DNA of 64,000 bases from an uncultured Verrucomicrobia subdivision 3 bacterium (GTDB lineage Bacteria > Verrucomicrobiota > Verrucomicrobiia > Limisphaerales > UBA11358), in the NCBI GenBank assembly GCA_903875465.1, contig CAIQWB010000073.1, positions 16,373-80,372 of the forward strand, given 5' to 3'. Made by a program: the position numbers and the translations under genes. Positions 1 to 64,000 of the stretch are shown here, in pieces (the first letter of the stretch is position 1; each line of letters opens with the position of its first letter). A model generated the notes under the pieces. It did no database searches. It was given only the letters and a program-made list of their open reading frames with translations, and was not told the DNA's origin.

Positions 1-1
1 G

Positions 2-955
2 AAAACCCCGTTCAAATACGGTGTGGTGCTGGCGGGCGCGGGCACGAATGAATTCGTGGATTGTCCGAGTGTCTTTCGCCAGGACCAGCATTGGTATATG
101 ATGTATGTGGCCATCACCAATAAAATTGGCTACCAAACCTTTCTGGCCCGCAGCGATGATTTGCGGCACTGGCACAAGCTGGGCCGCGTGCTTGCGTTCA
201 CCGGCACCAATCAATGGGATGCCTGGCAGGCGGACGGCGGCATCGCCCTGGCGGATTATCATTGGGACGGACCCCAAACCCTGGAGACGTTCGCTGGCAA
301 ATACTGGCTGACCTACATTGGCGGCCAGCGCCAGGGTTATGAGACCGATCCCCTGGCCATTGGACTCGCCTGGACCAAGTCACCTGCCCAGCCCCGGGAA
401 TGGCAGCGGCTGGCGGAAAATCCCGTGCTCGGTCCGCAGCAGTCCGACGCGCGGAGTTTTGAAACCAAGACGCTCTATAAGAGCCAGGTCATCCACGATG
501 AAACCGAGTCCCTGGGCTGGCCGTTCGTGATGTATTACAACGCCAAATTCAAAAATGGCTTTGAGCAAATCGGCATGGCCGTTTCCAGTGATCTGCGGCA
601 TTGGACGCGCTACGGCACCAATGCGGTGGTGGTTAACGGGGCCGAGCAGCAACGGGGGATCAGCGGCGACCCGCAAATTGTGAAGATTGGCGATGTGTGG
701 GTCATGTTTTATTTCGGCGCGGGCTGGCAGCCCCGGGCGTTTGACACCTTTGCCGGCTCCCACGACCTGGTGCACTGGACCAAATGGACCGGCCCGCATT
801 TGATCGAACCCTCGGAACCTTACGATCGCACTTACGCCCACAAACCCTGGGTCCTGAAGTATCAGGGGGTCGTTTATCATTTTTATTGTGCCGTGGGGAG
901 CGAAGGCCGGGTGATCGCCCTGGCCACTTCCCGGGACCTGACCGGCAAGCCCTGA
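2..955 (+). CDS. 5'-truncated beta-propeller glycoside hydrolase-like protein (GH43/GH32/GH130-type fold; family not resolved)
   Basis: The frame is open from position 2 (KTPFKYGVVLAGAG...), so the gene starts upstream of the window. Recurring blade-like segments (DDLRHWHKLG, SSDLRHWTRYG, SHDLVHWTKW, YHFYCAVG) are typical of 5-bladed propeller glycosidases. It lies next to the GH95 gene. Confidence 0.5.
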   Translation, partial: KTPFKYGVVLAGAGTNEFVDCPSVFRQDQHWYMMYVAITNKIGYQTFLARSDDLRHWHKLGRVLAFTGTNQWDAWQADGGIALADYHWDGPQTLETFAGKYWLTYIGGQRQGYETDPLAIGLAWTKSPAQPREWQRLAENPVLGPQQSDARSFETKTLYKSQVIHDETESLGWPFVMYYNAKFKNGFEQIGMAVSSDLRHWTRYGTNAVVVNGAEQQRGISGDPQIVKIGDVWVMFYFGAGWQPRAFDTFAGSHDLVHWTKWTGPHLIEPSEPYDRTYAHKPWVLKYQGVVYHFYCAVGSEGRVIALATSRDLTGKP

Positions 956-977
956 GCCCGGGCAACGACCGATTATT

Positions 978-3353
978 GTGCTTTTCATGATTAAACATCG
1001 CAGGCAACTATTTGTATCCACCTTGCCGCCCTTGCGCCGGCTGCTCGTCGGCCTGACCCTGGCCCTGCTAACCAGGACGGCCACGGGACAGGTCAGCGCA
1101 ACCAACGGAACCACCCTCTGGTACGGCCAGCCCGCCCTGAAATGGACCGAGGCCCTGCCAATTGGCAATGGCCGCCTCGGCGCCATGATTTTCGGCGGGG
1201 TCACCGAGGAACGCATCCAGTTTAATGAGGACACCCTGTGGACCGGCCAGCCGCATGATTACGCCAATCCGAACGGACCGCAGACGCTGCCGGCCATTCG
1301 CGCGCTGCTTGCCGCCGGCCAAAACCGCGAGGCCGGGGCCCTCGCGAAAAGCAATTTTCTGGGCACCCCGTCGCGCCAGAAGGCCTACCAACCCTTCGGT
1401 GAGCTGCACCTGCATTTTCTCGGCGTCGACCATCCCACCAATTATTACCGCGCATTGGATTTGAATACGGCCGTGGCCACAGTAGCTTACCAAGCGCAAG
1501 GGGCCACGTTCCAGCGCGCGGCCTTCGCCAGTTACCCGGACCAGGCCATCATTATGCAGTGCACGGCCGACCAGCCCGGCCGGCTGAGCTTTACCGTACA
1601 AATGACCAGTCCGCATACCAACGCCACCACGCGGGCACTCGCCAATAACACCTTGGTGCTGGATGGCCAGGTGGAAACGGGCGGCCTGCGGTTTGAATCG
1701 CGGGTAAAGGTCATTAGCGTGGGCGGCCGGGTCAGCAGCCAGGGTTCCGTCATCACGGTCGAACAGGCGGACGCCGTCACCCTGGTATTAGTGGCCGCCA
1801 CGAGTTTTAAAAATTTCCAGGACATCACGGCGGACCCGGCCAAACGTTGCGCCCATGACCTGGCCAAAGCAGCCCGGCGCAGCCCGGCGGAATTGCTGAC
1901 GACCCACGAGCGGGATTATCAACATTTGTTTCAACGCGTGCACCTGGACCTGGGCCATGCCGCGCAGGAAACCCTGGCCACCGATTTACGTTTAAAGCAG
2001 GTGAAAGTTTCCGGGCTCACCAACGATCCCGGCCTGGCCGCGCTTTATTTCCAATATGGCCGTTACCTCCTGATTGCCAGCAGCCGCCCGGGCGGGCAGC
2101 CGGCGAATCTGCAAGGCCTGTGGAATGAGCAGCTCGATCCCCCTTGGGAAAGCAAATGGACCCTGAACATCAATTGCGAAATGAATTACTGGCCGGCGGA
2201 AGTGGGTAATTTGAGCGAATGCCATGCGCCCTTGTTCGGCCTGATTGACGATCTCGCCATTAGCGGCGCCCGCACCGCCCGGGAGCAGTACGGTTTCCGG
2301 GGCTGGGTTGCGCATCATAACACCGATCTGTGGCGCGGTTCCGCCCCCATTAATGGCATTGATGGCGTCTGGCCCACCGGCGGGGCCTGGCTCTGCCAGC
2401 ATTTGTGGGAACATTATAGTTTTACCGGCGACAAACCGTTCCTCGCCCGCGCTTATCCCGATCTGAAAGCCGCAGCGCTGTTCTTTGTGGACGCCCTGGT
2501 GCGGGACGCCAAAACCGGCTGGCTCGTCACCTCGCCCTCCTATTCCCCCGAGCAAGGCGAACTCACCACGGGTCCCACCATGGACAATCAAATCATCCGG
2601 GCCTTGTTTAACCATACGATTGCCGCCGCGAACATCTTGGGTCGAGACAAACCATTCGCCGCGCAACTGGCGGCGCTGCGCGACCAATTGCCGCCGAACC
2701 AAACCGGCCGGGGCGGTCAACTTCAGGAGTGGCTCGACGATGTGGACAAGCCCAACAACGTGCATCGCCACATGTCCCCGCTCTGGGCCCTGTATCCGGG
2801 CAATGACATCACGCCGGCGGACACCAACGCCTTCGCCGCCGCCCGGGTGCTGCTGCAATGGCGCGGCGATGGCAGCACTGGCTGGAGTTATGCCTGGCGC
2901 ATGCCCCTGTGGGCGCGGGTGGGGGACGGCGATTTCGCCTACCGGCAGTTGAACAGTTTGTTTCAACGCAAAACCCAGCCCAACCTGCTCGACCTGTGCG
3001 GTCCCTTTCAAATTGATGGCAATTTCGGGGCCACCGCCGGGATGGCAGAACTGCTGTTGCAGAGCCACCAAGTGGTTTCCCACGGGGCCCAAAATGACTG
3101 CCGCCTGCTGGAATTGTTGCCGGCCCTGCCCAAGACCTGGCCGGATGGTTCTGTCAGCGGACTGTGTGCGCGGGATGGGTTTGTGGTGGCGGAAACCTGG
3201 CAGCACGGCGCGCTGGTCAGCGCGGAGATTACCTCCCAACTCGGCGCGCCCTGTGTGCTTCGCCACGGGCAGGCGGAAACCTGGCTGACGACCGAGAAGG
3301 GGGCCCGCTATGTGGTGGATGCGGCCTTGCGAGTCCACCGGGAAAACCCCTAA
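978..3353 (+). CDS. alpha-L-fucosidase, glycoside hydrolase family 95, secreted
   Basis: 791-aa ORF. N-terminal hydrophobic signal (LLVGLTLALLTRTATGQ), then the GH95 N-terminal signature TLWYGQPALKWTEALPIGNGRLGAMIFGG...ERIQFNEDTLWTG, and later LQGLWNE...WESKWTLNINCEMNYWPAE. Confidence 0.8.
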   Translation: MLFMIKHRRQLFVSTLPPLRRLLVGLTLALLTRTATGQVSATNGTTLWYGQPALKWTEALPIGNGRLGAMIFGGVTEERIQFNEDTLWTGQPHDYANPNGPQTLPAIRALLAAGQNREAGALAKSNFLGTPSRQKAYQPFGELHLHFLGVDHPTNYYRALDLNTAVATVAYQAQGATFQRAAFASYPDQAIIMQCTADQPGRLSFTVQMTSPHTNATTRALANNTLVLDGQVETGGLRFESRVKVISVGGRVSSQGSVITVEQADAVTLVLVAATSFKNFQDITADPAKRCAHDLAKAARRSPAELLTTHERDYQHLFQRVHLDLGHAAQETLATDLRLKQVKVSGLTNDPGLAALYFQYGRYLLIASSRPGGQPANLQGLWNEQLDPPWESKWTLNINCEMNYWPAEVGNLSECHAPLFGLIDDLAISGARTAREQYGFRGWVAHHNTDLWRGSAPINGIDGVWPTGGAWLCQHLWEHYSFTGDKPFLARAYPDLKAAALFFVDALVRDAKTGWLVTSPSYSPEQGELTTGPTMDNQIIRALFNHTIAAANILGRDKPFAAQLAALRDQLPPNQTGRGGQLQEWLDDVDKPNNVHRHMSPLWALYPGNDITPADTNAFAAARVLLQWRGDGSTGWSYAWRMPLWARVGDGDFAYRQLNSLFQRKTQPNLLDLCGPFQIDGNFGATAGMAELLLQSHQVVSHGAQNDCRLLELLPALPKTWPDGSVSGLCARDGFVVAETWQHGALVSAEITSQLGAPCVLRHGQAETWLTTEKGARYVVDAALRVHRENP

Positions 3354-3366
3354 CCACTGGTCCACG

Positions 3367-5169
3367 ATGGTATTGATCCCAAAGAAATTTTTTATGTGCC
3401 CTGCTAAATCATCCCGCGCCTGCGCGCTGACTGCGGCGAGCTTCGCGCTGCTGGCCGCGCTGGTCCTGCCGGCCGGCGCCCAGACGAATGTGTCGGTGTC
3501 GGTCGAAGCGGCCGGCTTCACCTTGCTGTCTTCGAATCTGTTGAAGGTCACCCCGGACCGTCCGCTGCCCTTCAACCAATCCGCCGTCAAGCAAAGCACG
3601 GCCCCGGCCCAATACGGACCGGATCCGAAAATCCCGTGGTTCACGGTCCGTTTTGCCCTGCCCATTCCCCCGGAAAATGCCACCAATAACGTGGCCGCGC
3701 TGACCGGTCTTGATCCCGCCGTGTTTACCCACAACCACTCGCCGGGTTTCACCCTCCTGCCCAATGGCGACGCCCTGGCGGTTTGGTTCAGCACTCCGCC
3801 CGGGGAGAGCGAAAACGCACTCACCACCACCTTTGTGCAGGCGCGCCTGCGCTGCGGGGCGGAGGAATGGGACCTGCCGGAATTATTTTTCGATTTCAAA
3901 AATCTCAACGACCAGTCCGGCCTGCTCTGGCAGGATGGCCAAAAAACCTGGTTCTTCGGCGGTGGCCGGGGTTTTTCTGACTGGGTGCCGTTTAAACTGG
4001 CCACCTCCCTGGATAACGGAGCCACCTGGTCATTATCCCTGCCCGGGCTGACCCAGCCGGCGACCGAATACGAAGCCCAGCCCATCACCAGTGCCTTTCG
4101 CGGGGCGGACGGCGCGATCTACTTCGCCATGGACGGCCAGAAAGCCACCAGCTTTTTATGGCGCAGTACGGATGAGGGCGTTCACTGGCGGCAATTGCCC
4201 GGCCGCACCGGCGGCCGGCACTCCACCATCGTGCCGCTGGATGACCGGGGCGATTTGCTTTCCATTGGGGGCAAAAATGCGGCGGTTGATGGCTGGTCGC
4301 CACAAAACACCTCCACCAACTGGGGTGTGAGCTGGAGCACCAGCACGGCCTCGGCCTTCCCGCCCCTGGGCAGTGCCCAGCGCCCGTCGCTCATCCGGCT
4401 GGCGGATGGCAACCTCTTCTTTGTCAGCGACGCCTATTTGCAGAAAATCATGCGGGTGCCGCCCGCCGGCTGGCCGTATGGGAACGGTTGTTTTGCGGCC
4501 ATTTCAACGAATCAAGGTTCCACCTGGCACATCAAGCCATTGCCCGTGCAACTGCCCGTGCATGACCGGGGCACCAACGGCACCCTCGGCTACGTCACCA
4601 CGCGCCAGGCCCCCAACGGCGTGATTCACATTTTGACGACGGAAACCCAGCCATGCCTCCATTATGAACTCAACGAAGCCTGGCTGTTTTCAGATGCCGG
4701 CGACATGGTCCCGGACCATCAAGGAGGTATTTTGAAAGCGTTTTCCGAAACATTTCCCAATGGCCGGCTCCGTTCGCAATGGAGTGCGCGGATTGGCCTC
4801 AATGGCCGCTATCGTCTTGATGGACCGGAAACTGATTTTTATCCCAATGGCACCAAGCAACACATGGTTGCCTACCGGCAGGGTCGCAAAACCGGTAAAG
4901 AAACCTTTTGGTCACCCCAGGGGACAATTCGGTGGACCTGGTCCCATGAGCTGGAAAACAACCACGCCACCTGGACCCAGTACTGGCCCAATGGCCGGAA
5001 AAAAAGCGAGTCCAACTGGAATACCCAGCCCCAAGCCCGGGACCTTGCCCGCCATTTTTACGGACTGATGGCCGACGGCCCCGCCCGCCAATGGGACGCG
5101 CAAGGCTCCCTGATCGCCACGAGCCGGTTTACGAATGGGATCTACGCTGGTCCAGAAACCGCCCACTAA
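3367..5169 (+). CDS. secreted BNR/Asp-box (sialidase-like) beta-propeller protein with C-terminal MORN/YwqK-like repeats
   Basis: I placed the start at ATG 3367 (MVLIPKKFFMCPAKSS...LLAALVLPAGAQ signal peptide) rather than 3310, which overlaps the GH95 gene. Four Asp-box-like motifs: SLDNGATW, STDEGVHW, STNWGVSW, STNQGSTW. The C-terminus carries YPNGTKQHMVAYRQGRKTGKETFW / TQYWPNGRKKSESNW repeats. Confidence 0.6.
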   Translation: MVLIPKKFFMCPAKSSRACALTAASFALLAALVLPAGAQTNVSVSVEAAGFTLLSSNLLKVTPDRPLPFNQSAVKQSTAPAQYGPDPKIPWFTVRFALPIPPENATNNVAALTGLDPAVFTHNHSPGFTLLPNGDALAVWFSTPPGESENALTTTFVQARLRCGAEEWDLPELFFDFKNLNDQSGLLWQDGQKTWFFGGGRGFSDWVPFKLATSLDNGATWSLSLPGLTQPATEYEAQPITSAFRGADGAIYFAMDGQKATSFLWRSTDEGVHWRQLPGRTGGRHSTIVPLDDRGDLLSIGGKNAAVDGWSPQNTSTNWGVSWSTSTASAFPPLGSAQRPSLIRLADGNLFFVSDAYLQKIMRVPPAGWPYGNGCFAAISTNQGSTWHIKPLPVQLPVHDRGTNGTLGYVTTRQAPNGVIHILTTETQPCLHYELNEAWLFSDAGDMVPDHQGGILKAFSETFPNGRLRSQWSARIGLNGRYRLDGPETDFYPNGTKQHMVAYRQGRKTGKETFWSPQGTIRWTWSHELENNHATWTQYWPNGRKKSESNWNTQPQARDLARHFYGLMADGPARQWDAQGSLIATSRFTNGIYAGPETAH

Positions 5170-5203
5170 ACCAGGCCATGGCCAGGCTTGCGGCGCACGC
5201 CAC

Positions 5204-5770
5204 TTATTTCGGCGGCGCGTTCAGTTGCAAATGCATGGCCATGGACAGCCGGACGGCAAATTCGCGAATGGTTTTTTGCACCCCCGGCACCGGGGTATAC
5301 GTAGATGACCCGACGGGATAGGCGTGAATGGAAACGTAATCGTAGAGCCGCAGGGGCGGCCGGCGGGGCAGGTCGGTCAAAAAAACCAGGCCAACACACG
5401 GCGCGCCCGGCTGGTTGATCTCGACGGCGGAGGGATCGCGATGGACATTCGCCGTGCCAGGCACCCGCCATAACTGGCGGTAATGGACATCCATGAGGTC
5501 CGTGTAGCCGCTGTCCACCACCACGCCATTGGTGCGAATTTGCAACACCCGGCCACAAATGTAACGCGCGCCTTGCAGGCAATTGGTGCGGATGATTTCG
5601 GCGCGCTGTGCCGGGGTGAGTTCCGGGGTCACCCGGGCTGGCGCCGGGGTCACCGGCCGGCTACCAGGGTTGTCCGGTCCCCCCATGGCCGGGCCGGTGG
5701 AAGTGTGCCGGGCGGGAGCGGCACAACCCAGCGCCACCATTAAACCGAGGGCCATCCACAAGGCTTTCAT
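5204..5770 (-). CDS. hypothetical lipoprotein
   Basis: Internal start MKALWMALGLMVALGCAAP has a lipobox-like LGC. It begins 10 nt after the stop of the giant upstream gene on the same strand. I recognised no family. Confidence 0.45.
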   Translation of the reverse strand: MKALWMALGLMVALGCAAPARHTSTGPAMGGPDNPGSRPVTPAPARVTPELTPAQRAEIIRTNCLQGARYICGRVLQIRTNGVVVDSGYTDLMDVHYRQLWRVPGTANVHRDPSAVEINQPGAPCVGLVFLTDLPRRPPLRLYDYVSIHAYPVGSSTYTPVPGVQKTIREFAVRLSMAMHLQLNAPPK

Positions 5771-5780
5771 ACCGGGGCCA

Positions 5781-8700
5781 TCATGGTTGCTGGTAGGCCC
5801 GGTAGAAGCGGGCCGGTCCGGCCGGATCATTGAGCTGGTCCAGCAAATAAAGCGGGGAAGCGGTGGCCGCATTGGTACTCACGGACGACCAATTCACGAG
5901 GTCGGGGCTGGTTTGCAAGACATAGCTTTTGCCGAGGACCCCGACGATTTGCACGGCAAACCCGCCGTTGGTATACAGGCACGCACCGGTAAAGACCACC
6001 GGCGGTTGAATCGTAAACACGCGGCTGACGGCAATGCTGTTGGTGTAACCGGTTGCGAAGGCATTGACACTGACGGTGGCACTGTTGGTCAGGATGAACG
6101 GACCGGCATAGGCAAAGGAAGCCGGTGTGGGCAGGGAACCATCCAAGGTGTAATAGAGGGTGGCATTGGTATCCGGCGGTTGCAAGGCAACCTGGATCGC
6201 ATTGACGAAGCTGGCCCCGGCGGGATTGATGGCGGGCGGTGGCAGCGCCGGGATGCCCGGGAGACTGTTAATCCACGCGGCCATGACCGCCATGCCATTG
6301 GTATCCACCAGATAATGACCCAGGGGCGGCATCTTCACCCCGCGGACCAAGCTGCTGGCACGTTGATAAAGCATGGAGCGCCAAATGTCCTGGGGTTTGA
6401 TCACATAGGCATTGTCGACCCCCAAATTGGCGACCACCGGACCGTAGATCAGGTTTTGGCTGGTCAGCGGCGTGTCATAACGCGCATCGAAACTGCGCCC
6501 CGACCCGCCGGGCATATGGCAATAGGCGCAATTGACATCCACGTAAGAGCGCGCCCGATTTTCCAGCGTGGCATTTTGATTGGTAAGCGCCACCATCTGG
6601 GAAAAATTCGTGATGGCAGCCTCATCAAAGGCCGGATTGAAAAGTCCCAAATGGTTCAAGGCCCGCAATTGGTTGTCCGCCACGCCGGTGCCGGGATAAT
6701 CAAAATTCCCGTTGAGTTGGCGCGTGTTGACCCCCAGCACATAACCCGCCGCCGCAGTATGGCAGGACAGGCAGTTGGCCGGGCTGGGATAAAACCAGGT
6801 TTGTGTCTGGGTGCCGGTGCTGGTGGTGATGAGGATGTTCTCATTCAAGCTATTGGTCAGCAGGTCGGCATCACTGTTGTCCGGCCGCCATTTATAGGTG
6901 GCCCCAAAAACGGCCCCATAATTATCCCGCACGAGCAGGCGGGTCTCCAGCCGGCGCAACGGCGCATTCGACTGGGTTTGGTCGGTGACGAGGGAGAAAT
7001 GTTTGACAAAAACCGAGCCGGCGGGAAATGACCAGGCGCCATTGGTGGTAAAGCCAATTTGCTGGTCCGGGGTGGCCAGGCCACCGTTCCAGGGCACGGC
7101 CAGCCAGCGGCTTTTGATGGCGTTGTCCGACCAGAACGGCGCATTGGGCGCGTAAGGCAGCAGGCCGCGGGCGGGCACCAGATTGGTGGTGTCACTGAAA
7201 ACACCCACCTGGGACAAGGTGAGCGGGAGGCGGCCACTCCCGGAGGCGGACAGGTTAAAGGCGGGGGCAACCACAGCGCGATTGGTCAGGCCATAAGCGG
7301 CGGTGCTGCCCGCTTTGATGGTAATATTCACCGGGGCGGAGGTGCCGGTCAGGCCACTGCCATCGGTGGCCACCGCAGTGAGAGCCAGACTGCCCGGAGC
7401 CAGGCCGCTGATGGTCAGGGCATAGGGGGCATTGCTGACCGCGCCGACATACACGCCATTGGTGTAAAACGACACTTGATCGAGACGATTGTATTGCGCC
7501 GCGGCATTGGCCGTGAGGGTGAGGCTGGAACCGGCGGTGGTGGCGGTGCCATTGAGCGGGGCGGTCAGCACAGCGACCGGCGGCGGATTGGTATAGGGAT
7601 AAAGCTGGCTGGTAGGCACCAGGGAAAGGGGCTGCGAAGGACTGAACCATTGCAACTTGGCCACCGCACCATACAAACCTTGGAAGTAGTCCATCTCAAT
7701 AGTGTAGAGTTGCCCGGCTTTCATGGGGAAGGCGGCCTGATAGGTGGTGACTGGCTCGCCCACCCATTCATTGATCAGTTCCTGGCCATTTACAAACAGG
7801 CGCACACCGTCGTCCACGGTGGTAAAGAACGTGTAAGTCTCGTTGAACTGGGGCTGGATTGAACCCGTCCATATGGTGGTAAAGATTTCCGGGCCAATGT
7901 TCGTCGCCGGGCCGGTCGAGCTCCAGTCAAAATTAATGGTGGGATCCACCCGCACGAGGGTGGGCGCGTTGGTAAAGGTCCCGGCCTGGCCGGCATAGTA
8001 GGCACCGGTCAAGCCGGTGCCGGAGCCAACGGTGGTGCTGCTAATAAAGGGGGTCACCACCACACTGCTGCTCACCGCTCCCGGGAGGGTGGCAATCACT
8101 TGCAAGCCCGTGGTGTTGGTCAGCACGAGGGGACCGGTATAGAGGATGGCGTTCGTACCCGGGGTGGTGCCATCCAAGGTATAATAAATCGCCGCTCCGG
8201 CCACGGCATCCGCCAGGGTCACGACGACCGAATTGGTGAAGTTGCCGGCGGCCGGCGAGACGGTGGGGGTGGGTAAAAAAGCCCCCACGCCAAAGACGTC
8301 GAGGGTAAAATCACCGCCCACATAAACCTTGCCCCCGGCCACCGTGGGCGCGACCCACTTGACCGCCGGGCCGGGAACGTCGCGTTTCGGGGCCTGGCCA
8401 CTATTATAAAGTTCGGCCAGGTTGGTGGCATTATAAGCGTGCAATATCGCCGTGCCGCCGCTGGGCCAGCCATCGGTTTGCACGACCCAGACAATGGCAT
8501 TGCTGGTGCCGTTGGCCGAGACACCGGGCACGCCGCCCGGCGGCCCAAAGGTGGTGCTGGACACGGCCACCGGAGCGGGGCTGAGGGTGGCGTTCGTGAG
8601 GGCAAAGGCCCGCATGACGTCACTGGAGGCTTGATAATAGAGCGTGTTATTAAAATAGGCGGGCACCGGATAACTTGGCGGGATGCCCATCGCATTGGGC

Positions 8701-11700
8701 AGCTCGGCCACGATCTGGCTGTCCTGCGCACTGTTGTAATGCCCCAGATGGTCGCGGTCCACCAGGTAGATGGTTCCGTCCTTCCCGGCGCCCACCAAGA
8801 GGTGCGGGTGCGCGACACTGCCGGCGGCATCCGGCAGGCCCATGGGGCAGCCGGCCGCCAGGTCCAGATCCACGGCGGTCAGCGCGGCCTGGTTGTAAGG
8901 GGTAAAGTAATCGGTGAGCACCAGCCCGCTGCCGGGGTTGAATTTCAGAAAGCTTTCGCTCAAGTTGGCTTGCGTCAGCACTGAATAATTAGTGTTAAAG
9001 TCACCATTTCCCGTCATGAGAAAGACGGCGCCGGAAGCATCCCCCACCAACCCACCGCTCCCCTGCCAGATGCCACCGAAGCTGCCGTTGGGTGTGGTGT
9101 TATAAAGGCCCGTTTGCTGGAGGGTGTGGGCATCATAAGCCATGACCCAGCCGTGGTAATTGCCGGCGTCGCAATGGGAGGAAAACGCAAAATAAACCTG
9201 GCCATTTTGCAACAGCAGGGCCGTGCGGCATTGTTCCAAATTGCCATCGAAGACAATATTGGTGCCATCCCCGCCGATCCCCGTGCCAGGCACCGAGCCT
9301 TGAATCACCACCGGGCTGTTGGTTTGTTCGGCCCCGGTCAGCAGGTTGAGGGCATGCAATCTTTGGACGTCATGCTCCACACCATTGGTGGTTTCGGCCG
9401 TGACCGCCTCCACATAGATGGTGCCGCCGGCCAGATCAATCACCGGCGTGGCGGCAATGCACTCCTCGTACGGAATGTCCCCGCAATAGCCCACGGCCAG
9501 GTTGGGGGTGACGCCGGCGGCCGGATTAATGAAGCTGGTCTGCCACAAAGGCACGGCATTCGCCCCCTGGTTGTTATCGGCATCAAATGCGTAAACAGTG
9601 CCATGCTGCGTGGCCACGAACAGGGCGTTATGCACACCGCGGCCCGGGAAGTCGAGGCCGGATACGTAAAGTGGCTGCGCGTACACCGCGCCATCCACCG
9701 AACGGGTAAAGAGTTTGCCAAAAGAAGTGGCATTCACATTGCCCGGGGTCAGCACAAACTCATTGGTATTCGCTCCGGTGCGCAGGTTGTCATGCTGCCC
9801 GACCAGCACGTTATAACCCCGGTCGGCGGGAACGGGCAGCACGGTGAGTTGGGCGGGGGCGCTGACATTGGTCCCCAGGCGGTTGAAGGCGAGCAGGGTG
9901 TAAATTCCCGTCTGGTTGGTTTGCAGGTTCGGCAGAATCAACCAGTTCAAATTTTGGCCGGGCAAATTGGTGCCATTGCACTGCCATTGCAGGGTGATGG
10001 GCGTGGTGCCCGCCACGGTGGCCGTGAAGGTCGCCAGGCCGTTTTCATAGTTCGTCACGGGTGATGGTTGTTGGGTAAAGTAGAGGGAACCGGGCACAAT
10101 CGCGGACACCGTCACGGCGGGACTGGTAACGGTGGCAGCCGAATTGCTCACTTGCACGGAATAATCCCCGGAATCGGCAACGGCCAGATTGGTCAACACC
10201 AGGGTGGCCGTGTTACCCCACGGCAGATTGGTGCCGTTTCGCAGCCATTGGTAGCTAAAGGGCGGCGTGCCGGTTTCCGGGACACTCAGGGAAACGGTCG
10301 TCCCGGCCGCCACCACATTGGCGGGTGCGGCCACCGGCTGGACCGTGCCAGGGGGGGCGGACCAGTTGCCCGTTTGGTATAGCGCAATTTCTGCCGGGGA
10401 CAACGCCCGGCTGGCAATCAGCAGATTCGCCAGCCACCCGTTAAAATTCACGTCAGCGGTGGTTTTGCCCACGATAAAATTGGCGGGTTGCACATTCGGC
10501 GGGGGGGAGGCCTGGCTGCCGACGCTCACACCATCGACATACATCGTTTGAAGGGTGCCATCCCAGGTGACCGCAAGCGCATGCCACTGGCCATCCTTCG
10601 GGTCATTCGTCCCGGTGCCGGAAATGAAATCGTTGGCATACCAGTAGTTTTCCAAACTAAAATGCCCGTTGAGGCGGAAACTATTCGCCTGGCTGGCGCT
10701 GTTAAAACCCCAGCCCACAATGCCGCCGTTATTGGGGCAACCCGAGGCCGTCTTCGCCCACACCGCCACGGTATAGGGAGCGGCATTGGTCGGCACCCCG
10801 TTCGGGAACAAGCCGGACAGGGTGGTGAGTGTGCAATTGCCATCGAGATAAACCGAGCCACCGAAGGGTCCATCCGGACTGTAAACCGGCTGCCCGCTGG
10901 CCGCCGTGAGGGGATTAAACAGGCTGCCCCGGTCAACTCCCAGGTTAGTGGGATTATTAAACGGCCAATAGCCAGCGGTGATCATGCCGGGATTCACGGT
11001 CACTTTTAGCGTGGGGCTGGTATTAGTACCCAGTAAATTACCGACTTGGACGGCATAGCCACCGGCATCGCTGATCAAAACATTGGTCAGGAGCAGCGTC
11101 GCGGTCGTGGCCCCGGTTAGGTTGGTGCCGTTTTTTTGCCATTGGTATTGGAAGGGCGGAGTCCCTGTTACTGGCACCGATAAGGTAAGGGTGGTTCCCG
11201 CAGGCACTGGATTGGTGGCGGTGGCGAGAGGCGTCCCAGGAATCGCCGGCACCTGCCAGTTGCCGGCCTGATAAGCGGCCACTTCGGAGGGGGTCATGGC
11301 CCGGTTAACAATCAGTAAATCCGCCAGCCAGCCCGTGAAATTGACATCTGCCGTGGTTTGCCCCACGACGAAATTGGCCGGCTGGACGTTGGGGGGCGAG
11401 GTCGTCTGGCTCGCAGCCTTTAGACCGTCTTCATAAAAGGTTTGCGTGAGGCCATCCCACGTGACCACCAGGGCATGCCATTTGCCGTCGCTGGGGTCAT
11501 TCGTCAGTCCCGATATGATGAAATCATTGCCATACCAGTAATTCACCACGCTATTAGGGCCGTTCAACCGGAAGTTGTTTGCCTGACCATAACTATTAAG
11601 TCCCCAACCGACGAAACCGCCATTGGCAGCCCCTTTCGGGTCGGCTTTCTCCCAGACCGCGATGGTGTACGGACTGGCATTGGTGGGCAGGCAGGCCGGG

Positions 11701-12077
11701 AAGCTGCCCGCCAAGGTCGTGAGGGTGGTCTGGCCGTCCAGATACACGGAAGCTCCGAAGGGGCCATCGTTGGTAAATTGCAGGGTGCCGTGCAGGGGAG
11801 CGAGCGAGTGGCCCCAGGGACTGCTGTCCCAGCCGGGATTGGCGGCATTATTGAACTGCCAGTAGCCCACGATGCCCGTGCCTTGCGCCTCCAGGGAAGG
11901 GACCCCAAACAGGGCGCTGGCCAGCACGACTAACCCCAAGCCCAAGGAATTGGCCCGCCTGGCGGCGGTGAGTTGGCTGGCTACCTGGGCGTGGCTGACC
12001 CTGCCTGAAAGGCGATCAAGAGTCTGGCCGGTTAATAGCGACCAGCGCTTAAAATCCCTAATAATCTTGCAACTCAT
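5781..12077 (-). CDS. giant secreted multidomain protein: 2x(LamG-Ig), Ig, PQQ-like beta-propeller, chitobiase-C-like, PA14, Ig-like, diheme cytochrome c-like module, chitobiase-C-like, conserved C-terminal FYR tail
   Basis: Uninterrupted 2098-aa ORF with a hydrophobic signal-like segment (LGLGLVVLASALFGVPSLEAQ). The domain motifs are listed in the sub-features below. Confidence 0.85.
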   Translation of the reverse strand: MSCKIIRDFKRWSLLTGQTLDRLSGRVSHAQVASQLTAARRANSLGLGLVVLASALFGVPSLEAQGTGIVGYWQFNNAANPGWDSSPWGHSLAPLHGTLQFTNDGPFGASVYLDGQTTLTTLAGSFPACLPTNASPYTIAVWEKADPKGAANGGFVGWGLNSYGQANNFRLNGPNSVVNYWYGNDFIISGLTNDPSDGKWHALVVTWDGLTQTFYEDGLKAASQTTSPPNVQPANFVVGQTTADVNFTGWLADLLIVNRAMTPSEVAAYQAGNWQVPAIPGTPLATATNPVPAGTTLTLSVPVTGTPPFQYQWQKNGTNLTGATTATLLLTNVLISDAGGYAVQVGNLLGTNTSPTLKVTVNPGMITAGYWPFNNPTNLGVDRGSLFNPLTAASGQPVYSPDGPFGGSVYLDGNCTLTTLSGLFPNGVPTNAAPYTVAVWAKTASGCPNNGGIVGWGFNSASQANSFRLNGHFSLENYWYANDFISGTGTNDPKDGQWHALAVTWDGTLQTMYVDGVSVGSQASPPPNVQPANFIVGKTTADVNFNGWLANLLIASRALSPAEIALYQTGNWSAPPGTVQPVAAPANVVAAGTTVSLSVPETGTPPFSYQWLRNGTNLPWGNTATLVLTNLAVADSGDYSVQVSNSAATVTSPAVTVSAIVPGSLYFTQQPSPVTNYENGLATFTATVAGTTPITLQWQCNGTNLPGQNLNWLILPNLQTNQTGIYTLLAFNRLGTNVSAPAQLTVLPVPADRGYNVLVGQHDNLRTGANTNEFVLTPGNVNATSFGKLFTRSVDGAVYAQPLYVSGLDFPGRGVHNALFVATQHGTVYAFDADNNQGANAVPLWQTSFINPAAGVTPNLAVGYCGDIPYEECIAATPVIDLAGGTIYVEAVTAETTNGVEHDVQRLHALNLLTGAEQTNSPVVIQGSVPGTGIGGDGTNIVFDGNLEQCRTALLLQNGQVYFAFSSHCDAGNYHGWVMAYDAHTLQQTGLYNTTPNGSFGGIWQGSGGLVGDASGAVFLMTGNGDFNTNYSVLTQANLSESFLKFNPGSGLVLTDYFTPYNQAALTAVDLDLAAGCPMGLPDAAGSVAHPHLLVGAGKDGTIYLVDRDHLGHYNSAQDSQIVAELPNAMGIPPSYPVPAYFNNTLYYQASSDVMRAFALTNATLSPAPVAVSSTTFGPPGGVPGVSANGTSNAIVWVVQTDGWPSGGTAILHAYNATNLAELYNSGQAPKRDVPGPAVKWVAPTVAGGKVYVGGDFTLDVFGVGAFLPTPTVSPAAGNFTNSVVVTLADAVAGAAIYYTLDGTTPGTNAILYTGPLVLTNTTGLQVIATLPGAVSSSVVVTPFISSTTVGSGTGLTGAYYAGQAGTFTNAPTLVRVDPTINFDWSSTGPATNIGPEIFTTIWTGSIQPQFNETYTFFTTVDDGVRLFVNGQELINEWVGEPVTTYQAAFPMKAGQLYTIEMDYFQGLYGAVAKLQWFSPSQPLSLVPTSQLYPYTNPPPVAVLTAPLNGTATTAGSSLTLTANAAAQYNRLDQVSFYTNGVYVGAVSNAPYALTISGLAPGSLALTAVATDGSGLTGTSAPVNITIKAGSTAAYGLTNRAVVAPAFNLSASGSGRLPLTLSQVGVFSDTTNLVPARGLLPYAPNAPFWSDNAIKSRWLAVPWNGGLATPDQQIGFTTNGAWSFPAGSVFVKHFSLVTDQTQSNAPLRRLETRLLVRDNYGAVFGATYKWRPDNSDADLLTNSLNENILITTSTGTQTQTWFYPSPANCLSCHTAAAGYVLGVNTRQLNGNFDYPGTGVADNQLRALNHLGLFNPAFDEAAITNFSQMVALTNQNATLENRARSYVDVNCAYCHMPGGSGRSFDARYDTPLTSQNLIYGPVVANLGVDNAYVIKPQDIWRSMLYQRASSLVRGVKMPPLGHYLVDTNGMAVMAAWINSLPGIPALPPPAINPAGASFVNAIQVALQPPDTNATLYYTLDGSLPTPASFAYAGPFILTNSATVSVNAFATGYTNSIAVSRVFTIQPPVVFTGACLYTNGGFAVQIVGVLGKSYVLQTSPDLVNWSSVSTNAATASPLYLLDQLNDPAGPARFYRAYQQP
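6258..7235 (-). other. diheme c-type cytochrome-like module (two CXXCH) of the giant protein (aa ~1615-1940)
   Basis: CLSCH is encoded at 6759-6773 and CAYCH at 6516-6530; I verified the codons on the minus strand. The flanking pattern LLPYAPNAPFWSDNAIKSRW...RRLETRLLV...YKWRPDNSDADLL...NQLRALNHLGLF...RARSYVDVNCAYCH...KMPPLG...AWINSL resembles, from memory, the SO_2930/HNE_0200-type diheme cytochrome family. Confidence 0.6.
7608..8015 (-). other. PA14 domain of the giant protein (aa ~1355-1490)
   Basis: GLTGAYYAG...FTNAPTLVRVDPTINFDW...FTTIWTGSIQPQFNETYTFFTTVDDGVRLFVNGQELINEW matches the canonical PA14 pattern (GL.g.YY...F...........W.G.i.p...G.Y.F....DDg.rl.v.g..vi..W). Confidence 0.65.
8283..9815 (-). 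other. PQQ-like repeat beta-propeller region of the giant protein (aa ~755-1265)
   Basis: Repeated blade motifs of the PQQ/BamB-like type: GAVYAQPLYV, GTVYAFDADNNQGANAVPLWQ, LHALNLLTGAEQ, GWVMAYDAHTLQQTG, GTIYLVDRDHLG, ILHAYNATNLAELY, GGKVYVGG. Confidence 0.5.
10098..11870 (-). repeat. tandem intragenic duplication of a LamG(concanavalin-like)-Ig unit (aa 70-364 and 369-660 of the giant protein)
   Basis: The two units align by eye over about 290 aa, with roughly half or more of positions identical. Examples: GPFGASVYLDGQTTLTTLAGSFP..PTNASPYTIAVW vs GPFGGSVYLDGNCTLTTLSGLFP..PTNAAPYTVAVW; PPNVQPANFVVGQTTADVNFTGWLADLLI vs PPNVQPANFIVGKTTADVNFNGWLANLLI; GTPPFQYQWQKNGTNL vs GTPPFSYQWLRNGTNL. Confidence 0.75.
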
Positions 12078-12256
12078 TGTTTTGGCGAAGTTTAAATAAG
12101 TTCGAGCAGTATAGACAATATAATAATCGGGCTTGTAAAGTTATGTTTGGTCGCTATTTTGAATTTTAGTAAAGGTTATCATTAAGGATTGCTAAAACTT
12201 TTTTCCAATCGCCGCAACCCGGCTGGAGTGTTAAACATTTTTTACGGGTATTTTTT

Positions 12257-13357
12257 ATGATTATTGGATTGCCAAAAGAAGTCAAGGTTCAGGAATACCG
12301 CGTGGCATTACTGCCCTCGGGAGTTTACCAATTGGTGAAACGGGGACATCAAGTGGTGGTGGAGCGCAACGCCGGGACGGGTGCGGGCTACCCGGATGCG
12401 GAATATGCAGCGGCGGGAGCCACCCTGGTGGCGGAACATGCCACGGTGTTCGAGCGGGCGGATTTGATCATCAAAGTTAAAGAACCCCTCCCGGAGGAAT
12501 ATCCCTTGTTACGCCCGGGGCAATTGCTCTTTACCTACCTGCACCTGGCGGCCAGCCGTTCCCTCACCGAGGCGCTGATGAAATCGGGGGCCACGGGCAT
12601 TGCTTACGAAACCATTGAGGTCAACCGGCGGTTGCCGCTCTTGGAACCCATGAGCGAAATTGCCGGCCGCATGAGTGTGCTGGTGGGCGGATATTTTCTG
12701 GCCAAGCATTTTGGTGGCAGCGGGGTGTTGCTGGGAGGGGTGCCCGGCGTGCTGCCCGGAAAAGTCGTGGTCCTCGGGGGCGGGTCCTCCGGCATCAACG
12801 CGGCCCGGATGGCCCAGGGCTTGGGGGCAGATGTCACCATTTTGGAAGTGGATTTGGAACGGATGCGGTTTCTGGACATTACCCTGCACACCGCCCACAC
12901 GTTGTTCTCCAACGAGGCCCATTTAATGGAATTGCTGCCGAAGGTGGATTTGCTGATTGGCGCGGTGCTGGTGCCGGGTGCCCGGGCACCCAAGCTCATC
13001 AACCGGGAAATGCTGCGCCGGATGCGTCCGGGCAGCGTGCTGGTGGATATCGCAATTGACCAGGGCGGTTGTGCCGAAACCTCCCGGGCGACCACCCATG
13101 ATAATCCCGTCTATGTCGAGGAGGGGGTGACTCATTATTGCGTGGCCAACATGCCGGGAGCTTATGCCCGGACCGCGACCCAGGCGCTCACGAATGTCAC
13201 CTATCGCTACTTGGAAACGCTGGCCGACCTGGGTCTGGCCGAGGCCTGCCAACGCCAGCCGGCCATCGCGGGGGGCATCAATGTCATGGGCGGCAACATC
13301 ACCCATCAAGCGGTGGCGGAAGCGCACGGCCTGCCGTTCACCCCACCCAGTTTTTAA
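12257..13357 (+). CDS. ald: alanine dehydrogenase
   Basis: 366 aa. N-terminus MIIGLPKEVKVQEYRVALLPSGV, Rossmann motif VVVLGGGSSGINAARMA, and C-terminal CVANMPGAYARTAT. All are characteristic of L-alanine dehydrogenase. Confidence 0.9.
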   Translation: MIIGLPKEVKVQEYRVALLPSGVYQLVKRGHQVVVERNAGTGAGYPDAEYAAAGATLVAEHATVFERADLIIKVKEPLPEEYPLLRPGQLLFTYLHLAASRSLTEALMKSGATGIAYETIEVNRRLPLLEPMSEIAGRMSVLVGGYFLAKHFGGSGVLLGGVPGVLPGKVVVLGGGSSGINAARMAQGLGADVTILEVDLERMRFLDITLHTAHTLFSNEAHLMELLPKVDLLIGAVLVPGARAPKLINREMLRRMRPGSVLVDIAIDQGGCAETSRATTHDNPVYVEEGVTHYCVANMPGAYARTATQALTNVTYRYLETLADLGLAEACQRQPAIAGGINVMGGNITHQAVAEAHGLPFTPPSF

Positions 13358-13361
13358 TTTT

Positions 13362-14594
13362 ATGTCCGCCGCCACGCGCCCGGAAGCCGCCGCCAAGACC
13401 GAACGTTTAATGTCGCTCGACGTGTTGCGCGGCTTTGACATGTTCTGGATTCTGGGGGCGGATTCACTGTTTTATGCCTTGCATGAAATGCAGGCGAACC
13501 CAGTGACCAGTTTTCTGGCCTACGAATTGGATCACGCCGAATGGGCGGGGTTTCACTTCTACGACCTGATTTTCCCGTTGTTCGTGTTCATGATGGGGGT
13601 TTCCACCGTGTTTTCCCTGAGCCGCATCCTCGAACGCGAAGGCCGGGCCGCCGCCGTGAAACGGGTGGTGAAGCGGGGGGTGCTGCTCTTGGTGATCGGC
13701 CTGATCTATTCCGGGGGGTTCACCAATCCGTGGCCGGACATGCGCCTGATGGGGGTGCTGAACCGGATCGCCATCGTTTACACCGTCGGCGGTTTGCTGT
13801 TCATCTTTTTACGCACCCGGGCCTTGCTGGCCGTGGCGGCGGCCATCCTGCTGGGGTATTGGGCCCTGCTGGCCTGCGTGCCCTTCCCAGACTTACGACC
13901 GGTTCCGGGGGGCGAGGCGGTGATTTCCAAGGAAACAGGCTTTACCCATGTGGACCAGCTCAATTGGGCCAGCACCACCTTCATCCACAACTCTTATATC
14001 CAAGGTGTGAACCTCACGGATTATATCGATCAAAAATACCTGCCCGGCCGCAAATACGACGGCACGTACGATCCGGAGGGTATCCTAAGCTCCATCCCGG
14101 CCATTGCCACGGGATTGCTGGGCATCTTCACCGGGTTATTTCTGCGCCGCAAGGAAGTTTCCGATGCGAAAAAAGTGCTCGGCTTGATCGGTGCCGGTGC
14201 GGCCTGTGCTGCGCTGGGCTGGTTATGGGGGATTGAATTTCCCGTGATCAAGAAAATCTGGAGCTCCTCCTATGTGCTGGTGGCCGGTGGTTACAGTCTG
14301 ATTTTGCTCGGGACGTTTTATTGGATCGTGGATGTCAAACAATGGCGCGCCTGGTGCCAGCCGTTCGTCTGGATTGGCATGAATCCAATCACACTTTATC
14401 TGACGAGCAATTTTCTGGGCGGATTGGGATTTGAGAAACTGGCCCGCCGCCTGGCCGGGGGGCCGGTGAAAGCCTTTTTTGACACCCATGTGGCGCACGG
14501 CTTTGGGGAACTGGTGATTGCCGCCACCGCCATCGGCCTCTTCCTATGGTATGCGCGGTTTCTCTACCAACGGAAGATTTTCCTGCGGTTATAA
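13362..14594 (+). CDS. membrane acyltransferase-like protein (DUF5009 / heparan-alpha-glucosaminide N-acetyltransferase-like)
   Basis: I chose the start at ATG 13362 (MSAATRPEAAAKTERLMSLDVLRGFDMFWILGAD), 4 nt after the ald stop. The longer 13164 start overlaps ald in another frame. The protein is multi-pass hydrophobic, and the RLxSLDxLRG motif is typical of this family. Confidence 0.6.
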   Translation: MSAATRPEAAAKTERLMSLDVLRGFDMFWILGADSLFYALHEMQANPVTSFLAYELDHAEWAGFHFYDLIFPLFVFMMGVSTVFSLSRILEREGRAAAVKRVVKRGVLLLVIGLIYSGGFTNPWPDMRLMGVLNRIAIVYTVGGLLFIFLRTRALLAVAAAILLGYWALLACVPFPDLRPVPGGEAVISKETGFTHVDQLNWASTTFIHNSYIQGVNLTDYIDQKYLPGRKYDGTYDPEGILSSIPAIATGLLGIFTGLFLRRKEVSDAKKVLGLIGAGAACAALGWLWGIEFPVIKKIWSSSYVLVAGGYSLILLGTFYWIVDVKQWRAWCQPFVWIGMNPITLYLTSNFLGGLGFEKLARRLAGGPVKAFFDTHVAHGFGELVIAATAIGLFLWYARFLYQRKIFLRL

Positions 14595-14728
14595 GCCGGC
14601 GATCGGGCCGGGAGCTGCAAAATTGATTTTTGGCATGGAGCCAAACAAGTGGTGTCGGCATCCCGCCCCCCAGCCTCCTGCCTTGATTCCAAACACGAGG
14701 GATGACAGATTTAGCCATTACCTGTCGG

Positions 14729-14824
14729 CTATTCGCGCCGAATCCGGCTGCCCGGCACCCTACCCCGGCCTGCCGCTTTCAAAGCGAGATCAATATGCTC
14801 GGCTCTGGTTTCGGCTTCGTTCAT
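14729..14824 (-). pseudogene. hsdR: N-terminal stub (31 codons) of a type I restriction enzyme R subunit (hsdR), ended by a premature TAG
   Basis: My own minus-strand translation gives MNEAETRAEHIDLALKAAGRGRVPGSRIRRE*. This matches the conserved HsdR N-terminus (..EA.TR...IDPALKAAGW.....I.RE-Y), with the conserved W replaced by R and a stop where Y is expected. Its ATG overlaps the rhuM-fragment stop (ATGA). It is below the 60-aa ORF-track cutoff. Confidence 0.6.
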
Positions 14825-15075
14825 GACGTTTCCTGCTCGCTTTCCGGGGCTTTTTTAATGTGCCGGTCAACATCGGATTCAAACAGCCGGTCCTGCACGA
14901 CCCGGTATTTCTCGAATTCACTTTCCGCAAAGGCTTTGGCCACTTCCTGACTAACCTTGCCCGGATGATGCAGAATATCCCGCTTGTTGAATTTGAGAAA
15001 GGCGATCAGTTTGCCCGCCCAGTCCGTCATCGTCATGGGAGTATTTCGCTCCGCCTGATATCTTCTGATAAAACC
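14821..15075 (-). pseudogene. rhuM: C-terminal fragment of a RhuM-family (virulence/Fic-associated) protein; the N-terminal ~250 aa are missing
   Basis: ..YQAERNTPMTMTDWAGKLIAFLKFNKRDILHHPGKVSQEVAKAFAESEFEKYRVVQDRLFESDVDRHIKK matches the conserved RhuM C-terminus (PMTM.DW...L..FL.FN.R.IL...GKVS.E.A...AE.EFEKYR..QD....SDFD). The frame closes at an upstream TGA at 15124-15126, leaving no room for the rest of the protein. Confidence 0.65.
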
Positions 15076-15416
15076 GGCGCTCGCTTGCCCGGATTTCCCG
15101 AATTTCCGCCCGGCACCCGCGCATCACCACCTGGGTCTTGCGCCGCCCGCCAGCCCGCTCTTTGACATGCTAAACTGAAATCTTGAAGTTTCGCGGAGTT
15201 TCGCCCCCGCGTGGAGCCAACCCCGTCCGCGTCAGTCCGCGTCAGTCCGACCCCAAAAAATTAAAACCCTCCTCCGGCCGGGGCATAGGATGGCCCAGGC
15301 TGACCCGTAGGGGTGGCAGAGCCGAAATTCCTGGTCCCCTTGCTTAAGGAAGTTTGCCGGGAAGTCGCCGGTTGGTACTTGTGGCGCATGACGGGTTTTG
15401 CCACGCTGCCCGGCCT

Positions 15417-17258
15417 ATGGCGCGTGAACATTCCCGGGGCCGGCCCGACCTCGATTTGCCCAAAGCCCGCCTCTCCCGGGAAAACCTGCGCGAGGCCGCG
15501 CGGCTTTTCACTTATCTCCGGCCGCATCTGGGGCAACTGATCGCCGCTTGCGGTGCCTTGATTTTGTCGAGCCTGTTGAGCCTGGGTTTTCCTTTCCTCG
15601 CCGGCAGCCTGATGGATGCGGCCACGCCGGGGGCGGCGACCCGGGGGCCGGCCTGGCTCCCGCACGGGATAAACCAAGTGGCGCTGCTCATGCTGGGGGT
15701 GCTGGCCATCCAATCGCTGAGCACTTATTTTCAGTCCACGTCGCTCACGCGGATCGGCCAGAGTGCCGTGGCCAGCCTGCGCCGGGACACCTATGCCCGC
15801 TTGATCTGCCTGCCCATGAGCTTTTTCAGTCAGCGCCGGGTGGGGGAGTTAAGCAGCCGTCTGGCGGCCGATCTGACGCAGATTGAGGCCACCCTCATCA
15901 TGGCGGTACCGCAATTTCTGCGGCAGAGTTTGATGCTGGCCGGGGGCATTATTTTGATCGCGACCACCTCGGGGCGGCTCACATTAATCATGCTCAGCGC
16001 GGTGCCGCCGATCATTATTCTGGCCGTGGTGTTTGGCCGAAAAACGCGGCAGAACTCCCGCGAAACACAGGACAAACTGGCGGAAACCGGGGTCATTGTG
16101 GAGGAGACGTTGCAGGGCATATTTAATGTGAAAGCCTATGTGAATGAAGCCTTCGAAATCAGCCGCTATGCGCGGAGCATGGATGCCTACCTGGTGGCCG
16201 CCTTGCGCGGGGCCCGGTTACGGGGGGCGTTTTTTGCCTTCATCATCTTCGCGCTGTTTGGTTGCATTGTGCTCGTGCTGTGGTCCGGGGCATCGCTCTT
16301 GCAGTCCGGTCAAATTTCGCTGGGGGAGATGACGCGGTTTGTGCTGTACACTGCCTTTGTGGCCGGGGCCATGGGCCAGTTTGCCGATCTTTACAGTCAG
16401 GTGCAGAAGGCCCTGGGGGCGACGCACCGGGTGCGGGAGCTGTTGCAAACGCCGCCGGAATTTGACCTGGCGGCGTCAACGTCCACCCCGGCGGCGGTGC
16501 TCCCTGCCCTGCAAGGCGCGGTGGCCTTCCGCGACGTTCAGTTCCGCTACCCGGCACGGCCGGAAATGGCCGTGCTCAAGGGCATTTCTTTTGCGGTGCA
16601 GCCGGGTGAAAAAATTGCCTTGGTGGGTCCCAGCGGGGCGGGGAAATCCACGATTATCGCACTGCTGTTGCGCTTCTATGACCCGCAGCCCGGCGAAATT
16701 CTCATGGATGGCCGGCCGGTCGGGGATTATCCACTGGCCTGGTTGCGGAACCAGATGTCGATTGTGCCACAGGAAACCATGCTGTTTGGCGGCACCATTT
16801 ACGAGAACATTGCGTATGGCCGGCCGGGAGCGACCCGGGAAGAGGTTTTGGCTGCGGCCCGACAGGCGCATGCTCATGAATTCATTGAGCCTTTCCCGGA
16901 AGGCTATGAAACCCTGGTGGGTGAACGCGGGGTCAAGCTCTCGGGCGGCCAGCGGCAGCGGGTCGCAATCGCCCGGGCCATTTTGAAGGATCCGGCCATT
17001 TTGATCCTGGATGAAGCGACCAGTTCGCTCGATTCGGAAAGCGAACGCCTGGTGCAGTTGGCACTGGACCGGTTGATGGAAGGGCGCACGACCTTCATTA
17101 TTGCGCATCGCCTGGCCACGGTGCGGCGGGCGGACCGCATCCTCGTCATTCAGGACGGCCGGTTGGTGGAAGCCGGCACCCACGCCGAATTAAGCCAGCA
17201 GGAAAATGGCCTGTACCGGCACCTGGCCGGGTTGCAGTTCCAGCGGGAAAATGATTAG
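15417..17258 (+). CDS. ABC transporter, fused permease/ATP-binding protein (ABCB/MsbA-like exporter)
   Basis: Six-helix TMD followed by an NBD with Walker A GPSGAGKST, signature LSGGQRQR and Walker B ILILDEATS. The start is at ATG 15417 (MAREHSRGRPDLDLPK...); the 15354 alternative adds an implausible leader. Confidence 0.85.
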   Translation: MAREHSRGRPDLDLPKARLSRENLREAARLFTYLRPHLGQLIAACGALILSSLLSLGFPFLAGSLMDAATPGAATRGPAWLPHGINQVALLMLGVLAIQSLSTYFQSTSLTRIGQSAVASLRRDTYARLICLPMSFFSQRRVGELSSRLAADLTQIEATLIMAVPQFLRQSLMLAGGIILIATTSGRLTLIMLSAVPPIIILAVVFGRKTRQNSRETQDKLAETGVIVEETLQGIFNVKAYVNEAFEISRYARSMDAYLVAALRGARLRGAFFAFIIFALFGCIVLVLWSGASLLQSGQISLGEMTRFVLYTAFVAGAMGQFADLYSQVQKALGATHRVRELLQTPPEFDLAASTSTPAAVLPALQGAVAFRDVQFRYPARPEMAVLKGISFAVQPGEKIALVGPSGAGKSTIIALLLRFYDPQPGEILMDGRPVGDYPLAWLRNQMSIVPQETMLFGGTIYENIAYGRPGATREEVLAAARQAHAHEFIEPFPEGYETLVGERGVKLSGGQRQRVAIARAILKDPAILILDEATSSLDSESERLVQLALDRLMEGRTTFIIAHRLATVRRADRILVIQDGRLVEAGTHAELSQQENGLYRHLAGLQFQREND

Positions 17259-17284
17259 GCATCAGCGCTTGGCCGCCACGGGGA

Positions 17285-18112
17285 TCAATAATGCGGTTGA
17301 TTGTCCCGGTTCCACAAGGCGCAGGCGACATCCGCGCCGGCACTGGGATAAGTGTTATACGGGGCGGCCGGAATGAAGGCCGTGCGGGGCAGCGTCTGGA
17401 CATGGCCATCACAAAAGGCCAAATTGGCGCGGAGATTGTGCAAATCCAGCGGCCACTGGCGCGACGCATAGGCCCCAATGAAGCCGCTCCAATCCGGGTC
17501 GCCGCCGTGCGCCGCGTTCCAATTACTGTCCCCCAGGGCAATCATCTGGGTGGGCCGCACGACCGAGCTTTCCTTCACGGTTGGATCCCCCGTCACGGCA
17601 TCCCCGGCATAAACACCGAGCCCATAGACCGGATAATTGTCCCAGGAGCCCCAGCAATTGTAACCATAGCTCATAAAGTTGGTGCCGGAGGGCTGCAAGC
17701 GGTTTTCATTCGCCTGATAACCATAACCGGCCGGCAGCCCGCTGCCGAAGGTGGGAGTCCAATTGGCAGCGTCCGGGGCGGAGGGACAGCGAAAGACCCG
17801 CGTATCGCTGCCCTTGGCAGTGTAGGCTCGCAAGAGCGGCGGCCAGATCCAGTAACTCCCCCCGAGTGCCAGTCCGGCCGGATAGCAGGCATGGTAGTCG
17901 TCCTTGTAAAGTTGCAACGCCAGCCCCATTTGCTTGAGATTGCTGACACAACTAATGGCTTTGGCCTTGTCCCTGGCTTTGCCCAGGGCCGGCAGCAGCA
18001 TGGCCGCCAGAATGGCGATGATGGCAATGACGACCAGCAATTCGATCAGGGTGAAGGCCGTGGGCAGCCGGCGGGCTTCAGCCAGACGGCGGTTAGGTTT
18101 CATTGTTTTCAT
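17285..18112 (-). CDS. prepilin-type N-terminal cleavage/methylation domain protein, DUF1559 / H-X9-DG family (pseudopilin-like)
   Basis: N-terminus [43 protein letters not shown] (class III signal plus hydrophobic helix). C-terminus [14 protein letters not shown] fits H-X9-DG. Confidence 0.8.
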
Positions 18113-18372
18113 GGTTCGGCGCGTTTTCGGTTTAACTCCGCCCCGGCTGGCGAAGAAATAATTCCTGCCACATTGATCCGCCCGGGATGCTCCCGCTGCG
18201 GCAAAACGCCGGGCCCGGGCAAAGGGGAAGTGGCAATGGCAACCAGCTTGCCTCAGGCCGAAAATCCTACTAGGGTGGAAAGCATCTTATTTGAGTAAGA
18301 AATACGCATGACCGATGGCCGCCGTGAAGGTGATTTTTTGCCGGCAACATAACTTAAAGCACGCCCCAGCCC

Positions 18373-19173
18373 ATGCCCTCTGACGTTCTCACCATGTATC
18401 AATTGCCGCTGCCGCCAGCGGTGGAGATATTGTGCTGCCATTACGCGGTCTTGCGCACTTGGGATTACCCCGATCTCGCCGCGCCCTATTGGCGGTGGTA
18501 TTGGGTGGACCGGCCGGGAGCGGCCATTACGGTGGGTCAAAAACGTTTTGAATTAATTCCCGGACAGGTGGTCCTCATTCCGCCCAACACCCATTTTGCG
18601 GCCCACAACCGCGAACCCATTGGTTTTCTTTATATTCATTTCTTTGTGGAGGCCGCTTATGAACAATCCTCCCCGGCTCCCAGCTTTTTGGAGTTGGACG
18701 CCACGCAAAGGCAGTTCATCCGGGATTTTGCCAGCCAACTGGCCGAATTGGAAAGGAAGGAGGCGTCGCCGCTGCTCTCCCTGCCGCTGGCGTTCGTCAG
18801 CCTGGCGCTGAGCCGAACGAAACAGGAACACTGGACAGGTGCCTGTCAGGATGCGCGCGTTTCGCGGGCCATCCAGCAGATTGAAGCCGGCTATCCCGCC
18901 GCCCTGTCGAACGCCCAACTCGCCCGGTCTGCCGGGATGAATTTGAACGCTTTCATCCGGAGGTTCAAACGGGTGACGAGCCAGACGCCCCGGCAATTTT
19001 TGCTCGGCTTGCGCCTGAAGGAGGCGTCCTCACTGCTGCATCACAGCCAGCTGAGCCTGGAGACGATCGCCGAGCAAACGGGTTTCAATGACCGGCAGCA
19101 CCTGAACTTGATGTTCCGCAAAAGTTTTCGCATCACCCCGGCCCAGTTTCGCAAAAACTTCTTAAAACTGTGA
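18373..19173 (+). CDS. AraC family transcriptional regulator
   Basis: C-terminal double HTH: LSNAQLARSAGMNLNAFIRRFKRVTSQTPRQFLLGLRLKEASSLLHHSQLSLETIAEQTGFNDRQHLNLMFRKSFRITPAQFR. It sits immediately upstream of the sugar-acid operon. Confidence 0.85.
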   Translation: MPSDVLTMYQLPLPPAVEILCCHYAVLRTWDYPDLAAPYWRWYWVDRPGAAITVGQKRFELIPGQVVLIPPNTHFAAHNREPIGFLYIHFFVEAAYEQSSPAPSFLELDATQRQFIRDFASQLAELERKEASPLLSLPLAFVSLALSRTKQEHWTGACQDARVSRAIQQIEAGYPAALSNAQLARSAGMNLNAFIRRFKRVTSQTPRQFLLGLRLKEASSLLHHSQLSLETIAEQTGFNDRQHLNLMFRKSFRITPAQFRKNFLKL

Positions 19174-19340
19174 GGGGCGGGCGGGTGTGTTTTTTACTCA
19201 AATGAGTTGGTTTCTCACCTTGCCGCCGGTGAAATAAACGGTAACTTTTGCCCCGAATCCGATATGCAAATCATCGTCACAATCCATCAACCAAGCGCGC
19301 ACCGAACCAGGGTTGACCGCGTTCCCATGAGCCAGGCAGC

Positions 19341-20414
19341 ATGAATTTCGACCCGGCCCAACTCTGCCAGCGTTGGGGGCTGCCTGCCCGTCCCCGGCCG
19401 ATCGTCATTATTGGCGCGGGCGATATTGTGCGGGATGCACACCTGCCTGCCTACCAAAAGGCGGGCTTCCCCGTCGCCGGGGTGTTTGATTTGCGCAGCG
19501 AGGTGGCGGCGGCCCGCCAGCGGGAATTCAACGTGTCCCGGGTTTGCGCAACCATGGCAGAAGCCGTGGCCATACCGGAGGCCATCTTCGATGTGGCCGC
19601 CCCGCCGTCGGCGCACGAGGCCATCCTTGAGCAACTTCCCGACGGCGCGGCCGTGCTGCTCCAGAAACCCATGGGCAACTCGCTCGCCATGGCCCGGCGC
19701 ATTCAGGCGATTTGTGCGCGCAAGCGACTGCGGGCGGCGGTGAATTTTCAGTTCCGCTTTTGTCCGTTCATGCTGGCCATTGGCGAGTTGCGGCAACGCG
19801 GCGAACTCGGTGAACTGGTCGAGATCGAGGTGCGGCTCAATATTGCCACCCCGTGGGACACCTTTCCGTTTCTGCTGGCGGAGTCCCGGGTGGAAATTCA
19901 AGTTCACACGGTGCATTATCTGGACGCCATCCGCCAGTTACTCGGCAATCCTGCACGGGTGTATGCCCGCACCGTCAAGCATCCCCATTTTCCCCAGCTC
20001 GCGAGCACGCGTTCCAGCATTATCCTCGATTACGGCGACATGATCCGCTGCTGTCTCTCCATCAATCATTGCCATCCGTTTGGTGCGCGCCATGCGGCGG
20101 CCACGATTCGCGTGGAAGGCACGGCGGGGTGTGCCATGGCCTCCATCGGGTGCTTGATTGACTATCCGCGCGCCCTGCCCGACCAGCTCGAAATAGTTAC
20201 CCGTTCCCAGCCGGAATGGCGCGCGGTGGCCCTGCACGGCCAATGGTTTCCCGATGCCTTTATCGGCAGCATGTCCAACCTGCAACGCTTCGCGGCGGGC
20301 GAGGACGCTGCCCTGGTATCGCCCGTCAGCGACGCACTGCTAACCATGGGGCTCGTGGAGGCCTGTTACACAGCCGACCAGCACGGCGGCATACCGCTGG
20401 AATCACCCGCATGA
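19341..20414 (+). CDS. Gfo/Idh/MocA family NAD(P)-dependent oxidoreductase (candidate sugar 1-dehydrogenase)
   Basis: N-terminal Rossmann motif IVIIGAGDIVRDAHLPAY. Size is 357 aa. It is the first gene of the operon. Confidence 0.7.
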   Translation: MNFDPAQLCQRWGLPARPRPIVIIGAGDIVRDAHLPAYQKAGFPVAGVFDLRSEVAAARQREFNVSRVCATMAEAVAIPEAIFDVAAPPSAHEAILEQLPDGAAVLLQKPMGNSLAMARRIQAICARKRLRAAVNFQFRFCPFMLAIGELRQRGELGELVEIEVRLNIATPWDTFPFLLAESRVEIQVHTVHYLDAIRQLLGNPARVYARTVKHPHFPQLASTRSSIILDYGDMIRCCLSINHCHPFGARHAAATIRVEGTAGCAMASIGCLIDYPRALPDQLEIVTRSQPEWRAVALHGQWFPDAFIGSMSNLQRFAAGEDAALVSPVSDALLTMGLVEACYTADQHGGIPLESPA

Positions 20415-20477
20415 GCCCCCGCGCAAAAGGCATTGATCCCGCAGCGGCGTACCCGCAATATCCATGAATCCAAGTTT

Positions 20478-20798
20478 ATGAACGATCCCAGATTACTGAA
20501 GCTGGACCCAGCCGACAATGTGCTGGTCGCGATTCAAACCCTCGAAGCGGGCGACACCGTGACGGTGGCGGGCCAGCCGGTGCCAGTGTCCCTGCGCCTC
20601 ACCCTTGGTCACAAACTCGCGGCAAGGTCCATTCGTGCGGGTGAAAAGATTATCAAGTACCGGGTCCCGATTGGCTCGGCCACCCGGGACATCGCCGCGG
20701 GCGAGCATGTGCATGTGCATAACCTGAAAAGCGATTATCTGCCGACTTACACGCACGACCGCAGCCATACTTATTCCCCGCGCCATGATCATCACTGA
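20478..20798 (+). CDS. UxaA-family dehydratase, small N-terminal (SAF-domain) subunit
   Basis: LKLDPADNVLVAIQTLEAGD...GHKLAARSIRAGEKIIKYRVPIGSATRDIAAGEHVHVHNL is the SAF/altronate-dehydratase N-terminal pattern. The start is at ATG 20478. Confidence 0.75.
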   Translation: MNDPRLLKLDPADNVLVAIQTLEAGDTVTVAGQPVPVSLRLTLGHKLAARSIRAGEKIIKYRVPIGSATRDIAAGEHVHVHNLKSDYLPTYTHDRSHTYSPRHDHH

Positions 20799-21987
20799 GC
20801 AAGCCTTCCTGCGCGCCGATGGCCGCAAAGGCATCCGCAATCATATCGTCGTTGCCTATCTGGTGGAATGCGCCCATCACGTGGCGCGCGAGATCGTTTA
20901 TCCGTACCGTGAACAGGGGGTGCACCTCATTGGCTTCGGGGGCTGCTACCCGAACGATTATGCCGCGCGCATGATGCGCGTGCTGTGTACTCATCCCAAT
21001 GTGGGAGGCGTCATCCTCCTGTCGCTTGGTTGTGAAAGTTTCAACCGTGGGTTGCTCCGCGAGGCGGTGGCCGCCTCCGGCCGTCCCGTGGAAACCCTGG
21101 TCATCCAGCAAAATGGCGGGACGCGCAAAACGATTGCGCAGGGCCGGCACCTGCTGGAAACCATGCGGGCCGAGGTTGCGCGCGTGCCGCGCGCGCCCCT
21201 GCGGCTGGATGAATTCATCGTGGGCACGGTCTGCGGGGGCAGCGACGCCACCAGCGGCATCACGGCCAATCCCGGCATTGGCCGCGCGTTTGACCGGCTG
21301 GTCGAACAAAATGCCGGCTGCATCTTCGAGGAAACCGGGGAGTTGATTGGTTGCGAGGACATCATGACCGCCCGCGCCGCCACGCCGGAGCTGGGGGGGA
21401 TTTTGCGCGAGTCCGTGAACAAGGCCGCGCGTTATTATACCGTGCTGGGCCACGGCAGTTTCGCGCCCGGCAATGCCGAGGGTGGGCTCACCACCCTGGA
21501 GGAAAAAAGCATGGGGGCTTATGCCAAGAGCGGGGCCTCGCGCATTTCCGGTCTGCTTAAACCCGGGGACATTCCCCCGCGTGGCGGTTTGTATCTGCTG
21601 GATGTCGTGCCCGATGGCGAGGTGCGCTTCGGCTTTCCGAACATCAACGACAATGCCGAGATCGCCGAGCTGATCGCCTGCGGCTCGCACGTCATCCTGT
21701 TTTCCACCGGGCGCGGCTCGGTGGTGGGCTCGGCGATTTCGCCGGTCATCAAGGTTTGCGCCAATCCGGAAACGTTTCGGCGCATGAGCGAGGACATGGA
21801 TGTGGATGCCGGCCGCATTCTCGAAGGGCGCGCGTCGCTCGATGAGGTGGGCCAGGAAATTCTGGAGCTGGCACTGGCAGTGGGCCGGGGGGCACCGACC
21901 AAATCTGAGGCGCTGGGCCATCAGGAATTTGTGCTGACCTACAAATCGTTTGAACCGATCGGTCCGTCCTGCCTGCCTGGTGTTTAA
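20785..21987 (+). CDS. UxaA-family (altronate/galactarate dehydratase-like) sugar-acid dehydratase, large subunit
   Basis: MIITEQAFLRADGRKGIRNHIVV..., LSLGCESFN, and the GTVCGGSDATSGITANP motif typical of the UxaA C-terminal domain. It overlaps the small subunit by 14 nt. Confidence 0.8.
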   Translation: MIITEQAFLRADGRKGIRNHIVVAYLVECAHHVAREIVYPYREQGVHLIGFGGCYPNDYAARMMRVLCTHPNVGGVILLSLGCESFNRGLLREAVAASGRPVETLVIQQNGGTRKTIAQGRHLLETMRAEVARVPRAPLRLDEFIVGTVCGGSDATSGITANPGIGRAFDRLVEQNAGCIFEETGELIGCEDIMTARAATPELGGILRESVNKAARYYTVLGHGSFAPGNAEGGLTTLEEKSMGAYAKSGASRISGLLKPGDIPPRGGLYLLDVVPDGEVRFGFPNINDNAEIAELIACGSHVILFSTGRGSVVGSAISPVIKVCANPETFRRMSEDMDVDAGRILEGRASLDEVGQEILELALAVGRGAPTKSEALGHQEFVLTYKSFEPIGPSCLPGV

Positions 21988-21988
21988 T

Positions 21989-22849
21989 ATGAGTTTACCC
22001 AGGCCAATGGTTGATGCACACGTCCATTTTTGGGATCCGCAACGGCTGGATTATCCCTGGCTGGCGGAAGTGCCGGCGTTACAGCGGGCGTTTTTGCCGG
22101 CGGACTATGCCCGGGCCAACCAGAACGCAACGGCCCAGGTGGCCAAAATGATTTTTGTCGAGTGCGGTTGTGCCGCGGCGCACACCCTGGAAGAAGTGCA
22201 GTGGGTCAGCGAGTTGGCGGCGCGCGAACCCCGGCTGCAAGGCATTGTGGCCCAGGCAGCGGTGGAACTGGGCCAGCGCGTAAAGGACGGGCTGGCGGAG
22301 CTGGCCCGGCAGCCATTGGTCAAGGGTGTGCGGCGCAATTTGCAGGGCGAGACGGACCCGGATTTTTGCCGGCGGCCGGATTTTGTCGCCGGCGTGCGGG
22401 CCCTGGCAGCGCACCGGTTCACCTTCGATCTGTGCATTATCCACCCGCAGTTGCCGGCGGTCACTGAGCTGGTGCGGCAGTGTCCGGAAGTGCAATTTAT
22501 TCTGGATCATTGTGGCAAGCCAGCCATTCGCGACGGCCAGCGGGAGCCCTGGCGGCAGCATTTGCGGGAACTGGCCAGCCTGCCCAATGTGGCCTGTAAA
22601 ATTTCCGGCCTGGTCACGGAAGCCAGTCCGGCCAGGTGCGGCGCGGCGGATTTGGAACCCTGGGTGGCCCACGCCGTGGAGGCGTTTGGGCTGGAGCGCG
22701 TTCTGTTTGGTGGAGACTGGCCGGTTTGCCAGCTCGCGACCCCCTTGGCCGACTGGATGGCATCCCTGCAAACTATTCTCAGCGGTGTGGCGGAAGCCAG
22801 CCTGGTCAAAGTATTTCAAACCAATGCGGAAAGGATCTATCATGTTTAA
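21989..22849 (+). CDS. amidohydrolase-2 family lactonase (L-fucono-1,5-lactonase-like)
   Basis: MSLPRPMVDAHVHFWDPQRLDYPWL (HxH metal site), and C-terminal FGGDWPV. The start is 2 nt after the uxaA-like stop. Confidence 0.7.
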   Translation: MSLPRPMVDAHVHFWDPQRLDYPWLAEVPALQRAFLPADYARANQNATAQVAKMIFVECGCAAAHTLEEVQWVSELAAREPRLQGIVAQAAVELGQRVKDGLAELARQPLVKGVRRNLQGETDPDFCRRPDFVAGVRALAAHRFTFDLCIIHPQLPAVTELVRQCPEVQFILDHCGKPAIRDGQREPWRQHLRELASLPNVACKISGLVTEASPARCGAADLEPWVAHAVEAFGLERVLFGGDWPVCQLATPLADWMASLQTILSGVAEASLVKVFQTNAERIYHV

Positions 22850-23582
22850 TTTGTCAGGTAAAACGGCGCTCGTGACGGGCGGGGCCTCGGGGATCGGGGC
22901 GGCGCTGGCCAACCGGTTTGCCAGCTCCGGGGCGAACGTGTGGGTCGCGGACCGGGACGAGGTCAACGGCCCGGCGATGGCCGCTAAACTAGGCGGCACG
23001 TTTGTAAAGTTGGACGTCGCCAGCGAGGCTGATTGCGCCGCTTTGGCGCAAACAATCGGTGCGGTGGATGTGCTGGCGAATGTGGCGGGCATCGGGCATG
23101 TGGGCTCGCTCCTGAACACCACGGCGGCGGACCTGGACAAGTTGTTCGCGGTGAACGTGCGCGGGATATTCAACTGCTGCAAGGCCTTCGTTCCGGGCAT
23201 GCTGGAGCGCCGGTCGGGCAGTGTGATCAACATGGCTTCGATTGCCGGCGTGATTGCCGTGCGGGACCGCCTGGCTTACACGACCACCAAATTCGCCGTG
23301 GTGGGCCTGACCAAGGCGCTGGCCCTGGATCATTCCCACACGGGTGTCCGCTTTAATTGCATTTGCCCCGGCCGGGTGGAAACCCCGTTTGTACTCGCCC
23401 GGTTAAAGGAATATCCCGACCCGGAAAAAGCGTATCGCGACATGGCGTCCACCCAGTTGAACGGACGCATGCTGGCCCCGGAGGAAGTTGCGGCCGCGGC
23501 CTTGTATCTGGCGGCGGAGGAGAGCGCCATGGTCACCGGCAGTGCCATGATGCTGGATGGGGGCTGGAGTGCGGGGAAATAA
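22842..23582 (+). CDS. short-chain dehydrogenase/reductase (candidate 2-keto-3-deoxy-L-fuconate or L-fucose dehydrogenase)
   Basis: The true start is ATG 22842 (MFNLSGKTALVTGGASGIGAA), overlapping the preceding stop by 8 nt. The catalytic YTTTKFAV (YxxxK) motif is present. Confidence 0.8.
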   Translation: MFNLSGKTALVTGGASGIGAALANRFASSGANVWVADRDEVNGPAMAAKLGGTFVKLDVASEADCAALAQTIGAVDVLANVAGIGHVGSLLNTTAADLDKLFAVNVRGIFNCCKAFVPGMLERRSGSVINMASIAGVIAVRDRLAYTTTKFAVVGLTKALALDHSHTGVRFNCICPGRVETPFVLARLKEYPDPEKAYRDMASTQLNGRMLAPEEVAAAALYLAAEESAMVTGSAMMLDGGWSAGK

Positions 23583-23588
23583 TTTAAT

Positions 23589-24395
23589 ATGAAAATCATT
23601 CGTTACCAGGACACCTCGGGAAAAATCGGGCTGGCGGCATTGCAAGCCGATGGCACCGCTATGAAATTGGCGGGCGATATTTATGCATCGCCGCAGCTCA
23701 CGGCGGAGCCCGCCACCGTGGCTCAATTACTGGCCCCCGTGGTGCCGGGGAGCATTATCTGCATCGGGCTGAATTACCGCCGGCACGCCGAGGAAACTGG
23801 GGCGAAATTCCCCGAATATCCCGTGGTTTTTTTCAAGGGGGTCAACACCTTGCTGGACCCGGGCGTGGCGATTCAAATTCCCCGGCACCTGCCCAGCGAC
23901 GAGGTGGATTACGAATGCGAACTGGCGGTCGTGATCGGCCGGCGCTGCAAGAATGTGAGCCGGGCGGAAGCCCTCGATTACGTCCTGGGTTACACCTGCT
24001 GCAATGATGTCAGCGCGCGGGACTGGCAAATCCGGCGCAGTGGCGGCCAGTGGTGCCGCGGCAAAAGCTTTGACACCTTCAGTCCGTTGGGGCCATGCCT
24101 GGTCACCGCCGACGAGATTCCCCAGCCCAACGCGCTCCGTCTGCGGACGGTCCTGAATGGGCAGGTAATGCAGGACTGGAACACGAACGACATGATTTTT
24201 GACATTCCCGCACTCATCGAGTTCCTGAGCGGCAGCAGCACCCTGCTGCCGGGAACCGTGATTCTCACGGGCACCCCCCACGGCGTGGGCATGGCGCAGA
24301 AACCGCCACGCTGGCTGCAGCCGGGGGACTCGGTGAGTATTGAAATCGAAAAAATTGGCACGCTCACCAATCCGGTGGCCGGCGAGAACATTTGA
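23589..24395 (+). CDS. fumarylacetoacetate hydrolase (FAH) family protein (2,4-diketo-3-deoxy-L-fuconate hydrolase-like)
   Basis: CIGLNYRRHAEE, DYECELAVVIG and GTPHGVG motifs. Size is 268 aa. Confidence 0.75.
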   Translation: MKIIRYQDTSGKIGLAALQADGTAMKLAGDIYASPQLTAEPATVAQLLAPVVPGSIICIGLNYRRHAEETGAKFPEYPVVFFKGVNTLLDPGVAIQIPRHLPSDEVDYECELAVVIGRRCKNVSRAEALDYVLGYTCCNDVSARDWQIRRSGGQWCRGKSFDTFSPLGPCLVTADEIPQPNALRLRTVLNGQVMQDWNTNDMIFDIPALIEFLSGSSTLLPGTVILTGTPHGVGMAQKPPRWLQPGDSVSIEIEKIGTLTNPVAGENI

Positions 24396-24438
24396 ACGGG
24401 CCCGTCCCGGTCCGGCCGAAAACCAATAAACACCTGAT

Positions 24439-25116
24439 ATGACTGAATCCCAAAGCGAATGGCAAAATGATGCGGAACTGTTCCGCCTGATCCAATCGGT
24501 ATTATACACCCCGGTCGTCGGCGACATCCTGGACGCCCTGGGCTGCTACCACCAATTCCTGCCGCAGCCGGTGCAGCCGGCCCTCACCACGATGAAACTG
24601 GCCGGGCGGGCGATGCCGGTGGTGATGATTGACGTTTATGGGCCGCAAAAAAAGCCCTTCGGCCTGCTCACCGAAGCGCTGGATCAATTACAGCCCGGCG
24701 AGGTTTACATCGCTTCGGGCGGTGACATGCGGAGCGCGTACTGGGGCGAACTGCTCACCGCGACCGCCCGCATGCGGGGGGCGGCCGGGGCGGTGGTGAA
24801 TGGTTTCCACCGCGACACCCCGCAGATGCTGGCGCAAAACTGGCCGGTGTTCAGCCGTGGCCGGTTCGCCCAGGATTCCAGTGTGCGCACCCAGGTGGTG
24901 GATTTTCGCTGCCCGCTGGAAGTGGGCGGGGTGTGGGTGGAGCCGGGTGACCTCATCTTTGGCGACCTGGACGGAGTGGCGGTGGTGCCGCGCCGGCACG
25001 AACGGGAAGTCATCAGCCGGGCCCTGGAAAAAGCGCGGGGGGAAAAGCGCGTGCGCCAGGATATTGAGGCGGGCATGTCCAGCACCGACGCTTTTAAAAA
25101 ATACGGCATTTTATAA
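24439..25116 (+). CDS. RraA-family protein (class II aldolase / oxaloacetate decarboxylase-like fold)
   Basis: [10 protein letters not shown] and [24 protein letters not shown] match the RraA/HMG-aldolase pattern. Confidence 0.65.
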
Positions 25117-25120
25117 AATT

Positions 25121-25900
25121 ATGAACCCTGCAAACACCGGGTTTCCCGGAAGCTTTTCCCTGGCGGGCGAACATGCCTTGATCACTGGCGGCGGCACCGG
25201 ACTCGGGCTGGCCATGGCCCAGTGCTTTGTGGCCGCTGGTGCGCGCGTAACCATCGTGGGCCGGCGGCCCGAACCCCTGCACGCGGCGTGCGCGGCGCTG
25301 GGTGCCAGCGCCGCGTACCTGGCGGCGGACATCACGGACCCAGTACGCCTGGCCGAGCTCGTGCCCGCGGCCGAGGTGAAACAAGGCCCCCTGACCATTC
25401 TGGTCAACAACGCCGGCGTGCATTTAAAAAAACCGGCGGTGGTGACCACCGATGCAGAATTCCAGACGGTGCTCCAGACGCATCTTTTTGCCGCGTTCTC
25501 GCTGAGCCGCGAAGCGGCCAGGGGAATGTTGCAGCGCGGGCATGGCAGCATTCTGTTTACCGCCTCAATGGCGTCGTTTATTGGCATTCCCCAAGTGGTT
25601 GCGTATTCGGCGGCCAAATCGGCTTACCTGGGTGTCGTCCGCGCGCTGGCCTCCGAATGGTCAGGCCAGGGCGTGCGGGTGAACGCGATCGCGCCGGGTT
25701 GGATTCAATCCGAGATGCTGGAAAAAGCCCTCGCGGGCGATCCGGCGCGCCGGGCCAAAATCCTCAGCCGCACCCCCATGAACCGCATTGGCGAGCCCCA
25801 GGACATCGGCTGGGCGGCGGTTTACCTCTGTTCCCCGGCGGCCCAGTTTGTCACCGGCGTGATCCTGCCGGTCGATGGTGGCGCGAACACCGGATTTTAA
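25121..25900 (+). CDS. short-chain dehydrogenase/reductase (gluconate-5-dehydrogenase-like)
   Basis: Start is at ATG 25121 ([31 protein letters not shown]). YSAAKSAY is the catalytic motif. The 24800 start lies in the RraA gene's shadow. Confidence 0.8.
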
Positions 25901-25931
25901 CGATTACCCTTGGCTCGTGAAAACTTTTTTG

Positions 25932-26936
25932 ATGAACCAGCCGGGCGTGTTCAGCTTCGGGGAAGCGGCCCGGCCGGAGCCGCGGCCGGGCGAGGTGTTG
26001 CTCCAGATTGAACGCGTGGGGCTGTGTGGCTCGGATTTGAGCGCGTTCCGGGGCTTGAATCCCATGCAGATTTATCCGCGCATTCTCGGCCATGAAATTG
26101 CCGCGACCATTGTTGAAGTCACCCCGGATGTGCCGGAGGCCTGGCAGCCGGGGCGCCTGGTCACCGTGGTGCCCTACACGGCGTGTGGCGCGTGTGCCGC
26201 CTGCCGCGCCCAGCGTTCGAATGCCTGCCAGCACAATCAAACCCTGGGGGTGCAACGTGACGGCGCGTTCACGGAGTTCCTGGCGGTTCCCTGGCAAAAA
26301 TTGCTGCATTCCCCCCGGCTGACGGCGGCGGATTACGCACTGGTCGAGCCCTTGTCGGTGGGCTTTCACGGGGTGGAACGGGGCCGCGTAAGCGCCGCTG
26401 ACACCGTGGCCGTTTTTGGCGCGGGCATGATTGGCCTGGGGGCCATCGCGGGCGCGGCCCTCCACAAAAAAGCGCGGGTGATCGCGATTGACCTGGACGA
26501 CCAAAAACTCGCGCTGGCCCGCCGGGCGGGCGCGGCGGAAACCATTAATTCGGCAACGGAAAACCTGCACGACCGGTTGCGGCAATTGACCGGCGGCGAC
26601 GGACCGGCGGTGGTGATCGAAGCGGTGGGCACGGATGAGACTTATGTGGCCGCGATCAACGAGGTGAGTTTTGCCGGGCGGGTGGTTTATATCGGTTATG
26701 CCAAAAAGCCGGTGACTTATGAGACAAAGTTTTTTGTGATGAAGGAACTCGACATCATCGGCGCACGGAACGCGCTGCCGCGGGATTTTGAAAACGTTGT
26801 GAGCGTCCTCGAGTCCGGACGGTATCCGGTCGCGGAGACGGTTACCCGGGTGGTGCCCTTTGAACAGACGGGCGCGGCCCTCGCAGGGTGGTCCGCCCAA
26901 CCGTCCACCATCACGAAAATTCATGTTGATTTTTAG
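25932..26936 (+). CDS. zinc-dependent medium-chain alcohol/polyol dehydrogenase
   Basis: [15 protein letters not shown], the structural-zinc cluster [15 protein letters not shown], and Rossmann motif [10 protein letters not shown]. The start at ATG 25932 is preferred. Confidence 0.8.
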
Positions 26937-26994
26937 GCCGCGGCGGTTCGCGGGCACTGGCAATTAACCTGTCCAGCAAACTTGTGGCGATATT

Positions 26995-28356
26995 ATGACC
27001 GGCAAATTATTCACGACCCCGGATGGAAAAAACCGCGCGCGGACATTTGCGCTGGTCTGCACGCTTTTCCTGCTCTCGGCCCTGTGCAACAGCATGATCG
27101 ATGTGCTGAACAAACATTTTCAAAATTCGCTGGGCGTCTCCAAGGCCCACTCCACGTTTGTGCAGGCGGTCTGGTATGGGGCCTACTTTTTGATGGCGCT
27201 GCCCGCCGGCTGGATTGCGCGGAGATTTGGTTATCGCGCGGGCATTCTCACCGGCCTGGTGACGGTGATTGCCGGGTCGCTGCTGTTCATCCCGGTTACC
27301 AGCCTGCATGCTTCCCCAGCGGTGGTGTTTGCGGCGTTTCTGGGCGCGCTGTTTGTGGTGGGGGCCGGGCTGACGTTTCTGGAGGCGATTGCCAATCCGT
27401 ATTCGACCGTGCTGGGGCCGCCGGAATCGGGCGTGGCGCGCATCAACCTGGGCCAGAGCTGCAATGCCGTTGGCTGGATTCTCGGCCCCCTGCTGGCCGG
27501 CAGCTTCCTCCTTTCCAAAACCGGCGTGGCCAACACCAGCAACGCCGCGCTGTACCTGCCTTATCTCTTCGTGGCCGGGATTGTGGCGGTGCTGGTGCTG
27601 GTTTTCAGCATCGGACCGGTTCCGGAAATCCACGCGCCGGCCGAACCCAAACCCGCGGCAGGCAGCGCCCGGGCGGAACGTCCCCTGTGGCAGGAACGGC
27701 ATTTCCTGCTGGCGATCGTTTCCCAATTTCTTTATTGCGCCGCCCAGACCGGCATTTTTAGCTTTTTTGTGAATTATTTAAAAGATGACCGCTGCGTGCC
27801 GGCGCTGCCCTTGTGGGCGGCAAATATTCTGCCCGCGGCGATGAAATTCTCCCCGGCCCCCGACGCCTGGCGGATCACCGAATATGGCGCCGGGGTGTTT
27901 CTTTCGGTGGCCTTTGGTTTTTTCACGGTCGGCCGCTTTTCGGGCAGCGCCATCACCCGATATTGCCCGCCCCACCTGACGTTGGGGGTTTATGCGGTCA
28001 TCAACTCCGTCATGATGATCCTGGTGATGCTGCCGCTGGGCTGGGGGTCGGTGGCCGCGCTGTTTCTGAGTTTCTTTTTCATGTCCATCATGTACCCCAC
28101 CCATTTCGCTTTGGGCATTCACGGGCTTGGCGAGAAAACCAAGCTGGCTGCGTCCTGGATGGTGACGGCCGTGGTGGGTGGGGCAATTCTGCCGTATTTC
28201 ATGGGCTTGCTTGCGGATCACTATTCCCTGCGCGCCGGGTTCATCATGCCGCTGCTCTGTTTTGTGTTCATTGCCTGTTACGGATTTGGCTGGCGGAAAT
28301 GGTACCGTCATGAACGGGGACCGGAACACCCATCCGTCCCCGGCCCCGCTCACTAA
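26995..28356 (+). CDS. fucP: L-fucose:H+ symporter-type MFS permease
   Basis: 453 aa, 12-TM profile. The N-terminus FALVCTLFLLSALCNSMIDVLNKHFQNSLGVSKAHSTFVQAVWYGAYFLMALPAG is characteristic of the FucP/FHS family. Confidence 0.75.
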   Translation: MTGKLFTTPDGKNRARTFALVCTLFLLSALCNSMIDVLNKHFQNSLGVSKAHSTFVQAVWYGAYFLMALPAGWIARRFGYRAGILTGLVTVIAGSLLFIPVTSLHASPAVVFAAFLGALFVVGAGLTFLEAIANPYSTVLGPPESGVARINLGQSCNAVGWILGPLLAGSFLLSKTGVANTSNAALYLPYLFVAGIVAVLVLVFSIGPVPEIHAPAEPKPAAGSARAERPLWQERHFLLAIVSQFLYCAAQTGIFSFFVNYLKDDRCVPALPLWAANILPAAMKFSPAPDAWRITEYGAGVFLSVAFGFFTVGRFSGSAITRYCPPHLTLGVYAVINSVMMILVMLPLGWGSVAALFLSFFFMSIMYPTHFALGIHGLGEKTKLAASWMVTAVVGGAILPYFMGLLADHYSLRAGFIMPLLCFVFIACYGFGWRKWYRHERGPEHPSVPGPAH

Positions 28357-28373
28357 AACATTATTGCTATACT

Positions 28374-30170
28374 ATGAAAACCTTGTCCAGCCTGCTGGTT
28401 GCCGCCCTCCTGTTGCCCTGCGCCGGCGTTGCGCAACCCGCGGCCCCCTCCTTCGCTGCCATTTACCAACGCAAAATGCCCGCCTGGTTTAACGAGGCGA
28501 AATTTGGCGTCTTCATCGTCTGGGGCGTCTACTCCGTGCCGGGTTGGGCGCCCAAGGGGCAATACGCCGAATGGTATGGTCACAATATCCTGGATGCGGG
28601 CAGCGCGTGTCAGCAACACCAGGACCAGGTTTGGGGCAAGGATTTCACCTATGACCAGTTCGTGCCGCTCTTCAACGGTGAAGCCTTTAACGCGCAGGAC
28701 TGGACCTCCCTGATTCAGAAAGCCGGAGCCAGGTACGTCGTCACCGCGGCCAATTATCATGATGGGTTTGCGATGTATCCCACCAAGTATTCGGTTTCCA
28801 AATTCGGCGGCCATTGGAACGCCTTCGAACGCGGCCCCAAACGCGATGTGCTGGGTGAACTCCAGGCGGCGGGCAATGCCAAAGGCTTGAAGATGGGGAT
28901 TTATTATTCCCTCTACGAGTGGTGGAATCCCCTTTATCAAAGCGGGCAACTGGAGAAATACGCCCGGGAGTTTCTGGCGCCCAAGTTCAAAGAGGTTGTC
29001 ACCCGCTATCAACCGCCGGTCATTTTTCTGGATGGTGAGTGGGAACATTCCTACACCGCGTGGCACTCGGACGAACTGGCCAACTGGCTGTATACGGAAT
29101 CGCCGGTGAAGGATGAAGTGGTGGTGAATGATCGCTGGGGTTACACGCGCAGCCAGTATGGAGATTATTTTTCCAGTGAATACGGCGGTGGCGATTACTC
29201 GCCCGCGCATCCGTGGCAGGAGGACCGCGGCATTGGCAATAGTTATGGCTATAATCGCAATGAGGATGTCTGGGATTATAATTCCCGCCAAACGCTGGTC
29301 CGGCTGCTCTCCACCGTCTGTGGGAATGGCGGCAATCTCCTCCTGGACATCGGGCCGACGGCCGATGGCCACATTCCCCCCATCATGGAGGAACGCCTGC
29401 TGCAAATGGGCGAATGGCTCGGCAAAAACGGGGCCGCCATCTACGGCAGCCAGGCCAGTCCCTTCTGGCCGCGCAAATTTGAATGGGGCGTCTGCACCGC
29501 GAAGGGCGACACGGTGTTTTTGCACCTGTTTGATCCAGCGGCCAAAAGTCTGGACGTTGAGGGATTTGCCGGGGACGTGGCCGGCGTGCAGTTTCTGGCC
29601 ACCGGCGAGCGGTTGAACTTCGACGCCCGGGATCATCGTCTGCACATTGAATTGCCGCCGGTGAAACCCGATGTGGACGACACGGTGGTGGCGGTCCAAT
29701 TGCGCGGCGCACTCACCGCCGACAAACGGCCGCATCAGTACGAAAGCGGCAACATTCTCATTCCCGCCTGGTCACTGGCGGTCACGGGCAAGACGGCCAA
29801 AATGCGGTTCGATGGTTTTGCCAAAATCGCGCACATCACCGACTGGACCGACCCGGCGGACACCGCCGCGTGCCAGTTCATCGCCCAGCGGGCCGGGCGT
29901 TATCAGGTGAGCGTGACATATTGCAGCGACAACGGTTGCGCCGGTTCGACGGTCACGTTGAATTTCAACCACGAAACAGTGGCCTTCACATCCCGGGACA
30001 CGGGCGGCTGGAACGGCGGCAACTACCGGGTGGAAAATTGTGGCAGCATCACGCTGTCACAGCCGGGGGAACAGCACTGTTCGCTCGTGCCCGTGGCAGC
30101 CGGCTGGAAAAATGTGGCCATTAAACAGATTCTGCTGACTCCGGAAAAATCGGGCCCAGGAAAGCCTTAG
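28374..30170 (+). CDS. alpha-L-fucosidase, GH29 family, secreted, with a C-terminal beta-sandwich/CBM-like extension
   Basis: Signal MKTLSSLLVAALLLPCAGVAQ. GH29 motifs WFNEAKFGVFIVWGVYSVPGW, YVVTAANYHDGFAMYPT and LLLDIGPTADG. About 200 extra C-terminal residues. Confidence 0.8.
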   Translation: MKTLSSLLVAALLLPCAGVAQPAAPSFAAIYQRKMPAWFNEAKFGVFIVWGVYSVPGWAPKGQYAEWYGHNILDAGSACQQHQDQVWGKDFTYDQFVPLFNGEAFNAQDWTSLIQKAGARYVVTAANYHDGFAMYPTKYSVSKFGGHWNAFERGPKRDVLGELQAAGNAKGLKMGIYYSLYEWWNPLYQSGQLEKYAREFLAPKFKEVVTRYQPPVIFLDGEWEHSYTAWHSDELANWLYTESPVKDEVVVNDRWGYTRSQYGDYFSSEYGGGDYSPAHPWQEDRGIGNSYGYNRNEDVWDYNSRQTLVRLLSTVCGNGGNLLLDIGPTADGHIPPIMEERLLQMGEWLGKNGAAIYGSQASPFWPRKFEWGVCTAKGDTVFLHLFDPAAKSLDVEGFAGDVAGVQFLATGERLNFDARDHRLHIELPPVKPDVDDTVVAVQLRGALTADKRPHQYESGNILIPAWSLAVTGKTAKMRFDGFAKIAHITDWTDPADTAACQFIAQRAGRYQVSVTYCSDNGCAGSTVTLNFNHETVAFTSRDTGGWNGGNYRVENCGSITLSQPGEQHCSLVPVAAGWKNVAIKQILLTPEKSGPGKP

Positions 30171-30248
30171 AACCGGGGTGGGCCCTGATTTTTCAGGCCT
30201 TTAGCCCTTTAACCCGCCAGGGGGAGTTGGCCAAACTGGCAAACAAAG

Positions 30249-30284
30249 ACCCCATGGCCGCGCCGGTGGCGCAACCATGGGGTG
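30249..30284 (-). terminator. stem-loop between convergent GH29 and sucB genes (likely sucB terminator)
   Basis: ACCCCATGG-CC-GCGCC-GGT-GGCGC-AA-CCATGGGGT gives 9+5 bp of perfect pairing. On the minus strand it is followed by CTTTGTTTG. Confidence 0.55.
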
Positions 30285-30306
30285 AAGCGCAGAATCAGTT
30301 ACGGAT

Positions 30307-31515
30307 TCAAATCTCGATCAGCATGCGGACGGGGTTTTCAAGGGCTTCCTTGATGCGGCGGAGGAAGAGCACGGCTTCCCGGCCGTCCACGAGGCGGTGA
30401 TCGTAGGTGAGGGCCACATACATCATCGGGCGGATGACGACCTGGCCCTGGACGGCGACGGGGCGCTCCTGGATGGTGTGCATGCCCAGGATCCCGGTCT
30501 GGGGCGGATTGATGATGGGGGTGGAGAGCAAGGACCCGAAGGAGCCGCCGTTGGTGATCGTAAACGTTCCACCAGCGAGTTCGGCGGGCAGTAATTTGCC
30601 CGCATTGGCGCGTTTGGCAAAATCGCTGATGGCTTGCTCCACTTCGGCGAAACCCATCCGACCAGCATCGCGCAGGACGGGCACGACGAGCCCGCGCTCC
30701 GCGGCAATGGCCACCCCGATGTCAAAATAGTTGTGGTAAACAATATCGTTACCGCGCAGCTCGGCATTGAGCTGGGGGAACTGTTTCAGGGCGTCAATGG
30801 TGGCTTTGACAAAGAAGGACATCAAACCCAGTCGCACCTGATAGCGTTTTTCGAAGGCAGCCTGCTGCTCTTTGCGCAACGCTTGCACGGAGGACAGGTC
30901 GATTTCGTTGAAGGTGGTCAGCATGGCCATGGTTTGCTGGGCCTCCACCAACCGGCGGGCGACCGTGCGGCGCAGCATGGTCATGGGCACGATTTCCTCG
31001 CTGCCTTCCGCGCCCACCGGCAACCGGGGGGCGGGCTTGGGTGCGGGAGGTTTCGGCGGGGCCACGACCGGGGCAGGCGCTGCCGGGGCTTCAACTGGCT
31101 CCGGGGGGGCGACGGGCGCGGGCACCGCCGGCGCGACAACTTTGACGGCAGCGGGGGCGGCGGGCTTGGCCGACGCGGTTTCCCCGGGGGCCGACTTTTT
31201 GGTTTTCGGCTTTTCCGCGCTGGCGGCGGCCGGGGCCGCTGGCTTGGCCTCGGGGGTGGGGGTGGCAGAGGCTTCACCGGCCAATTCAAACTGGGCCACG
31301 ACAGTCCCCACGCGGACCGTTTCGCCGGCCTGGTGGAAAATTTTGGTCAATTTGCCCGCCTGCGGTGCCGGCAAGTCAAAGGTGGTTTTCTCGGAATCAA
31401 CGACGGCGACCGGCTCATCGGCTTTGACAAGGTCGCCGACAGATTTCAGCCATTCGTTGATTTGGACTTCAGTGATGGATTCACCGACCACGGGAATTTT
31501 CAAGTCGATAGGCAT
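30307..31515 (-). CDS. sucB: 2-oxoglutarate dehydrogenase E2, dihydrolipoyllysine-residue succinyltransferase
   Basis: N-terminal lipoyl domain ([24 protein letters not shown]...[14 protein letters not shown]), Ala/Pro linker, and catalytic [14 protein letters not shown]. Confidence 0.9.
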
Positions 31516-31706
31516 AGCTCAGGATTTCAAAGATAGTTGGGCGAATGAACAATTGGAAAAGGAGATGATTTGGGGTGAAAAGATCGGCATGAGAGCGCTA
31601 ATTTTAAACCACGGCCGCTGAAGCCAGGCAGCCACGGCAGCCCGCTCGATCGGGTGGCAACCGGAAGCGAGGGGGCGAGGCACAGAGCCTGCTGCGAAAG
31701 GTCTGG

Positions 31707-34556
31707 TCATGAGTGCGCACCACCGGTTTTGGGTGCCGTGCCAAATACGGCCGCGGCGTCGGGCTCGGGATCGCCGAACGCCCGGGCGATAAGCTGGGCC
31801 TGCTCCAATTTGTGCCCATGGGAGGACCCGGTGGCCGGGCTGGAGGAAGCGGGCCGGCTGACGCTGCTGAAGGCCAGGCGCCCCAGCAATTTTTGGCCAA
31901 ACAAACCATGCAAATAGCGCCAGGCACCCATGTTCGCAGGTTCTTCCTGAACCCAGACGACCTGGGTGCTGTCCCCATACGGTTGCAGGGCCCGCGTCAG
32001 CGGTTCGGTGGGGAAGGGATACAATTGTTCCAGCCGGACGAGGGCGATATCCGAGCGCTGATGAGCCTCGCGGTAGGCCTCCAATTCATAGAAAATCTTG
32101 CCACTGCAGAGCAGCACGCGCTGAACCTTGGCGGGGGGCTGATCGTCGGGCAAGACCCGTTGAAAATGTCCCTGGGTGCATTCGGCAAGGGCGGAAACCG
32201 CCCGGGGATGGCGGAGCAGGCTTTTGGGCGTAAAAACAATCAAGGGCTTGCGCCAGGGGCGCAGGACCTGGCGGCGCAAGACATGAAAATAACCAGCGGG
32301 GGTGGTCGGCTGGACAACTTGGATATTATCCTCGGCGGCCAGGGCAAGGAAACGCTCCAGGCGGCCGCTGGAATGCTCCGGCCCCATGCCTTCAAAGCCA
32401 TGCGGCAGCAACATGACCAGACCCGAGAGCCGTTTCCACTTCTCCTCGGCACTGACGATAAATTGATCAATGATGACCTGCGCCACGTTGACGAAATCGC
32501 CGAACTGGGCCTCCCACATCACGAGGCCATCCGGGTAATCCAGGCTGTAACCGTATTCGAATCCCAGCGCCGCCGTTTCGCAGAGGCAACTATTGTATAT
32601 ATTCACCGGCGCCTGCGCGGCGGAGAGGTGCTGCAACGGCAGGTAGGGATAGCCGTTGGATTGATCGTAAATGATGGCGTGACGCTGGCTGAAAGTACCC
32701 CGGCCGCTGTCCTGACCAGTCAAGCGCACCCGCACCCCGGCGGTGGCGAGGGAAGCCAGCGCGAGGGCCTCGGCGGCGGCCCAGTCAAGCGGCAACTGGC
32801 CATCGGCCATTTGCCGGCGGGCGGCGAGCAGACGTTCCAGTTTGGGATGGGCGTTAAAGCCGGCGGGCAACTGCGTCAATTGGTGGAGCAGCGCGGAAAG
32901 CTGGGTGAGTTCCGCGCCGGTGTCGGGCTCGGTCGCGGGTTCGGGGCCGCCCGAGTAGGCATGCCACACACCCCGCCGTTCGAGTTGGATTTCACATTGG
33001 TCGGCCCGGGCGGCTTGGAGTTGCTTTTCCAACTTGGCCTGGGTGTCAGCCATGATTTTATCGGCCTCGCCCCGCGTGACATTTTCGAGTTTGAGCAAAT
33101 GGCCCAGATAACCCTCGCGAATCCCCGGCCGGCCGGCAATCTGGCGGTAGAGCAGCGGTTGGGTGAAACCCGGCTCGTCGGTTTCGTTGTGACCAAAGCG
33201 GCGATAGCCATACATGTCAATGAAGACATCGGACTTGAATTCCGCGCGAAATTCCATGGCCAGTTGGACCACCTGGGCGACGGCATCCGGGTCCTCGCCA
33301 TTCACATGGAAAATGGGGGCTTGCAGCATGCGGGCCACGTCGGTGGCGTAATTCGTGGAACGCGACTGCTCGGGCGGGGTGGTGAAACCAATCTGGTTGT
33401 TAACAATGACATGCAGCACGCCACCCACGGAAAAGCCCATGAGCCGGCTCATGTTCAGGGTTTCCTGAATCACGCCCTCGCCGGCAAAGGCGGCATCGCC
33501 ATGAATGAGCAGGCCCATGACCCGGGCGCAGTCACGATCGGCAAAACGATCCTGGTGGGCGCGGACGCGACCAACCACGACGGGGTCGACGAATTCCAAA
33601 TGGCTGGGATTGAAGCACAGGGAGAGGTGCAGTTTGCGGCCATCCGACAAGGACCAGTCACTGCTATGGCCGAGATGATATTTTACGTCGCCCCGCTCGG
33701 GCCAGAGCTCGGGGCGGTCATCGGTGAATTCTTGGAAAATGGTGCAGGGATTTTTACCGATAATGTTGGCCAGAACATTCAAGCGGCCGCGGTGGCCCAT
33801 GCCGATGACAATATTTTTGAGGCCTTGCTGCCCGGCTTTTTCAATGGCGAGATCGAGCAACGGCAGGAGGGTTTCGCAGCCTTCGAGGCCGAAGGTTTTG
33901 GCCCCGAGAAACTTGGTGCGGAGAAACTCCTCAAACACCACGCCTTCCGTGAGTTTGGTGAGGATGCGAAGCTGCTCCTCGCGGGAAACATGCCGGCGGG
34001 TGAGCGGGTTTTCGAGGCGCTGCTGAAGCCAGAGGCGGGCATTGAGATCGTCAATGTGCATGAACTGCACGCCGATGGAACCGCAGTAAATGGTCCGCAA
34101 ACGCTGGTAAATTTCGCGCAGGGTCAACGGCGTTTCGCAGGGTAGCGCGGGGATATTGATGAGCAGGTCGAGCTCGGCTTCGGTGAAGGCATAGTAGCCT
34201 AACTTTAATTCGGGCGGACAAGGGCGTTCCACGCCGAGGGGATTAATGGCGGCAATGATATGGCCCCGCACACGATAGTTGCGGATGAGCTGGTGCAAAC
34301 GTTCGCTGACATTTTCGACCCGGGGATCATGCGGCGCGCGGGGGGCTGCCGGGGGGACCGTGGCACCGGGGTTGAAAACACTGCGAAAAGCAAAGGATGG
34401 ACCGACCCGCGCCGGGCCGGCAGCGCCGTTGTCCGTGGCGGCAAAATATTCGCGCCATTCCTCCGGGACCGATTGAGGGTCGCGCCGGTAATCGGCATAA
34501 TACTGCTCAATATAGGACAGGTTGCTAATACCGGCTTTCATTGCAGAGTCACTCAT
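31707..34556 (-). CDS. sucA: 2-oxoglutarate dehydrogenase E1 component
   Basis: 949 aa. SNLSYIEQYYADYRRDPQSVPEEWREYF, IHGDAAFAGEGVIQETLNMS and LLPHGFEGMGPEHSSGRLERFL. Confidence 0.9.
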   Translation of the reverse strand: MSDSAMKAGISNLSYIEQYYADYRRDPQSVPEEWREYFAATDNGAAGPARVGPSFAFRSVFNPGATVPPAAPRAPHDPRVENVSERLHQLIRNYRVRGHIIAAINPLGVERPCPPELKLGYYAFTEAELDLLINIPALPCETPLTLREIYQRLRTIYCGSIGVQFMHIDDLNARLWLQQRLENPLTRRHVSREEQLRILTKLTEGVVFEEFLRTKFLGAKTFGLEGCETLLPLLDLAIEKAGQQGLKNIVIGMGHRGRLNVLANIIGKNPCTIFQEFTDDRPELWPERGDVKYHLGHSSDWSLSDGRKLHLSLCFNPSHLEFVDPVVVGRVRAHQDRFADRDCARVMGLLIHGDAAFAGEGVIQETLNMSRLMGFSVGGVLHVIVNNQIGFTTPPEQSRSTNYATDVARMLQAPIFHVNGEDPDAVAQVVQLAMEFRAEFKSDVFIDMYGYRRFGHNETDEPGFTQPLLYRQIAGRPGIREGYLGHLLKLENVTRGEADKIMADTQAKLEKQLQAARADQCEIQLERRGVWHAYSGGPEPATEPDTGAELTQLSALLHQLTQLPAGFNAHPKLERLLAARRQMADGQLPLDWAAAEALALASLATAGVRVRLTGQDSGRGTFSQRHAIIYDQSNGYPYLPLQHLSAAQAPVNIYNSCLCETAALGFEYGYSLDYPDGLVMWEAQFGDFVNVAQVIIDQFIVSAEEKWKRLSGLVMLLPHGFEGMGPEHSSGRLERFLALAAEDNIQVVQPTTPAGYFHVLRRQVLRPWRKPLIVFTPKSLLRHPRAVSALAECTQGHFQRVLPDDQPPAKVQRVLLCSGKIFYELEAYREAHQRSDIALVRLEQLYPFPTEPLTRALQPYGDSTQVVWVQEEPANMGAWRYLHGLFGQKLLGRLAFSSVSRPASSSPATGSSHGHKLEQAQLIARAFGDPEPDAAAVFGTAPKTGGAHS

Positions 34557-34655
34557 GCCTTAAATTAGTTAACGATCGTCTTTGAACGGACTTGAAGCAA
34601 GCCGCATCTTTCAGATACGCACTATAACAAAGTAAGTGCTGGGAATCAAGGGTGG

Positions 34656-34841
34656 TTAGTTGGGATCGCCCTCATTCCGCCAGGCGTCGATGGCTTCCTC
34701 GGTGGTAGCCGGATGCGGGCGGGACGGCGGGAGATAATCAGCAGAGGCCGCTTTGCCGGGGGGTTTGGCAACCCCGCGCGGGGCTGCGGCCGGGCGGGGA
34801 GCGGAGGGCAGAACTTCAGGTGCACATTTGCAAGTTTTCAT
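34656..34841 (-). CDS. possible small Pro/Ala-rich hypothetical protein (61 aa)
   Basis: This is the only ORF in the 400-nt gap between the rpsI terminator and sucA. It has no recognisable family and no clear RBS. The C-terminus EEAIDAWRNEGDPN loosely recalls W-x-NEGG small proteins. Confidence 0.25.
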   Translation of the reverse strand: MKTCKCAPEVLPSAPRPAAAPRGVAKPPGKAASADYLPPSRPHPATTEEAIDAWRNEGDPN

Positions 34842-34898
34842 GGCGGCAGCATGGCCCCGCCAGGGGCGTAATGGAATGGGGACATTACCCCAATGGTA

Positions 34899-34935
34899 AT
34901 AAAAAAAGACCCCGCCGGAATGAACCAGCGGGGTG
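34899..34935 (-). terminator. rho-independent terminator of the rplM-rpsI operon
   Basis: The minus strand reads ACCCCGCTGGTTCATTCCGGCGGGGTCTTTTTTTATT. This is a GC stem (CCCCGC/GCGGGG) followed by a T7 run, about 20 nt after the rpsI stop. Confidence 0.8.
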
Positions 34936-34953
34936 TAAAGCCGGGCAAGAGAA

Positions 34954-35355
34954 TTAACGCTTGCTGAACTGGAAACGCTTGCGCGCGCCGGGCTGGCCGT
35001 ATTTTTTCCGTTCGCGCATACGGGGATCGCGCGTGAGGAAGCCTTCCGCTTTCAGGGCGGCACGCAAGGTGGCATCAAATTTTAGCAGGGCGCGGGAAAT
35101 TCCGTGGCGCACGGCACCGGCCTGGCCATTGGGTCCGCCACCGGCGACATTGACACGCACGTCCAATTTTTCGGTGGTGGCCGTGACGGTCAGCGGCTGG
35201 GAAGCCGTGGAACGCAGGGTGTCCAGGGGAAAATAGGTGTCAAAAGCGCGGCCGTTGACGGTGAATTTGCCGGTGCCAGAGGCCAGGCGCACACGGGCGA
35301 CGGCGGTTTTGCGGCGGCCGGTGCCCAGATACTCGATAAGTTTCGGTGAAGCCAT
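34954..35355 (-). CDS. rpsI: 30S ribosomal protein S9
   Basis: [14 protein letters not shown]...[19 protein letters not shown]...[27 protein letters not shown]. Confidence 0.95.
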
Positions 35356-35382
35356 GTTATTTCAGCGTTGGGGTAGAGTGGT

Positions 35383-35817
35383 TTAGTTGGCCGCTTTGAG
35401 CGGGGCCGGGACTTGGGCGGCATGGGGATGCTTGTCGCCCTTGAAAACTTTGAGCTTGGTGAGCAACTGGTCGCCGAGGCGGTTCTTGGGGATCATGCCC
35501 TTGACCGCGTGGGTAATGAGGCGCTCGGGCTGGCTTTCGCGAACTTGGGCGACGGTGGAATACTTTTCGCCACCTTTCCAGCCGGAATAGCTCATATATT
35601 CCTTCGCGGTTTCTTTTTTGCCGGTCAGGCGGACTTTTTCCGCGTTGATGACGACCACGAAATCACCCGCATCCAAGTGGGGCGTATAAACGGGTTTGTT
35701 TTTGCCGCGCAAAATATCGGCAACCTGCACGGCCAAACGGCCCAACACCGCGCCGTTGGCATCAATCACGTGCCACTTGCGCTGGTCCAAATTTACTTTC
35801 GGCAAATACGTTTTCAT
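35383..35817 (-). CDS. rplM: 50S ribosomal protein L13
   Basis: The start is at the internal ATG 35817 (MKTYLPKVNLDQRKWHVIDANGAVLGRLAVQVADILRGKNKPVYTPH). The upstream 19 codons of the ORF-track call are not L13-like. Confidence 0.9.
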   Translation of the reverse strand: MKTYLPKVNLDQRKWHVIDANGAVLGRLAVQVADILRGKNKPVYTPHLDAGDFVVVINAEKVRLTGKKETAKEYMSYSGWKGGEKYSTVAQVRESQPERLITHAVKGMIPKNRLGDQLLTKLKVFKGDKHPHAAQVPAPLKAAN

Positions 35818-36029
35818 CTTTAATCCCGAACAAAGGGAGGAGAATCCTAACAAATGCATGAATGAAGTCAACAAGTGTTTTGGATATTTATCTGGGGGGA
35901 TTGGGAATTGCCGAGGCAGCTTCGCCGAAGAGGGATGGGCGGGAGGGAACTTGCGGTTTGGGGGGCGACCGCTTAACTGGGGGCCGTGACCGTCAAATCC
36001 ATGCCACCAGCATAACCCGGGAGGAGCCT

Positions 36030-36248
36030 GTGCGACACATCATCCAATATAAAACGGTGAAGGGTAGCAAATATCTGATCAACCTGGACAAGGAAGTAAA
36101 CGCCTTGATCGCGAAAGGTTTTCAGCCTTATGGCAGCCCTTATGTTTTTCAGGACATAGACTTGTTTGCCTGCCAGCCCATGGTGCGTTATGCGGACAGC
36201 GGCGGCAAGGAAACCGGCATCAGCGAGGATGAGGCCGGAACTGTGTGA
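36030..36248 (+). CDS. small hypothetical protein, DUF1737-like (72 aa)
   Basis: GTG 36030 is preceded by GGAGGAG (36020-36026). HIIQYKTVKGSKYLINLDKEVNALIAKGFQPYGSPYVF fits the small DUF1737-type pattern (YK......LE..VN.LI..GWQP.G) as I recall it. The N-terminal part of the 35862 ORF looks like non-coding read-through. Confidence 0.4.
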   Translation: MRHIIQYKTVKGSKYLINLDKEVNALIAKGFQPYGSPYVFQDIDLFACQPMVRYADSGGKETGISEDEAGTV

Positions 36249-36456
36249 GGGTGGACAGGCCGACGGGCAAACCTGGCAGCCACTGGCCAGCCGAGCAGGG
36301 GTAAACATCCCGATCAATTCCCGCTTTTAAAGCGCGCCGGCCAACGAATTAGACCAGCTTTAAACGCCGGGAAATGGAAAAAATGGTTGCCTTCGGCGGT
36401 GGCGAAGGCATCGTATTGGCAAAGGAACGAGTTGAGCCGATCAAGCTCAACGTGAT

Positions 36457-39400
36457 ATGGACCAAATGGAAACAAACGCAAAAACTATGAGCCAGGCGGA
36501 TGGGGGAATTGCCTTGTCGGCGAATCTGATCGCACACATTAACGTGAAACTCGCACTGCTGGGCTGCCCACCGGTGGCGGTGCCCGGAAACACGGAGTTT
36601 GCGGAAATTGTGGCGGCCATGGCGGGGCAATCGCGCGAAAAAGACCGCTTGCTGGGGCAGTATTTGTGTCCGGCGGACCAGCGCATCCAGACATTTTTGT
36701 ACGACTATTTGCAGGATGTGCCGGTGACGAAGCTGCCGTCGCGCACCTTCACCCTGGATCGCATGGGTCTGGCCCGGGTTTTGTCCCTGCCGGTGGACCG
36801 TTCGGATTTTTCCTCGGACATCATCAATTCGTACCGGGTAAAACAGGGTGTGCTGCATAATCCGCGGAGCGACCGGCGGACGACCCAGGGGATTTTTCAC
36901 GTCACGGAAGGCGGTCTGCCGATTCCCGATGACAAGCTAGGAGTGCCGAAGCAGACGTTTGCGCGACTTTTGAACCTGGCGCTCAATCCGCCGTCCGAGT
37001 TGCTGCGCCTGCCATTCACGGCCACCCAACCCAAGCCGGCAGAATGCTTTGTGACGCTGCTGTTGCGGCCCATCGTGTGTCCGGCGGTGCCGGGCTTCAC
37101 ACCAGAAAAAACGATGGAGGTGCGTTTTTTTGTGCCGGGCAACCTCGTGAGCAATTTGGATTTCATTGAAAACATTTTTGGCAATGGGGGAGACCCCCTG
37201 CTGCCGGAAAATGATTCGGCCCTGGACGCGGAACACTGGACCGGACACACCGGGTGCGTGATTCTGGCCCCGCACCTGATCCGGGCGACCAAAAAAGCGG
37301 TGGGACTGCCCGCCTGGGAGCAGGCGACGGAGCGGCAACGGCGGGACGGCATGTGCTGGCGCAAAGAGGATGAACTCTACAATAACGGCGGGGCGTTTAA
37401 GATCACCTGCCGGGACGAGTCGGGCGTGATTGTGACGATTATCGCGGATAATTATTATGGTTACTGCAAAAAAGAGGTGAAAACGCAGCTCAGTTACGCG
37501 GCGAATCTCTTCGGCAACTGCGAGGAGGAGCACGCCGGTGGCGCGCTGGTCTTCCCGAGCTGGGATTTGGGCGAAGAATTCGATGGCGAAGTGCATGTGC
37601 GGCAGTTGGGCCATAACTTCCAAGAAATGGCGGGGCTCTTTGCGGAGGGCATGGCCGTGCAGCCGGAGGGCTACGCCATCGACCGCAAGTACCCGCAAAT
37701 CTTGTACGTGCCGGAAACGGCGCACTTCGACCTGGACAGTCAGAAGGTGCGCTGGACCAACTCGGGGGGCGACCAGGCGATCAAGTTGCAGCCGGGCAAA
37801 ACCTACGTGCGGCCCTCGGGCTACAAGGTGCGCATGGAGAAACCGCCCGGGGCCAACCGGGTGTGGCGGCTGGTGGGCACCGCGGCGGAAGGCACGCTGT
37901 GCCATAAACCGAGCACCGTTTCCGGGGGCGGGAAATCCGAAATTTCCAAGCCGATTACGGACGCGATTTTGGTGGGTTCGGTATACGTGGCGGATCTAAA
38001 AAACGATTTCGCCCGCGTGGCCGAGTTGATTGAGCGGGACTATTCCGACCGGTTCAGCGAGCCCGGCAAAGTGGACCGCCGGGCGGTGCTGGCTCAGGAA
38101 CGCTCGCTGGGTTCGGTGATTAAACTGCTCACGCCGGATTCACGCGAGTACACCCCGGCCTACAACGCCTGGCTCGAATCCGTGCCGCAATACGTGAAGG
38201 AACTGGTGTTCGTGGTGAAGCGCTATTACAAGCCGGAGTGGGGCGACCAGTGGCGGGAGCATTTCAGCGTGGACATTGTCAACGGAACCCCGGGCAACGA
38301 GTTAAAATGCGGCAATCGCAAATTGGTGACGACCTGCCTGCGGGTGGGTTTCGACACGGACGGTGCCTGGCGGACCTTTGGTTTGCGCAAAGATTTTTAT
38401 CCGTCGAAAAAAATCCAGATGGAGGATGACATCACCGCCTCGGTGCTGGTGCCGGCGGACCGGGTTAAAGCATTGGGGATGTTCGCGACGGGAAAAACGG
38501 TTAAGTTCGTTAAAAACTGCGAAAACCGCCTGTTTCAGCGGCCCGATGATGCCATTCATCGCGGTTATGACAAGCAAACCGAGGCCGATTTTACGCTGGC
38601 GGACAACTTTTTTTCGAATTACGCGCCGCTGACCCCGGCCGTGGCCCGGGACTTGGTGGAAGATGCGATTGGGTTCAACCAGTTCACGGAACCCATGCAG
38701 AAGTTGATTGCATCCGTGGCGAGCACTGGAAAGCCGGATTATTTTGTATCCTCGGCACATCCGCGCGTGGTCGACGGCAAGCCGAGCAAGAACCCGCGGT
38801 ATTTGCAAAAGCGTCCGGATCTGGTAAATCCGATGGCCAGCCACCTGGCGGAAATGTCGGCACGGCTGCGGCGGCGGGTGCCATTAAGCGAGCCCTTGCA
38901 CACGCCGGTAAATGTGGTGCTGCCGGGAAGGCGCAACAATCCGCCGGAGCCTGGCGTCCGGGCGCTGGCGTGCTATAATCCGATTCATTATTTCGAGCTG
39001 CCAGAGCTGTTCATGGAGTTCATCTGCAGCATGACGGGCAAATCGCCCTCCACGACGGGGGCGGGTTCGGAAGGGGCGCTCACGAAGGGTCCCTTCAACG
39101 CCCTGCCACCGATCATGGATTTGAATAATGCCCTGGTATCCTGGCTGCTGACGGAGTCCAGCGGTTTTGTGACCGCGGCGGGTTATGTGGGCCCCAATGT
39201 GCGGGTGGATCATGATGTGAGCCTGATTGTGCCGGAAGTGTTTTGCCGGATGACGGTGGAGGAACGGGATCCCAAATTCCTGATTGCCAGCCACTTTTTG
39301 GACAAGTGCGAGGATTTTGAATATCAGGGGAAAAAGATTCTGGCCAGCCGGCTGGGATACCGCATCAACGCAAGGTTTGTGCATGCTTTTTTTGGCCGGG

Positions 39401-39906
39401 TGTTCAATCATCCGCACGCGGTGTTCACGGAGGACATGCTGCGGCCGGAATTGCAATCACTGGACATTTTTGTGGAGGGCATGGATAATATCATCACCAC
39501 GCAAAAGCGGGTGGCGGCGATGTACTTTGCCGACGGCAGCATCGCCCAGGCCTGCCCGCCGTTGCAGGTGTTGCTGCACATCATGGCCCATGACCATTGG
39601 GAGGGCAAAGGCCTGGAAGATCCCGAAGTGCGGGCGCTGTTTACGCGGGAAAGCCTGATGGCGAGCGCCTGGTATGCAGCCCGGCTGACGGCGAAACAAA
39701 AGGTGGACCGGGCGCTCTGGCGGCGGCACACAGATTATTTGAGCCAGTTTTTGAAGCGCACCAGCCATGCGGATGTGGCCGAAAAACTGGAGGTCGGCGA
39801 GCGGCTGGTGGCCGCCCGGAAACATTTGGAACTGATCGAGTCACCGGGGTATCTGACCAGCCTGGCCGGCACGCTGGGGGCGGAACCTGTGGAAGCTTAC
39901 TTATAA
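36457..39906 (+). CDS. large conserved cytoplasmic protein; candidate PPi-type phosphoenolpyruvate carboxykinase
   Basis: 1149 aa, close to my recollection that PPi-PEPCK is about 130 kDa. PEPCK-like catalytic spacing seen by eye: YYGYCKK (aa 333-339, nt 37453-37473), His 20 residues after the second Lys (H359), a P-loop-like SGGGKSE (nt 37921-37941), and Asp 20 residues after its Lys (VYVAD). This mirrors the K244/H264/P-loop K290/D310-311 layout of GTP-PEPCK as I recall it. Confidence 0.45.
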   Translation: MDQMETNAKTMSQADGGIALSANLIAHINVKLALLGCPPVAVPGNTEFAEIVAAMAGQSREKDRLLGQYLCPADQRIQTFLYDYLQDVPVTKLPSRTFTLDRMGLARVLSLPVDRSDFSSDIINSYRVKQGVLHNPRSDRRTTQGIFHVTEGGLPIPDDKLGVPKQTFARLLNLALNPPSELLRLPFTATQPKPAECFVTLLLRPIVCPAVPGFTPEKTMEVRFFVPGNLVSNLDFIENIFGNGGDPLLPENDSALDAEHWTGHTGCVILAPHLIRATKKAVGLPAWEQATERQRRDGMCWRKEDELYNNGGAFKITCRDESGVIVTIIADNYYGYCKKEVKTQLSYAANLFGNCEEEHAGGALVFPSWDLGEEFDGEVHVRQLGHNFQEMAGLFAEGMAVQPEGYAIDRKYPQILYVPETAHFDLDSQKVRWTNSGGDQAIKLQPGKTYVRPSGYKVRMEKPPGANRVWRLVGTAAEGTLCHKPSTVSGGGKSEISKPITDAILVGSVYVADLKNDFARVAELIERDYSDRFSEPGKVDRRAVLAQERSLGSVIKLLTPDSREYTPAYNAWLESVPQYVKELVFVVKRYYKPEWGDQWREHFSVDIVNGTPGNELKCGNRKLVTTCLRVGFDTDGAWRTFGLRKDFYPSKKIQMEDDITASVLVPADRVKALGMFATGKTVKFVKNCENRLFQRPDDAIHRGYDKQTEADFTLADNFFSNYAPLTPAVARDLVEDAIGFNQFTEPMQKLIASVASTGKPDYFVSSAHPRVVDGKPSKNPRYLQKRPDLVNPMASHLAEMSARLRRRVPLSEPLHTPVNVVLPGRRNNPPEPGVRALACYNPIHYFELPELFMEFICSMTGKSPSTTGAGSEGALTKGPFNALPPIMDLNNALVSWLLTESSGFVTAAGYVGPNVRVDHDVSLIVPEVFCRMTVEERDPKFLIASHFLDKCEDFEYQGKKILASRLGYRINARFVHAFFGRVFNHPHAVFTEDMLRPELQSLDIFVEGMDNIITTQKRVAAMYFADGSIAQACPPLQVLLHIMAHDHWEGKGLEDPEVRALFTRESLMASAWYAARLTAKQKVDRALWRRHTDYLSQFLKRTSHADVAEKLEVGERLVAARKHLELIESPGYLTSLAGTLGAEPVEAYL

Positions 39907-39996
39907 CCGGAAATTGCGGAGTCAAGACCTGGGACGGGCGGCTGGGCGGGCGTTAAGACGGCCACCAGCACGGGCCTGTCCAATATTAATTAAATT

Positions 39997-42900
39997 ATGT
40001 CCATACACGTTGCGCTCCATCATAAAACGCATTACCAGTACGACCGTTTGGTCAACCTGGGCCCCCAGGTGATCCGCCTGCGGCCCGCCCCGCATTCGCG
40101 CACACGGATTCTAAGCTATTCACTGAACGTGCGCCCGGAAAAGCATTTCATCAACTGGATGCAGGATCCGCAGTCCAATTATGCGGCGCGGTTGGTGTTC
40201 GAGGAGCCGACCCGGGAATTCATGGTGGAGGTGGATTTGGTGGCGGAAATGTCGGTGCTCAATCCGTTTGATTTTTTCCTGGAACCGGAGGGCGAGAAAT
40301 TTCCGTTTGTTTACGATCCGGTCCTGGAGCATGAACTGGCGCCGTTCCAGCGCAAATGCTGGCTGACGCCGATGTTCACGAAGTATTTGAACCAGTTGCG
40401 CAAAGAGGTGCTGGGTGAGCAGAACCCCCTGGGGCCACAACAAAAGACCGTGATTCCGGACAAGGACAAGTTGCGGACCATTGATTTCATCGTCGCGGTG
40501 AACCAGCGGCTGTGGAAGGACATCAAGTATACCATCCGACTGGAACCGGGTGTGCAAACGCCGGAGGAAACGCTGATCAAAATGAGTGGTTCCTGCCGGG
40601 ATTCGGCCTGGCTGCTCTGCCAGTTGTTCCGGCATCTGGGGCTGGCGTCGCGGTTTGTGAGCGGATATTTGATCCAGCTCAAGGCGGACGTGAAGGCACT
40701 GGACGGTCCGAGTGGAACCGAAAAGGACTTTACCGACCTGCATGCGTGGTGTGAAGTTTATCTGCCGGGGGGCGGCTGGATAGGACTGGACGCGACCTCC
40801 GGCCTGCTGGCCAATGAGGGGCATATTCCGCTGGCCTGCACCCCGGATCCCTCCAGTGCGGCCCCGATTAGCGGGGCGGTGGACGAATGCGAGTGCGAGT
40901 TTAAATTCGAGATGGGCGTGACGCGGATTTACGAATCACCCCGGGTTACCAAGCCTTATACGGAGGAACAATGGCAGTCGATTGAAGTGCTGGGACACGC
41001 CATCGATGCCGATCTCACCAAGAATGACGTCCGGTTGACGATGGGTGGCGAACCAACCTTTGTCTCGATCGACGATCCGGACGGAGCGGAGTGGAATTTC
41101 ACCGCCGTGTCGCACAAAAAGCGGATTCTATCCGGGGAACTGATCAAACGGCTGCGCAAGCAATTCGCGCCGGGGTCGCTCTTGCATTACGGCCAGGGCA
41201 AATGGTATCCGGGCGAACCCCTCCCCCGCTGGGCGCTGGCCGCCTATTGGCGGAAGGATGGCGTGCCCATCTGGAAAGATGACTCGTTGATTGCGGATGA
41301 ATCGAAGAATTACGGCCACGGGGCGCGCGAGGCCAAGGAACTGCTATCGCGCATTGCCAGCCTGACCGGGGCGGATCCAAAGCATTTGATTCCGGCCTAT
41401 GAGGACGCCTTTTATTATACGTGGAAGGAACGCCGGTTCCCTTCAAATGTGACGCCGGAGAAGAGCAATTTAAAGAACAAGCTGGAACGGGACCGCATTG
41501 CCCGGATTTTCCAACAGGGTTTAAATTCCGTGGTGGGCTATTCCCTGCCGCTTAAGCGGATTAATGACGGCTGGGTGTCGGGCTCTTGGTTTCTGCGGGA
41601 TGACGACACGCTGTGGCTGATCCCGGGAGATTCGCCCATGGGCTTGCGGCTGCCGCTGGATTCGATTCCGTGGGTGGCCGAAAAAGATTTCCCCTGGTTG
41701 CGGCCGCAGGATCCCTCCCAGGAACACTGGCCGGAACTGCCGAAGGAATTCCCCTACCGGGCGCGCCCGGAGCTGTCCGGACAACGCTTTCTCAGCGGCG
41801 CGGGAGCGGCCACACTGCCTGGCCAAGGACCGGGGCAGCGCGCCCAGAAACTGGGTGATGCGGGCAAATTGCGACCGGACCAGGAGCTGCCGCCGGACGA
41901 AAATCCACTGCGGCAACCGGCCCCGGGCCAGAGCGCGCCGTGGATTATCCGCACGGCTCTGTGCGTGGAACCGCGCAATGGTCGTTTGCATGTGTTCATG
42001 CCGCCGGTGGAAACCACGCAAGATTATCTGGATCTGATCGCGGGAATTGAAACGGCGGTGACCGAGATGGGCGTGCCGGTGATTATCGAAGGCGAAACGC
42101 CCCCGCGGGATCCGCGCCTGAACAAGCTGGCGGTGACGCCCGATCCCGGGGTGATCGAGGTGAACATGCACCCGAGCAAATCGTGGGACGAGCTGGTGAG
42201 CCGCACGAACATCCTTTACGAGGAAGCGCGGCAAACCCGGCTGGGGACGGAGAAATTCATGCTGGACGGCCGCCACACGGGCACCGGCGGGGGCAACCAT
42301 ATCATTATTGGCGGCGAAAGCCCGGCGGATTCGCCGGTCTTGCGGCGGCCAGATTTGCTGCGTTCGCTGCTCACCTACTGGCAGAACCATCCCTCGCTGA
42401 GCTGGCTGTTTAGCGGCCTGTTCATCGGCCCGACCTCGCAAGCGCCGCGCGTGGATGAGGCGCGGAACGACTCATTATACGAGCTGGAAATCGCCTTCAA
42501 GGAGCTGGACCGGCAGATGGGGATGCATGGCAAGACGCCGCCGTGGATCGTGGACCGGTTGTTCCGCAACCTCTTGATTGACGCGAGCGGCAACACGCAT
42601 CGTTCGGAATTCAGCATCGACAAACTGTACGCGCCCGAGAGCAGCAGTGGCCGGCTGGGTTTGGTGGAAATGCGGGCCTTTGAAATGCCGCCCCATGCCC
42701 GCATGAGTCTGGCCCAGCATTTGGTGCTGCGCGGGCTGGTTTCCAAGTTCTGGAAAGAGCCGTATAAAAACGAGCTGGTGCGCTGGGGCACAGATATTCA
42801 CGACCGCTGGATGCTGCCGCATTTTTGCGAAACCGATTTCCGGGACGTTATTCAGGACCTGCGGGACGCGGGTTATCCCTTTGAATTTGATTGGTTTGCG

Positions 42901-43458
42901 CCCCACTTCGAATTCCGTTTCCCGCGCATTGGCGATTTGGTACAACGGGATGTGGAAATCGAACTGCGCACCGCCTTGGAACCCTGGCATGTGCTGGGTG
43001 AAGAACCCGGTGGCGGGGGGACAGTGCGTTATGTGGACAGTTCAGTGGAGCGGCTGCAAGTCCGGGCGCGCGGACTGGTGGGCGACCGTTTTGCCGTCAT
43101 TTGTAATAATCACCGGGTGCCGTTGCATCCGACCGGCACCAGCGGCGAAGGCGTGGCGGGCGTGCGGTATCGCGCCTGGCAGCCGCCGATCTGCCTGCAG
43201 CCCACGATTCCACCGCACGCGCCGCTGCGGTTTGACTTGTACGACACGTGGAACCAGCGGTCTTTGGGCGGCTGCACTTATCACGTGGCCCATCCGGGCG
43301 GGCGCGGTTATGACACGTTCCCGGTCAACAGCTACGAGGCGGAAAGCCGCCGGCTGTCGCGCTTTTTCCGGCACGTGCATTCGCCCGGCAAACAAGTCAT
43401 TCCGCCCGCGCGGGTGACGGGCGATTTCCCGTTTACGCTGGATCTGCGCAATGTCTGA
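39997..43458 (+). CDS. transglutaminase-family protein with Bact_transglu_N, transglutaminase core and a large DUF2126-type C-terminal region
   Basis: N-terminus MSIHVALHHKTHYQYDRLVNLGPQVIRLRPAPH (bacterial transglutaminase N-terminal domain). Cys-His-Asp core: GSCRDSAWLLCQLFRHLGLASRFVSGYL (Cys codon 40594-40596), DLHAWCEVYLPGGGWIGLDATSG. The C-terminal ~550 aa carry LDGRHTGTGGGNHIIIGG, RRPDLLRSLLTYWQNHPSLSWLFSG and VEMRAFEMPPH, typical of DUF2126 proteins. Confidence 0.8.
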   Translation: MSIHVALHHKTHYQYDRLVNLGPQVIRLRPAPHSRTRILSYSLNVRPEKHFINWMQDPQSNYAARLVFEEPTREFMVEVDLVAEMSVLNPFDFFLEPEGEKFPFVYDPVLEHELAPFQRKCWLTPMFTKYLNQLRKEVLGEQNPLGPQQKTVIPDKDKLRTIDFIVAVNQRLWKDIKYTIRLEPGVQTPEETLIKMSGSCRDSAWLLCQLFRHLGLASRFVSGYLIQLKADVKALDGPSGTEKDFTDLHAWCEVYLPGGGWIGLDATSGLLANEGHIPLACTPDPSSAAPISGAVDECECEFKFEMGVTRIYESPRVTKPYTEEQWQSIEVLGHAIDADLTKNDVRLTMGGEPTFVSIDDPDGAEWNFTAVSHKKRILSGELIKRLRKQFAPGSLLHYGQGKWYPGEPLPRWALAAYWRKDGVPIWKDDSLIADESKNYGHGAREAKELLSRIASLTGADPKHLIPAYEDAFYYTWKERRFPSNVTPEKSNLKNKLERDRIARIFQQGLNSVVGYSLPLKRINDGWVSGSWFLRDDDTLWLIPGDSPMGLRLPLDSIPWVAEKDFPWLRPQDPSQEHWPELPKEFPYRARPELSGQRFLSGAGAATLPGQGPGQRAQKLGDAGKLRPDQELPPDENPLRQPAPGQSAPWIIRTALCVEPRNGRLHVFMPPVETTQDYLDLIAGIETAVTEMGVPVIIEGETPPRDPRLNKLAVTPDPGVIEVNMHPSKSWDELVSRTNILYEEARQTRLGTEKFMLDGRHTGTGGGNHIIIGGESPADSPVLRRPDLLRSLLTYWQNHPSLSWLFSGLFIGPTSQAPRVDEARNDSLYELEIAFKELDRQMGMHGKTPPWIVDRLFRNLLIDASGNTHRSEFSIDKLYAPESSSGRLGLVEMRAFEMPPHARMSLAQHLVLRGLVSKFWKEPYKNELVRWGTDIHDRWMLPHFCETDFRDVIQDLRDAGYPFEFDWFAPHFEFRFPRIGDLVQRDVEIELRTALEPWHVLGEEPGGGGTVRYVDSSVERLQVRARGLVGDRFAVICNNHRVPLHPTGTSGEGVAGVRYRAWQPPICLQPTIPPHAPLRFDLYDTWNQRSLGGCTYHVAHPGGRGYDTFPVNSYEAESRRLSRFFRHVHSPGKQVIPPARVTGDFPFTLDLRNV

Positions 43459-46102
43459 CAGCAACCCCAATGACCACCGCCCGGCCGGCGCACCGACCTT
43501 GCTTACCCGGGAAAACCCGGAGGAGACGGCCGGGCAGCGGAGCGTTGTCCCGCCAAAAATCTCCGTGGCGGGGAACTACCGCCCGCGCCCGGGGTCCTAT
43601 GATGAATGCCTGACCGCGGCGGGGGGAGTGCGGCCCCATTACGCGGGTTTTCTCGATTCCCTGGACCTCACGGGGCCCGCGGAACTGAAGCGGCGCTGGG
43701 AAAACTCGCGCCGGCTGGTGCAGGAACAGGGCATTGCCTACAACGTGTACGGCGATGTGCGGGGCATGGAACGCCCATGGCAATTGGACCCGGTGCCGTT
43801 GATCATCGCCCAAGATGAATGGCGCAGCCTGGAAACCGCCTTGATTCAGCGGGCCACGCTGATCAACCGGATTCTGGGGGATTGTTATGGCGCGCAGGAT
43901 TTGATCCGGTCAGGCTGGCTGCCGCCGGCGCTGGTGTTTGCGCAGCCGGATTTTCAGCGGAATTGTCATGGCATCCGGCCGGCCCGGGACAAATTTTTAA
44001 GTTTTTACGCGGCGGATCTGGCGCGGTCGCCGGATGGCCGTTGGTGGGTGACATCAGACCGCACCCAGATTCCGACCGGGGCGGGTTATGCGCTGGCCAA
44101 CCGGCTGGTCACCTCGCGGGTGCTGCCAGAGTCCTTCCGGGACTGCCGGGTGCAGCGGCTGGCTGGATTTTTCCGCGAGGCGCAAAAATCCCTGGCGGAT
44201 CTGGCGCCCGCAGGCACGGAAAATCCGCGCGTGGTCCTCCTCACGCCCGGGCCATATAACGAAACCTATTTCGAGCAGGCCTACCTGGCTCGTTATCTGG
44301 GTTATACGCTCGTGGAAGGGCAGGATTTGACGGTGCGGGACGACCGGGTGTTTCTCAAGACTCTTTCGGGCCTGGAGCGGGTGGATGTGGTGCTGCGGCG
44401 CGTGGACGATGAGTTTTGCGATCCACTGGAATTGCGCAACGATTCCATCCTGGGGGTGCCCGGGCTGGTGGATGCCGCCCACGCAGGCACGGTGACCATT
44501 GCCAACGCGCTGGGGAGCAGCTTGCTGCAAAGCCCGGCCTTTCTGGCCTTTCTACCGGGATTGTGCCGGCATGTGCTCCGGGAAGAATTGAAACTACCCT
44601 CGGCAGCGACCTGGTGGTGCGGCCAGAAATCGGCGGAAAAATACGTGCTGGAGCATTTGGACACCCTGTTCGTCAAGCCAGCCTTCCGTTCGCGGGTGCG
44701 GGGCATGCAGCCGGGTGAGAAAATGAGCAAGCCGGAGCGGGCGGAGCTGGCCCGGCGGATTCAGTTTCAACCGCATGAATACGTGGCCCAGGAATGGGTC
44801 GGCTTGTCCTCGGCCCCCGCGCTGGGGGAAGATGGGCTTGGCCTGGCCCCGCGCCGGGTAACGTTGCGCGTTTACCTGGTGGCAACGGAAAACGGGTACA
44901 GCGTGATGCCGGGCGGGCTTACCCGCGTGGCCCCGGTGGGGGATCACCATTCGGTATCCATGCAAAAGGGCGGTGCCAGCAAGGACACCTGGGTGCTGAG
45001 CGACACCCCGGTGCCGGAAATCTCCCTTCTGGAACCCGCCGGGCAGATCATTGAACTGCGCCGGACGGGCAACAACCTGCCGAGCCGGATGGCGGACAAT
45101 TTTTTCTGGCTGGGCCGCTACACCGAACGGGCCGACGCGGCCACGCGCTTATTGCGCAGTGCCCTGCTGCGCTTCACCCCCGAGCGCGGGGGCAGTGGCC
45201 GGCCTTACCTGACACCGTTGCTGGAGACCCTGGAACGCCAGGGCCAGCTGCCGGGCCACCCGCGGCAAAATCAGAGCCAAAGCCAGGGCCGGGGGCCGGT
45301 GCCCGTGCAGCAAAATTCCGAGGCCCTGGAGGCCGAGCTGCTGGCGGCCATTTTTGACCCGGCGCGCGACGGCAGTCTGTGCCGGATTGCGGATCATTTG
45401 CAACGGCTGGCAATGTTCATCCGGGACCGCACTTCCAACGATTTGTGGCGCGCCTTGAACCAGTTGGGTGTGCCGCTGGTCCGGAAACCCGGCGGCCCGG
45501 TGATGCTGGCGGCGGATGCCCTGGTGGTGTTGAATCAAACCATCCTGGGACTGGCGGCCTTTCACGGACTGGCCCGGGAAAACATGACCCGGGCACAGGG
45601 CTGGCGATTCCTGGACATGGGCTGGCGCATTGAACGCGCAGTGTGCCTGTGCACCTTCCTGGATTGCGCGCTGCGGTCGCCGGAGGCGGATAATCCCAGC
45701 CTGCTGGAGGCCGTGCTGGAGGTGGCGGACAGCACGATCACCTACCGGTCACGCTACAATTTGCTGCCGCACATCGTGGCGGTTTACGATCTGGTGCTGC
45801 TGGATGAAAAAAACCCGCGCAGCCTGCTCTTTCAACTGCGGCAGCTGTTGAAGCACTTTGACCGCCTGCCCCGCGAAAGCTCCAACAGCGCCCTGCAAGT
45901 AATTCTGGAGGGCTGCTTGAAACGCCTGCGCACACTGGACCCCGGGGAATTGGGCGGGTTGGCGAGTGACTGGCACATTAGTGAAACCGGCCGGGCGGTG
46001 CAGGGCACGCTCAAAGACCTGCCCTTGCTCTCCAATGCCCTGGCGGCGAGTTATTTTGCGCATTCCGAAATCTCCCGCACGGGGGGCGGTGTCCGGCCAT
46101 GA
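43451..46102 (+). CDS. circularly permuted type-2 ATP-grasp domain fused to an alpha-E domain (predicted amidoligase)
   Basis: 883 aa. Its ATG overlaps the upstream stop by 8 nt. N-terminal half: YDECL...RPHY..F...L...ELKRRWENSRRLVQEQGIAYNVYGD...RPWQLDPVPLIIAQDEW..LE.ALIQRA.L.N.IL.D.YG...L...G.LP. It continues with PRVVLLTPGPYNETYFEQAYLARYLGYTLVEGQDLTV, typical of CP-ATP-grasp (DUF404/407) proteins. C-terminal half: LPSRMADNFFWLGRYTERAD...GWRFLDMGWRIERA...ITYRSRY, typical of alpha-E (DUF403). Confidence 0.8.
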   Translation: MSDSNPNDHRPAGAPTLLTRENPEETAGQRSVVPPKISVAGNYRPRPGSYDECLTAAGGVRPHYAGFLDSLDLTGPAELKRRWENSRRLVQEQGIAYNVYGDVRGMERPWQLDPVPLIIAQDEWRSLETALIQRATLINRILGDCYGAQDLIRSGWLPPALVFAQPDFQRNCHGIRPARDKFLSFYAADLARSPDGRWWVTSDRTQIPTGAGYALANRLVTSRVLPESFRDCRVQRLAGFFREAQKSLADLAPAGTENPRVVLLTPGPYNETYFEQAYLARYLGYTLVEGQDLTVRDDRVFLKTLSGLERVDVVLRRVDDEFCDPLELRNDSILGVPGLVDAAHAGTVTIANALGSSLLQSPAFLAFLPGLCRHVLREELKLPSAATWWCGQKSAEKYVLEHLDTLFVKPAFRSRVRGMQPGEKMSKPERAELARRIQFQPHEYVAQEWVGLSSAPALGEDGLGLAPRRVTLRVYLVATENGYSVMPGGLTRVAPVGDHHSVSMQKGGASKDTWVLSDTPVPEISLLEPAGQIIELRRTGNNLPSRMADNFFWLGRYTERADAATRLLRSALLRFTPERGGSGRPYLTPLLETLERQGQLPGHPRQNQSQSQGRGPVPVQQNSEALEAELLAAIFDPARDGSLCRIADHLQRLAMFIRDRTSNDLWRALNQLGVPLVRKPGGPVMLAADALVVLNQTILGLAAFHGLARENMTRAQGWRFLDMGWRIERAVCLCTFLDCALRSPEADNPSLLEAVLEVADSTITYRSRYNLLPHIVAVYDLVLLDEKNPRSLLFQLRQLLKHFDRLPRESSNSALQVILEGCLKRLRTLDPGELGGLASDWHISETGRAVQGTLKDLPLLSNALAASYFAHSEISRTGGGVRP

Positions 46103-46992
46103 TTTACAATCTCTTGCATCGCACTGTTTATGAATACACCGCGCCGGTGACGGTGTCCCACCATGCGGCGCGCGTGGAACCGCGCCGGTTGCCGCAGCAG
46201 ACCGCCGAACGCTTTGCCCTCCACATTTTGCCCGCCCCAGCCCTGCAAAAAACCCGCGCGGATTATTTCGGCAACCGGGTGTGGGGCTTCGCCATTCAGG
46301 AGGTGCATACGCGGCTGGAGGTAACGGCCACCAGCCGGGTAATCGTGGCCCCGGTCACCGCCCCGGCACTGGCGCTCTCGCCGCCTTGGGAAAAGGTGGC
46401 GGAACTATTTTCTGATCCAGTGTCGCCCGAAGTGGTGGAACCCTATCAGTTCGTGTTTGATTCGCCCTTGTTAAGGGTCTCACCCGAGCTGGCCGATTAT
46501 GCGCGGCCGAGCTTCGCCCCGGGCACGCCTTTGCTGGTGGCCGCCGCCGACTTGAACCGCCGGATTTTCAAGGATTTCAAATATGACCCGGTGGCGACGA
46601 CCGTGGCCACCCCCCTGGAGGAAGTACTGGAGAAACGGCATGGTGTCTGCCAGGACTTTGCCCATCTGGCCATTGCCGCCGTTAGGTCGCTGGGCATCCC
46701 AGCGCGGTATGTGAGTGGTTACCTGCGCACCCGTCCACCCGCCGGCAAAGAGCGGCTGGTGGGGGCGGATGCCTCGCATGCCTGGTTCTCGGTGTTTTGC
46801 CCGAGCACGGGCTGGTTGGATTTTGATCCCACCAACAATGTGCTGCCTGCCGAGGAACATATCACGCTGGCCTATGGCCGGGACTATACGGATGTGAGCC
46901 CCGTGACCGGGGTCATTACGGGCGGCGGGTCCCACCGGGTAAGTGTTTCGGTGGACGTGGAACCGGTGGAGCCAGAGGGCGCGGCGGATTAA
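46099..46992 (+). CDS. transglutaminase-family protein (Bact_transglu_N + transglutaminase core)
   Basis: ATGA overlap with the upstream gene. MIYNLLHRTVYEYTAPVTVSHHAARVEPR; core GVCQDFAHLAIAAVRSLGIPARYVSGYL...DASHAWFSVFCPSTGWLDFDPTN, with the Cys/His/Asp triad intact. Confidence 0.85.
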   Translation: MIYNLLHRTVYEYTAPVTVSHHAARVEPRRLPQQTAERFALHILPAPALQKTRADYFGNRVWGFAIQEVHTRLEVTATSRVIVAPVTAPALALSPPWEKVAELFSDPVSPEVVEPYQFVFDSPLLRVSPELADYARPSFAPGTPLLVAAADLNRRIFKDFKYDPVATTVATPLEEVLEKRHGVCQDFAHLAIAAVRSLGIPARYVSGYLRTRPPAGKERLVGADASHAWFSVFCPSTGWLDFDPTNNVLPAEEHITLAYGRDYTDVSPVTGVITGGGSHRVSVSVDVEPVEPEGAAD

Positions 46993-47055
46993 CTAGTTGA
47001 TTGGTATCGCAGGGCGCGGGGCTGCGCCAGACGGGGCACCCCAACTTCAGAATGG

Positions 47056-47093
47056 GTAAAAAATGGGTCCGGCCACCCGCAGGTGACCGGACC
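47056..47093 (-). terminator. rho-independent terminator of the 1810-aa giant gene
   Basis: GGTCCGGCCACC-CGCA-GGTGACCGGACC (47066-47093) pairs at 11 of 12 positions. On the minus strand it is followed by CATTTTTTAC. Confidence 0.7.
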
Positions 47094-47143
47094 TTGACCC
47101 AACCCCAAACATGGGCGCATTCCCACACCAGCGCCACCCGTGA

Positions 47144-50100
47144 CTACGGGCTGCGCAGGCGGAAGAAGACCGCCGGGCTGGCCGGATTGATATTCACGAT
47201 GGCCTGGGTGCTGGAACCGCTACCGGCCACATCCACCCAGTTATTGGACAACCCGGCACCCAAGTTGTTGGTCTGGGATTGCAGAATCCAGCCTTGGTGA
47301 TCCGCCGGCCAGTTCAAGGTGAGGGTGCTGCCATTGACACTAACGGTGATCGGCGCCGGGGTGCTAGCTGAACCCGCCACCACACTGAGCACGCCAGTGG
47401 CAGGATTGAACTGATAGGCCAGGCCGGTTCCCGGGGAACCGACAATGCTGGTGAAATTACCAGTGGCGCTGCTGGCACCGAACAAGGTGAAGGCATCCCC
47501 AATCGCGAGCGGCGTGCCATCGGTAGTGATATTGCTGACCGTCAAAGTACCGCCATAGGCTGCCACGCTGATGCCGCTAATATTGTCACTGGCCGGGGAA
47601 CCGCTGGTTTTGGTAATACGCAAGGTGACGTTGCCATGCAGCGTCAGGGGGGAGGACAGCAGCGTTAAAACGCCGGGCCCGCCGGCATCACCCGCACTGA
47701 GCGTGCCCGCCGGACCCACGACCACCGGGCCGGTGATACTGCCCACGCCGGCGAGGGTGCCGTTGGTCACCACCGTGGCCCCGGTGTAGGTATTTTGGCC
47801 ATCCAAATAAACCGTGCCGGTGCCCTGCTTCACGAGGCCGCCATTGAAGGCGTCGCCGGCTTGGAGCGGTACTTGCACCGTAATGGCATACCCGCCATCA
47901 TCCAGCACCAGGCCATTGCTCAGCACCATCGAGGTGGCTTCGATAAAGTCAAGTTCATTGGTCACGGCCTGGAGGATGCCGCCGTTGAAATTGGCGAGGG
48001 AAGTCGTGGGGGTGCCATTGGGCAGCACCTGGCTGGCCTGCACCAAACCGCCATTGAGTTGCAGCGTGCCACTGGCACCCGTGCCATCGCCGAGCCAGAG
48101 CAGACCATGATTCAGCACCTGACCACCGTTGACGATAAGTTTGCCCGTGGCGGTATTGGCGCCGACCACGAAGTTGTTGGCCCCCGCCTTGATCAGCTTG
48201 CCGCTGTTAACGATGAGGGTGCCATTGGCGGAGGTGGAATTATAACCAACACGCAGCCAGTTATTGGACACCACCACGGTGCCACCGGCAACCACGAAGG
48301 TGCTGGTGCTGCCGGCGTTGTAAGCGATCCAGAATTCAGTGGCCGCCACGCCCAAAAAGCCGCCATTGGTGATAATGGTCGTGCCGTTGTTGAACTGATT
48401 TTGCGAGACCGCATTGAAGAAGTCGCCGTTATTCAGGTAATTGGTGCCGCCCACCACCCAGGTGCCCGAACCATTCTTGGTGAGCGAGAGACCGCCCCCA
48501 TTGTTGTCCAGTATGGACCCGTTCCAGGTGCCACCGGCGCTGCCACCGAAGGCCAGGATGGAGTTAATGCCACCCGTATAGTTAACGCGACCGGAGCCAG
48601 CGAATTCACCCACGGTGGTAACCACATTGGCCAGTTGGGCGGACAATTGGAGAGTGCCCGAGGGGCCGATGTTCAAACTGGCGGTGGGCGAAAGGGCAGC
48701 GCCCGTGCCATTATTCCCCACCTGCAAGATACCATTGCTGATGACCGTGTTGCCGAGATAGGAGTCATTGGTCAGGTTGAGGATGGCGGTCCCAGTGCCC
48801 AGTTTTTGCAGACTGGTCGGACCGGAGATGCCGCCCTGACCACTAAAGGTGTACGTACCAAGGTTGTTACTAATGACGATGCCAGCCGGGGCCACATTGG
48901 TGTTCAAGGTGACGGTGCCACTACCAGCATTGTTGAACGTAACGGCATCGCCGGGAGTGATGATTTGATGATAGGAGGTGGGAATGGAGGTCACCAGCCA
49001 GTTGGTGGTGGCGTTGATATCCCAAACATTCAGCGCGGCGGAGTTGGTACCCGTCCAGACCAGGCCGGGTCCGGTGCTGGTCACGACCGCATAGAGCGTC
49101 GAGGCGGCGGCATTGTTGGAAATATAACCGGTCCCGCCTTGGGGCAGGGCAAAGTTAGTGCAGTTGCCGGCACCGGCAATCGTGCCCGTGTATTTAATGA
49201 GCGCCAGGGTGCCGACGTTGGCGGCGGCCAGACTGATGCTATTGGTGCCATTGAGCGTGAGTGTGCCGCACGTCACGAGGGGAACCGCGGGATTGTTGGC
49301 GGAAGTCGGCGTCAGCGCCAGCACGCCACCCGCGCCACTGGCCGCGCCATTGAAGGTCAGGTTACCGAGACTCAAGCCGGCACTGCCCTGTTGCAGCACG
49401 GTCAGGACGGCGTTGTTGTTGATAATGGCCCCGCCCGCGAGGGTGGCGGCCGTCGTCACTTGCAGTGTGCCGCCATTGACCACCACCGTTCCCGGGTAGG
49501 TGCTGGCACTGTTCAAGGACAGGATGCCAGCGCTATTGGTAATGGGTCCGGTAAAGGTGTTCGTGCCGGTGAGGATGAGGGTGCCGGAGCCCTTTTTGGT
49601 CAGCCCGCCGTTGGCGCTGCCGGCCAGGAGCGGTTGGGAAATGGTGACCGTATAATTGGAAGAATCGATGATGGCACCGCCCGCCAGAATGCTGGCTTGT
49701 TGCAAGCCCGACATCCAGGGCGTGGGCGGGTTAAAGGCCGCCTGCAGGGTGCCGCCATTGAAGTTGAAAACGGCATTCGTGCCGGTGCTGGAGGCGATGT
49801 TAAAGGTGGACAGCGTGCCGCCGTTCAAATTATTGGTGCCGAACGAACCGGCAATCCGCGCAATGTTAAGGCCGCCGAGGGCGTTGATCTGGCCGCCGTT
49901 CTGGTTCAGGGTGCCGATGCCGGTGGAGCCCACGCGGATGCCCGCATTAGCCGTCAGCGTGCCCCCGTTCATATTGTAAGTACCCAGTCCGGAAACGGAA
50001 GTCCGGCCGCCGATGCAAAAGCTGCCGACCGCCGTGCTGAGTTCGGTCAGCGTGCCCCCGGTTTGGTTAACGATGCCACTGGCCGTGGAACCGGCGGCAT

Positions 50101-52576
50101 TGGCCGAGCCGACAAAGAAGGCATTCACCGTCAAGGTCGCGGTGCCCGCCAGGTTGAGGATGCCGCTGGAGCTGTCCAGATCACCCACATTGAAATCCGA
50201 GGTGGTGCTGAGCGCCGCGTTGCCTTGCAGGGTCAGGGTGGCCGCGTCTGAAACATTTTGGCCGACATCCCAATAGTAACCATTGGTGAGGGAGCTCCCG
50301 GTGTCAAAAACGGTAAAGCCACCGTGCAGGAACATGGTGCCCGCGAAGGTTTCGGGGGCGGCCAGCACCAGCGTGCCATTGTCAATTTTATTAAAACTGG
50401 TGGCGCTGCCACTGATCACGCCCGTAAGCCGGGCCGTGACATTCGTGGCCACGCCCACCGTGGAGGCTGCGGGGATGGCCAGCGCCCGGTTGTTGGTCAG
50501 GCCGCCGTTGATTTGCCAGGTGGCACTATTAAGCGTCACAGACCCGGCACTGGCACCGAGGGCCGAATTATTGGTAATAATCAAAGTGGCACCGGCCACA
50601 ATGGTGCCGCCCGAGTAACTATTACTGGTCAGCAAAGTGAGCGAACCGGAATTGGAGATGGCCAGCGAAGTGACACCGGCGAGGCCGCCCGATCCGGAAA
50701 TTTTGTAGGGGAGTGTGGTATTCACCACCACAGGGAAGGCCGAAATGCTGGCATTCAAGGTGATGTTGGTCGGCTGGGGATTCACGAAATCATTGGTGAG
50801 CGTGTCATCAAACGTCACGGCGTCGCCGGCCACCACGCCGTTGTTGGTGTATTGCCGGAAAACGGTGATGCCGCCCGCCAGGGCATTCGCCCAGTTGGGG
50901 GTGGTCAAATCCCACGCGGTGCCATTGACACCGTTCCAGGTGAGCAGGTTGGGGATGGAGGTGATTTGCAGATCAAGCGAATCATTGGCGGTGTTGTTCA
51001 CCAAAATGGCGGCCACGCCGGGCGGCGGCGAAACCTGAATATTCGCGATGCTGGCCAGCGGGGTGCCGGTATATTTGACCAGCGTGATCGTGCCGGGGCG
51101 CAATCCGGTGGCGGCAATGTTGAAGACGACGACGGATCCCGGGGCGACCAGACCGCCAGTGGCATTGATCGCGGGCACGGTCGGGTTGGCGGTCAGGGTG
51201 CCGAAAAACAGATTATTGGTCGAATTACCCAGGACCAAATTGTTCACCGGCAGGGAGACCCCGGAAGAAACATCCAGCGCCAGCACGGCACCATTGGTGA
51301 CCACCAGGTTGCCGGGATTCGCCGGCAGCGTGGCGGCGGTATTTAGGCTCAAGGTGCCCCCGGCCACCAAGGTGGTGCCGCTATAGCTGTAGCCGCTTGA
51401 CAAGATTTCAGTGCCGGCCCCGAGTTTAGTCAAGGAAAGGGTTCCCGAAGAATTTTGGATAATACCGGTAAGCGTCCCGCCACCGCCATTCGAGCCAATA
51501 CTGAGCGTGGGCGTGCCCCCCGCCACGGTATCCACCGTTCCCGAACCACTGAGCCCGTTAATGGTGACATTAACTCCATTGAGGTCCAAGGTGCCATTGT
51601 CAGTTACCGAGCCGGTGTTGGTCAGGGCATTGGCCACCCCGATCTGCAAGGTGCCGGCCGCGATGATCGTGCCGCCGCCATAGGTATTGGGAGCGCTCAG
51701 CTTCACCGTGCCGCTGCCGGTCGTGGTCAGGACATAATTGCTGCCATTGTCCGTAATGGGCTCGGCAATGACCGTGCCGCTGGCGGCATTGATCGTGGAA
51801 TTACCCGTGAGCGTGAAGCCACCATTGGCATTATTGAAGGTCAGGCCGACATTATCCTGGAACACGCAGCCGGCTCCGATGGTAATTTGATCCGGGCTGG
51901 CCACGGCGGGATTTCCCGGGGGAGTGGCTCCGGAACCGAGGGCGACGGTGCAAGATGAGTTGATATAAAACTTGCCGGTAAAGCCCGCGAGACTGCCATT
52001 GTAAGTAATCGTGCGGCTCTGTCCGCTGAGATTAGTCAAAATTCCGGAACCCGCCAGTGGATAGCCAACAATGGTTGAGCCCTGATCCGAGAGAATGGTC
52101 GAATTGCCGGCAATGGTCCAAAGGTTGCCGGTGAAGGTGGGCGGGGTGACGGCACCGGAGCCCCCGTTATTCAACACCCCGCCAGCGGCATTGGTCAGGT
52201 TGTTGATCACAATCGTGTCCGCATTGCCGCCTTTGTAAAGGATGCTGCGCATCGGCGTGCCCTGGCCAGAAGGAGCCTGGAGGGTTAATGAATGGCCCGG
52301 GAAAGTGGTCGTGATGCCGCCCGCATCGGTGGGGGTACGCACGAAAAACGCACCGGTAAAATAATCGTTGGTGGCGACCGGCGCGGCCGTGTTGCTCCAT
52401 TTGCCAGCGGAAGTGAGCGACGTAGTGCCGCCCGCATCACTGGCGGTCAAAGTGACATTGGCGGCCTGCAGCCGGCCAGGGGCAGCCGCCGCGAGCAGCG
52501 TCAGGGAGAGTAACGAACACAGGCTTGGGTATTTGAGTTGGGGTATCATAGGTGGGGGATAGCCAGCTTTACACAC
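47144..52576 (-). CDS. giant secreted autotransporter-associated beta-strand repeat (PATR) protein with conserved C-terminal FFR tail
   Basis: 1810 aa. Signal LCSLLSLTLLAAAAPGRLQA; the start may instead be ATG 52549. Dozens of degenerate ~30-aa repeats, e.g. GSGTVKLSAPNTYGGGTIIAAGTLQIG, GAGTEILSSGYSYSGTTLVAGGTLSL, GSGTLILTGTNTFTGPITNSAGILSL, GTGTVYLDGQNTYTGATVVTNGTLAG. Confidence 0.85.
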   Translation of the reverse strand: MCKAGYPPPMIPQLKYPSLCSLLSLTLLAAAAPGRLQAANVTLTASDAGGTTSLTSAGKWSNTAAPVATNDYFTGAFFVRTPTDAGGITTTFPGHSLTLQAPSGQGTPMRSILYKGGNADTIVINNLTNAAGGVLNNGGSGAVTPPTFTGNLWTIAGNSTILSDQGSTIVGYPLAGSGILTNLSGQSRTITYNGSLAGFTGKFYINSSCTVALGSGATPPGNPAVASPDQITIGAGCVFQDNVGLTFNNANGGFTLTGNSTINAASGTVIAEPITDNGSNYVLTTTGSGTVKLSAPNTYGGGTIIAAGTLQIGVANALTNTGSVTDNGTLDLNGVNVTINGLSGSGTVDTVAGGTPTLSIGSNGGGGTLTGIIQNSSGTLSLTKLGAGTEILSSGYSYSGTTLVAGGTLSLNTAATLPANPGNLVVTNGAVLALDVSSGVSLPVNNLVLGNSTNNLFFGTLTANPTVPAINATGGLVAPGSVVVFNIAATGLRPGTITLVKYTGTPLASIANIQVSPPPGVAAILVNNTANDSLDLQITSIPNLLTWNGVNGTAWDLTTPNWANALAGGITVFRQYTNNGVVAGDAVTFDDTLTNDFVNPQPTNITLNASISAFPVVVNTTLPYKISGSGGLAGVTSLAISNSGSLTLLTSNSYSGGTIVAGATLIITNNSALGASAGSVTLNSATWQINGGLTNNRALAIPAASTVGVATNVTARLTGVISGSATSFNKIDNGTLVLAAPETFAGTMFLHGGFTVFDTGSSLTNGYYWDVGQNVSDAATLTLQGNAALSTTSDFNVGDLDSSSGILNLAGTATLTVNAFFVGSANAAGSTASGIVNQTGGTLTELSTAVGSFCIGGRTSVSGLGTYNMNGGTLTANAGIRVGSTGIGTLNQNGGQINALGGLNIARIAGSFGTNNLNGGTLSTFNIASSTGTNAVFNFNGGTLQAAFNPPTPWMSGLQQASILAGGAIIDSSNYTVTISQPLLAGSANGGLTKKGSGTLILTGTNTFTGPITNSAGILSLNSASTYPGTVVVNGGTLQVTTAATLAGGAIINNNAVLTVLQQGSAGLSLGNLTFNGAASGAGGVLALTPTSANNPAVPLVTCGTLTLNGTNSISLAAANVGTLALIKYTGTIAGAGNCTNFALPQGGTGYISNNAAASTLYAVVTSTGPGLVWTGTNSAALNVWDINATTNWLVTSIPTSYHQIITPGDAVTFNNAGSGTVTLNTNVAPAGIVISNNLGTYTFSGQGGISGPTSLQKLGTGTAILNLTNDSYLGNTVISNGILQVGNNGTGAALSPTASLNIGPSGTLQLSAQLANVVTTVGEFAGSGRVNYTGGINSILAFGGSAGGTWNGSILDNNGGGLSLTKNGSGTWVVGGTNYLNNGDFFNAVSQNQFNNGTTIITNGGFLGVAATEFWIAYNAGSTSTFVVAGGTVVVSNNWLRVGYNSTSANGTLIVNSGKLIKAGANNFVVGANTATGKLIVNGGQVLNHGLLWLGDGTGASGTLQLNGGLVQASQVLPNGTPTTSLANFNGGILQAVTNELDFIEATSMVLSNGLVLDDGGYAITVQVPLQAGDAFNGGLVKQGTGTVYLDGQNTYTGATVVTNGTLAGVGSITGPVVVGPAGTLSAGDAGGPGVLTLLSSPLTLHGNVTLRITKTSGSPASDNISGISVAAYGGTLTVSNITTDGTPLAIGDAFTLFGASSATGNFTSIVGSPGTGLAYQFNPATGVLSVVAGSASTPAPITVSVNGSTLTLNWPADHQGWILQSQTNNLGAGLSNNWVDVAGSGSSTQAIVNINPASPAVFFRLRSP

Positions 52577-52802
52577 TGGCAGGCTAATTCATTTTGGAAA
52601 ACCATGGGGACGGTTCAATTCAGGCAACCAAATATCGCATCATTTCTTAATTGATAAAGTTACTGTCGCAAATGCCGCGCGCGGCCACATCACTCAAACG
52701 GGTGATTTTTTTCAGGCCAGTTGTGGTATTAATGCTTGGCATGCAATCCAAATCCCGGCTTATTGGGTGGCGATTTTCGGCAAAAAAGCCTGGCATCCAA
52801 GC

Positions 52803-54896
52803 ATGGTGTCATTAGAAATGCCAACCCGGCTAATCCTCATTTTGACTTTAGGGTGGCTCGCTGGTCTTGGTTCCGGCGGGGCGGTCCACGCCCAACCCAC
52901 CACTGCGGTCTTGCCAAGGTTGTTGACCAACGCCACCCAGGTGCGGGCACTGGACATTACAGAATCCTCCCGCCATCTGCCCGTGCATTTGCGTGGCGTG
53001 GTGATCGGCGAGGCGGAGCCGGGCGGACGCGGCTTTACGCTGCAAGATGACACGGCCGGTGTTTACCTCACCGCTGATCCGGAGGTCGTGGCCCGGCTGC
53101 ATCCCGGGGATTTCCTGGAAGTGACCGGCCAAACCGATCCGGGCTGGTTTGCCCCTTCCGTGATCGTTACCGATTGGCAAAAACTGGGGAATAAACCCCT
53201 GCCCCAACCGCGCAAGGTTACCTATGAGGAGTTGCTGAGCGGCCGCTTTGAGGCCCAATGGGTTGAAATGACTGGCATTGTGCGGGTCTGCGACCCGGTG
53301 CTCACCGATACCCGAAAAACCCATGTTGAACTGGCCACGGGCGGCAGCCGCCTCATATTGCGCTGGAATGTCGTGCCACCAGCCACACCGTTGGTGGATG
53401 CGGAAGTTACGGTGCGGGGGGTGTGCTTCTATCTCGCCAACCGCAACCGCCAGCTCCTCAGCCCCATGCTGGCCATTCCCCATGAGGTGCCCCTGATCAT
53501 TGACACGCCAGTGCCGGCTGATCCTTTCGCGGAACCCCTGACCTCCCTGGGCAATCTGATGCGGTTTGACCGGGCTGGGTCATACGGGCATCGGGTGCAT
53601 GTGCGCGGGGTGGTAACCCGCCATCAACCAGACGCATTCATTAATATTCGGGACGGGGCGCTCGGCTTGCGCATTCAATCCGTGCAAAAAGCGGAGCTGC
53701 AACCGGGCGATGTCATTGAAGTACTGGGCTTTCCGCAGCAGGGCAATTACTCGCCTATTTTGGATGAGGCAATCTTTCGGAAAATCGCCAGTGGCCCCGC
53801 CCCGGAGCCGCTTTCGCTCCAGTCACTGGCGGACGTGGGCGGCCTGGATGGCAACTTGGTGACGATTGAGGGCGTGCTGGACAAGCAATATGCCGTCTCC
53901 TGGGCCAAGTTTTATGAATTTCACAATGAAAGCGGGATGAATTTTCAGGCCATGCTGCGCTTGAATGATCCGAAACTCCCGGCCCCCGAGCTGGCGGTGG
54001 GCGGTCGCTTTAAGCTGGCGGGGGTTTGCGCGGTGCAAAATCGAGTGATGGGCTTGAACAGCGGCTTATCCGAGCCCGGGGCGTTCCAAATCCTGCTGCG
54101 AACTCCCGGTGATCTGGTGCTACTCATTCCACCCCCGTGGGGGACGCGGCCGGCGGTCATTTATTCCTTCGCCCTACTGGCCGGGCTGGTGATCGCCGCC
54201 GCCGGCAGTGGTTTATGGCTGGCCCGCCGGCGGTTGCAGGCCCAGGAGGCCCGGCGGCTGGCGGCGGAGCGGGAGTTTGCCCTCGTGTTCGCGGAGCGCA
54301 ACCGCATGGCCCGGGAAATTCACGACACCCTCGCCCAGGGGTTGGGCGGCATCTCGATTCATTTGGAATGCATTAAAAACCGGCTGAAAGAACCAGCGCC
54401 CGAAATCAGCCGGCACTTGGAAATCACCCGGGAACTAGTCCGGCACAGCCTGGCCGATGCCCGCCATGCCATCTGGGACATGCGCTCGCAAGCCTTGCAG
54501 GAGGGCGATCTGGTCTCGGCCTTGAATAACAACCTCAACCAACTCACGGAAGGCTCGCCTCTGGTGGCGCGGCTCACCATCACGGGCCGGCCCCGCCGGA
54601 TTTCCCCGTTACTGGAAAATGACCTGCTCCATATCGGCCAGGAAGCCCTCTGCAATGCCGTCAAGCATGCCCAGGCCCACACCATTGAGCTCAACCTGGA
54701 TTTTGGCGAGACGGATATCCGCCTCTCCGTGAAGGATGATGGCTGCGGTTTTGTCGCGGGGGAAGCGCCGGCGCGCCACCGTAGCTTTGGACTGATCGGC
54801 ATGCGGGAACGGGTGCGCCAATGGCGCGGCCAGTTGCTGGTCGAAAGCCAGCCGGGCAGCGGCACCCATATTCTGGCCACGGTGCCCACCGCATGA
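52803..54896 (+). CDS. sensor histidine kinase (HisKA_3/NarX-type) with a large ~430-aa periplasmic domain
   Basis: Signal/TM LILILTLGWLAGLGSGGAVHA, second TM VIYSFALLAGLVIAAAGSGLWLA, H-box REIHDTLAQGL, and ATPase motifs EALCNAVKHA, DDGCGF, GLIGMRERV. Confidence 0.8.
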   Translation: MVSLEMPTRLILILTLGWLAGLGSGGAVHAQPTTAVLPRLLTNATQVRALDITESSRHLPVHLRGVVIGEAEPGGRGFTLQDDTAGVYLTADPEVVARLHPGDFLEVTGQTDPGWFAPSVIVTDWQKLGNKPLPQPRKVTYEELLSGRFEAQWVEMTGIVRVCDPVLTDTRKTHVELATGGSRLILRWNVVPPATPLVDAEVTVRGVCFYLANRNRQLLSPMLAIPHEVPLIIDTPVPADPFAEPLTSLGNLMRFDRAGSYGHRVHVRGVVTRHQPDAFINIRDGALGLRIQSVQKAELQPGDVIEVLGFPQQGNYSPILDEAIFRKIASGPAPEPLSLQSLADVGGLDGNLVTIEGVLDKQYAVSWAKFYEFHNESGMNFQAMLRLNDPKLPAPELAVGGRFKLAGVCAVQNRVMGLNSGLSEPGAFQILLRTPGDLVLLIPPPWGTRPAVIYSFALLAGLVIAAAGSGLWLARRRLQAQEARRLAAEREFALVFAERNRMAREIHDTLAQGLGGISIHLECIKNRLKEPAPEISRHLEITRELVRHSLADARHAIWDMRSQALQEGDLVSALNNNLNQLTEGSPLVARLTITGRPRRISPLLENDLLHIGQEALCNAVKHAQAHTIELNLDFGETDIRLSVKDDGCGFVAGEAPARHRSFGLIGMRERVRQWRGQLLVESQPGSGTHILATVPTA

Positions 54897-55522
54897 AAAC
54901 CAAAACCATCCGGGTCATGGTGGTGGATGACCATCCCGCGTTTCGCATCGGACTCACTGCCCTGATCGCCAGCCAGCCCGACCTGCTGGTGGTCGCCGAA
55001 ACGGGCAATGGACGCGAATCGGTGGAACTCTTCCGCCTCACGGCGCCGGATGTGGTGCTCATGGATTTGCGGCTGCCGGGGTTTAGCGGCGTTTCGGCCA
55101 TCACCGCCCTCCACCGGGAATTTCCGGCCTGCCGCACCCTGGTGGTCACCACCTATGATTGCGACGAGGATATTTACCTGGCCTGCCAGGCGGGGGCGCA
55201 AGCCTGCCTGTTGAAGGACAGCTCGGCCGAGGAAATCATTGGTACCATCCGCAAAGTATTTCAGGGGGAAAAGTGCCTGCCGGCGGGCCTGGCCGCCCGG
55301 CTGCAGGAACGGCGTCGCCGCGAGGAACTCACCAGCCGGGAAATGGATGTGTTGCGCTGCCTGGCGCGCGGCCGGAACAACCGGGAAATTGCCACGACCC
55401 TCTTCATCTCCGAGGACACGGTGAAAACCCACCTCAAAAATGTGTTCGCCAAGCTCGGGGTGGAGGACCGCACCGGGGCCGTGCTGGCCGCCGTCCGCCA
55501 GGGGATTGTCTATTTGGAGTGA
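54893..55522 (+). CDS. response regulator, NarL/FixJ (LuxR-type HTH) family
   Basis: ATGA overlap with the kinase stop. IRVMVVDDHPAFR...VVLMDLRLPG, and the C-terminal LTSREMDVLRCLARGRNNREIATTLFISEDTVKTHLKNVFAKLGV. Confidence 0.9.
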   Translation: MKTKTIRVMVVDDHPAFRIGLTALIASQPDLLVVAETGNGRESVELFRLTAPDVVLMDLRLPGFSGVSAITALHREFPACRTLVVTTYDCDEDIYLACQAGAQACLLKDSSAEEIIGTIRKVFQGEKCLPAGLAARLQERRRREELTSREMDVLRCLARGRNNREIATTLFISEDTVKTHLKNVFAKLGVEDRTGAVLAAVRQGIVYLE

Positions 55523-55525
55523 GGC

Positions 55526-56425
55526 TTATTTCGTGAGGGTCAGGCCGATCACCCCGGCGACGGCGATCAATCCGCCGGCCACCCCGCGTTTGGTGATGCG
55601 CTCGCCGTCCACCAGGCGGGTCAGGGGAATGACCAGCAGCGGCGAGGTGGCCACGATGGGTAGTACGATGCTGGTTTTTTCGGTCATCAAGGCCCATTGG
55701 AAGCAACTGACCCCGATGGACGGACCGGCCAGGGCATTGGCGACCAGCCACGGCCAGCCGGCGGACCAGTTGTTGGGCCGTTCGCCCTCCGCGCGGCGGG
55801 TGGCTTTTAAATACAGCCAGAGCAGCACGGTGATAAACAAGCCGCCCAGCATGCGTTGGTAGGCGGCATTAATGCCATCGCCCGCGCCGTGAAAGGTTTG
55901 ACCGGCGTCCTGGGCCACTTGGTAAGCTTTGCGGCTGATCACCGCCCCGCCCCCCTGCCCCAGCGCGGCGAGGCAACCAAAAAAAATCCCCGCCTTTAAG
56001 CCGTGGGTGGGTTCATCCCGCTTGCTGGGGAGCATCGCCACCCCAACCCCCGCCAGCACCACGAGGGCAAAACCCGATTGCACCGCCGTGGGCGCATGAT
56101 GCAACCAGGCCCACTCGATCAGGGTGGCCAGGGGCACCGCCAGGCATTGGACCATGACCATGGTCCGGCGCGCCCCGAGGTGCGCATAGGTTTGCAGCAT
56201 CGCCAGATCGCTCAGCCCAAAGCCCACGCAGCCACTCAGAAACAGCCAGGGAAACGCCACGCCATGGAGGCCAAAACCAAAGAGTTGCGACCACGTGCCC
56301 AGCAAAGTGGCAGCGAGGAGGAGGCGGAAGAAATTGGCCTGGGTGCCGCTGAAAAACAGGGGAAGGCGCCGGCCCGCAAGGGCGGAGCAGGAAAACAATA
56401 CGGTGGTTAATAACGCGGCAAACAT
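55526..56425 (-). CDS. EamA/DMT-superfamily transporter
   Basis: 299 aa with about 10 hydrophobic helices in two repeated halves. Typical DMT profile. Confidence 0.65.
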   Translation of the reverse strand: MFAALLTTVLFSCSALAGRRLPLFFSGTQANFFRLLLAATLLGTWSQLFGFGLHGVAFPWLFLSGCVGFGLSDLAMLQTYAHLGARRTMVMVQCLAVPLATLIEWAWLHHAPTAVQSGFALVVLAGVGVAMLPSKRDEPTHGLKAGIFFGCLAALGQGGGAVISRKAYQVAQDAGQTFHGAGDGINAAYQRMLGGLFITVLLWLYLKATRRAEGERPNNWSAGWPWLVANALAGPSIGVSCFQWALMTEKTSIVLPIVATSPLLVIPLTRLVDGERITKRGVAGGLIAVAGVIGLTLTK

Positions 56426-56653
56426 TCAACGGACTAGGTGCCGTGGCTGACTGCGGCCAGGGGGGGGCGACGCCTGGTGGACCGGTTGAGTGTTTTTCCG
56501 CATCAACCAACCTTACCAAGTTTCCCTCCGGCGTCAAATCTCCCGGTGGCCGGGCAGTGGTTTCGCCAGCCGTGGTCGCTTTATCCAGACTTGCGCAAAA
56601 GGCAAATGCGTGAAACCCTGTAGTGCGGCACCACACGTGCCGCAGGGAATCTC

Positions 56654-57997
56654 ATGTCAATCATGCAAAAGAATGTCACTGGTACGGAACCGCTGGTAAA
56701 TTATTTCAGCCGGGTGGAGTCGCTGGCCCAGCCGGCCTGGCAACTGGCCTTGCGCCAGGCCGGGCTGGCGCGCTTTGTGGAACTCGGCATTCCCACCCTC
56801 GCGCATGAGGACTGGCGCTTCACCAACCTGGCCCCGCTGACCAAGCTGCCGCTGGAGCCATGGACAGAAACTGCCGTCACCCCCGAAGTGGAGGCCTTGC
56901 TGGCCAGCCAAATGTTCACCAAACTGCCCGGCAGCCGCTTGGTGTTTATCAACGGCCAGTATTCCACCGCGTTATCCCACCTTGCCCCACTGCCTGCCGG
57001 GGTTCGCGTGAGCCATTTGGGGGCGGCGTTGACGAGTGATCCTGATTTTATTAAGGCCCAACTGGGGGCCAGCGCCCTGACCGAGAACAATCCGTTCACG
57101 GCCCTCAACCAGGCGTTTTTTCTGGATGGCGGGTTCATCCACGTGCCGGCGGGCGTGGCGGTGGCGGAACCGGTGCAATTCATCCACCTCACCACGGCGG
57201 GCAAGAGCGGGGCAACCATCCAACCGCGAAATTTGATCGTGGCCGGGGCCAACAGCAAACTCACGGTGATTGAGAGCTATCTGGCGGTGAAAAATGCCGC
57301 GTATTTCACCAATACAGTGACGGAATTGGTGGCTGGAGAGAATGCCACCGTCGAATTTGTGAAGTACCAAGGGGAGGCGGCCGATGCCTTCCATATTGGC
57401 ATGATCGGCGCGCATTTGGGCCGGGCCAGCAATGTCCGCATCCATTCCTTCGCGCTGGGGGCCAAGTTATCCCGCACGAACATTCGCACCAACCTGGCGG
57501 GCGAGGGGCTGGAATGCGTGCTTAACGGACTGTACCTCACCGGCGGGGAGCAACTGGCGGATCATCACATGATCGTGGAGCATGCCCAGCCTCATTGCGC
57601 GAGCCATGAATATTTCAACGGCATTTTGGATGACAAGTCCAGGGGAGTGTTTCACGGGCGCATTTTGGTCCGGGAAATTGCCCAGAAAACCGATGCGAAG
57701 CAGACCAACAAAAACCTGCTGCTCTCGGACGACGCCACGGCCGACACCAAGCCGCAGTTGGAAATTTACGCGGACGATGTGAAATGCACGCACGGGGCGA
57801 CCATTGGCCAGTTGAACCAGGAATCCATTTTTTACCTGCGCTCGCGCGGGATCGGCACGGAAACAGCCCGGCGCATGTTGATCCATGCCTTTGCCGGCGA
57901 AATCATTGAGCGGGTGCAATGCGATGCCGCGCGTGCGGAGTTGGACAAAGTGGTCTGGGACCGCCTGGAGGCCAACCATCATTTGGCGACGAACTAG
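56654..57997 (+). CDS. sufD: Fe-S cluster assembly protein SufD
   Basis: HEDWRFTNL near the N-terminus. Beta-helix core with NGILDDKSRGVFHGRILV...AQKTDAKQTNKNLLLSDDATADTKPQLEIYADDVKCTHGATIGQL..E..FYLRSRGI. Confidence 0.85.
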   Translation: MSIMQKNVTGTEPLVNYFSRVESLAQPAWQLALRQAGLARFVELGIPTLAHEDWRFTNLAPLTKLPLEPWTETAVTPEVEALLASQMFTKLPGSRLVFINGQYSTALSHLAPLPAGVRVSHLGAALTSDPDFIKAQLGASALTENNPFTALNQAFFLDGGFIHVPAGVAVAEPVQFIHLTTAGKSGATIQPRNLIVAGANSKLTVIESYLAVKNAAYFTNTVTELVAGENATVEFVKYQGEAADAFHIGMIGAHLGRASNVRIHSFALGAKLSRTNIRTNLAGEGLECVLNGLYLTGGEQLADHHMIVEHAQPHCASHEYFNGILDDKSRGVFHGRILVREIAQKTDAKQTNKNLLLSDDATADTKPQLEIYADDVKCTHGATIGQLNQESIFYLRSRGIGTETARRMLIHAFAGEIIERVQCDAARAELDKVVWDRLEANHHLATN

Positions 57998-58057
57998 GCC
58001 CGAGGCGCGGGGGCCAGGACCCTGGGCAGCGCGCCCGGAGCCGGGAGCAAAACGATC

Positions 58058-58513
58058 ATGTTTGAAGACTTAAACGACCTGTACCAACAGGTGATTTTGG
58101 ATCACTGCAAAAAGCCGCGAAATTTTCGCGAGATGACGCCGTGCAGTTGCTCGGCGCAGGGTCGCAACCCCCTGTGCGGCGACCAATTGCAGTTGTTTTT
58201 GGACATGGACGGCGACACGGTTCGCGACGCCAGTTTTGTCGGCTCCGGCTGTTGCATTTCCAAAGCCTCGGCCTCGCTGCTCACCGACTTTGCCAAAGGA
58301 AAGACCCGGGCCGACATTGAAACCATGTTTGCCTCGGTCCATGAAATGATCAAGACCGGCAAGGTGATCGGCGACGTGGGCAAGCTGGCGGTGTTTGCCG
58401 GCATTTATAAATATCCGGCGCGCGTGAAGTGCGCCATTCTATCCTGGCACGCCTTGATGTCTGCCTTAAAGGGCGGGGATCAGGAGGTGACCACTGAATC
58501 CGAACAAAATTGA
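58058..58513 (+). CDS. sufU: SUF system sulfur-transfer/scaffold protein SufU (NifU/IscU-like)
   Basis: LYQQVILDHCKKPRNF, NPLCGDQLQLFL, GSGCCISKASASLLT and YPARVKCAILSWHAL supply the three conserved Cys plus Asp ligands. Confidence 0.85.
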   Translation: MFEDLNDLYQQVILDHCKKPRNFREMTPCSCSAQGRNPLCGDQLQLFLDMDGDTVRDASFVGSGCCISKASASLLTDFAKGKTRADIETMFASVHEMIKTGKVIGDVGKLAVFAGIYKYPARVKCAILSWHALMSALKGGDQEVTTESEQN

Positions 58514-58556
58514 ATTTCTGGCAGTTCCGCCAAACTGAGCTACCTTGTAAACCGCT

Positions 58557-59105
58557 ATGCATAACAACGAATCCATCAATTTGGTCCGTGATGTCGAGGC
58601 CTATGTCGTGCCCATCGGCACGAAGGTGACCTTGCAAAAAGGCGAGACCGCCCACATCTCGCAGTCGCTCGGCGGCAGCTATACCGTGATCGTCAACGGG
58701 AACATGTTCCGGATCGACAGCCAGAATGCCGACGCCCTGGGCCTGGAAGTGGCGGCGAAACCCCAGGCCACCGGCGCGCCGGTGACCGCAGAGTCCTTGG
58801 AAAAGGAAATCTGGAACCAGCTCAAGACGTGCTACGACCCGGAAATTCCGGTGAATATCGTGGACCTCGGTCTGATTTATGACTGCCACCTGAGTGCGCT
58901 GGCGGAAAACAGCTACAAAGCCGAGGTCAAAATGACCCTCACCGCCCCGGGTTGCGGCATGGGTCCGGTGCTGGCACAGGACGTTCAAAGCAAGCTCATC
59001 TCGCTTGAAGGGGTGGATGATGTGAACGTGGAATTGGTCTGGGAACCCCAATGGAACCAGAGCATGATGACCGAGGCGGCGAAGCTGCAACTGGGGCTGC
59101 TTTAA
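58557..59105 (+). CDS. sufT: SufT-type Fe-S assembly protein (long form, C-terminal DUF59/MIP18 domain)
   Basis: C-terminal CYDPEIPVNIVDLGLIYD...MTLTAPGCGMG...VELVWEPQWNQSMMTEAAKLQLGL is the DUF59 pattern. The ~90-aa N-terminal extension matches long SufT proteins. Confidence 0.7.
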   Translation: MHNNESINLVRDVEAYVVPIGTKVTLQKGETAHISQSLGGSYTVIVNGNMFRIDSQNADALGLEVAAKPQATGAPVTAESLEKEIWNQLKTCYDPEIPVNIVDLGLIYDCHLSALAENSYKAEVKMTLTAPGCGMGPVLAQDVQSKLISLEGVDDVNVELVWEPQWNQSMMTEAAKLQLGLL

Positions 59106-59113
59106 GCGTGAAG

Positions 59114-59176
59114 AGTGACGGGTGGCGAGTGACAAGCAACGTCAATTGCCTGGCTCGTCACTGGTCACCCGTCACT
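59114..59176. promoter_or_regulatory. 63-nt imperfect inverted repeat (24-nt arms, 15-nt spacer) in the sufT-sufS intergenic region
   Basis: The left arm AGTGACGGGTGGCGAGTGACAAGC (59114-59137) compared with the reverse complement of the right arm (59153-59176), AGTGACGGGTGACCAGTGACGAGC, matches at 21 of 24 positions. The repeat ends 13 nt before the sufS ATG. Confidence 0.6.
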
Positions 59177-59189
59177 TTCCCAACTTTCC

Positions 59190-60428
59190 ATGAGTACTCC
59201 CCATCATCCCGACTGGTCCACGCTGCGTGAGGATTTTCCGATCCTGCACCAGCAGGTCCACGGCAAGCCCCTGGTGTATTTCGACAACGCGGCCACTTCG
59301 CAAAAACCGCGCTCCGTGATTCGCTCGCTCGTGCATTATTACGAGCACGACAATTCGAATGTCCACCGGGGCATCCATGAATTGAGCAACCGCGCCACTG
59401 CTGGTTTTGAGGCGGCGCGCGTGCGGACGGCCAAATTCATTAATGCGGCCAGTGCGGATGAAATCATTTTTACGCGCGGCACCACGGAAAGCATCAATCT
59501 CGTGGCGAATACCTGGGGCACGAAGCACCTCAAAACCGGTGACGTTATTTTGCTCACGGAACTGGAACACCACAGCAATCTGGTACCCTGGCAAATGCTG
59601 GCCAAACGCACCGGCGCGCGGCTGGTTTATGTGCCCGTGAACGGCGATGAAGGCCTGCTGGATCTGTCGCAATTGGACGCATTGCTCACACCCCAGGTAA
59701 AGCTGTTTGCCATGGTGCATATTTCCAATTCCATGGGCACGGTGAATCCCGTGGCGGAAATGTGCGCGCAAGCGCGCCAGCGGGGCATCACCACCCTGGT
59801 GGACGGCGCGCAGAGCGCGGGGCACCTGCCAGTGGATGTGCAGGCCATCGGCTGCGATTTCTTTGCCTTCTCGGGCCACAAAATTTGCGGGCCCACAGGC
59901 ATTGGCGTGTTGTGGGGTCGCACGGCGGTCCTGGAAGCCATGCCCCCGTGGCAGGGTGGTGGCGAGATGATTCTTTCCGTGGGCTACCACAAGACCGAAT
60001 ATAAACACGCGCCGCATCGCTTTGAAGCGGGCACACCGGACATTTCCGGCCCCATCGGGTTGCACGCAGCCATGGATTATTTGGATGCGATCGGCCGCGA
60101 AAACATCTGGCGCCATGACCAGGACCTGGCCACCTACGCTTACGAGCAACTGGCCGCGCTCGACGGCATCAGGCTGTTCGGCCCCCAGACGGGCCGCGCG
60201 GGCTTGGTGAGTTTCCTGCTCAACGATGTGCATGCGCACGATGTGGTGACCCTGGCCGACCAGGCCGGCGTGGCGCTGCGCGGCGGCCATCACTGCACCC
60301 AGCCGCTCATGCACAAACTCGGCGTGGAATCCACGGCCCGGGCGAGTTTTTACTTCTACAACACCCGCGCCGAGGTGGACCGCCTGGTGGCGGTGGTGAA
60401 GGAGATCCAGAAGTTTTTCCGCGGGTGA
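59190..60428 (+). CDS. sufS: cysteine desulfurase SufS (group II)
   Basis: FDNAATSQKP, HHSNLVPWQ, SGHKICGPTGIGVLWG (PLP lysine) and RGGHHCTQPL (catalytic Cys loop). Confidence 0.9.
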   Translation: MSTPHHPDWSTLREDFPILHQQVHGKPLVYFDNAATSQKPRSVIRSLVHYYEHDNSNVHRGIHELSNRATAGFEAARVRTAKFINAASADEIIFTRGTTESINLVANTWGTKHLKTGDVILLTELEHHSNLVPWQMLAKRTGARLVYVPVNGDEGLLDLSQLDALLTPQVKLFAMVHISNSMGTVNPVAEMCAQARQRGITTLVDGAQSAGHLPVDVQAIGCDFFAFSGHKICGPTGIGVLWGRTAVLEAMPPWQGGGEMILSVGYHKTEYKHAPHRFEAGTPDISGPIGLHAAMDYLDAIGRENIWRHDQDLATYAYEQLAALDGIRLFGPQTGRAGLVSFLLNDVHAHDVVTLADQAGVALRGGHHCTQPLMHKLGVESTARASFYFYNTRAEVDRLVAVVKEIQKFFRG

Positions 60429-60453
60429 TTCAGCGCTGGCCAGTGGGTGGCGG

Positions 60454-62991
60454 ATGTGGTATCCGAAACCCATGCCTCATTCTATTCACTGCCTTTCCGC
60501 CGTCACCGTCCCCTTGGGCCGGAATTTCTGCCTGGCCCTGCTGGCCGCAGGACTGACGTTCGCCCAGGCTGCAGCCGATGACACCGCGCCGGTGATTCAT
60601 AAAATCTTCCTGACGCCGCGCCTGCACTTGGGCAACACGGGCATTCAACCGGTGCAACCCATAGATGAAGCGGCGTGGATCTGGCATCCAGATTTTGGTA
60701 ATCCCAGCGCCCCGGCGCACGCGGACTACTTTGCGAACGGGTGGCGCCAGCCCGTGCTGTTGCGCTTTCGCCGTTCCTTTGCCGCGGAGGCCTCGCCCCT
60801 GCGCATTCACGTCAGCGCCGACGAGCGCTTTGAGCTGTTTCTGGACGGGGAACGGATTGCGCGGGGTCCCGACCGGTCCGATGTGGAACATTGGTCGTAC
60901 GCCAGCTATGCAATCCAACTCCCGCCCGGCAACCACCGTCTGGAGGCCCTGGCCTGGAGCATTGGACCTTTTCAACCGGTGGGCCAGCTGACCTGGCGGG
61001 GCGGTTTCGTGCTCAAGGCGGAGGGCGAGTACGATGCCGCGCTGACCACGGGCAAGGCGGCGTGGGAGGTGGCCCGGCTCGACGGTTTTGATTTTAACAC
61101 CGGCGTCTTTTTCGTCGGCGGTCAATTAACCGCCCGCGACTGTGGACCGCAATGGAAAACCGGCACTTACCTGCCGGCCATCGTGATTCGCGCACCGCTC
61201 AACCAGGGCAACCAATGGGGGGAAACCGCCGCCGGTTGGAAACTGTTCCCCACCACCCTCCCCGACCAAGTGGACCGCCAGCTCACCGCCGGCCGGGCCA
61301 TGGCCCTGGGCAGTGGGCCACTGTCACCGGATGCGCCCGTGACCGCGGAGCAGGCGCAGGATCCGGCGTTGCCCCAGTGGCAGGCGCTCATCGACGCGAA
61401 GGGTGAGCTGGTAATTCCGGCGCATGCCGAACAGTTTTTCTTGTGGGATCTCGGCAACTATTACTGTGCCTATCCGTGGTGCGAGGTCAGTGGCGGCCAG
61501 GGGGCCCGGGTGAGCTGGGGCTGGGCGGAGTCGCTCTACCTGCCCAAATCCGACGCCAAGGGCCAGCGGGGCGCATTTATCGGCAAAACGTTCCATGGCA
61601 TGACCGACACCTTCCTGCCGGGGGGCGGGGCGCACCAGCAATTCAGCACCTTGTGGTGGCGGGCGGGCCGCTGGTGCCTGATCTCCATCAAGACCGGCGA
61701 CGAGCCGCTGACCCTGCACCGGCTCGCCTTGAATGAAAGCCGTTATCCCGTGGAAAATGAGAGCCGTTTTAACGGTGGCGATCCGGGGCTGGACGGCGTG
61801 CTGGGCCTGGCAGTGCGCGGCCTCCAGATGTGCTCGCATGAAACCTTCATGGACTGCCCCTATTATGAGCAACTGCAATACGATGGCGACACGCGGCTGG
61901 AACTGCTCACCACCTATGCGATGACGCGCGATGACCGCCTGCCCAAACGCGCCATCGAGCTGTTTGATTTCTCGCGGCGCAACGGCGGCTTTGTCAACGA
62001 ACGCTTTCCGGCGTTTCTGCCGCAGCAATCGCCAACATTCTCCCTGATCTGGGCATTGATGCTCAATGACTATACGTTCTGGCGCAATGATCCGGCCTTT
62101 GTCAAAGCCCGCGCCATTGGCCTGCGGGCGATGCTCGAGGAATTTGAACCCTACGTCAACCCGGACGGCCTGCTGGCGAACCTGCCCGGCTGGCCCTTCA
62201 TGGACTGGGTGCCGCAATGGAACAATGGCGACGCCCCCGATGGGGTGGCCGGCGTTTCCGCCCTGAACAATCTGCTCTACGTCTATGCGTTGCAAAAATC
62301 CGCGCAGGTGGAAGATTCCCTGGGCGAACCCCTGCTGGCCCAGCGCCTGCGGGGCAAGGCCGACCGCACGGCGGCGGCGGTGCGCGCCCAGTTTTGGGAC
62401 GAAACCCGCGGGCTGATGGCCGACAACCGGGCGCACACCGAATTCAGCGAACACAGCCAGTGCCTGGCCTTGCTCTCGGACACGCTCACCGGCGACCAGG
62501 CCCGGCGCTGCTTTGCCCAGTTATTGACCGCCCCGGATCTCAAACGCGCCACGATTTACTTCAGTTTTTACCTCGTCGAAACGTGGCAGAAATTCGGGCG
62601 GGGCGACCTGATCCTGGACCGCATGGCCTTCTGGAAGGACCTGGTCAAACAAGGTCTCAAGACGCCGGTCGAAATGCCCGGCAACACCCGCTCGGATTGC
62701 CATGCCTGGGGCAGCCATCCCCTGTTTGATTTGCAGGCCAGCGTCGCCGGGGTGCGCCCGGCCTCGCCCGGCTTCCGCACGGTCCGGATTGCGCCGCTGC
62801 CGGGGAAACTCCCCAAGCTCGCCAGCCGCACCCCGCACCCGGATGGTTTCATCACGCTGGACCTCGCCTTTGCGGGCGACCGCTGTCACGGCACGGTGGA
62901 ACTGCCCAAGACCATTTCCGGCAGCTTCAGCTGGCAGGGCCACGAACAGCCTTTGCACGGCGGCGCGAACGTGATTGACCTGGGCCCGTAA
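60454..62991 (+). CDS. secreted (alpha/alpha)6-barrel glycoside hydrolase, GH78-like (alpha-L-rhamnosidase-related)
   Basis: Signal CLALLAAGLTFAQAAA. The motif ETFMDCPYYEQLQYDGDTRLELL resembles the DCP..E...W.GD signature of the rhamnosidase six-hairpin domain. The family assignment is from memory only. Confidence 0.5.
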   Translation: MWYPKPMPHSIHCLSAVTVPLGRNFCLALLAAGLTFAQAAADDTAPVIHKIFLTPRLHLGNTGIQPVQPIDEAAWIWHPDFGNPSAPAHADYFANGWRQPVLLRFRRSFAAEASPLRIHVSADERFELFLDGERIARGPDRSDVEHWSYASYAIQLPPGNHRLEALAWSIGPFQPVGQLTWRGGFVLKAEGEYDAALTTGKAAWEVARLDGFDFNTGVFFVGGQLTARDCGPQWKTGTYLPAIVIRAPLNQGNQWGETAAGWKLFPTTLPDQVDRQLTAGRAMALGSGPLSPDAPVTAEQAQDPALPQWQALIDAKGELVIPAHAEQFFLWDLGNYYCAYPWCEVSGGQGARVSWGWAESLYLPKSDAKGQRGAFIGKTFHGMTDTFLPGGGAHQQFSTLWWRAGRWCLISIKTGDEPLTLHRLALNESRYPVENESRFNGGDPGLDGVLGLAVRGLQMCSHETFMDCPYYEQLQYDGDTRLELLTTYAMTRDDRLPKRAIELFDFSRRNGGFVNERFPAFLPQQSPTFSLIWALMLNDYTFWRNDPAFVKARAIGLRAMLEEFEPYVNPDGLLANLPGWPFMDWVPQWNNGDAPDGVAGVSALNNLLYVYALQKSAQVEDSLGEPLLAQRLRGKADRTAAAVRAQFWDETRGLMADNRAHTEFSEHSQCLALLSDTLTGDQARRCFAQLLTAPDLKRATIYFSFYLVETWQKFGRGDLILDRMAFWKDLVKQGLKTPVEMPGNTRSDCHAWGSHPLFDLQASVAGVRPASPGFRTVRIAPLPGKLPKLASRTPHPDGFITLDLAFAGDRCHGTVELPKTISGSFSWQGHEQPLHGGANVIDLGP

Positions 62992-62998
62992 GGGCGGG

Positions 62999-64000
62999 CT
63001 ACGGAACCAACTGCACCCGATAGAACGCCGCGCCATTGGTGGGGCTCAAGGCCCAGTGGGCCAGGGTGTTCGTGGCCGTAATCGTTGCCACCGTTTGAAA
63101 GTTCCCCGGCAGGCTGGTGGTGGCTTGCACCGCGTATTGATACCCCGGCGTGGCCGGCCAGCTCAGCACCGGCGGCACGCCTGTGAGCGCCAGGGTGATG
63201 GGCGGAAACAAACGATAGCTGAGGGTGGGCGTTTGATAACGGTGCCCCAGTTGATCGGTGACCAGCGCGTAGAAGGGATGCAGGCCCAAACCCAGGTTCG
63301 TGGCCACCAGCGTAAAGTCAGCGGTGGCTTGATTGGTGGCCACCGCAACCAAGCCGCCGGTGCTGAAGAGTTCAATGCGCGCCATGTTGGGCTGGCTGGC
63401 GGTAATGGTGAATTGCAAGGGCTGGGTCAGGGCCGCGTTGGAGCCGGCCGGCCGGGCGGTGAGGGTGGCGGCAAGGCTGGTATTCTGAATTTGCACCGTC
63501 ACCGACGTGCGCGTTTGCGTGCGCACGCTGGTGCCCTCATAGGCGACGGCCGTCAATTGATGCCAGCCATCGGCGAGGGCCGTGGTATCCAGCGCGGCGT
63601 TGACCGCCAGGGCATTCAGACCGGCGCTGAGGTATAAATGATTGCGGGGGAAAAGGTCGCTGGCATTGTCGGCCAGGGGATTGCTACCCGTGGGCATGAC
63701 TTGCAGGTTGGTGGAGCTGTTAAACGTGGCCAGAATCTGGGACGCCGGCCGGCCCACGGTGCGCGCATTCAAGAAAAACTGCACCGGGGAGCCACCAATA
63801 TAATCGCTGGCCAAAACCCCATTGGCACCGGTCAGCGCGGCGTTGCTGTTAATTTGATTCATCAGGTTTTGCACCAGCGTATTCAGCGAGGTACCCGCAG
63901 TGGTGTTGGTCACCCCCACCGTCACAATGGTGGTGTTGGTTTTGATCAAGGTGCATTGCAACCAGTCGCCCACAAGGGGCGCGGTATTCGCGGACACGGT
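62999..64000 (-). CDS. 5'-truncated large secreted protein (Ig-like/beta-sandwich repeats) with conserved C-terminal FYR tail
   Basis: The frame is open to the window end. The sequence is rich in T/N/A/L beta-strand segments and ends in ...YQYAVQATTSLPGNFQTVATITATNTLAHWALSPTNGAAFYRVQLVP. Confidence 0.6.
   Translation of the reverse strand, partial: TVSANTAPLVGDWLQCTLIKTNTTIVTVGVTNTTAGTSLNTLVQNLMNQINSNAALTGANGVLASDYIGGSPVQFFLNARTVGRPASQILATFNSSTNLQVMPTGSNPLADNASDLFPRNHLYLSAGLNALAVNAALDTTALADGWHQLTAVAYEGTSVRTQTRTSVTVQIQNTSLAATLTARPAGSNAALTQPLQFTITASQPNMARIELFSTGGLVAVATNQATADFTLVATNLGLGLHPFYALVTDQLGHRYQTPTLSYRLFPPITLALTGVPPVLSWPATPGYQYAVQATTSLPGNFQTVATITATNTLAHWALSPTNGAAFYRVQLVP

Follow-up and report, generated by a model that had tools for sequence, protein, structure and literature searches.

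Why do three otherwise unrelated large proteins, encoded within one stretch of a Verrucomicrobial genome, end in the same C-terminal pattern, and what might such an ending do for them? The stretch analyzed, hereafter the window, spans 64 kb, and all three genes lie on its minus strand; read on the plus strand, the ranges of the tails give unrelated sequence. Gene 1 (5781–12077, minus strand) encodes a 2098-aa protein, as read from its translation and from Pfam and NCBIfam, with two LamG, three Ig, PA14, Big_7, two CHB_HEX_C and an SO2930-family diheme cytochrome c domain (Pfam, NCBIfam), and last of all tail 1, an FN3-like module (5784–6020, minus strand) of the tail-1 type (...Y.LQ.S.DL..W...RFYR....P). 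The translated chain ends ...GKSYVLQTSPDLVNWSSV...ARFYRAYQQP, followed by the stop codon. Its putative Sec signal peptide, RRANSLGLGLVVLASALFGVPSLEA followed by QG (11886–11966, minus strand), was read from the translation, where the start codon is uncertain.

Gene 2 (47144–52576, minus strand; about 1800 aa) encodes a β-helix protein of PATR (autotransporter-associated beta-strand repeat) type that ends in the FN3-like tail 2 (47147–47407, minus strand; 70-residue core at 47147–47356). Pfam and NCBIfam find only PATR repeats in this protein, with neither an autotransporter barrel (PF03797) nor a PEP-CTERM. Tail 2 follows the pattern LTL.WPADH.GW.LQSQTN.L..GL..NWVDV.GS...VFFRLRSP (tail-2 type), and the chain ends ...HQGWILQSQTNNLGAGLSNNWVDV...AVFFRLRSP before the stop. 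A putative signal peptide, MIPQLKYPSLCSLLSLTLLAAAAPGRLQA followed by AN (52463–52549, minus strand), was read from the translation starting at an internal ATG. The region around the gene (46817–54004) is 90.3% identical in DNA sequence to a locus (L001) from a Verrucomicrobia subdivision 3 MAG. Gene 3 (62999–64000, minus strand) is represented by its 3′ part, 333 codons, the 5′ end lying beyond the window edge. Its visible part contains no Pfam or NCBIfam domain and closes with the FN3-like tail 3 (63002–63202, minus strand), of an intermediate type (L.WPA..G.QY.VQ.TT.L...FQTVAT...FYRV...P) that terminates in ...YQYAVQATTSLPGNFQTV...AAFYRVQLVP and a stop.

The module measures about 67–87 residues, longer than the roughly 50 first quoted for it, and in tails 1–3 the stop codon falls 4–5 residues past the [FY][FY]R motif. 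When the window is read in all six frames, only these three tails combine an [FY][FY]R within 6 residues of the stop, a multi-hundred-residue ORF and the upstream pattern. The few remaining [FY][FY]R matches are in ORFs of 100–431 aa without the upstream pattern, one of them a real aminotransferase gene (59190–60428).

The three tails are one homologous module. Detection HMMs were built from metagenome and related-locus relatives, without any window sequence, and run against the ORFs of the window. Two independent tail-1-type HMMs, run against 668 ORFs, recovered tail 1 at E 1.7e-10 and 3e-10, aligning to residues 2041–2115 and 2044–2117 of the gene 1 stop-to-stop ORF, and tail 3 at E 4.5e-7 and 2e-5, with no further match below E about 0.7. 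A tail-2-type HMM made from metagenome relatives matched tail 2 at E about 1e-34 (ORF residues 1728–1814) and tail 3 over its full length (E = 1.7e-3 to 9e-6). Tail 3, whose relatives are P0013, P0014 and P0021, is covered by both HMM types, over residues 267/278–330 of 333. The link between tails 1 and 2 was built through tail-1 relatives from related loci, followed by iteration and hhalign, which aligns the two families with a probability of 97.0% (E 1.2e-10); a word-indexed search with tail 1 alone returned no match.

A chance or compositional likeness of three unrelated C-termini would suit the low pairwise identity of the tails (20–33%) and the fact that neither family HMM reaches the other's tail directly for tails 1 and 2. 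This explanation is scarcely conceivable and is already refuted, as independent profiles find all three tails and nothing else in the window, hhalign joins the families at 97%, the AlphaFold models of tails 1 and 2 have the same fold, and thousands of relatives have the C-terminal position in common. The pattern that the earlier note had spotted at the end of three large proteins is thus confirmed as homology by window-free HMMs and hhalign.

AlphaFold2 models of tail 2 (pLDDT 86.6; strands A, B, C, C′, E and F) and tail 1 (pLDDT 83.9) both have six strands, in line with the β-sandwich-like module suspected from the sequence. The chain ends after strand F in both predictions, leaving the seven-stranded A-B-E/C′-C-F-G sandwich incomplete. 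The best 50 PDB matches of tail 2 in Foldseek are essentially all FN3 (probability 0.72–1.0, TM about 0.55, E only about 0.02), and the best matches of tail 1 are FN3/Ig-like (RsgI4 sensor, cytokine receptor; E about 0.05). Sequence profiles lead to the same family. Specifically, hhalign pairs the tail families with internal FN3 repeats of the same genomes, bona fide Pfam fn3 domains (PF00041; L005, E 6e-29), at 97.6% (E 4e-12) and 96.0% (E 4e-9), and the alignment to the FN3 profile stops at column 84 of 100, ahead of the G-strand segment. Profile iteration begun from tail 1 alone also converges on canonical fn3 repeats. By model and by profile, the tails appear to lack strand G and to stop just past strand F, and they very probably constitute a G-less FN3-type C-terminal domain family. 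Donor-strand complementation of the kind known from chaperone-usher pilins, with a partner contributing the G strand, was weighed but not adopted because the six-strand models are confident alone and the tandem arrays described below have no spare strand between copies.

Like PF00041 fn3, the tails possess a B-strand Trp, a C-strand aromatic, a C′ Trp and an F-strand aromatic pair; the common skeleton described in the earlier note is this generic FN3 core pattern. The tails differ from fn3 in their six strands, their own TNL turn, the Arg of FYR and the ending xxxP, and, unlike fn3, which mostly stands inside proteins or in tandem, they nearly always come last. Searched against Pfam and NCBIfam at E ≤ 10, none of the three tails has a match, to PF00041 or any other model. 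Elsewhere in the family, Pfam fn3 matches only the canonical domain adjoining the tail in P0194 and P0105 and does not recognize the tandem tail-type modules of P0024. Sequence profile searches of the PDB gave insignificant matches only (glyoxalase, transthyretin and a CBM32-like glucanase at E 0.1–1). The tails form a large, uncurated and divergent FN3/Ig-like β-sandwich family new to Pfam and NCBIfam. We found no description of the tail in the searchable literature, in line with the earlier note, in which no described mechanism was known for it.

The demonstrable relation to FN3 makes it a realistic possibility, though one we would not favor, that the tail is an ordinary terminal FN3-like domain without a targeting role, acting as a structural cap or spacer or binding a ligand or substrate such as a glycan. 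Such a domain would have spread by 3′-end domain shuffling and paralog expansion and would stand last only since 3′ additions are tolerated. Extracellular enzymes of bacteria commonly contain FN3 and Ig-like domains, the FN3-like ones often as spacers, and the proteins and genomes that carry the tails also have canonical FN3 repeats; the confident six-stranded folds, moreover, need no partner. Against this stand tail-specific conserved polar residues (WPADH.GW, QTN/STNL and the invariant Arg of FYR), which point to a shared interaction and not to a passive spacer.

Position provides a further argument, since plain FN3 shows no comparable position rule. The tail is overwhelmingly, yet not strictly, C-terminal: a copy lies within 5 residues of the protein end in 147 of the 150 best representatives (about 98%). 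Matches in related loci fall at the protein end in 109 of 112 (within 4 residues) and 108 of 109 cases, as do 116 of 120 tail-1-type matches; local tail matches are C-terminal in 136 of 163, most others being ordinary internal FN3. The strictly C-terminal placement proposed at the outset holds for nearly all best representatives and fails for tandem arrays of six (P0024), three (P0133) and two (P0023) copies, for an N-proximal copy in P0026 and for about four internal tail-type copies in related loci. These tandem and internal copies are what an ordinary FN3-like domain would lead one to expect, but internal matches in the loci are nearly all canonical, G-strand-bearing FN3.

The end itself is stereotyped, with 3–5 residues after the FYR motif in 110 of 133 tails and Pro as the last residue in 74% of tails vs 11% (10.7%) of other genes (p = 1e-43). 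Terminal Pro was also checked as a lineage-wide habit and is only mildly enriched in non-tail genes at that 10.7%. Pro closes internal tail-type copies as well, as would be anticipated for an ordinary FN3-like domain, and so marks a domain boundary and not a free-end signal; the precise xxxP ending may likewise reflect only that boundary.

The cargo is as varied as the earlier note had supposed. Pfam scans of tail-bearing proteins identify GH16/28/43/59/2, arabinofuranosidases, BNR domains, SASA esterase, CBM6/35, F5/8, Ricin, LamG, PATR and histidine phosphatase, and a single tail subtype is found on unrelated cargo, including different catalytic domains. Signal peptides were called in 77% of tail-bearing genes vs 42% of other genes (p = 6e-12) by a rough heuristic of our own that has a high background, which supports the expected enrichment among exported proteins. 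In Verrucomicrobia subdivision 3 (Limisphaerales/Pedosphaerales-type), the tail closes a considerable fraction of the big multidomain proteins exported by Sec, namely glycoside hydrolases, carbohydrate-binding proteins and PATR β-helix adhesin-like proteins. The window also encodes exported enzymes without a tail (GH95, GH29 and a rhamnosidase-like enzyme), so the tail marks a subset and is not required for Sec export.

Clustered at 50% identity, the family reaches up to 6,837 clusters in public data; the cluster members that were looked up bear cargo-based names only, with no cultured organism among them. The 64-kb window carries three tails, and 1.26 Mb of related loci contain 53 unseeded copies; in the sampled regions, roughly one gene in 10–15 bears the tail. 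Because the related loci were selected by the presence of tail 2, the density and paralog-conservation values are biased. Paralogs share 51% identity in the tail vs 26% in adjacent 72-residue segments, a contrast given little weight because the set was chosen by tail similarity. The tail-1-type module had no match by tblastn among PLSDB plasmids. Around P0186, which lies on a 446-kb contig, there are only a split gene and housekeeping neighbors. The occurrence of one subtype on unrelated catalytic domains, at the frequency given above, speaks against an ordinary FN3-like domain.

One module that is always last on unrelated extracytoplasmic cargo most likely signifies a common fate after Sec export. 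The tail may well, at a little under an even chance, give its cargo common targeting as a shared surface-retention or export handle. Under this targeting model, the cargo would leave the cytoplasm via Sec and the tail would then impose the common fate, the likeliest being that a common ligand or receptor in the envelope retains the proteins non-covalently at the cell surface; recognition of the tail for passage across the outer membrane is the less likely option. Its function would resemble that of a T9SS CTD, a dockerin or an SLH module without kinship to any of them. The tandem arrays, together with the N-proximal and internal copies, are unlike what a translocation signal alone would show and are better accommodated by a binding or structural module. 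A broader proposal, which we regard as possible but on balance unlikely, is that Verrucomicrobia subdivision 3 has a new surface pathway, with a dedicated receptor or translocon, in which the G-less FN3 tail serves for recognition or attachment; in each genome, hundreds of large enzymes and adhesin-like proteins would use this pathway, a functional PVC counterpart of the T9SS CTD or dockerin system. No secretion genes lie within the 64-kb window, and neither a cohesin-like nor any other tail partner was identified; the lack of both partner and machinery is also what an ordinary FN3-like domain would predict.

An improbable alternative is that the tail is a true secretion signal of a new outer-membrane translocation and attachment pathway in Verrucomicrobiota, read from the periplasmic side and possibly cleaved like T9SS CTDs. 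It would account for the gross features shared with these CTDs, namely an Ig-like sandwich of 70–90 residues that closes many diverse Sec-exported proteins and comes in several sequence subtypes in one genome, and for PATR passengers that have no barrel of their own. However, the tandem copies have, to our knowledge, no precedent among T9SS CTD signals. The T9SS CTD models TIGR04183/TIGR04131 and PF18962/PF13585 match neither the tails (E ≤ 10) nor the full proteins, no T9SS CTD structure occurs among the best 50 structural matches of tails 1 and 2, and no candidate machinery was seen, with no gene for SprA/Sov, PorV, PorU or PorK/L/M/N within the window. The T9SS is, furthermore, regarded as specific to the FCB superphylum (PMC12398890), and the Verrucomicrobial host lies outside this group.

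Whichever role the tail plays, the question bears on major polysaccharide degraders of soil and fresh water, in which the way that very large enzymes and β-helix proteins cross the outer membrane or are held at the surface is poorly understood. The tail is a concrete and very abundant handle on this problem, and an HMM for it could flag the surface or extracellular proteome of the lineage, at the roughly one gene in 10–15 seen in sampled regions. Should it prove to be no more than a terminal FN3-like domain, thousands of protein ends now without annotation would still gain one from a curated model, which would also document a six-stranded FN3 variant.

Among known sorting and anchoring systems, PEP-CTERM, LPXTG and the T9SS CTD had all been named as looking alike, and all three are unrelated to the tail in sequence and architecture. 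By direct reading, the three C-termini lack an LPXTG-like motif with a hydrophobic segment and basic tail. The PEP-CTERM/exosortase system resembles the tail in that it, too, marks secreted proteins of this phylum at the C-terminus, but a PEP-CTERM consists of a PEP motif, a transmembrane helix and a basic cluster, none of which is read in the tails, and its model (TIGR02595) does not match them. PEP-CTERM-like ends do occur in the same genomes, where, within the sampled loci, they are confined to small proteins of 220–356 aa. PATR-type passengers (TIGR02601/TIGR04393) normally end in an autotransporter barrel or, alternatively, a PEP-CTERM, and a JGI cluster name agrees on this type of ending. 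Gene 2 lacks the 12-stranded T5SS barrel (PF03797); its last 70–87 residues are the FN3-like tail 2, which stands where the barrel or PEP-CTERM would normally be.

Dockerin and SLH modules are small, mostly C-terminal and found on many unrelated glycoside hydrolases, as the tails are, and they hold their cargo on the cell surface non-covalently. Either may be present in several copies, in keeping with the rare tandem tail arrays. Their folds differ from that of the tail, the dockerin being a calcium-binding helical F-hand pair and the SLH module a helical bundle, and no sequence match connects them; specifically, the duplicated calcium-binding F-hand of dockerin (PF00404) has no Pfam match in the tails, whose predicted fold is all-β. 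T9SS CTDs of type A (TIGR04183/PF18962) and type B (TIGR04131/PF13585) are, like the tails, Ig-like β-sandwiches of similar size at the extreme C-terminus. Tandem copies set the tails apart from these signals. Both occur as several subtypes per genome on many diverse Sec-exported cargo proteins, and of the known systems the T9SS CTD offers the best parallel to a possible mode of action of the tail.

All three tail peptides are encoded on the minus strand, and the ranges assigned to them in the earlier note (5784-5990, 47147-47326 and 63002-63175) are right, with unrelated translations on the plus strand. Gene 1 (5781-12077, minus strand) encodes a 2098-aa protein whose translation ends in ...GKSYVLQTSPDLVNWSSVSTNAATASPLYLLDQLNDPAGPARFYRAYQQP, gene 2 (47144-52576, minus strand) ends in ...HQGWILQSQTNNLGAGLSNNWVDVAGSGSSTQAIVNINPASPAVFFRLRSP, and gene 3, which lies on the minus strand from 62999 to beyond 64000 and is cut by the window edge, ends in ...YQYAVQATTSLPGNFQTVATITATNTLAHWALSPTNGAAFYRVQLVP, each directly followed by the stop codon. 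The shared terminal pattern claimed for three large proteins is present in all three translated ends, and the module is longer than the ~50 residues first quoted, at about 67-87 residues. In a six-frame scan of the window, [FY][FY]R near a stop codon combines with the upstream pattern on a multi-hundred-residue ORF in tails 1-3 only; the remaining ORFs with [FY][FY]R near the stop are few, 100-431 aa long and without the upstream pattern, and include one real gene, an aminotransferase (59190-60428).

The N-termini of genes 1 and 2, read from translation, are signal-peptide-like, and their cargo differs, in line with the view that the carriers are otherwise unrelated. Pfam/NCBIfam searches identified LamG, Ig, PA14, Big_7, CHB_HEX_C and an SO2930-type diheme cytochrome c in gene 1, autotransporter-associated beta-strand repeats (PATR) in gene 2, and no known domain in the visible part of gene 3. 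The SO2930-family diheme c-type cytochrome domain spans residues 1618-1939 (214 bits, under the family cut-off), so that one exported 2098-aa protein joins redox and lectin domains (cytochrome with LamG, Ig, PA14, Big_7 and chitobiase-C), an unusual architecture.

Pairwise identity between the tails is just 20-33%, and their relationship was therefore tested using profiles free of window sequence. A three-tail profile retrieved 22 metagenomic proteins, mostly relatives of tail 2, with three relatives of tail 3. An HMM built from tail-2 relatives only matches tail 3 end to end among 874 window ORFs (E = 1.7e-3), improving to E 9e-6 to 1.5e-4 for the tail-2-type HMM iterated on related genomes; tail 1 was not reached in the tail-2-type search. 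Relatives of tail 1 detected by phmmer in related loci lie at the ends of 750-2265-aa ORFs and read ...G.DY.LQ.STNL..W...RFYRV..GP before the stop. Two tail-1-type HMMs, one built from these relatives and one from 120 metagenomic proteins, match tail 1 (E = 1.7e-10 and 3e-10) and tail 3 (E 4.5e-7 and 2e-5), and nothing else in the window under E about 0.7. The alignments of the tail-1-type and tail-2-type families match each other with an hhalign probability of 97.0% (E 1.2e-10). Together, the window-free profile matches and the hhalign result show that tails 1, 2 and 3 are homologous, with tail 3 intermediate.

With tail 1 as the sole starting point, iteration across the ORFs of the window and of 80 related loci converges on a set that includes tail 3 and 111 of the 112 ORFs matching the tail-2-type profile. 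The converged set also takes in internal repeats of the form ...SLSWTA..GATGYNVKRST..GG.YT.I...YTD......TYYYVVSAVN..GES..S.EVSA, which are bona fide fn3 domains (PF00041; Pfam E 6e-29 in L005 and 2e-52 in the metagenomic protein P0142) and match the tails with hhalign probabilities of 97.6% and 96.0%. The tail alignment stops at column 84 of the 100-column FN3 profile, after strand F (YYYVV) and before the G-strand segment. AlphaFold2 models of tail 2 (pLDDT 86.6) and tail 1 (pLDDT 83.9) each contain six strands, with no further chain beyond the sixth. Foldseek's best PDB matches of tail 2 are without exception FN3 domains (Tencon, integrin beta4 FNIII, sDscam FNIII; probability about 1.0, TM about 0.55, but E just about 0.02), and tail 1 matches FN3/Ig-like domains (RsgI4 sensor, cytokine receptor, glycosidase Ig-like domains) at E about 0.05. 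Based on the profile, model and structure matches, the skeleton first read from the three ends (aromatic-x-[LV]Q; W..V; A-x-F-[YF]-R) is the FN3 core pattern, and the module is very probably a divergent FN3-type sandwich without strand G. Pfam and NCBIfam contain no model matching the tails even at E <= 10; in P0194 and P0105, the fn3 model matches only the canonical domain adjoining the tail. A profile search of PDB sequences found no solved structure of the same sequence family, and public sources name member proteins by cargo only. Just upstream of tail 3, residues 199-252 of gene 3 (63247-63405, minus strand) give a weak second match to the tail-1-type profile (domain E 0.027) and may form one more degenerate domain of the Ig/FN3-like kind.

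Searched exhaustively with HMMER, 1.84 billion cluster representatives yielded 6,837 proteins with E <= 1e-3, of which 3,433 reach E <= 1e-10; these counts are upper bounds on family size because multi-FN3 proteins such as P0142 score too. In nearly all cases the module is the domain that closes the protein: 147 of the best 150 representatives carry a copy that stops no more than 5 residues short of the end, 116/120 metagenomic tail-1-type matches do the same, and in the related loci 109/112 matches to the mixed-tail profile fall within 4 residues of the stop and 108/109 to the tail-2-type profile within 5. A broad profile places 136/163 within 5 residues of the stop, and of its 27 non-terminal matches, about 20 are FN3 repeats of the canonical kind with strand G, whereas just about 4 are tail-like. 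The C-terminal position claimed earlier thus describes the great majority, although tandem (P0024 x6, P0133 x3, P0023 x2), N-proximal (P0026, besides its terminal copy) and internal copies occur. Tail-2-type residues 979-1050 of a 1589-aa ORF (L033, 1333-6099, plus strand) are followed by poly-Pro and about 540 more residues, pointing to a fused gene or the loss of a stop codon. At L081 (6024-10219, plus strand), the tail is called as its own 72-aa gene (P0186) right after same-strand ORFs of 902 and 263 aa, so that frameshifts appear to have broken up one gene; 7 kb further downstream is a weak PEP_exosort_dom protein.

The FYR motif is followed by 3-5 residues in 110/133 unique tails, and 74% of tails terminate in Pro versus 10.7% of other genes (Fisher p = 1e-43). 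Internal copies end in ...FYRLxxxP as well, and the Pro therefore marks a domain boundary, not a free-carboxyl signal. Tail-less gene proxies of the window and L001-L080 are themselves mildly enriched in C-terminal Pro (10.7% of 428, versus 5.6% Pro composition), and 5/31 window genes without a tail end in Pro, including those for GH95, GH29, rhamnosidase-like and GH43-like proteins.

A one-genome-per-species scan found 192 tail-2 relatives, with multiple paralogs in each genome; the MAGs that contain almost all of them bear the labels Verrucomicrobia subdivision 3, Limisphaerales or Verrucomicrobiia. Over 7.2 kb, the window shares 90.3% DNA identity with a contig from a MAG of this group. The MAG records of some related loci carry taxonomic labels at odds with their Verrucomicrobia-subdivision-3-type tail genes, namely Bifidobacterium/Bifidobacteriaceae (L005, L027, L028, L032, L040, L041, L068), Sulfotelmatobacter (L049), Pseudomonadales (L066) and Methylacidimicrobium (L029/L061), likely through mislabelling or mis-binning. 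There are 3 tails per 64 kb in the window and 53 unseeded tails per 1.26 Mb in the related loci, roughly one gene in 10-15, a frequency probably inflated by paralog clustering and locus choice.

Among 45 plus 10 tail-bearing proteins scanned with Pfam, all domain types seen are extracytoplasmic, both enzymatic (GH16, GH28, GH43, GH59, GH2, arabinofuranosidase, SASA esterase, histidine phosphatase) and other (PATR, LamG, BNR, CBM6/35, F5/8, Ricin, PKD, Ig, bacterial TSP3 repeats); even one subtype, that of tail 2, is attached to unrelated catalytic domains. Calcium-binding bacterial thrombospondin type 3 (TSP3_bac) repeats, reading ...NYAEWIAGTNPTNAAS..., directly precede some tail-1-type modules (L006 15178-16122 and L008 15279-17981, both minus strand; P0191, P0254, P0260, P0271, P0283). 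Carriers are enriched in signal peptides, as the earlier note would have it: a crude heuristic scores 77% of tail-bearing genes as positive versus 42% of other gene proxies (p = 6e-12). Tail-bearing ORFs are large (median 1407 aa), and among related-loci gene proxies >= 700 aa the tail occurs in 120/194 and PEP-CTERM in 0/194; the eight PEP-CTERM-like ends in the same loci are all on 220-356-aa proteins. Such small classical PEP-CTERM-like proteins stand beside FN3-like tails in the same genomes at L004, L014, L018, L020, L022, L034 and L052/L053. The GH95, GH29 and rhamnosidase-like proteins of the window have signal-peptide-like N-termini and no tail, so the tail is a feature of some exported proteins and not of all. 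In one bacterial lineage, a very large and diverse set of Sec-exported proteins thus terminates in a homologous, six-stranded FN3-type domain.

The window contains no secretion or processing genes. Its other genes cover sugar-acid and fucose catabolism, 2-oxoglutarate dehydrogenase, Suf, an ABC exporter, a histidine kinase and a DUF2126/ATP-grasp/transglutaminase cluster. This conserved cluster (39997-46992, plus strand), directly upstream of gene 2 and convergent to it, encodes a 1153-aa DUF2126 protein (transglutaminase-N plus putative amidoligase), an 883-aa circularly permuted ATP-grasp/Alpha-E protein and a 297-aa transglutaminase-like protein. A 1149-aa ORF (36457-39906, plus strand) has no Pfam match and no signal-peptide-like N-terminus. 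The sugar-acid and deoxy-sugar catabolic cluster (19341-30170, plus strand), beside an AraC regulator (18373-19173), comprises a GFO/IDH/MocA oxidoreductase, an altronate/galactarate dehydratase-like protein, two SDRs, an FAA hydrolase, an RraA-like aldolase, a Zn-ADH, an MFS transporter and a GH29 fucosidase.

The tail could give unrelated extracytoplasmic cargo a common destination. Such a targeting function, to which we assign close to an even chance, is the most plausible reading because the module is added last, to unrelated cargo, at high frequency and with tail-specific conserved polar residues (WPADH.GW, QTN/STNL, the near-invariant Arg of FYR). Alternatively, the tail may be an FN3-like terminal domain that serves only for structure or binding, a serious possibility to which we give somewhat less weight. 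The usual ending of PATR-type passengers is an autotransporter barrel or a PEP-CTERM signal (TIGR02601/TIGR04393), as echoed in the JGI name of a family member; here the tail takes that place, which fits a common destination, as does a separate PEP-CTERM system in the lineage, confined to small proteins in the sampled loci. A dedicated CTD-type secretion signal is improbable, since the tandem, N-proximal and internal copies speak against a translocation signal; these copies favour common targeting by non-covalent surface retention, which might follow a dockerin- or SLH-like logic. As a C-terminal module the tail is real, abundant and uncurated, and the secreted cargo that carries it is diverse; it is an FN3 derivative with a putative sorting or anchoring role. 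It offers a well-defined, testable lead on the display or export of large surface proteins in Verrucomicrobia, and does not so far amount to evidence of a new mechanism.

The earlier note likened the ends to PEP-CTERM, T9SS CTD and LPXTG-type signals and knew of no described mechanism. The searchable literature, itself incomplete in coverage, yielded no description of the tail, and the interpretation in the note is borne out in part. Direct reading of the three C-termini showed all defining features of PEP-CTERM and LPXTG to be absent; T9SS CTD, PEP-CTERM and dockerin/SLH models in Pfam/NCBIfam gave no match to the tails to E <= 10, and no T9SS CTD is among the top Foldseek matches of tails 1 and 2. 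T9SS, for which CTD types A and B have been described (bioRxiv 10.1101/2020.05.13.094771), is considered exclusive to the FCB superphylum (PMC12398890). The tail belongs with FN3/Ig-like (E-set) domains at the superfamily level; failing the PF00041 model and lacking the seventh strand, it is an FN3 variant, not a member of Pfam fn3. In its working, it would come closest to the T9SS CTD and to dockerin/SLH anchors, yet it is a member of none of these.
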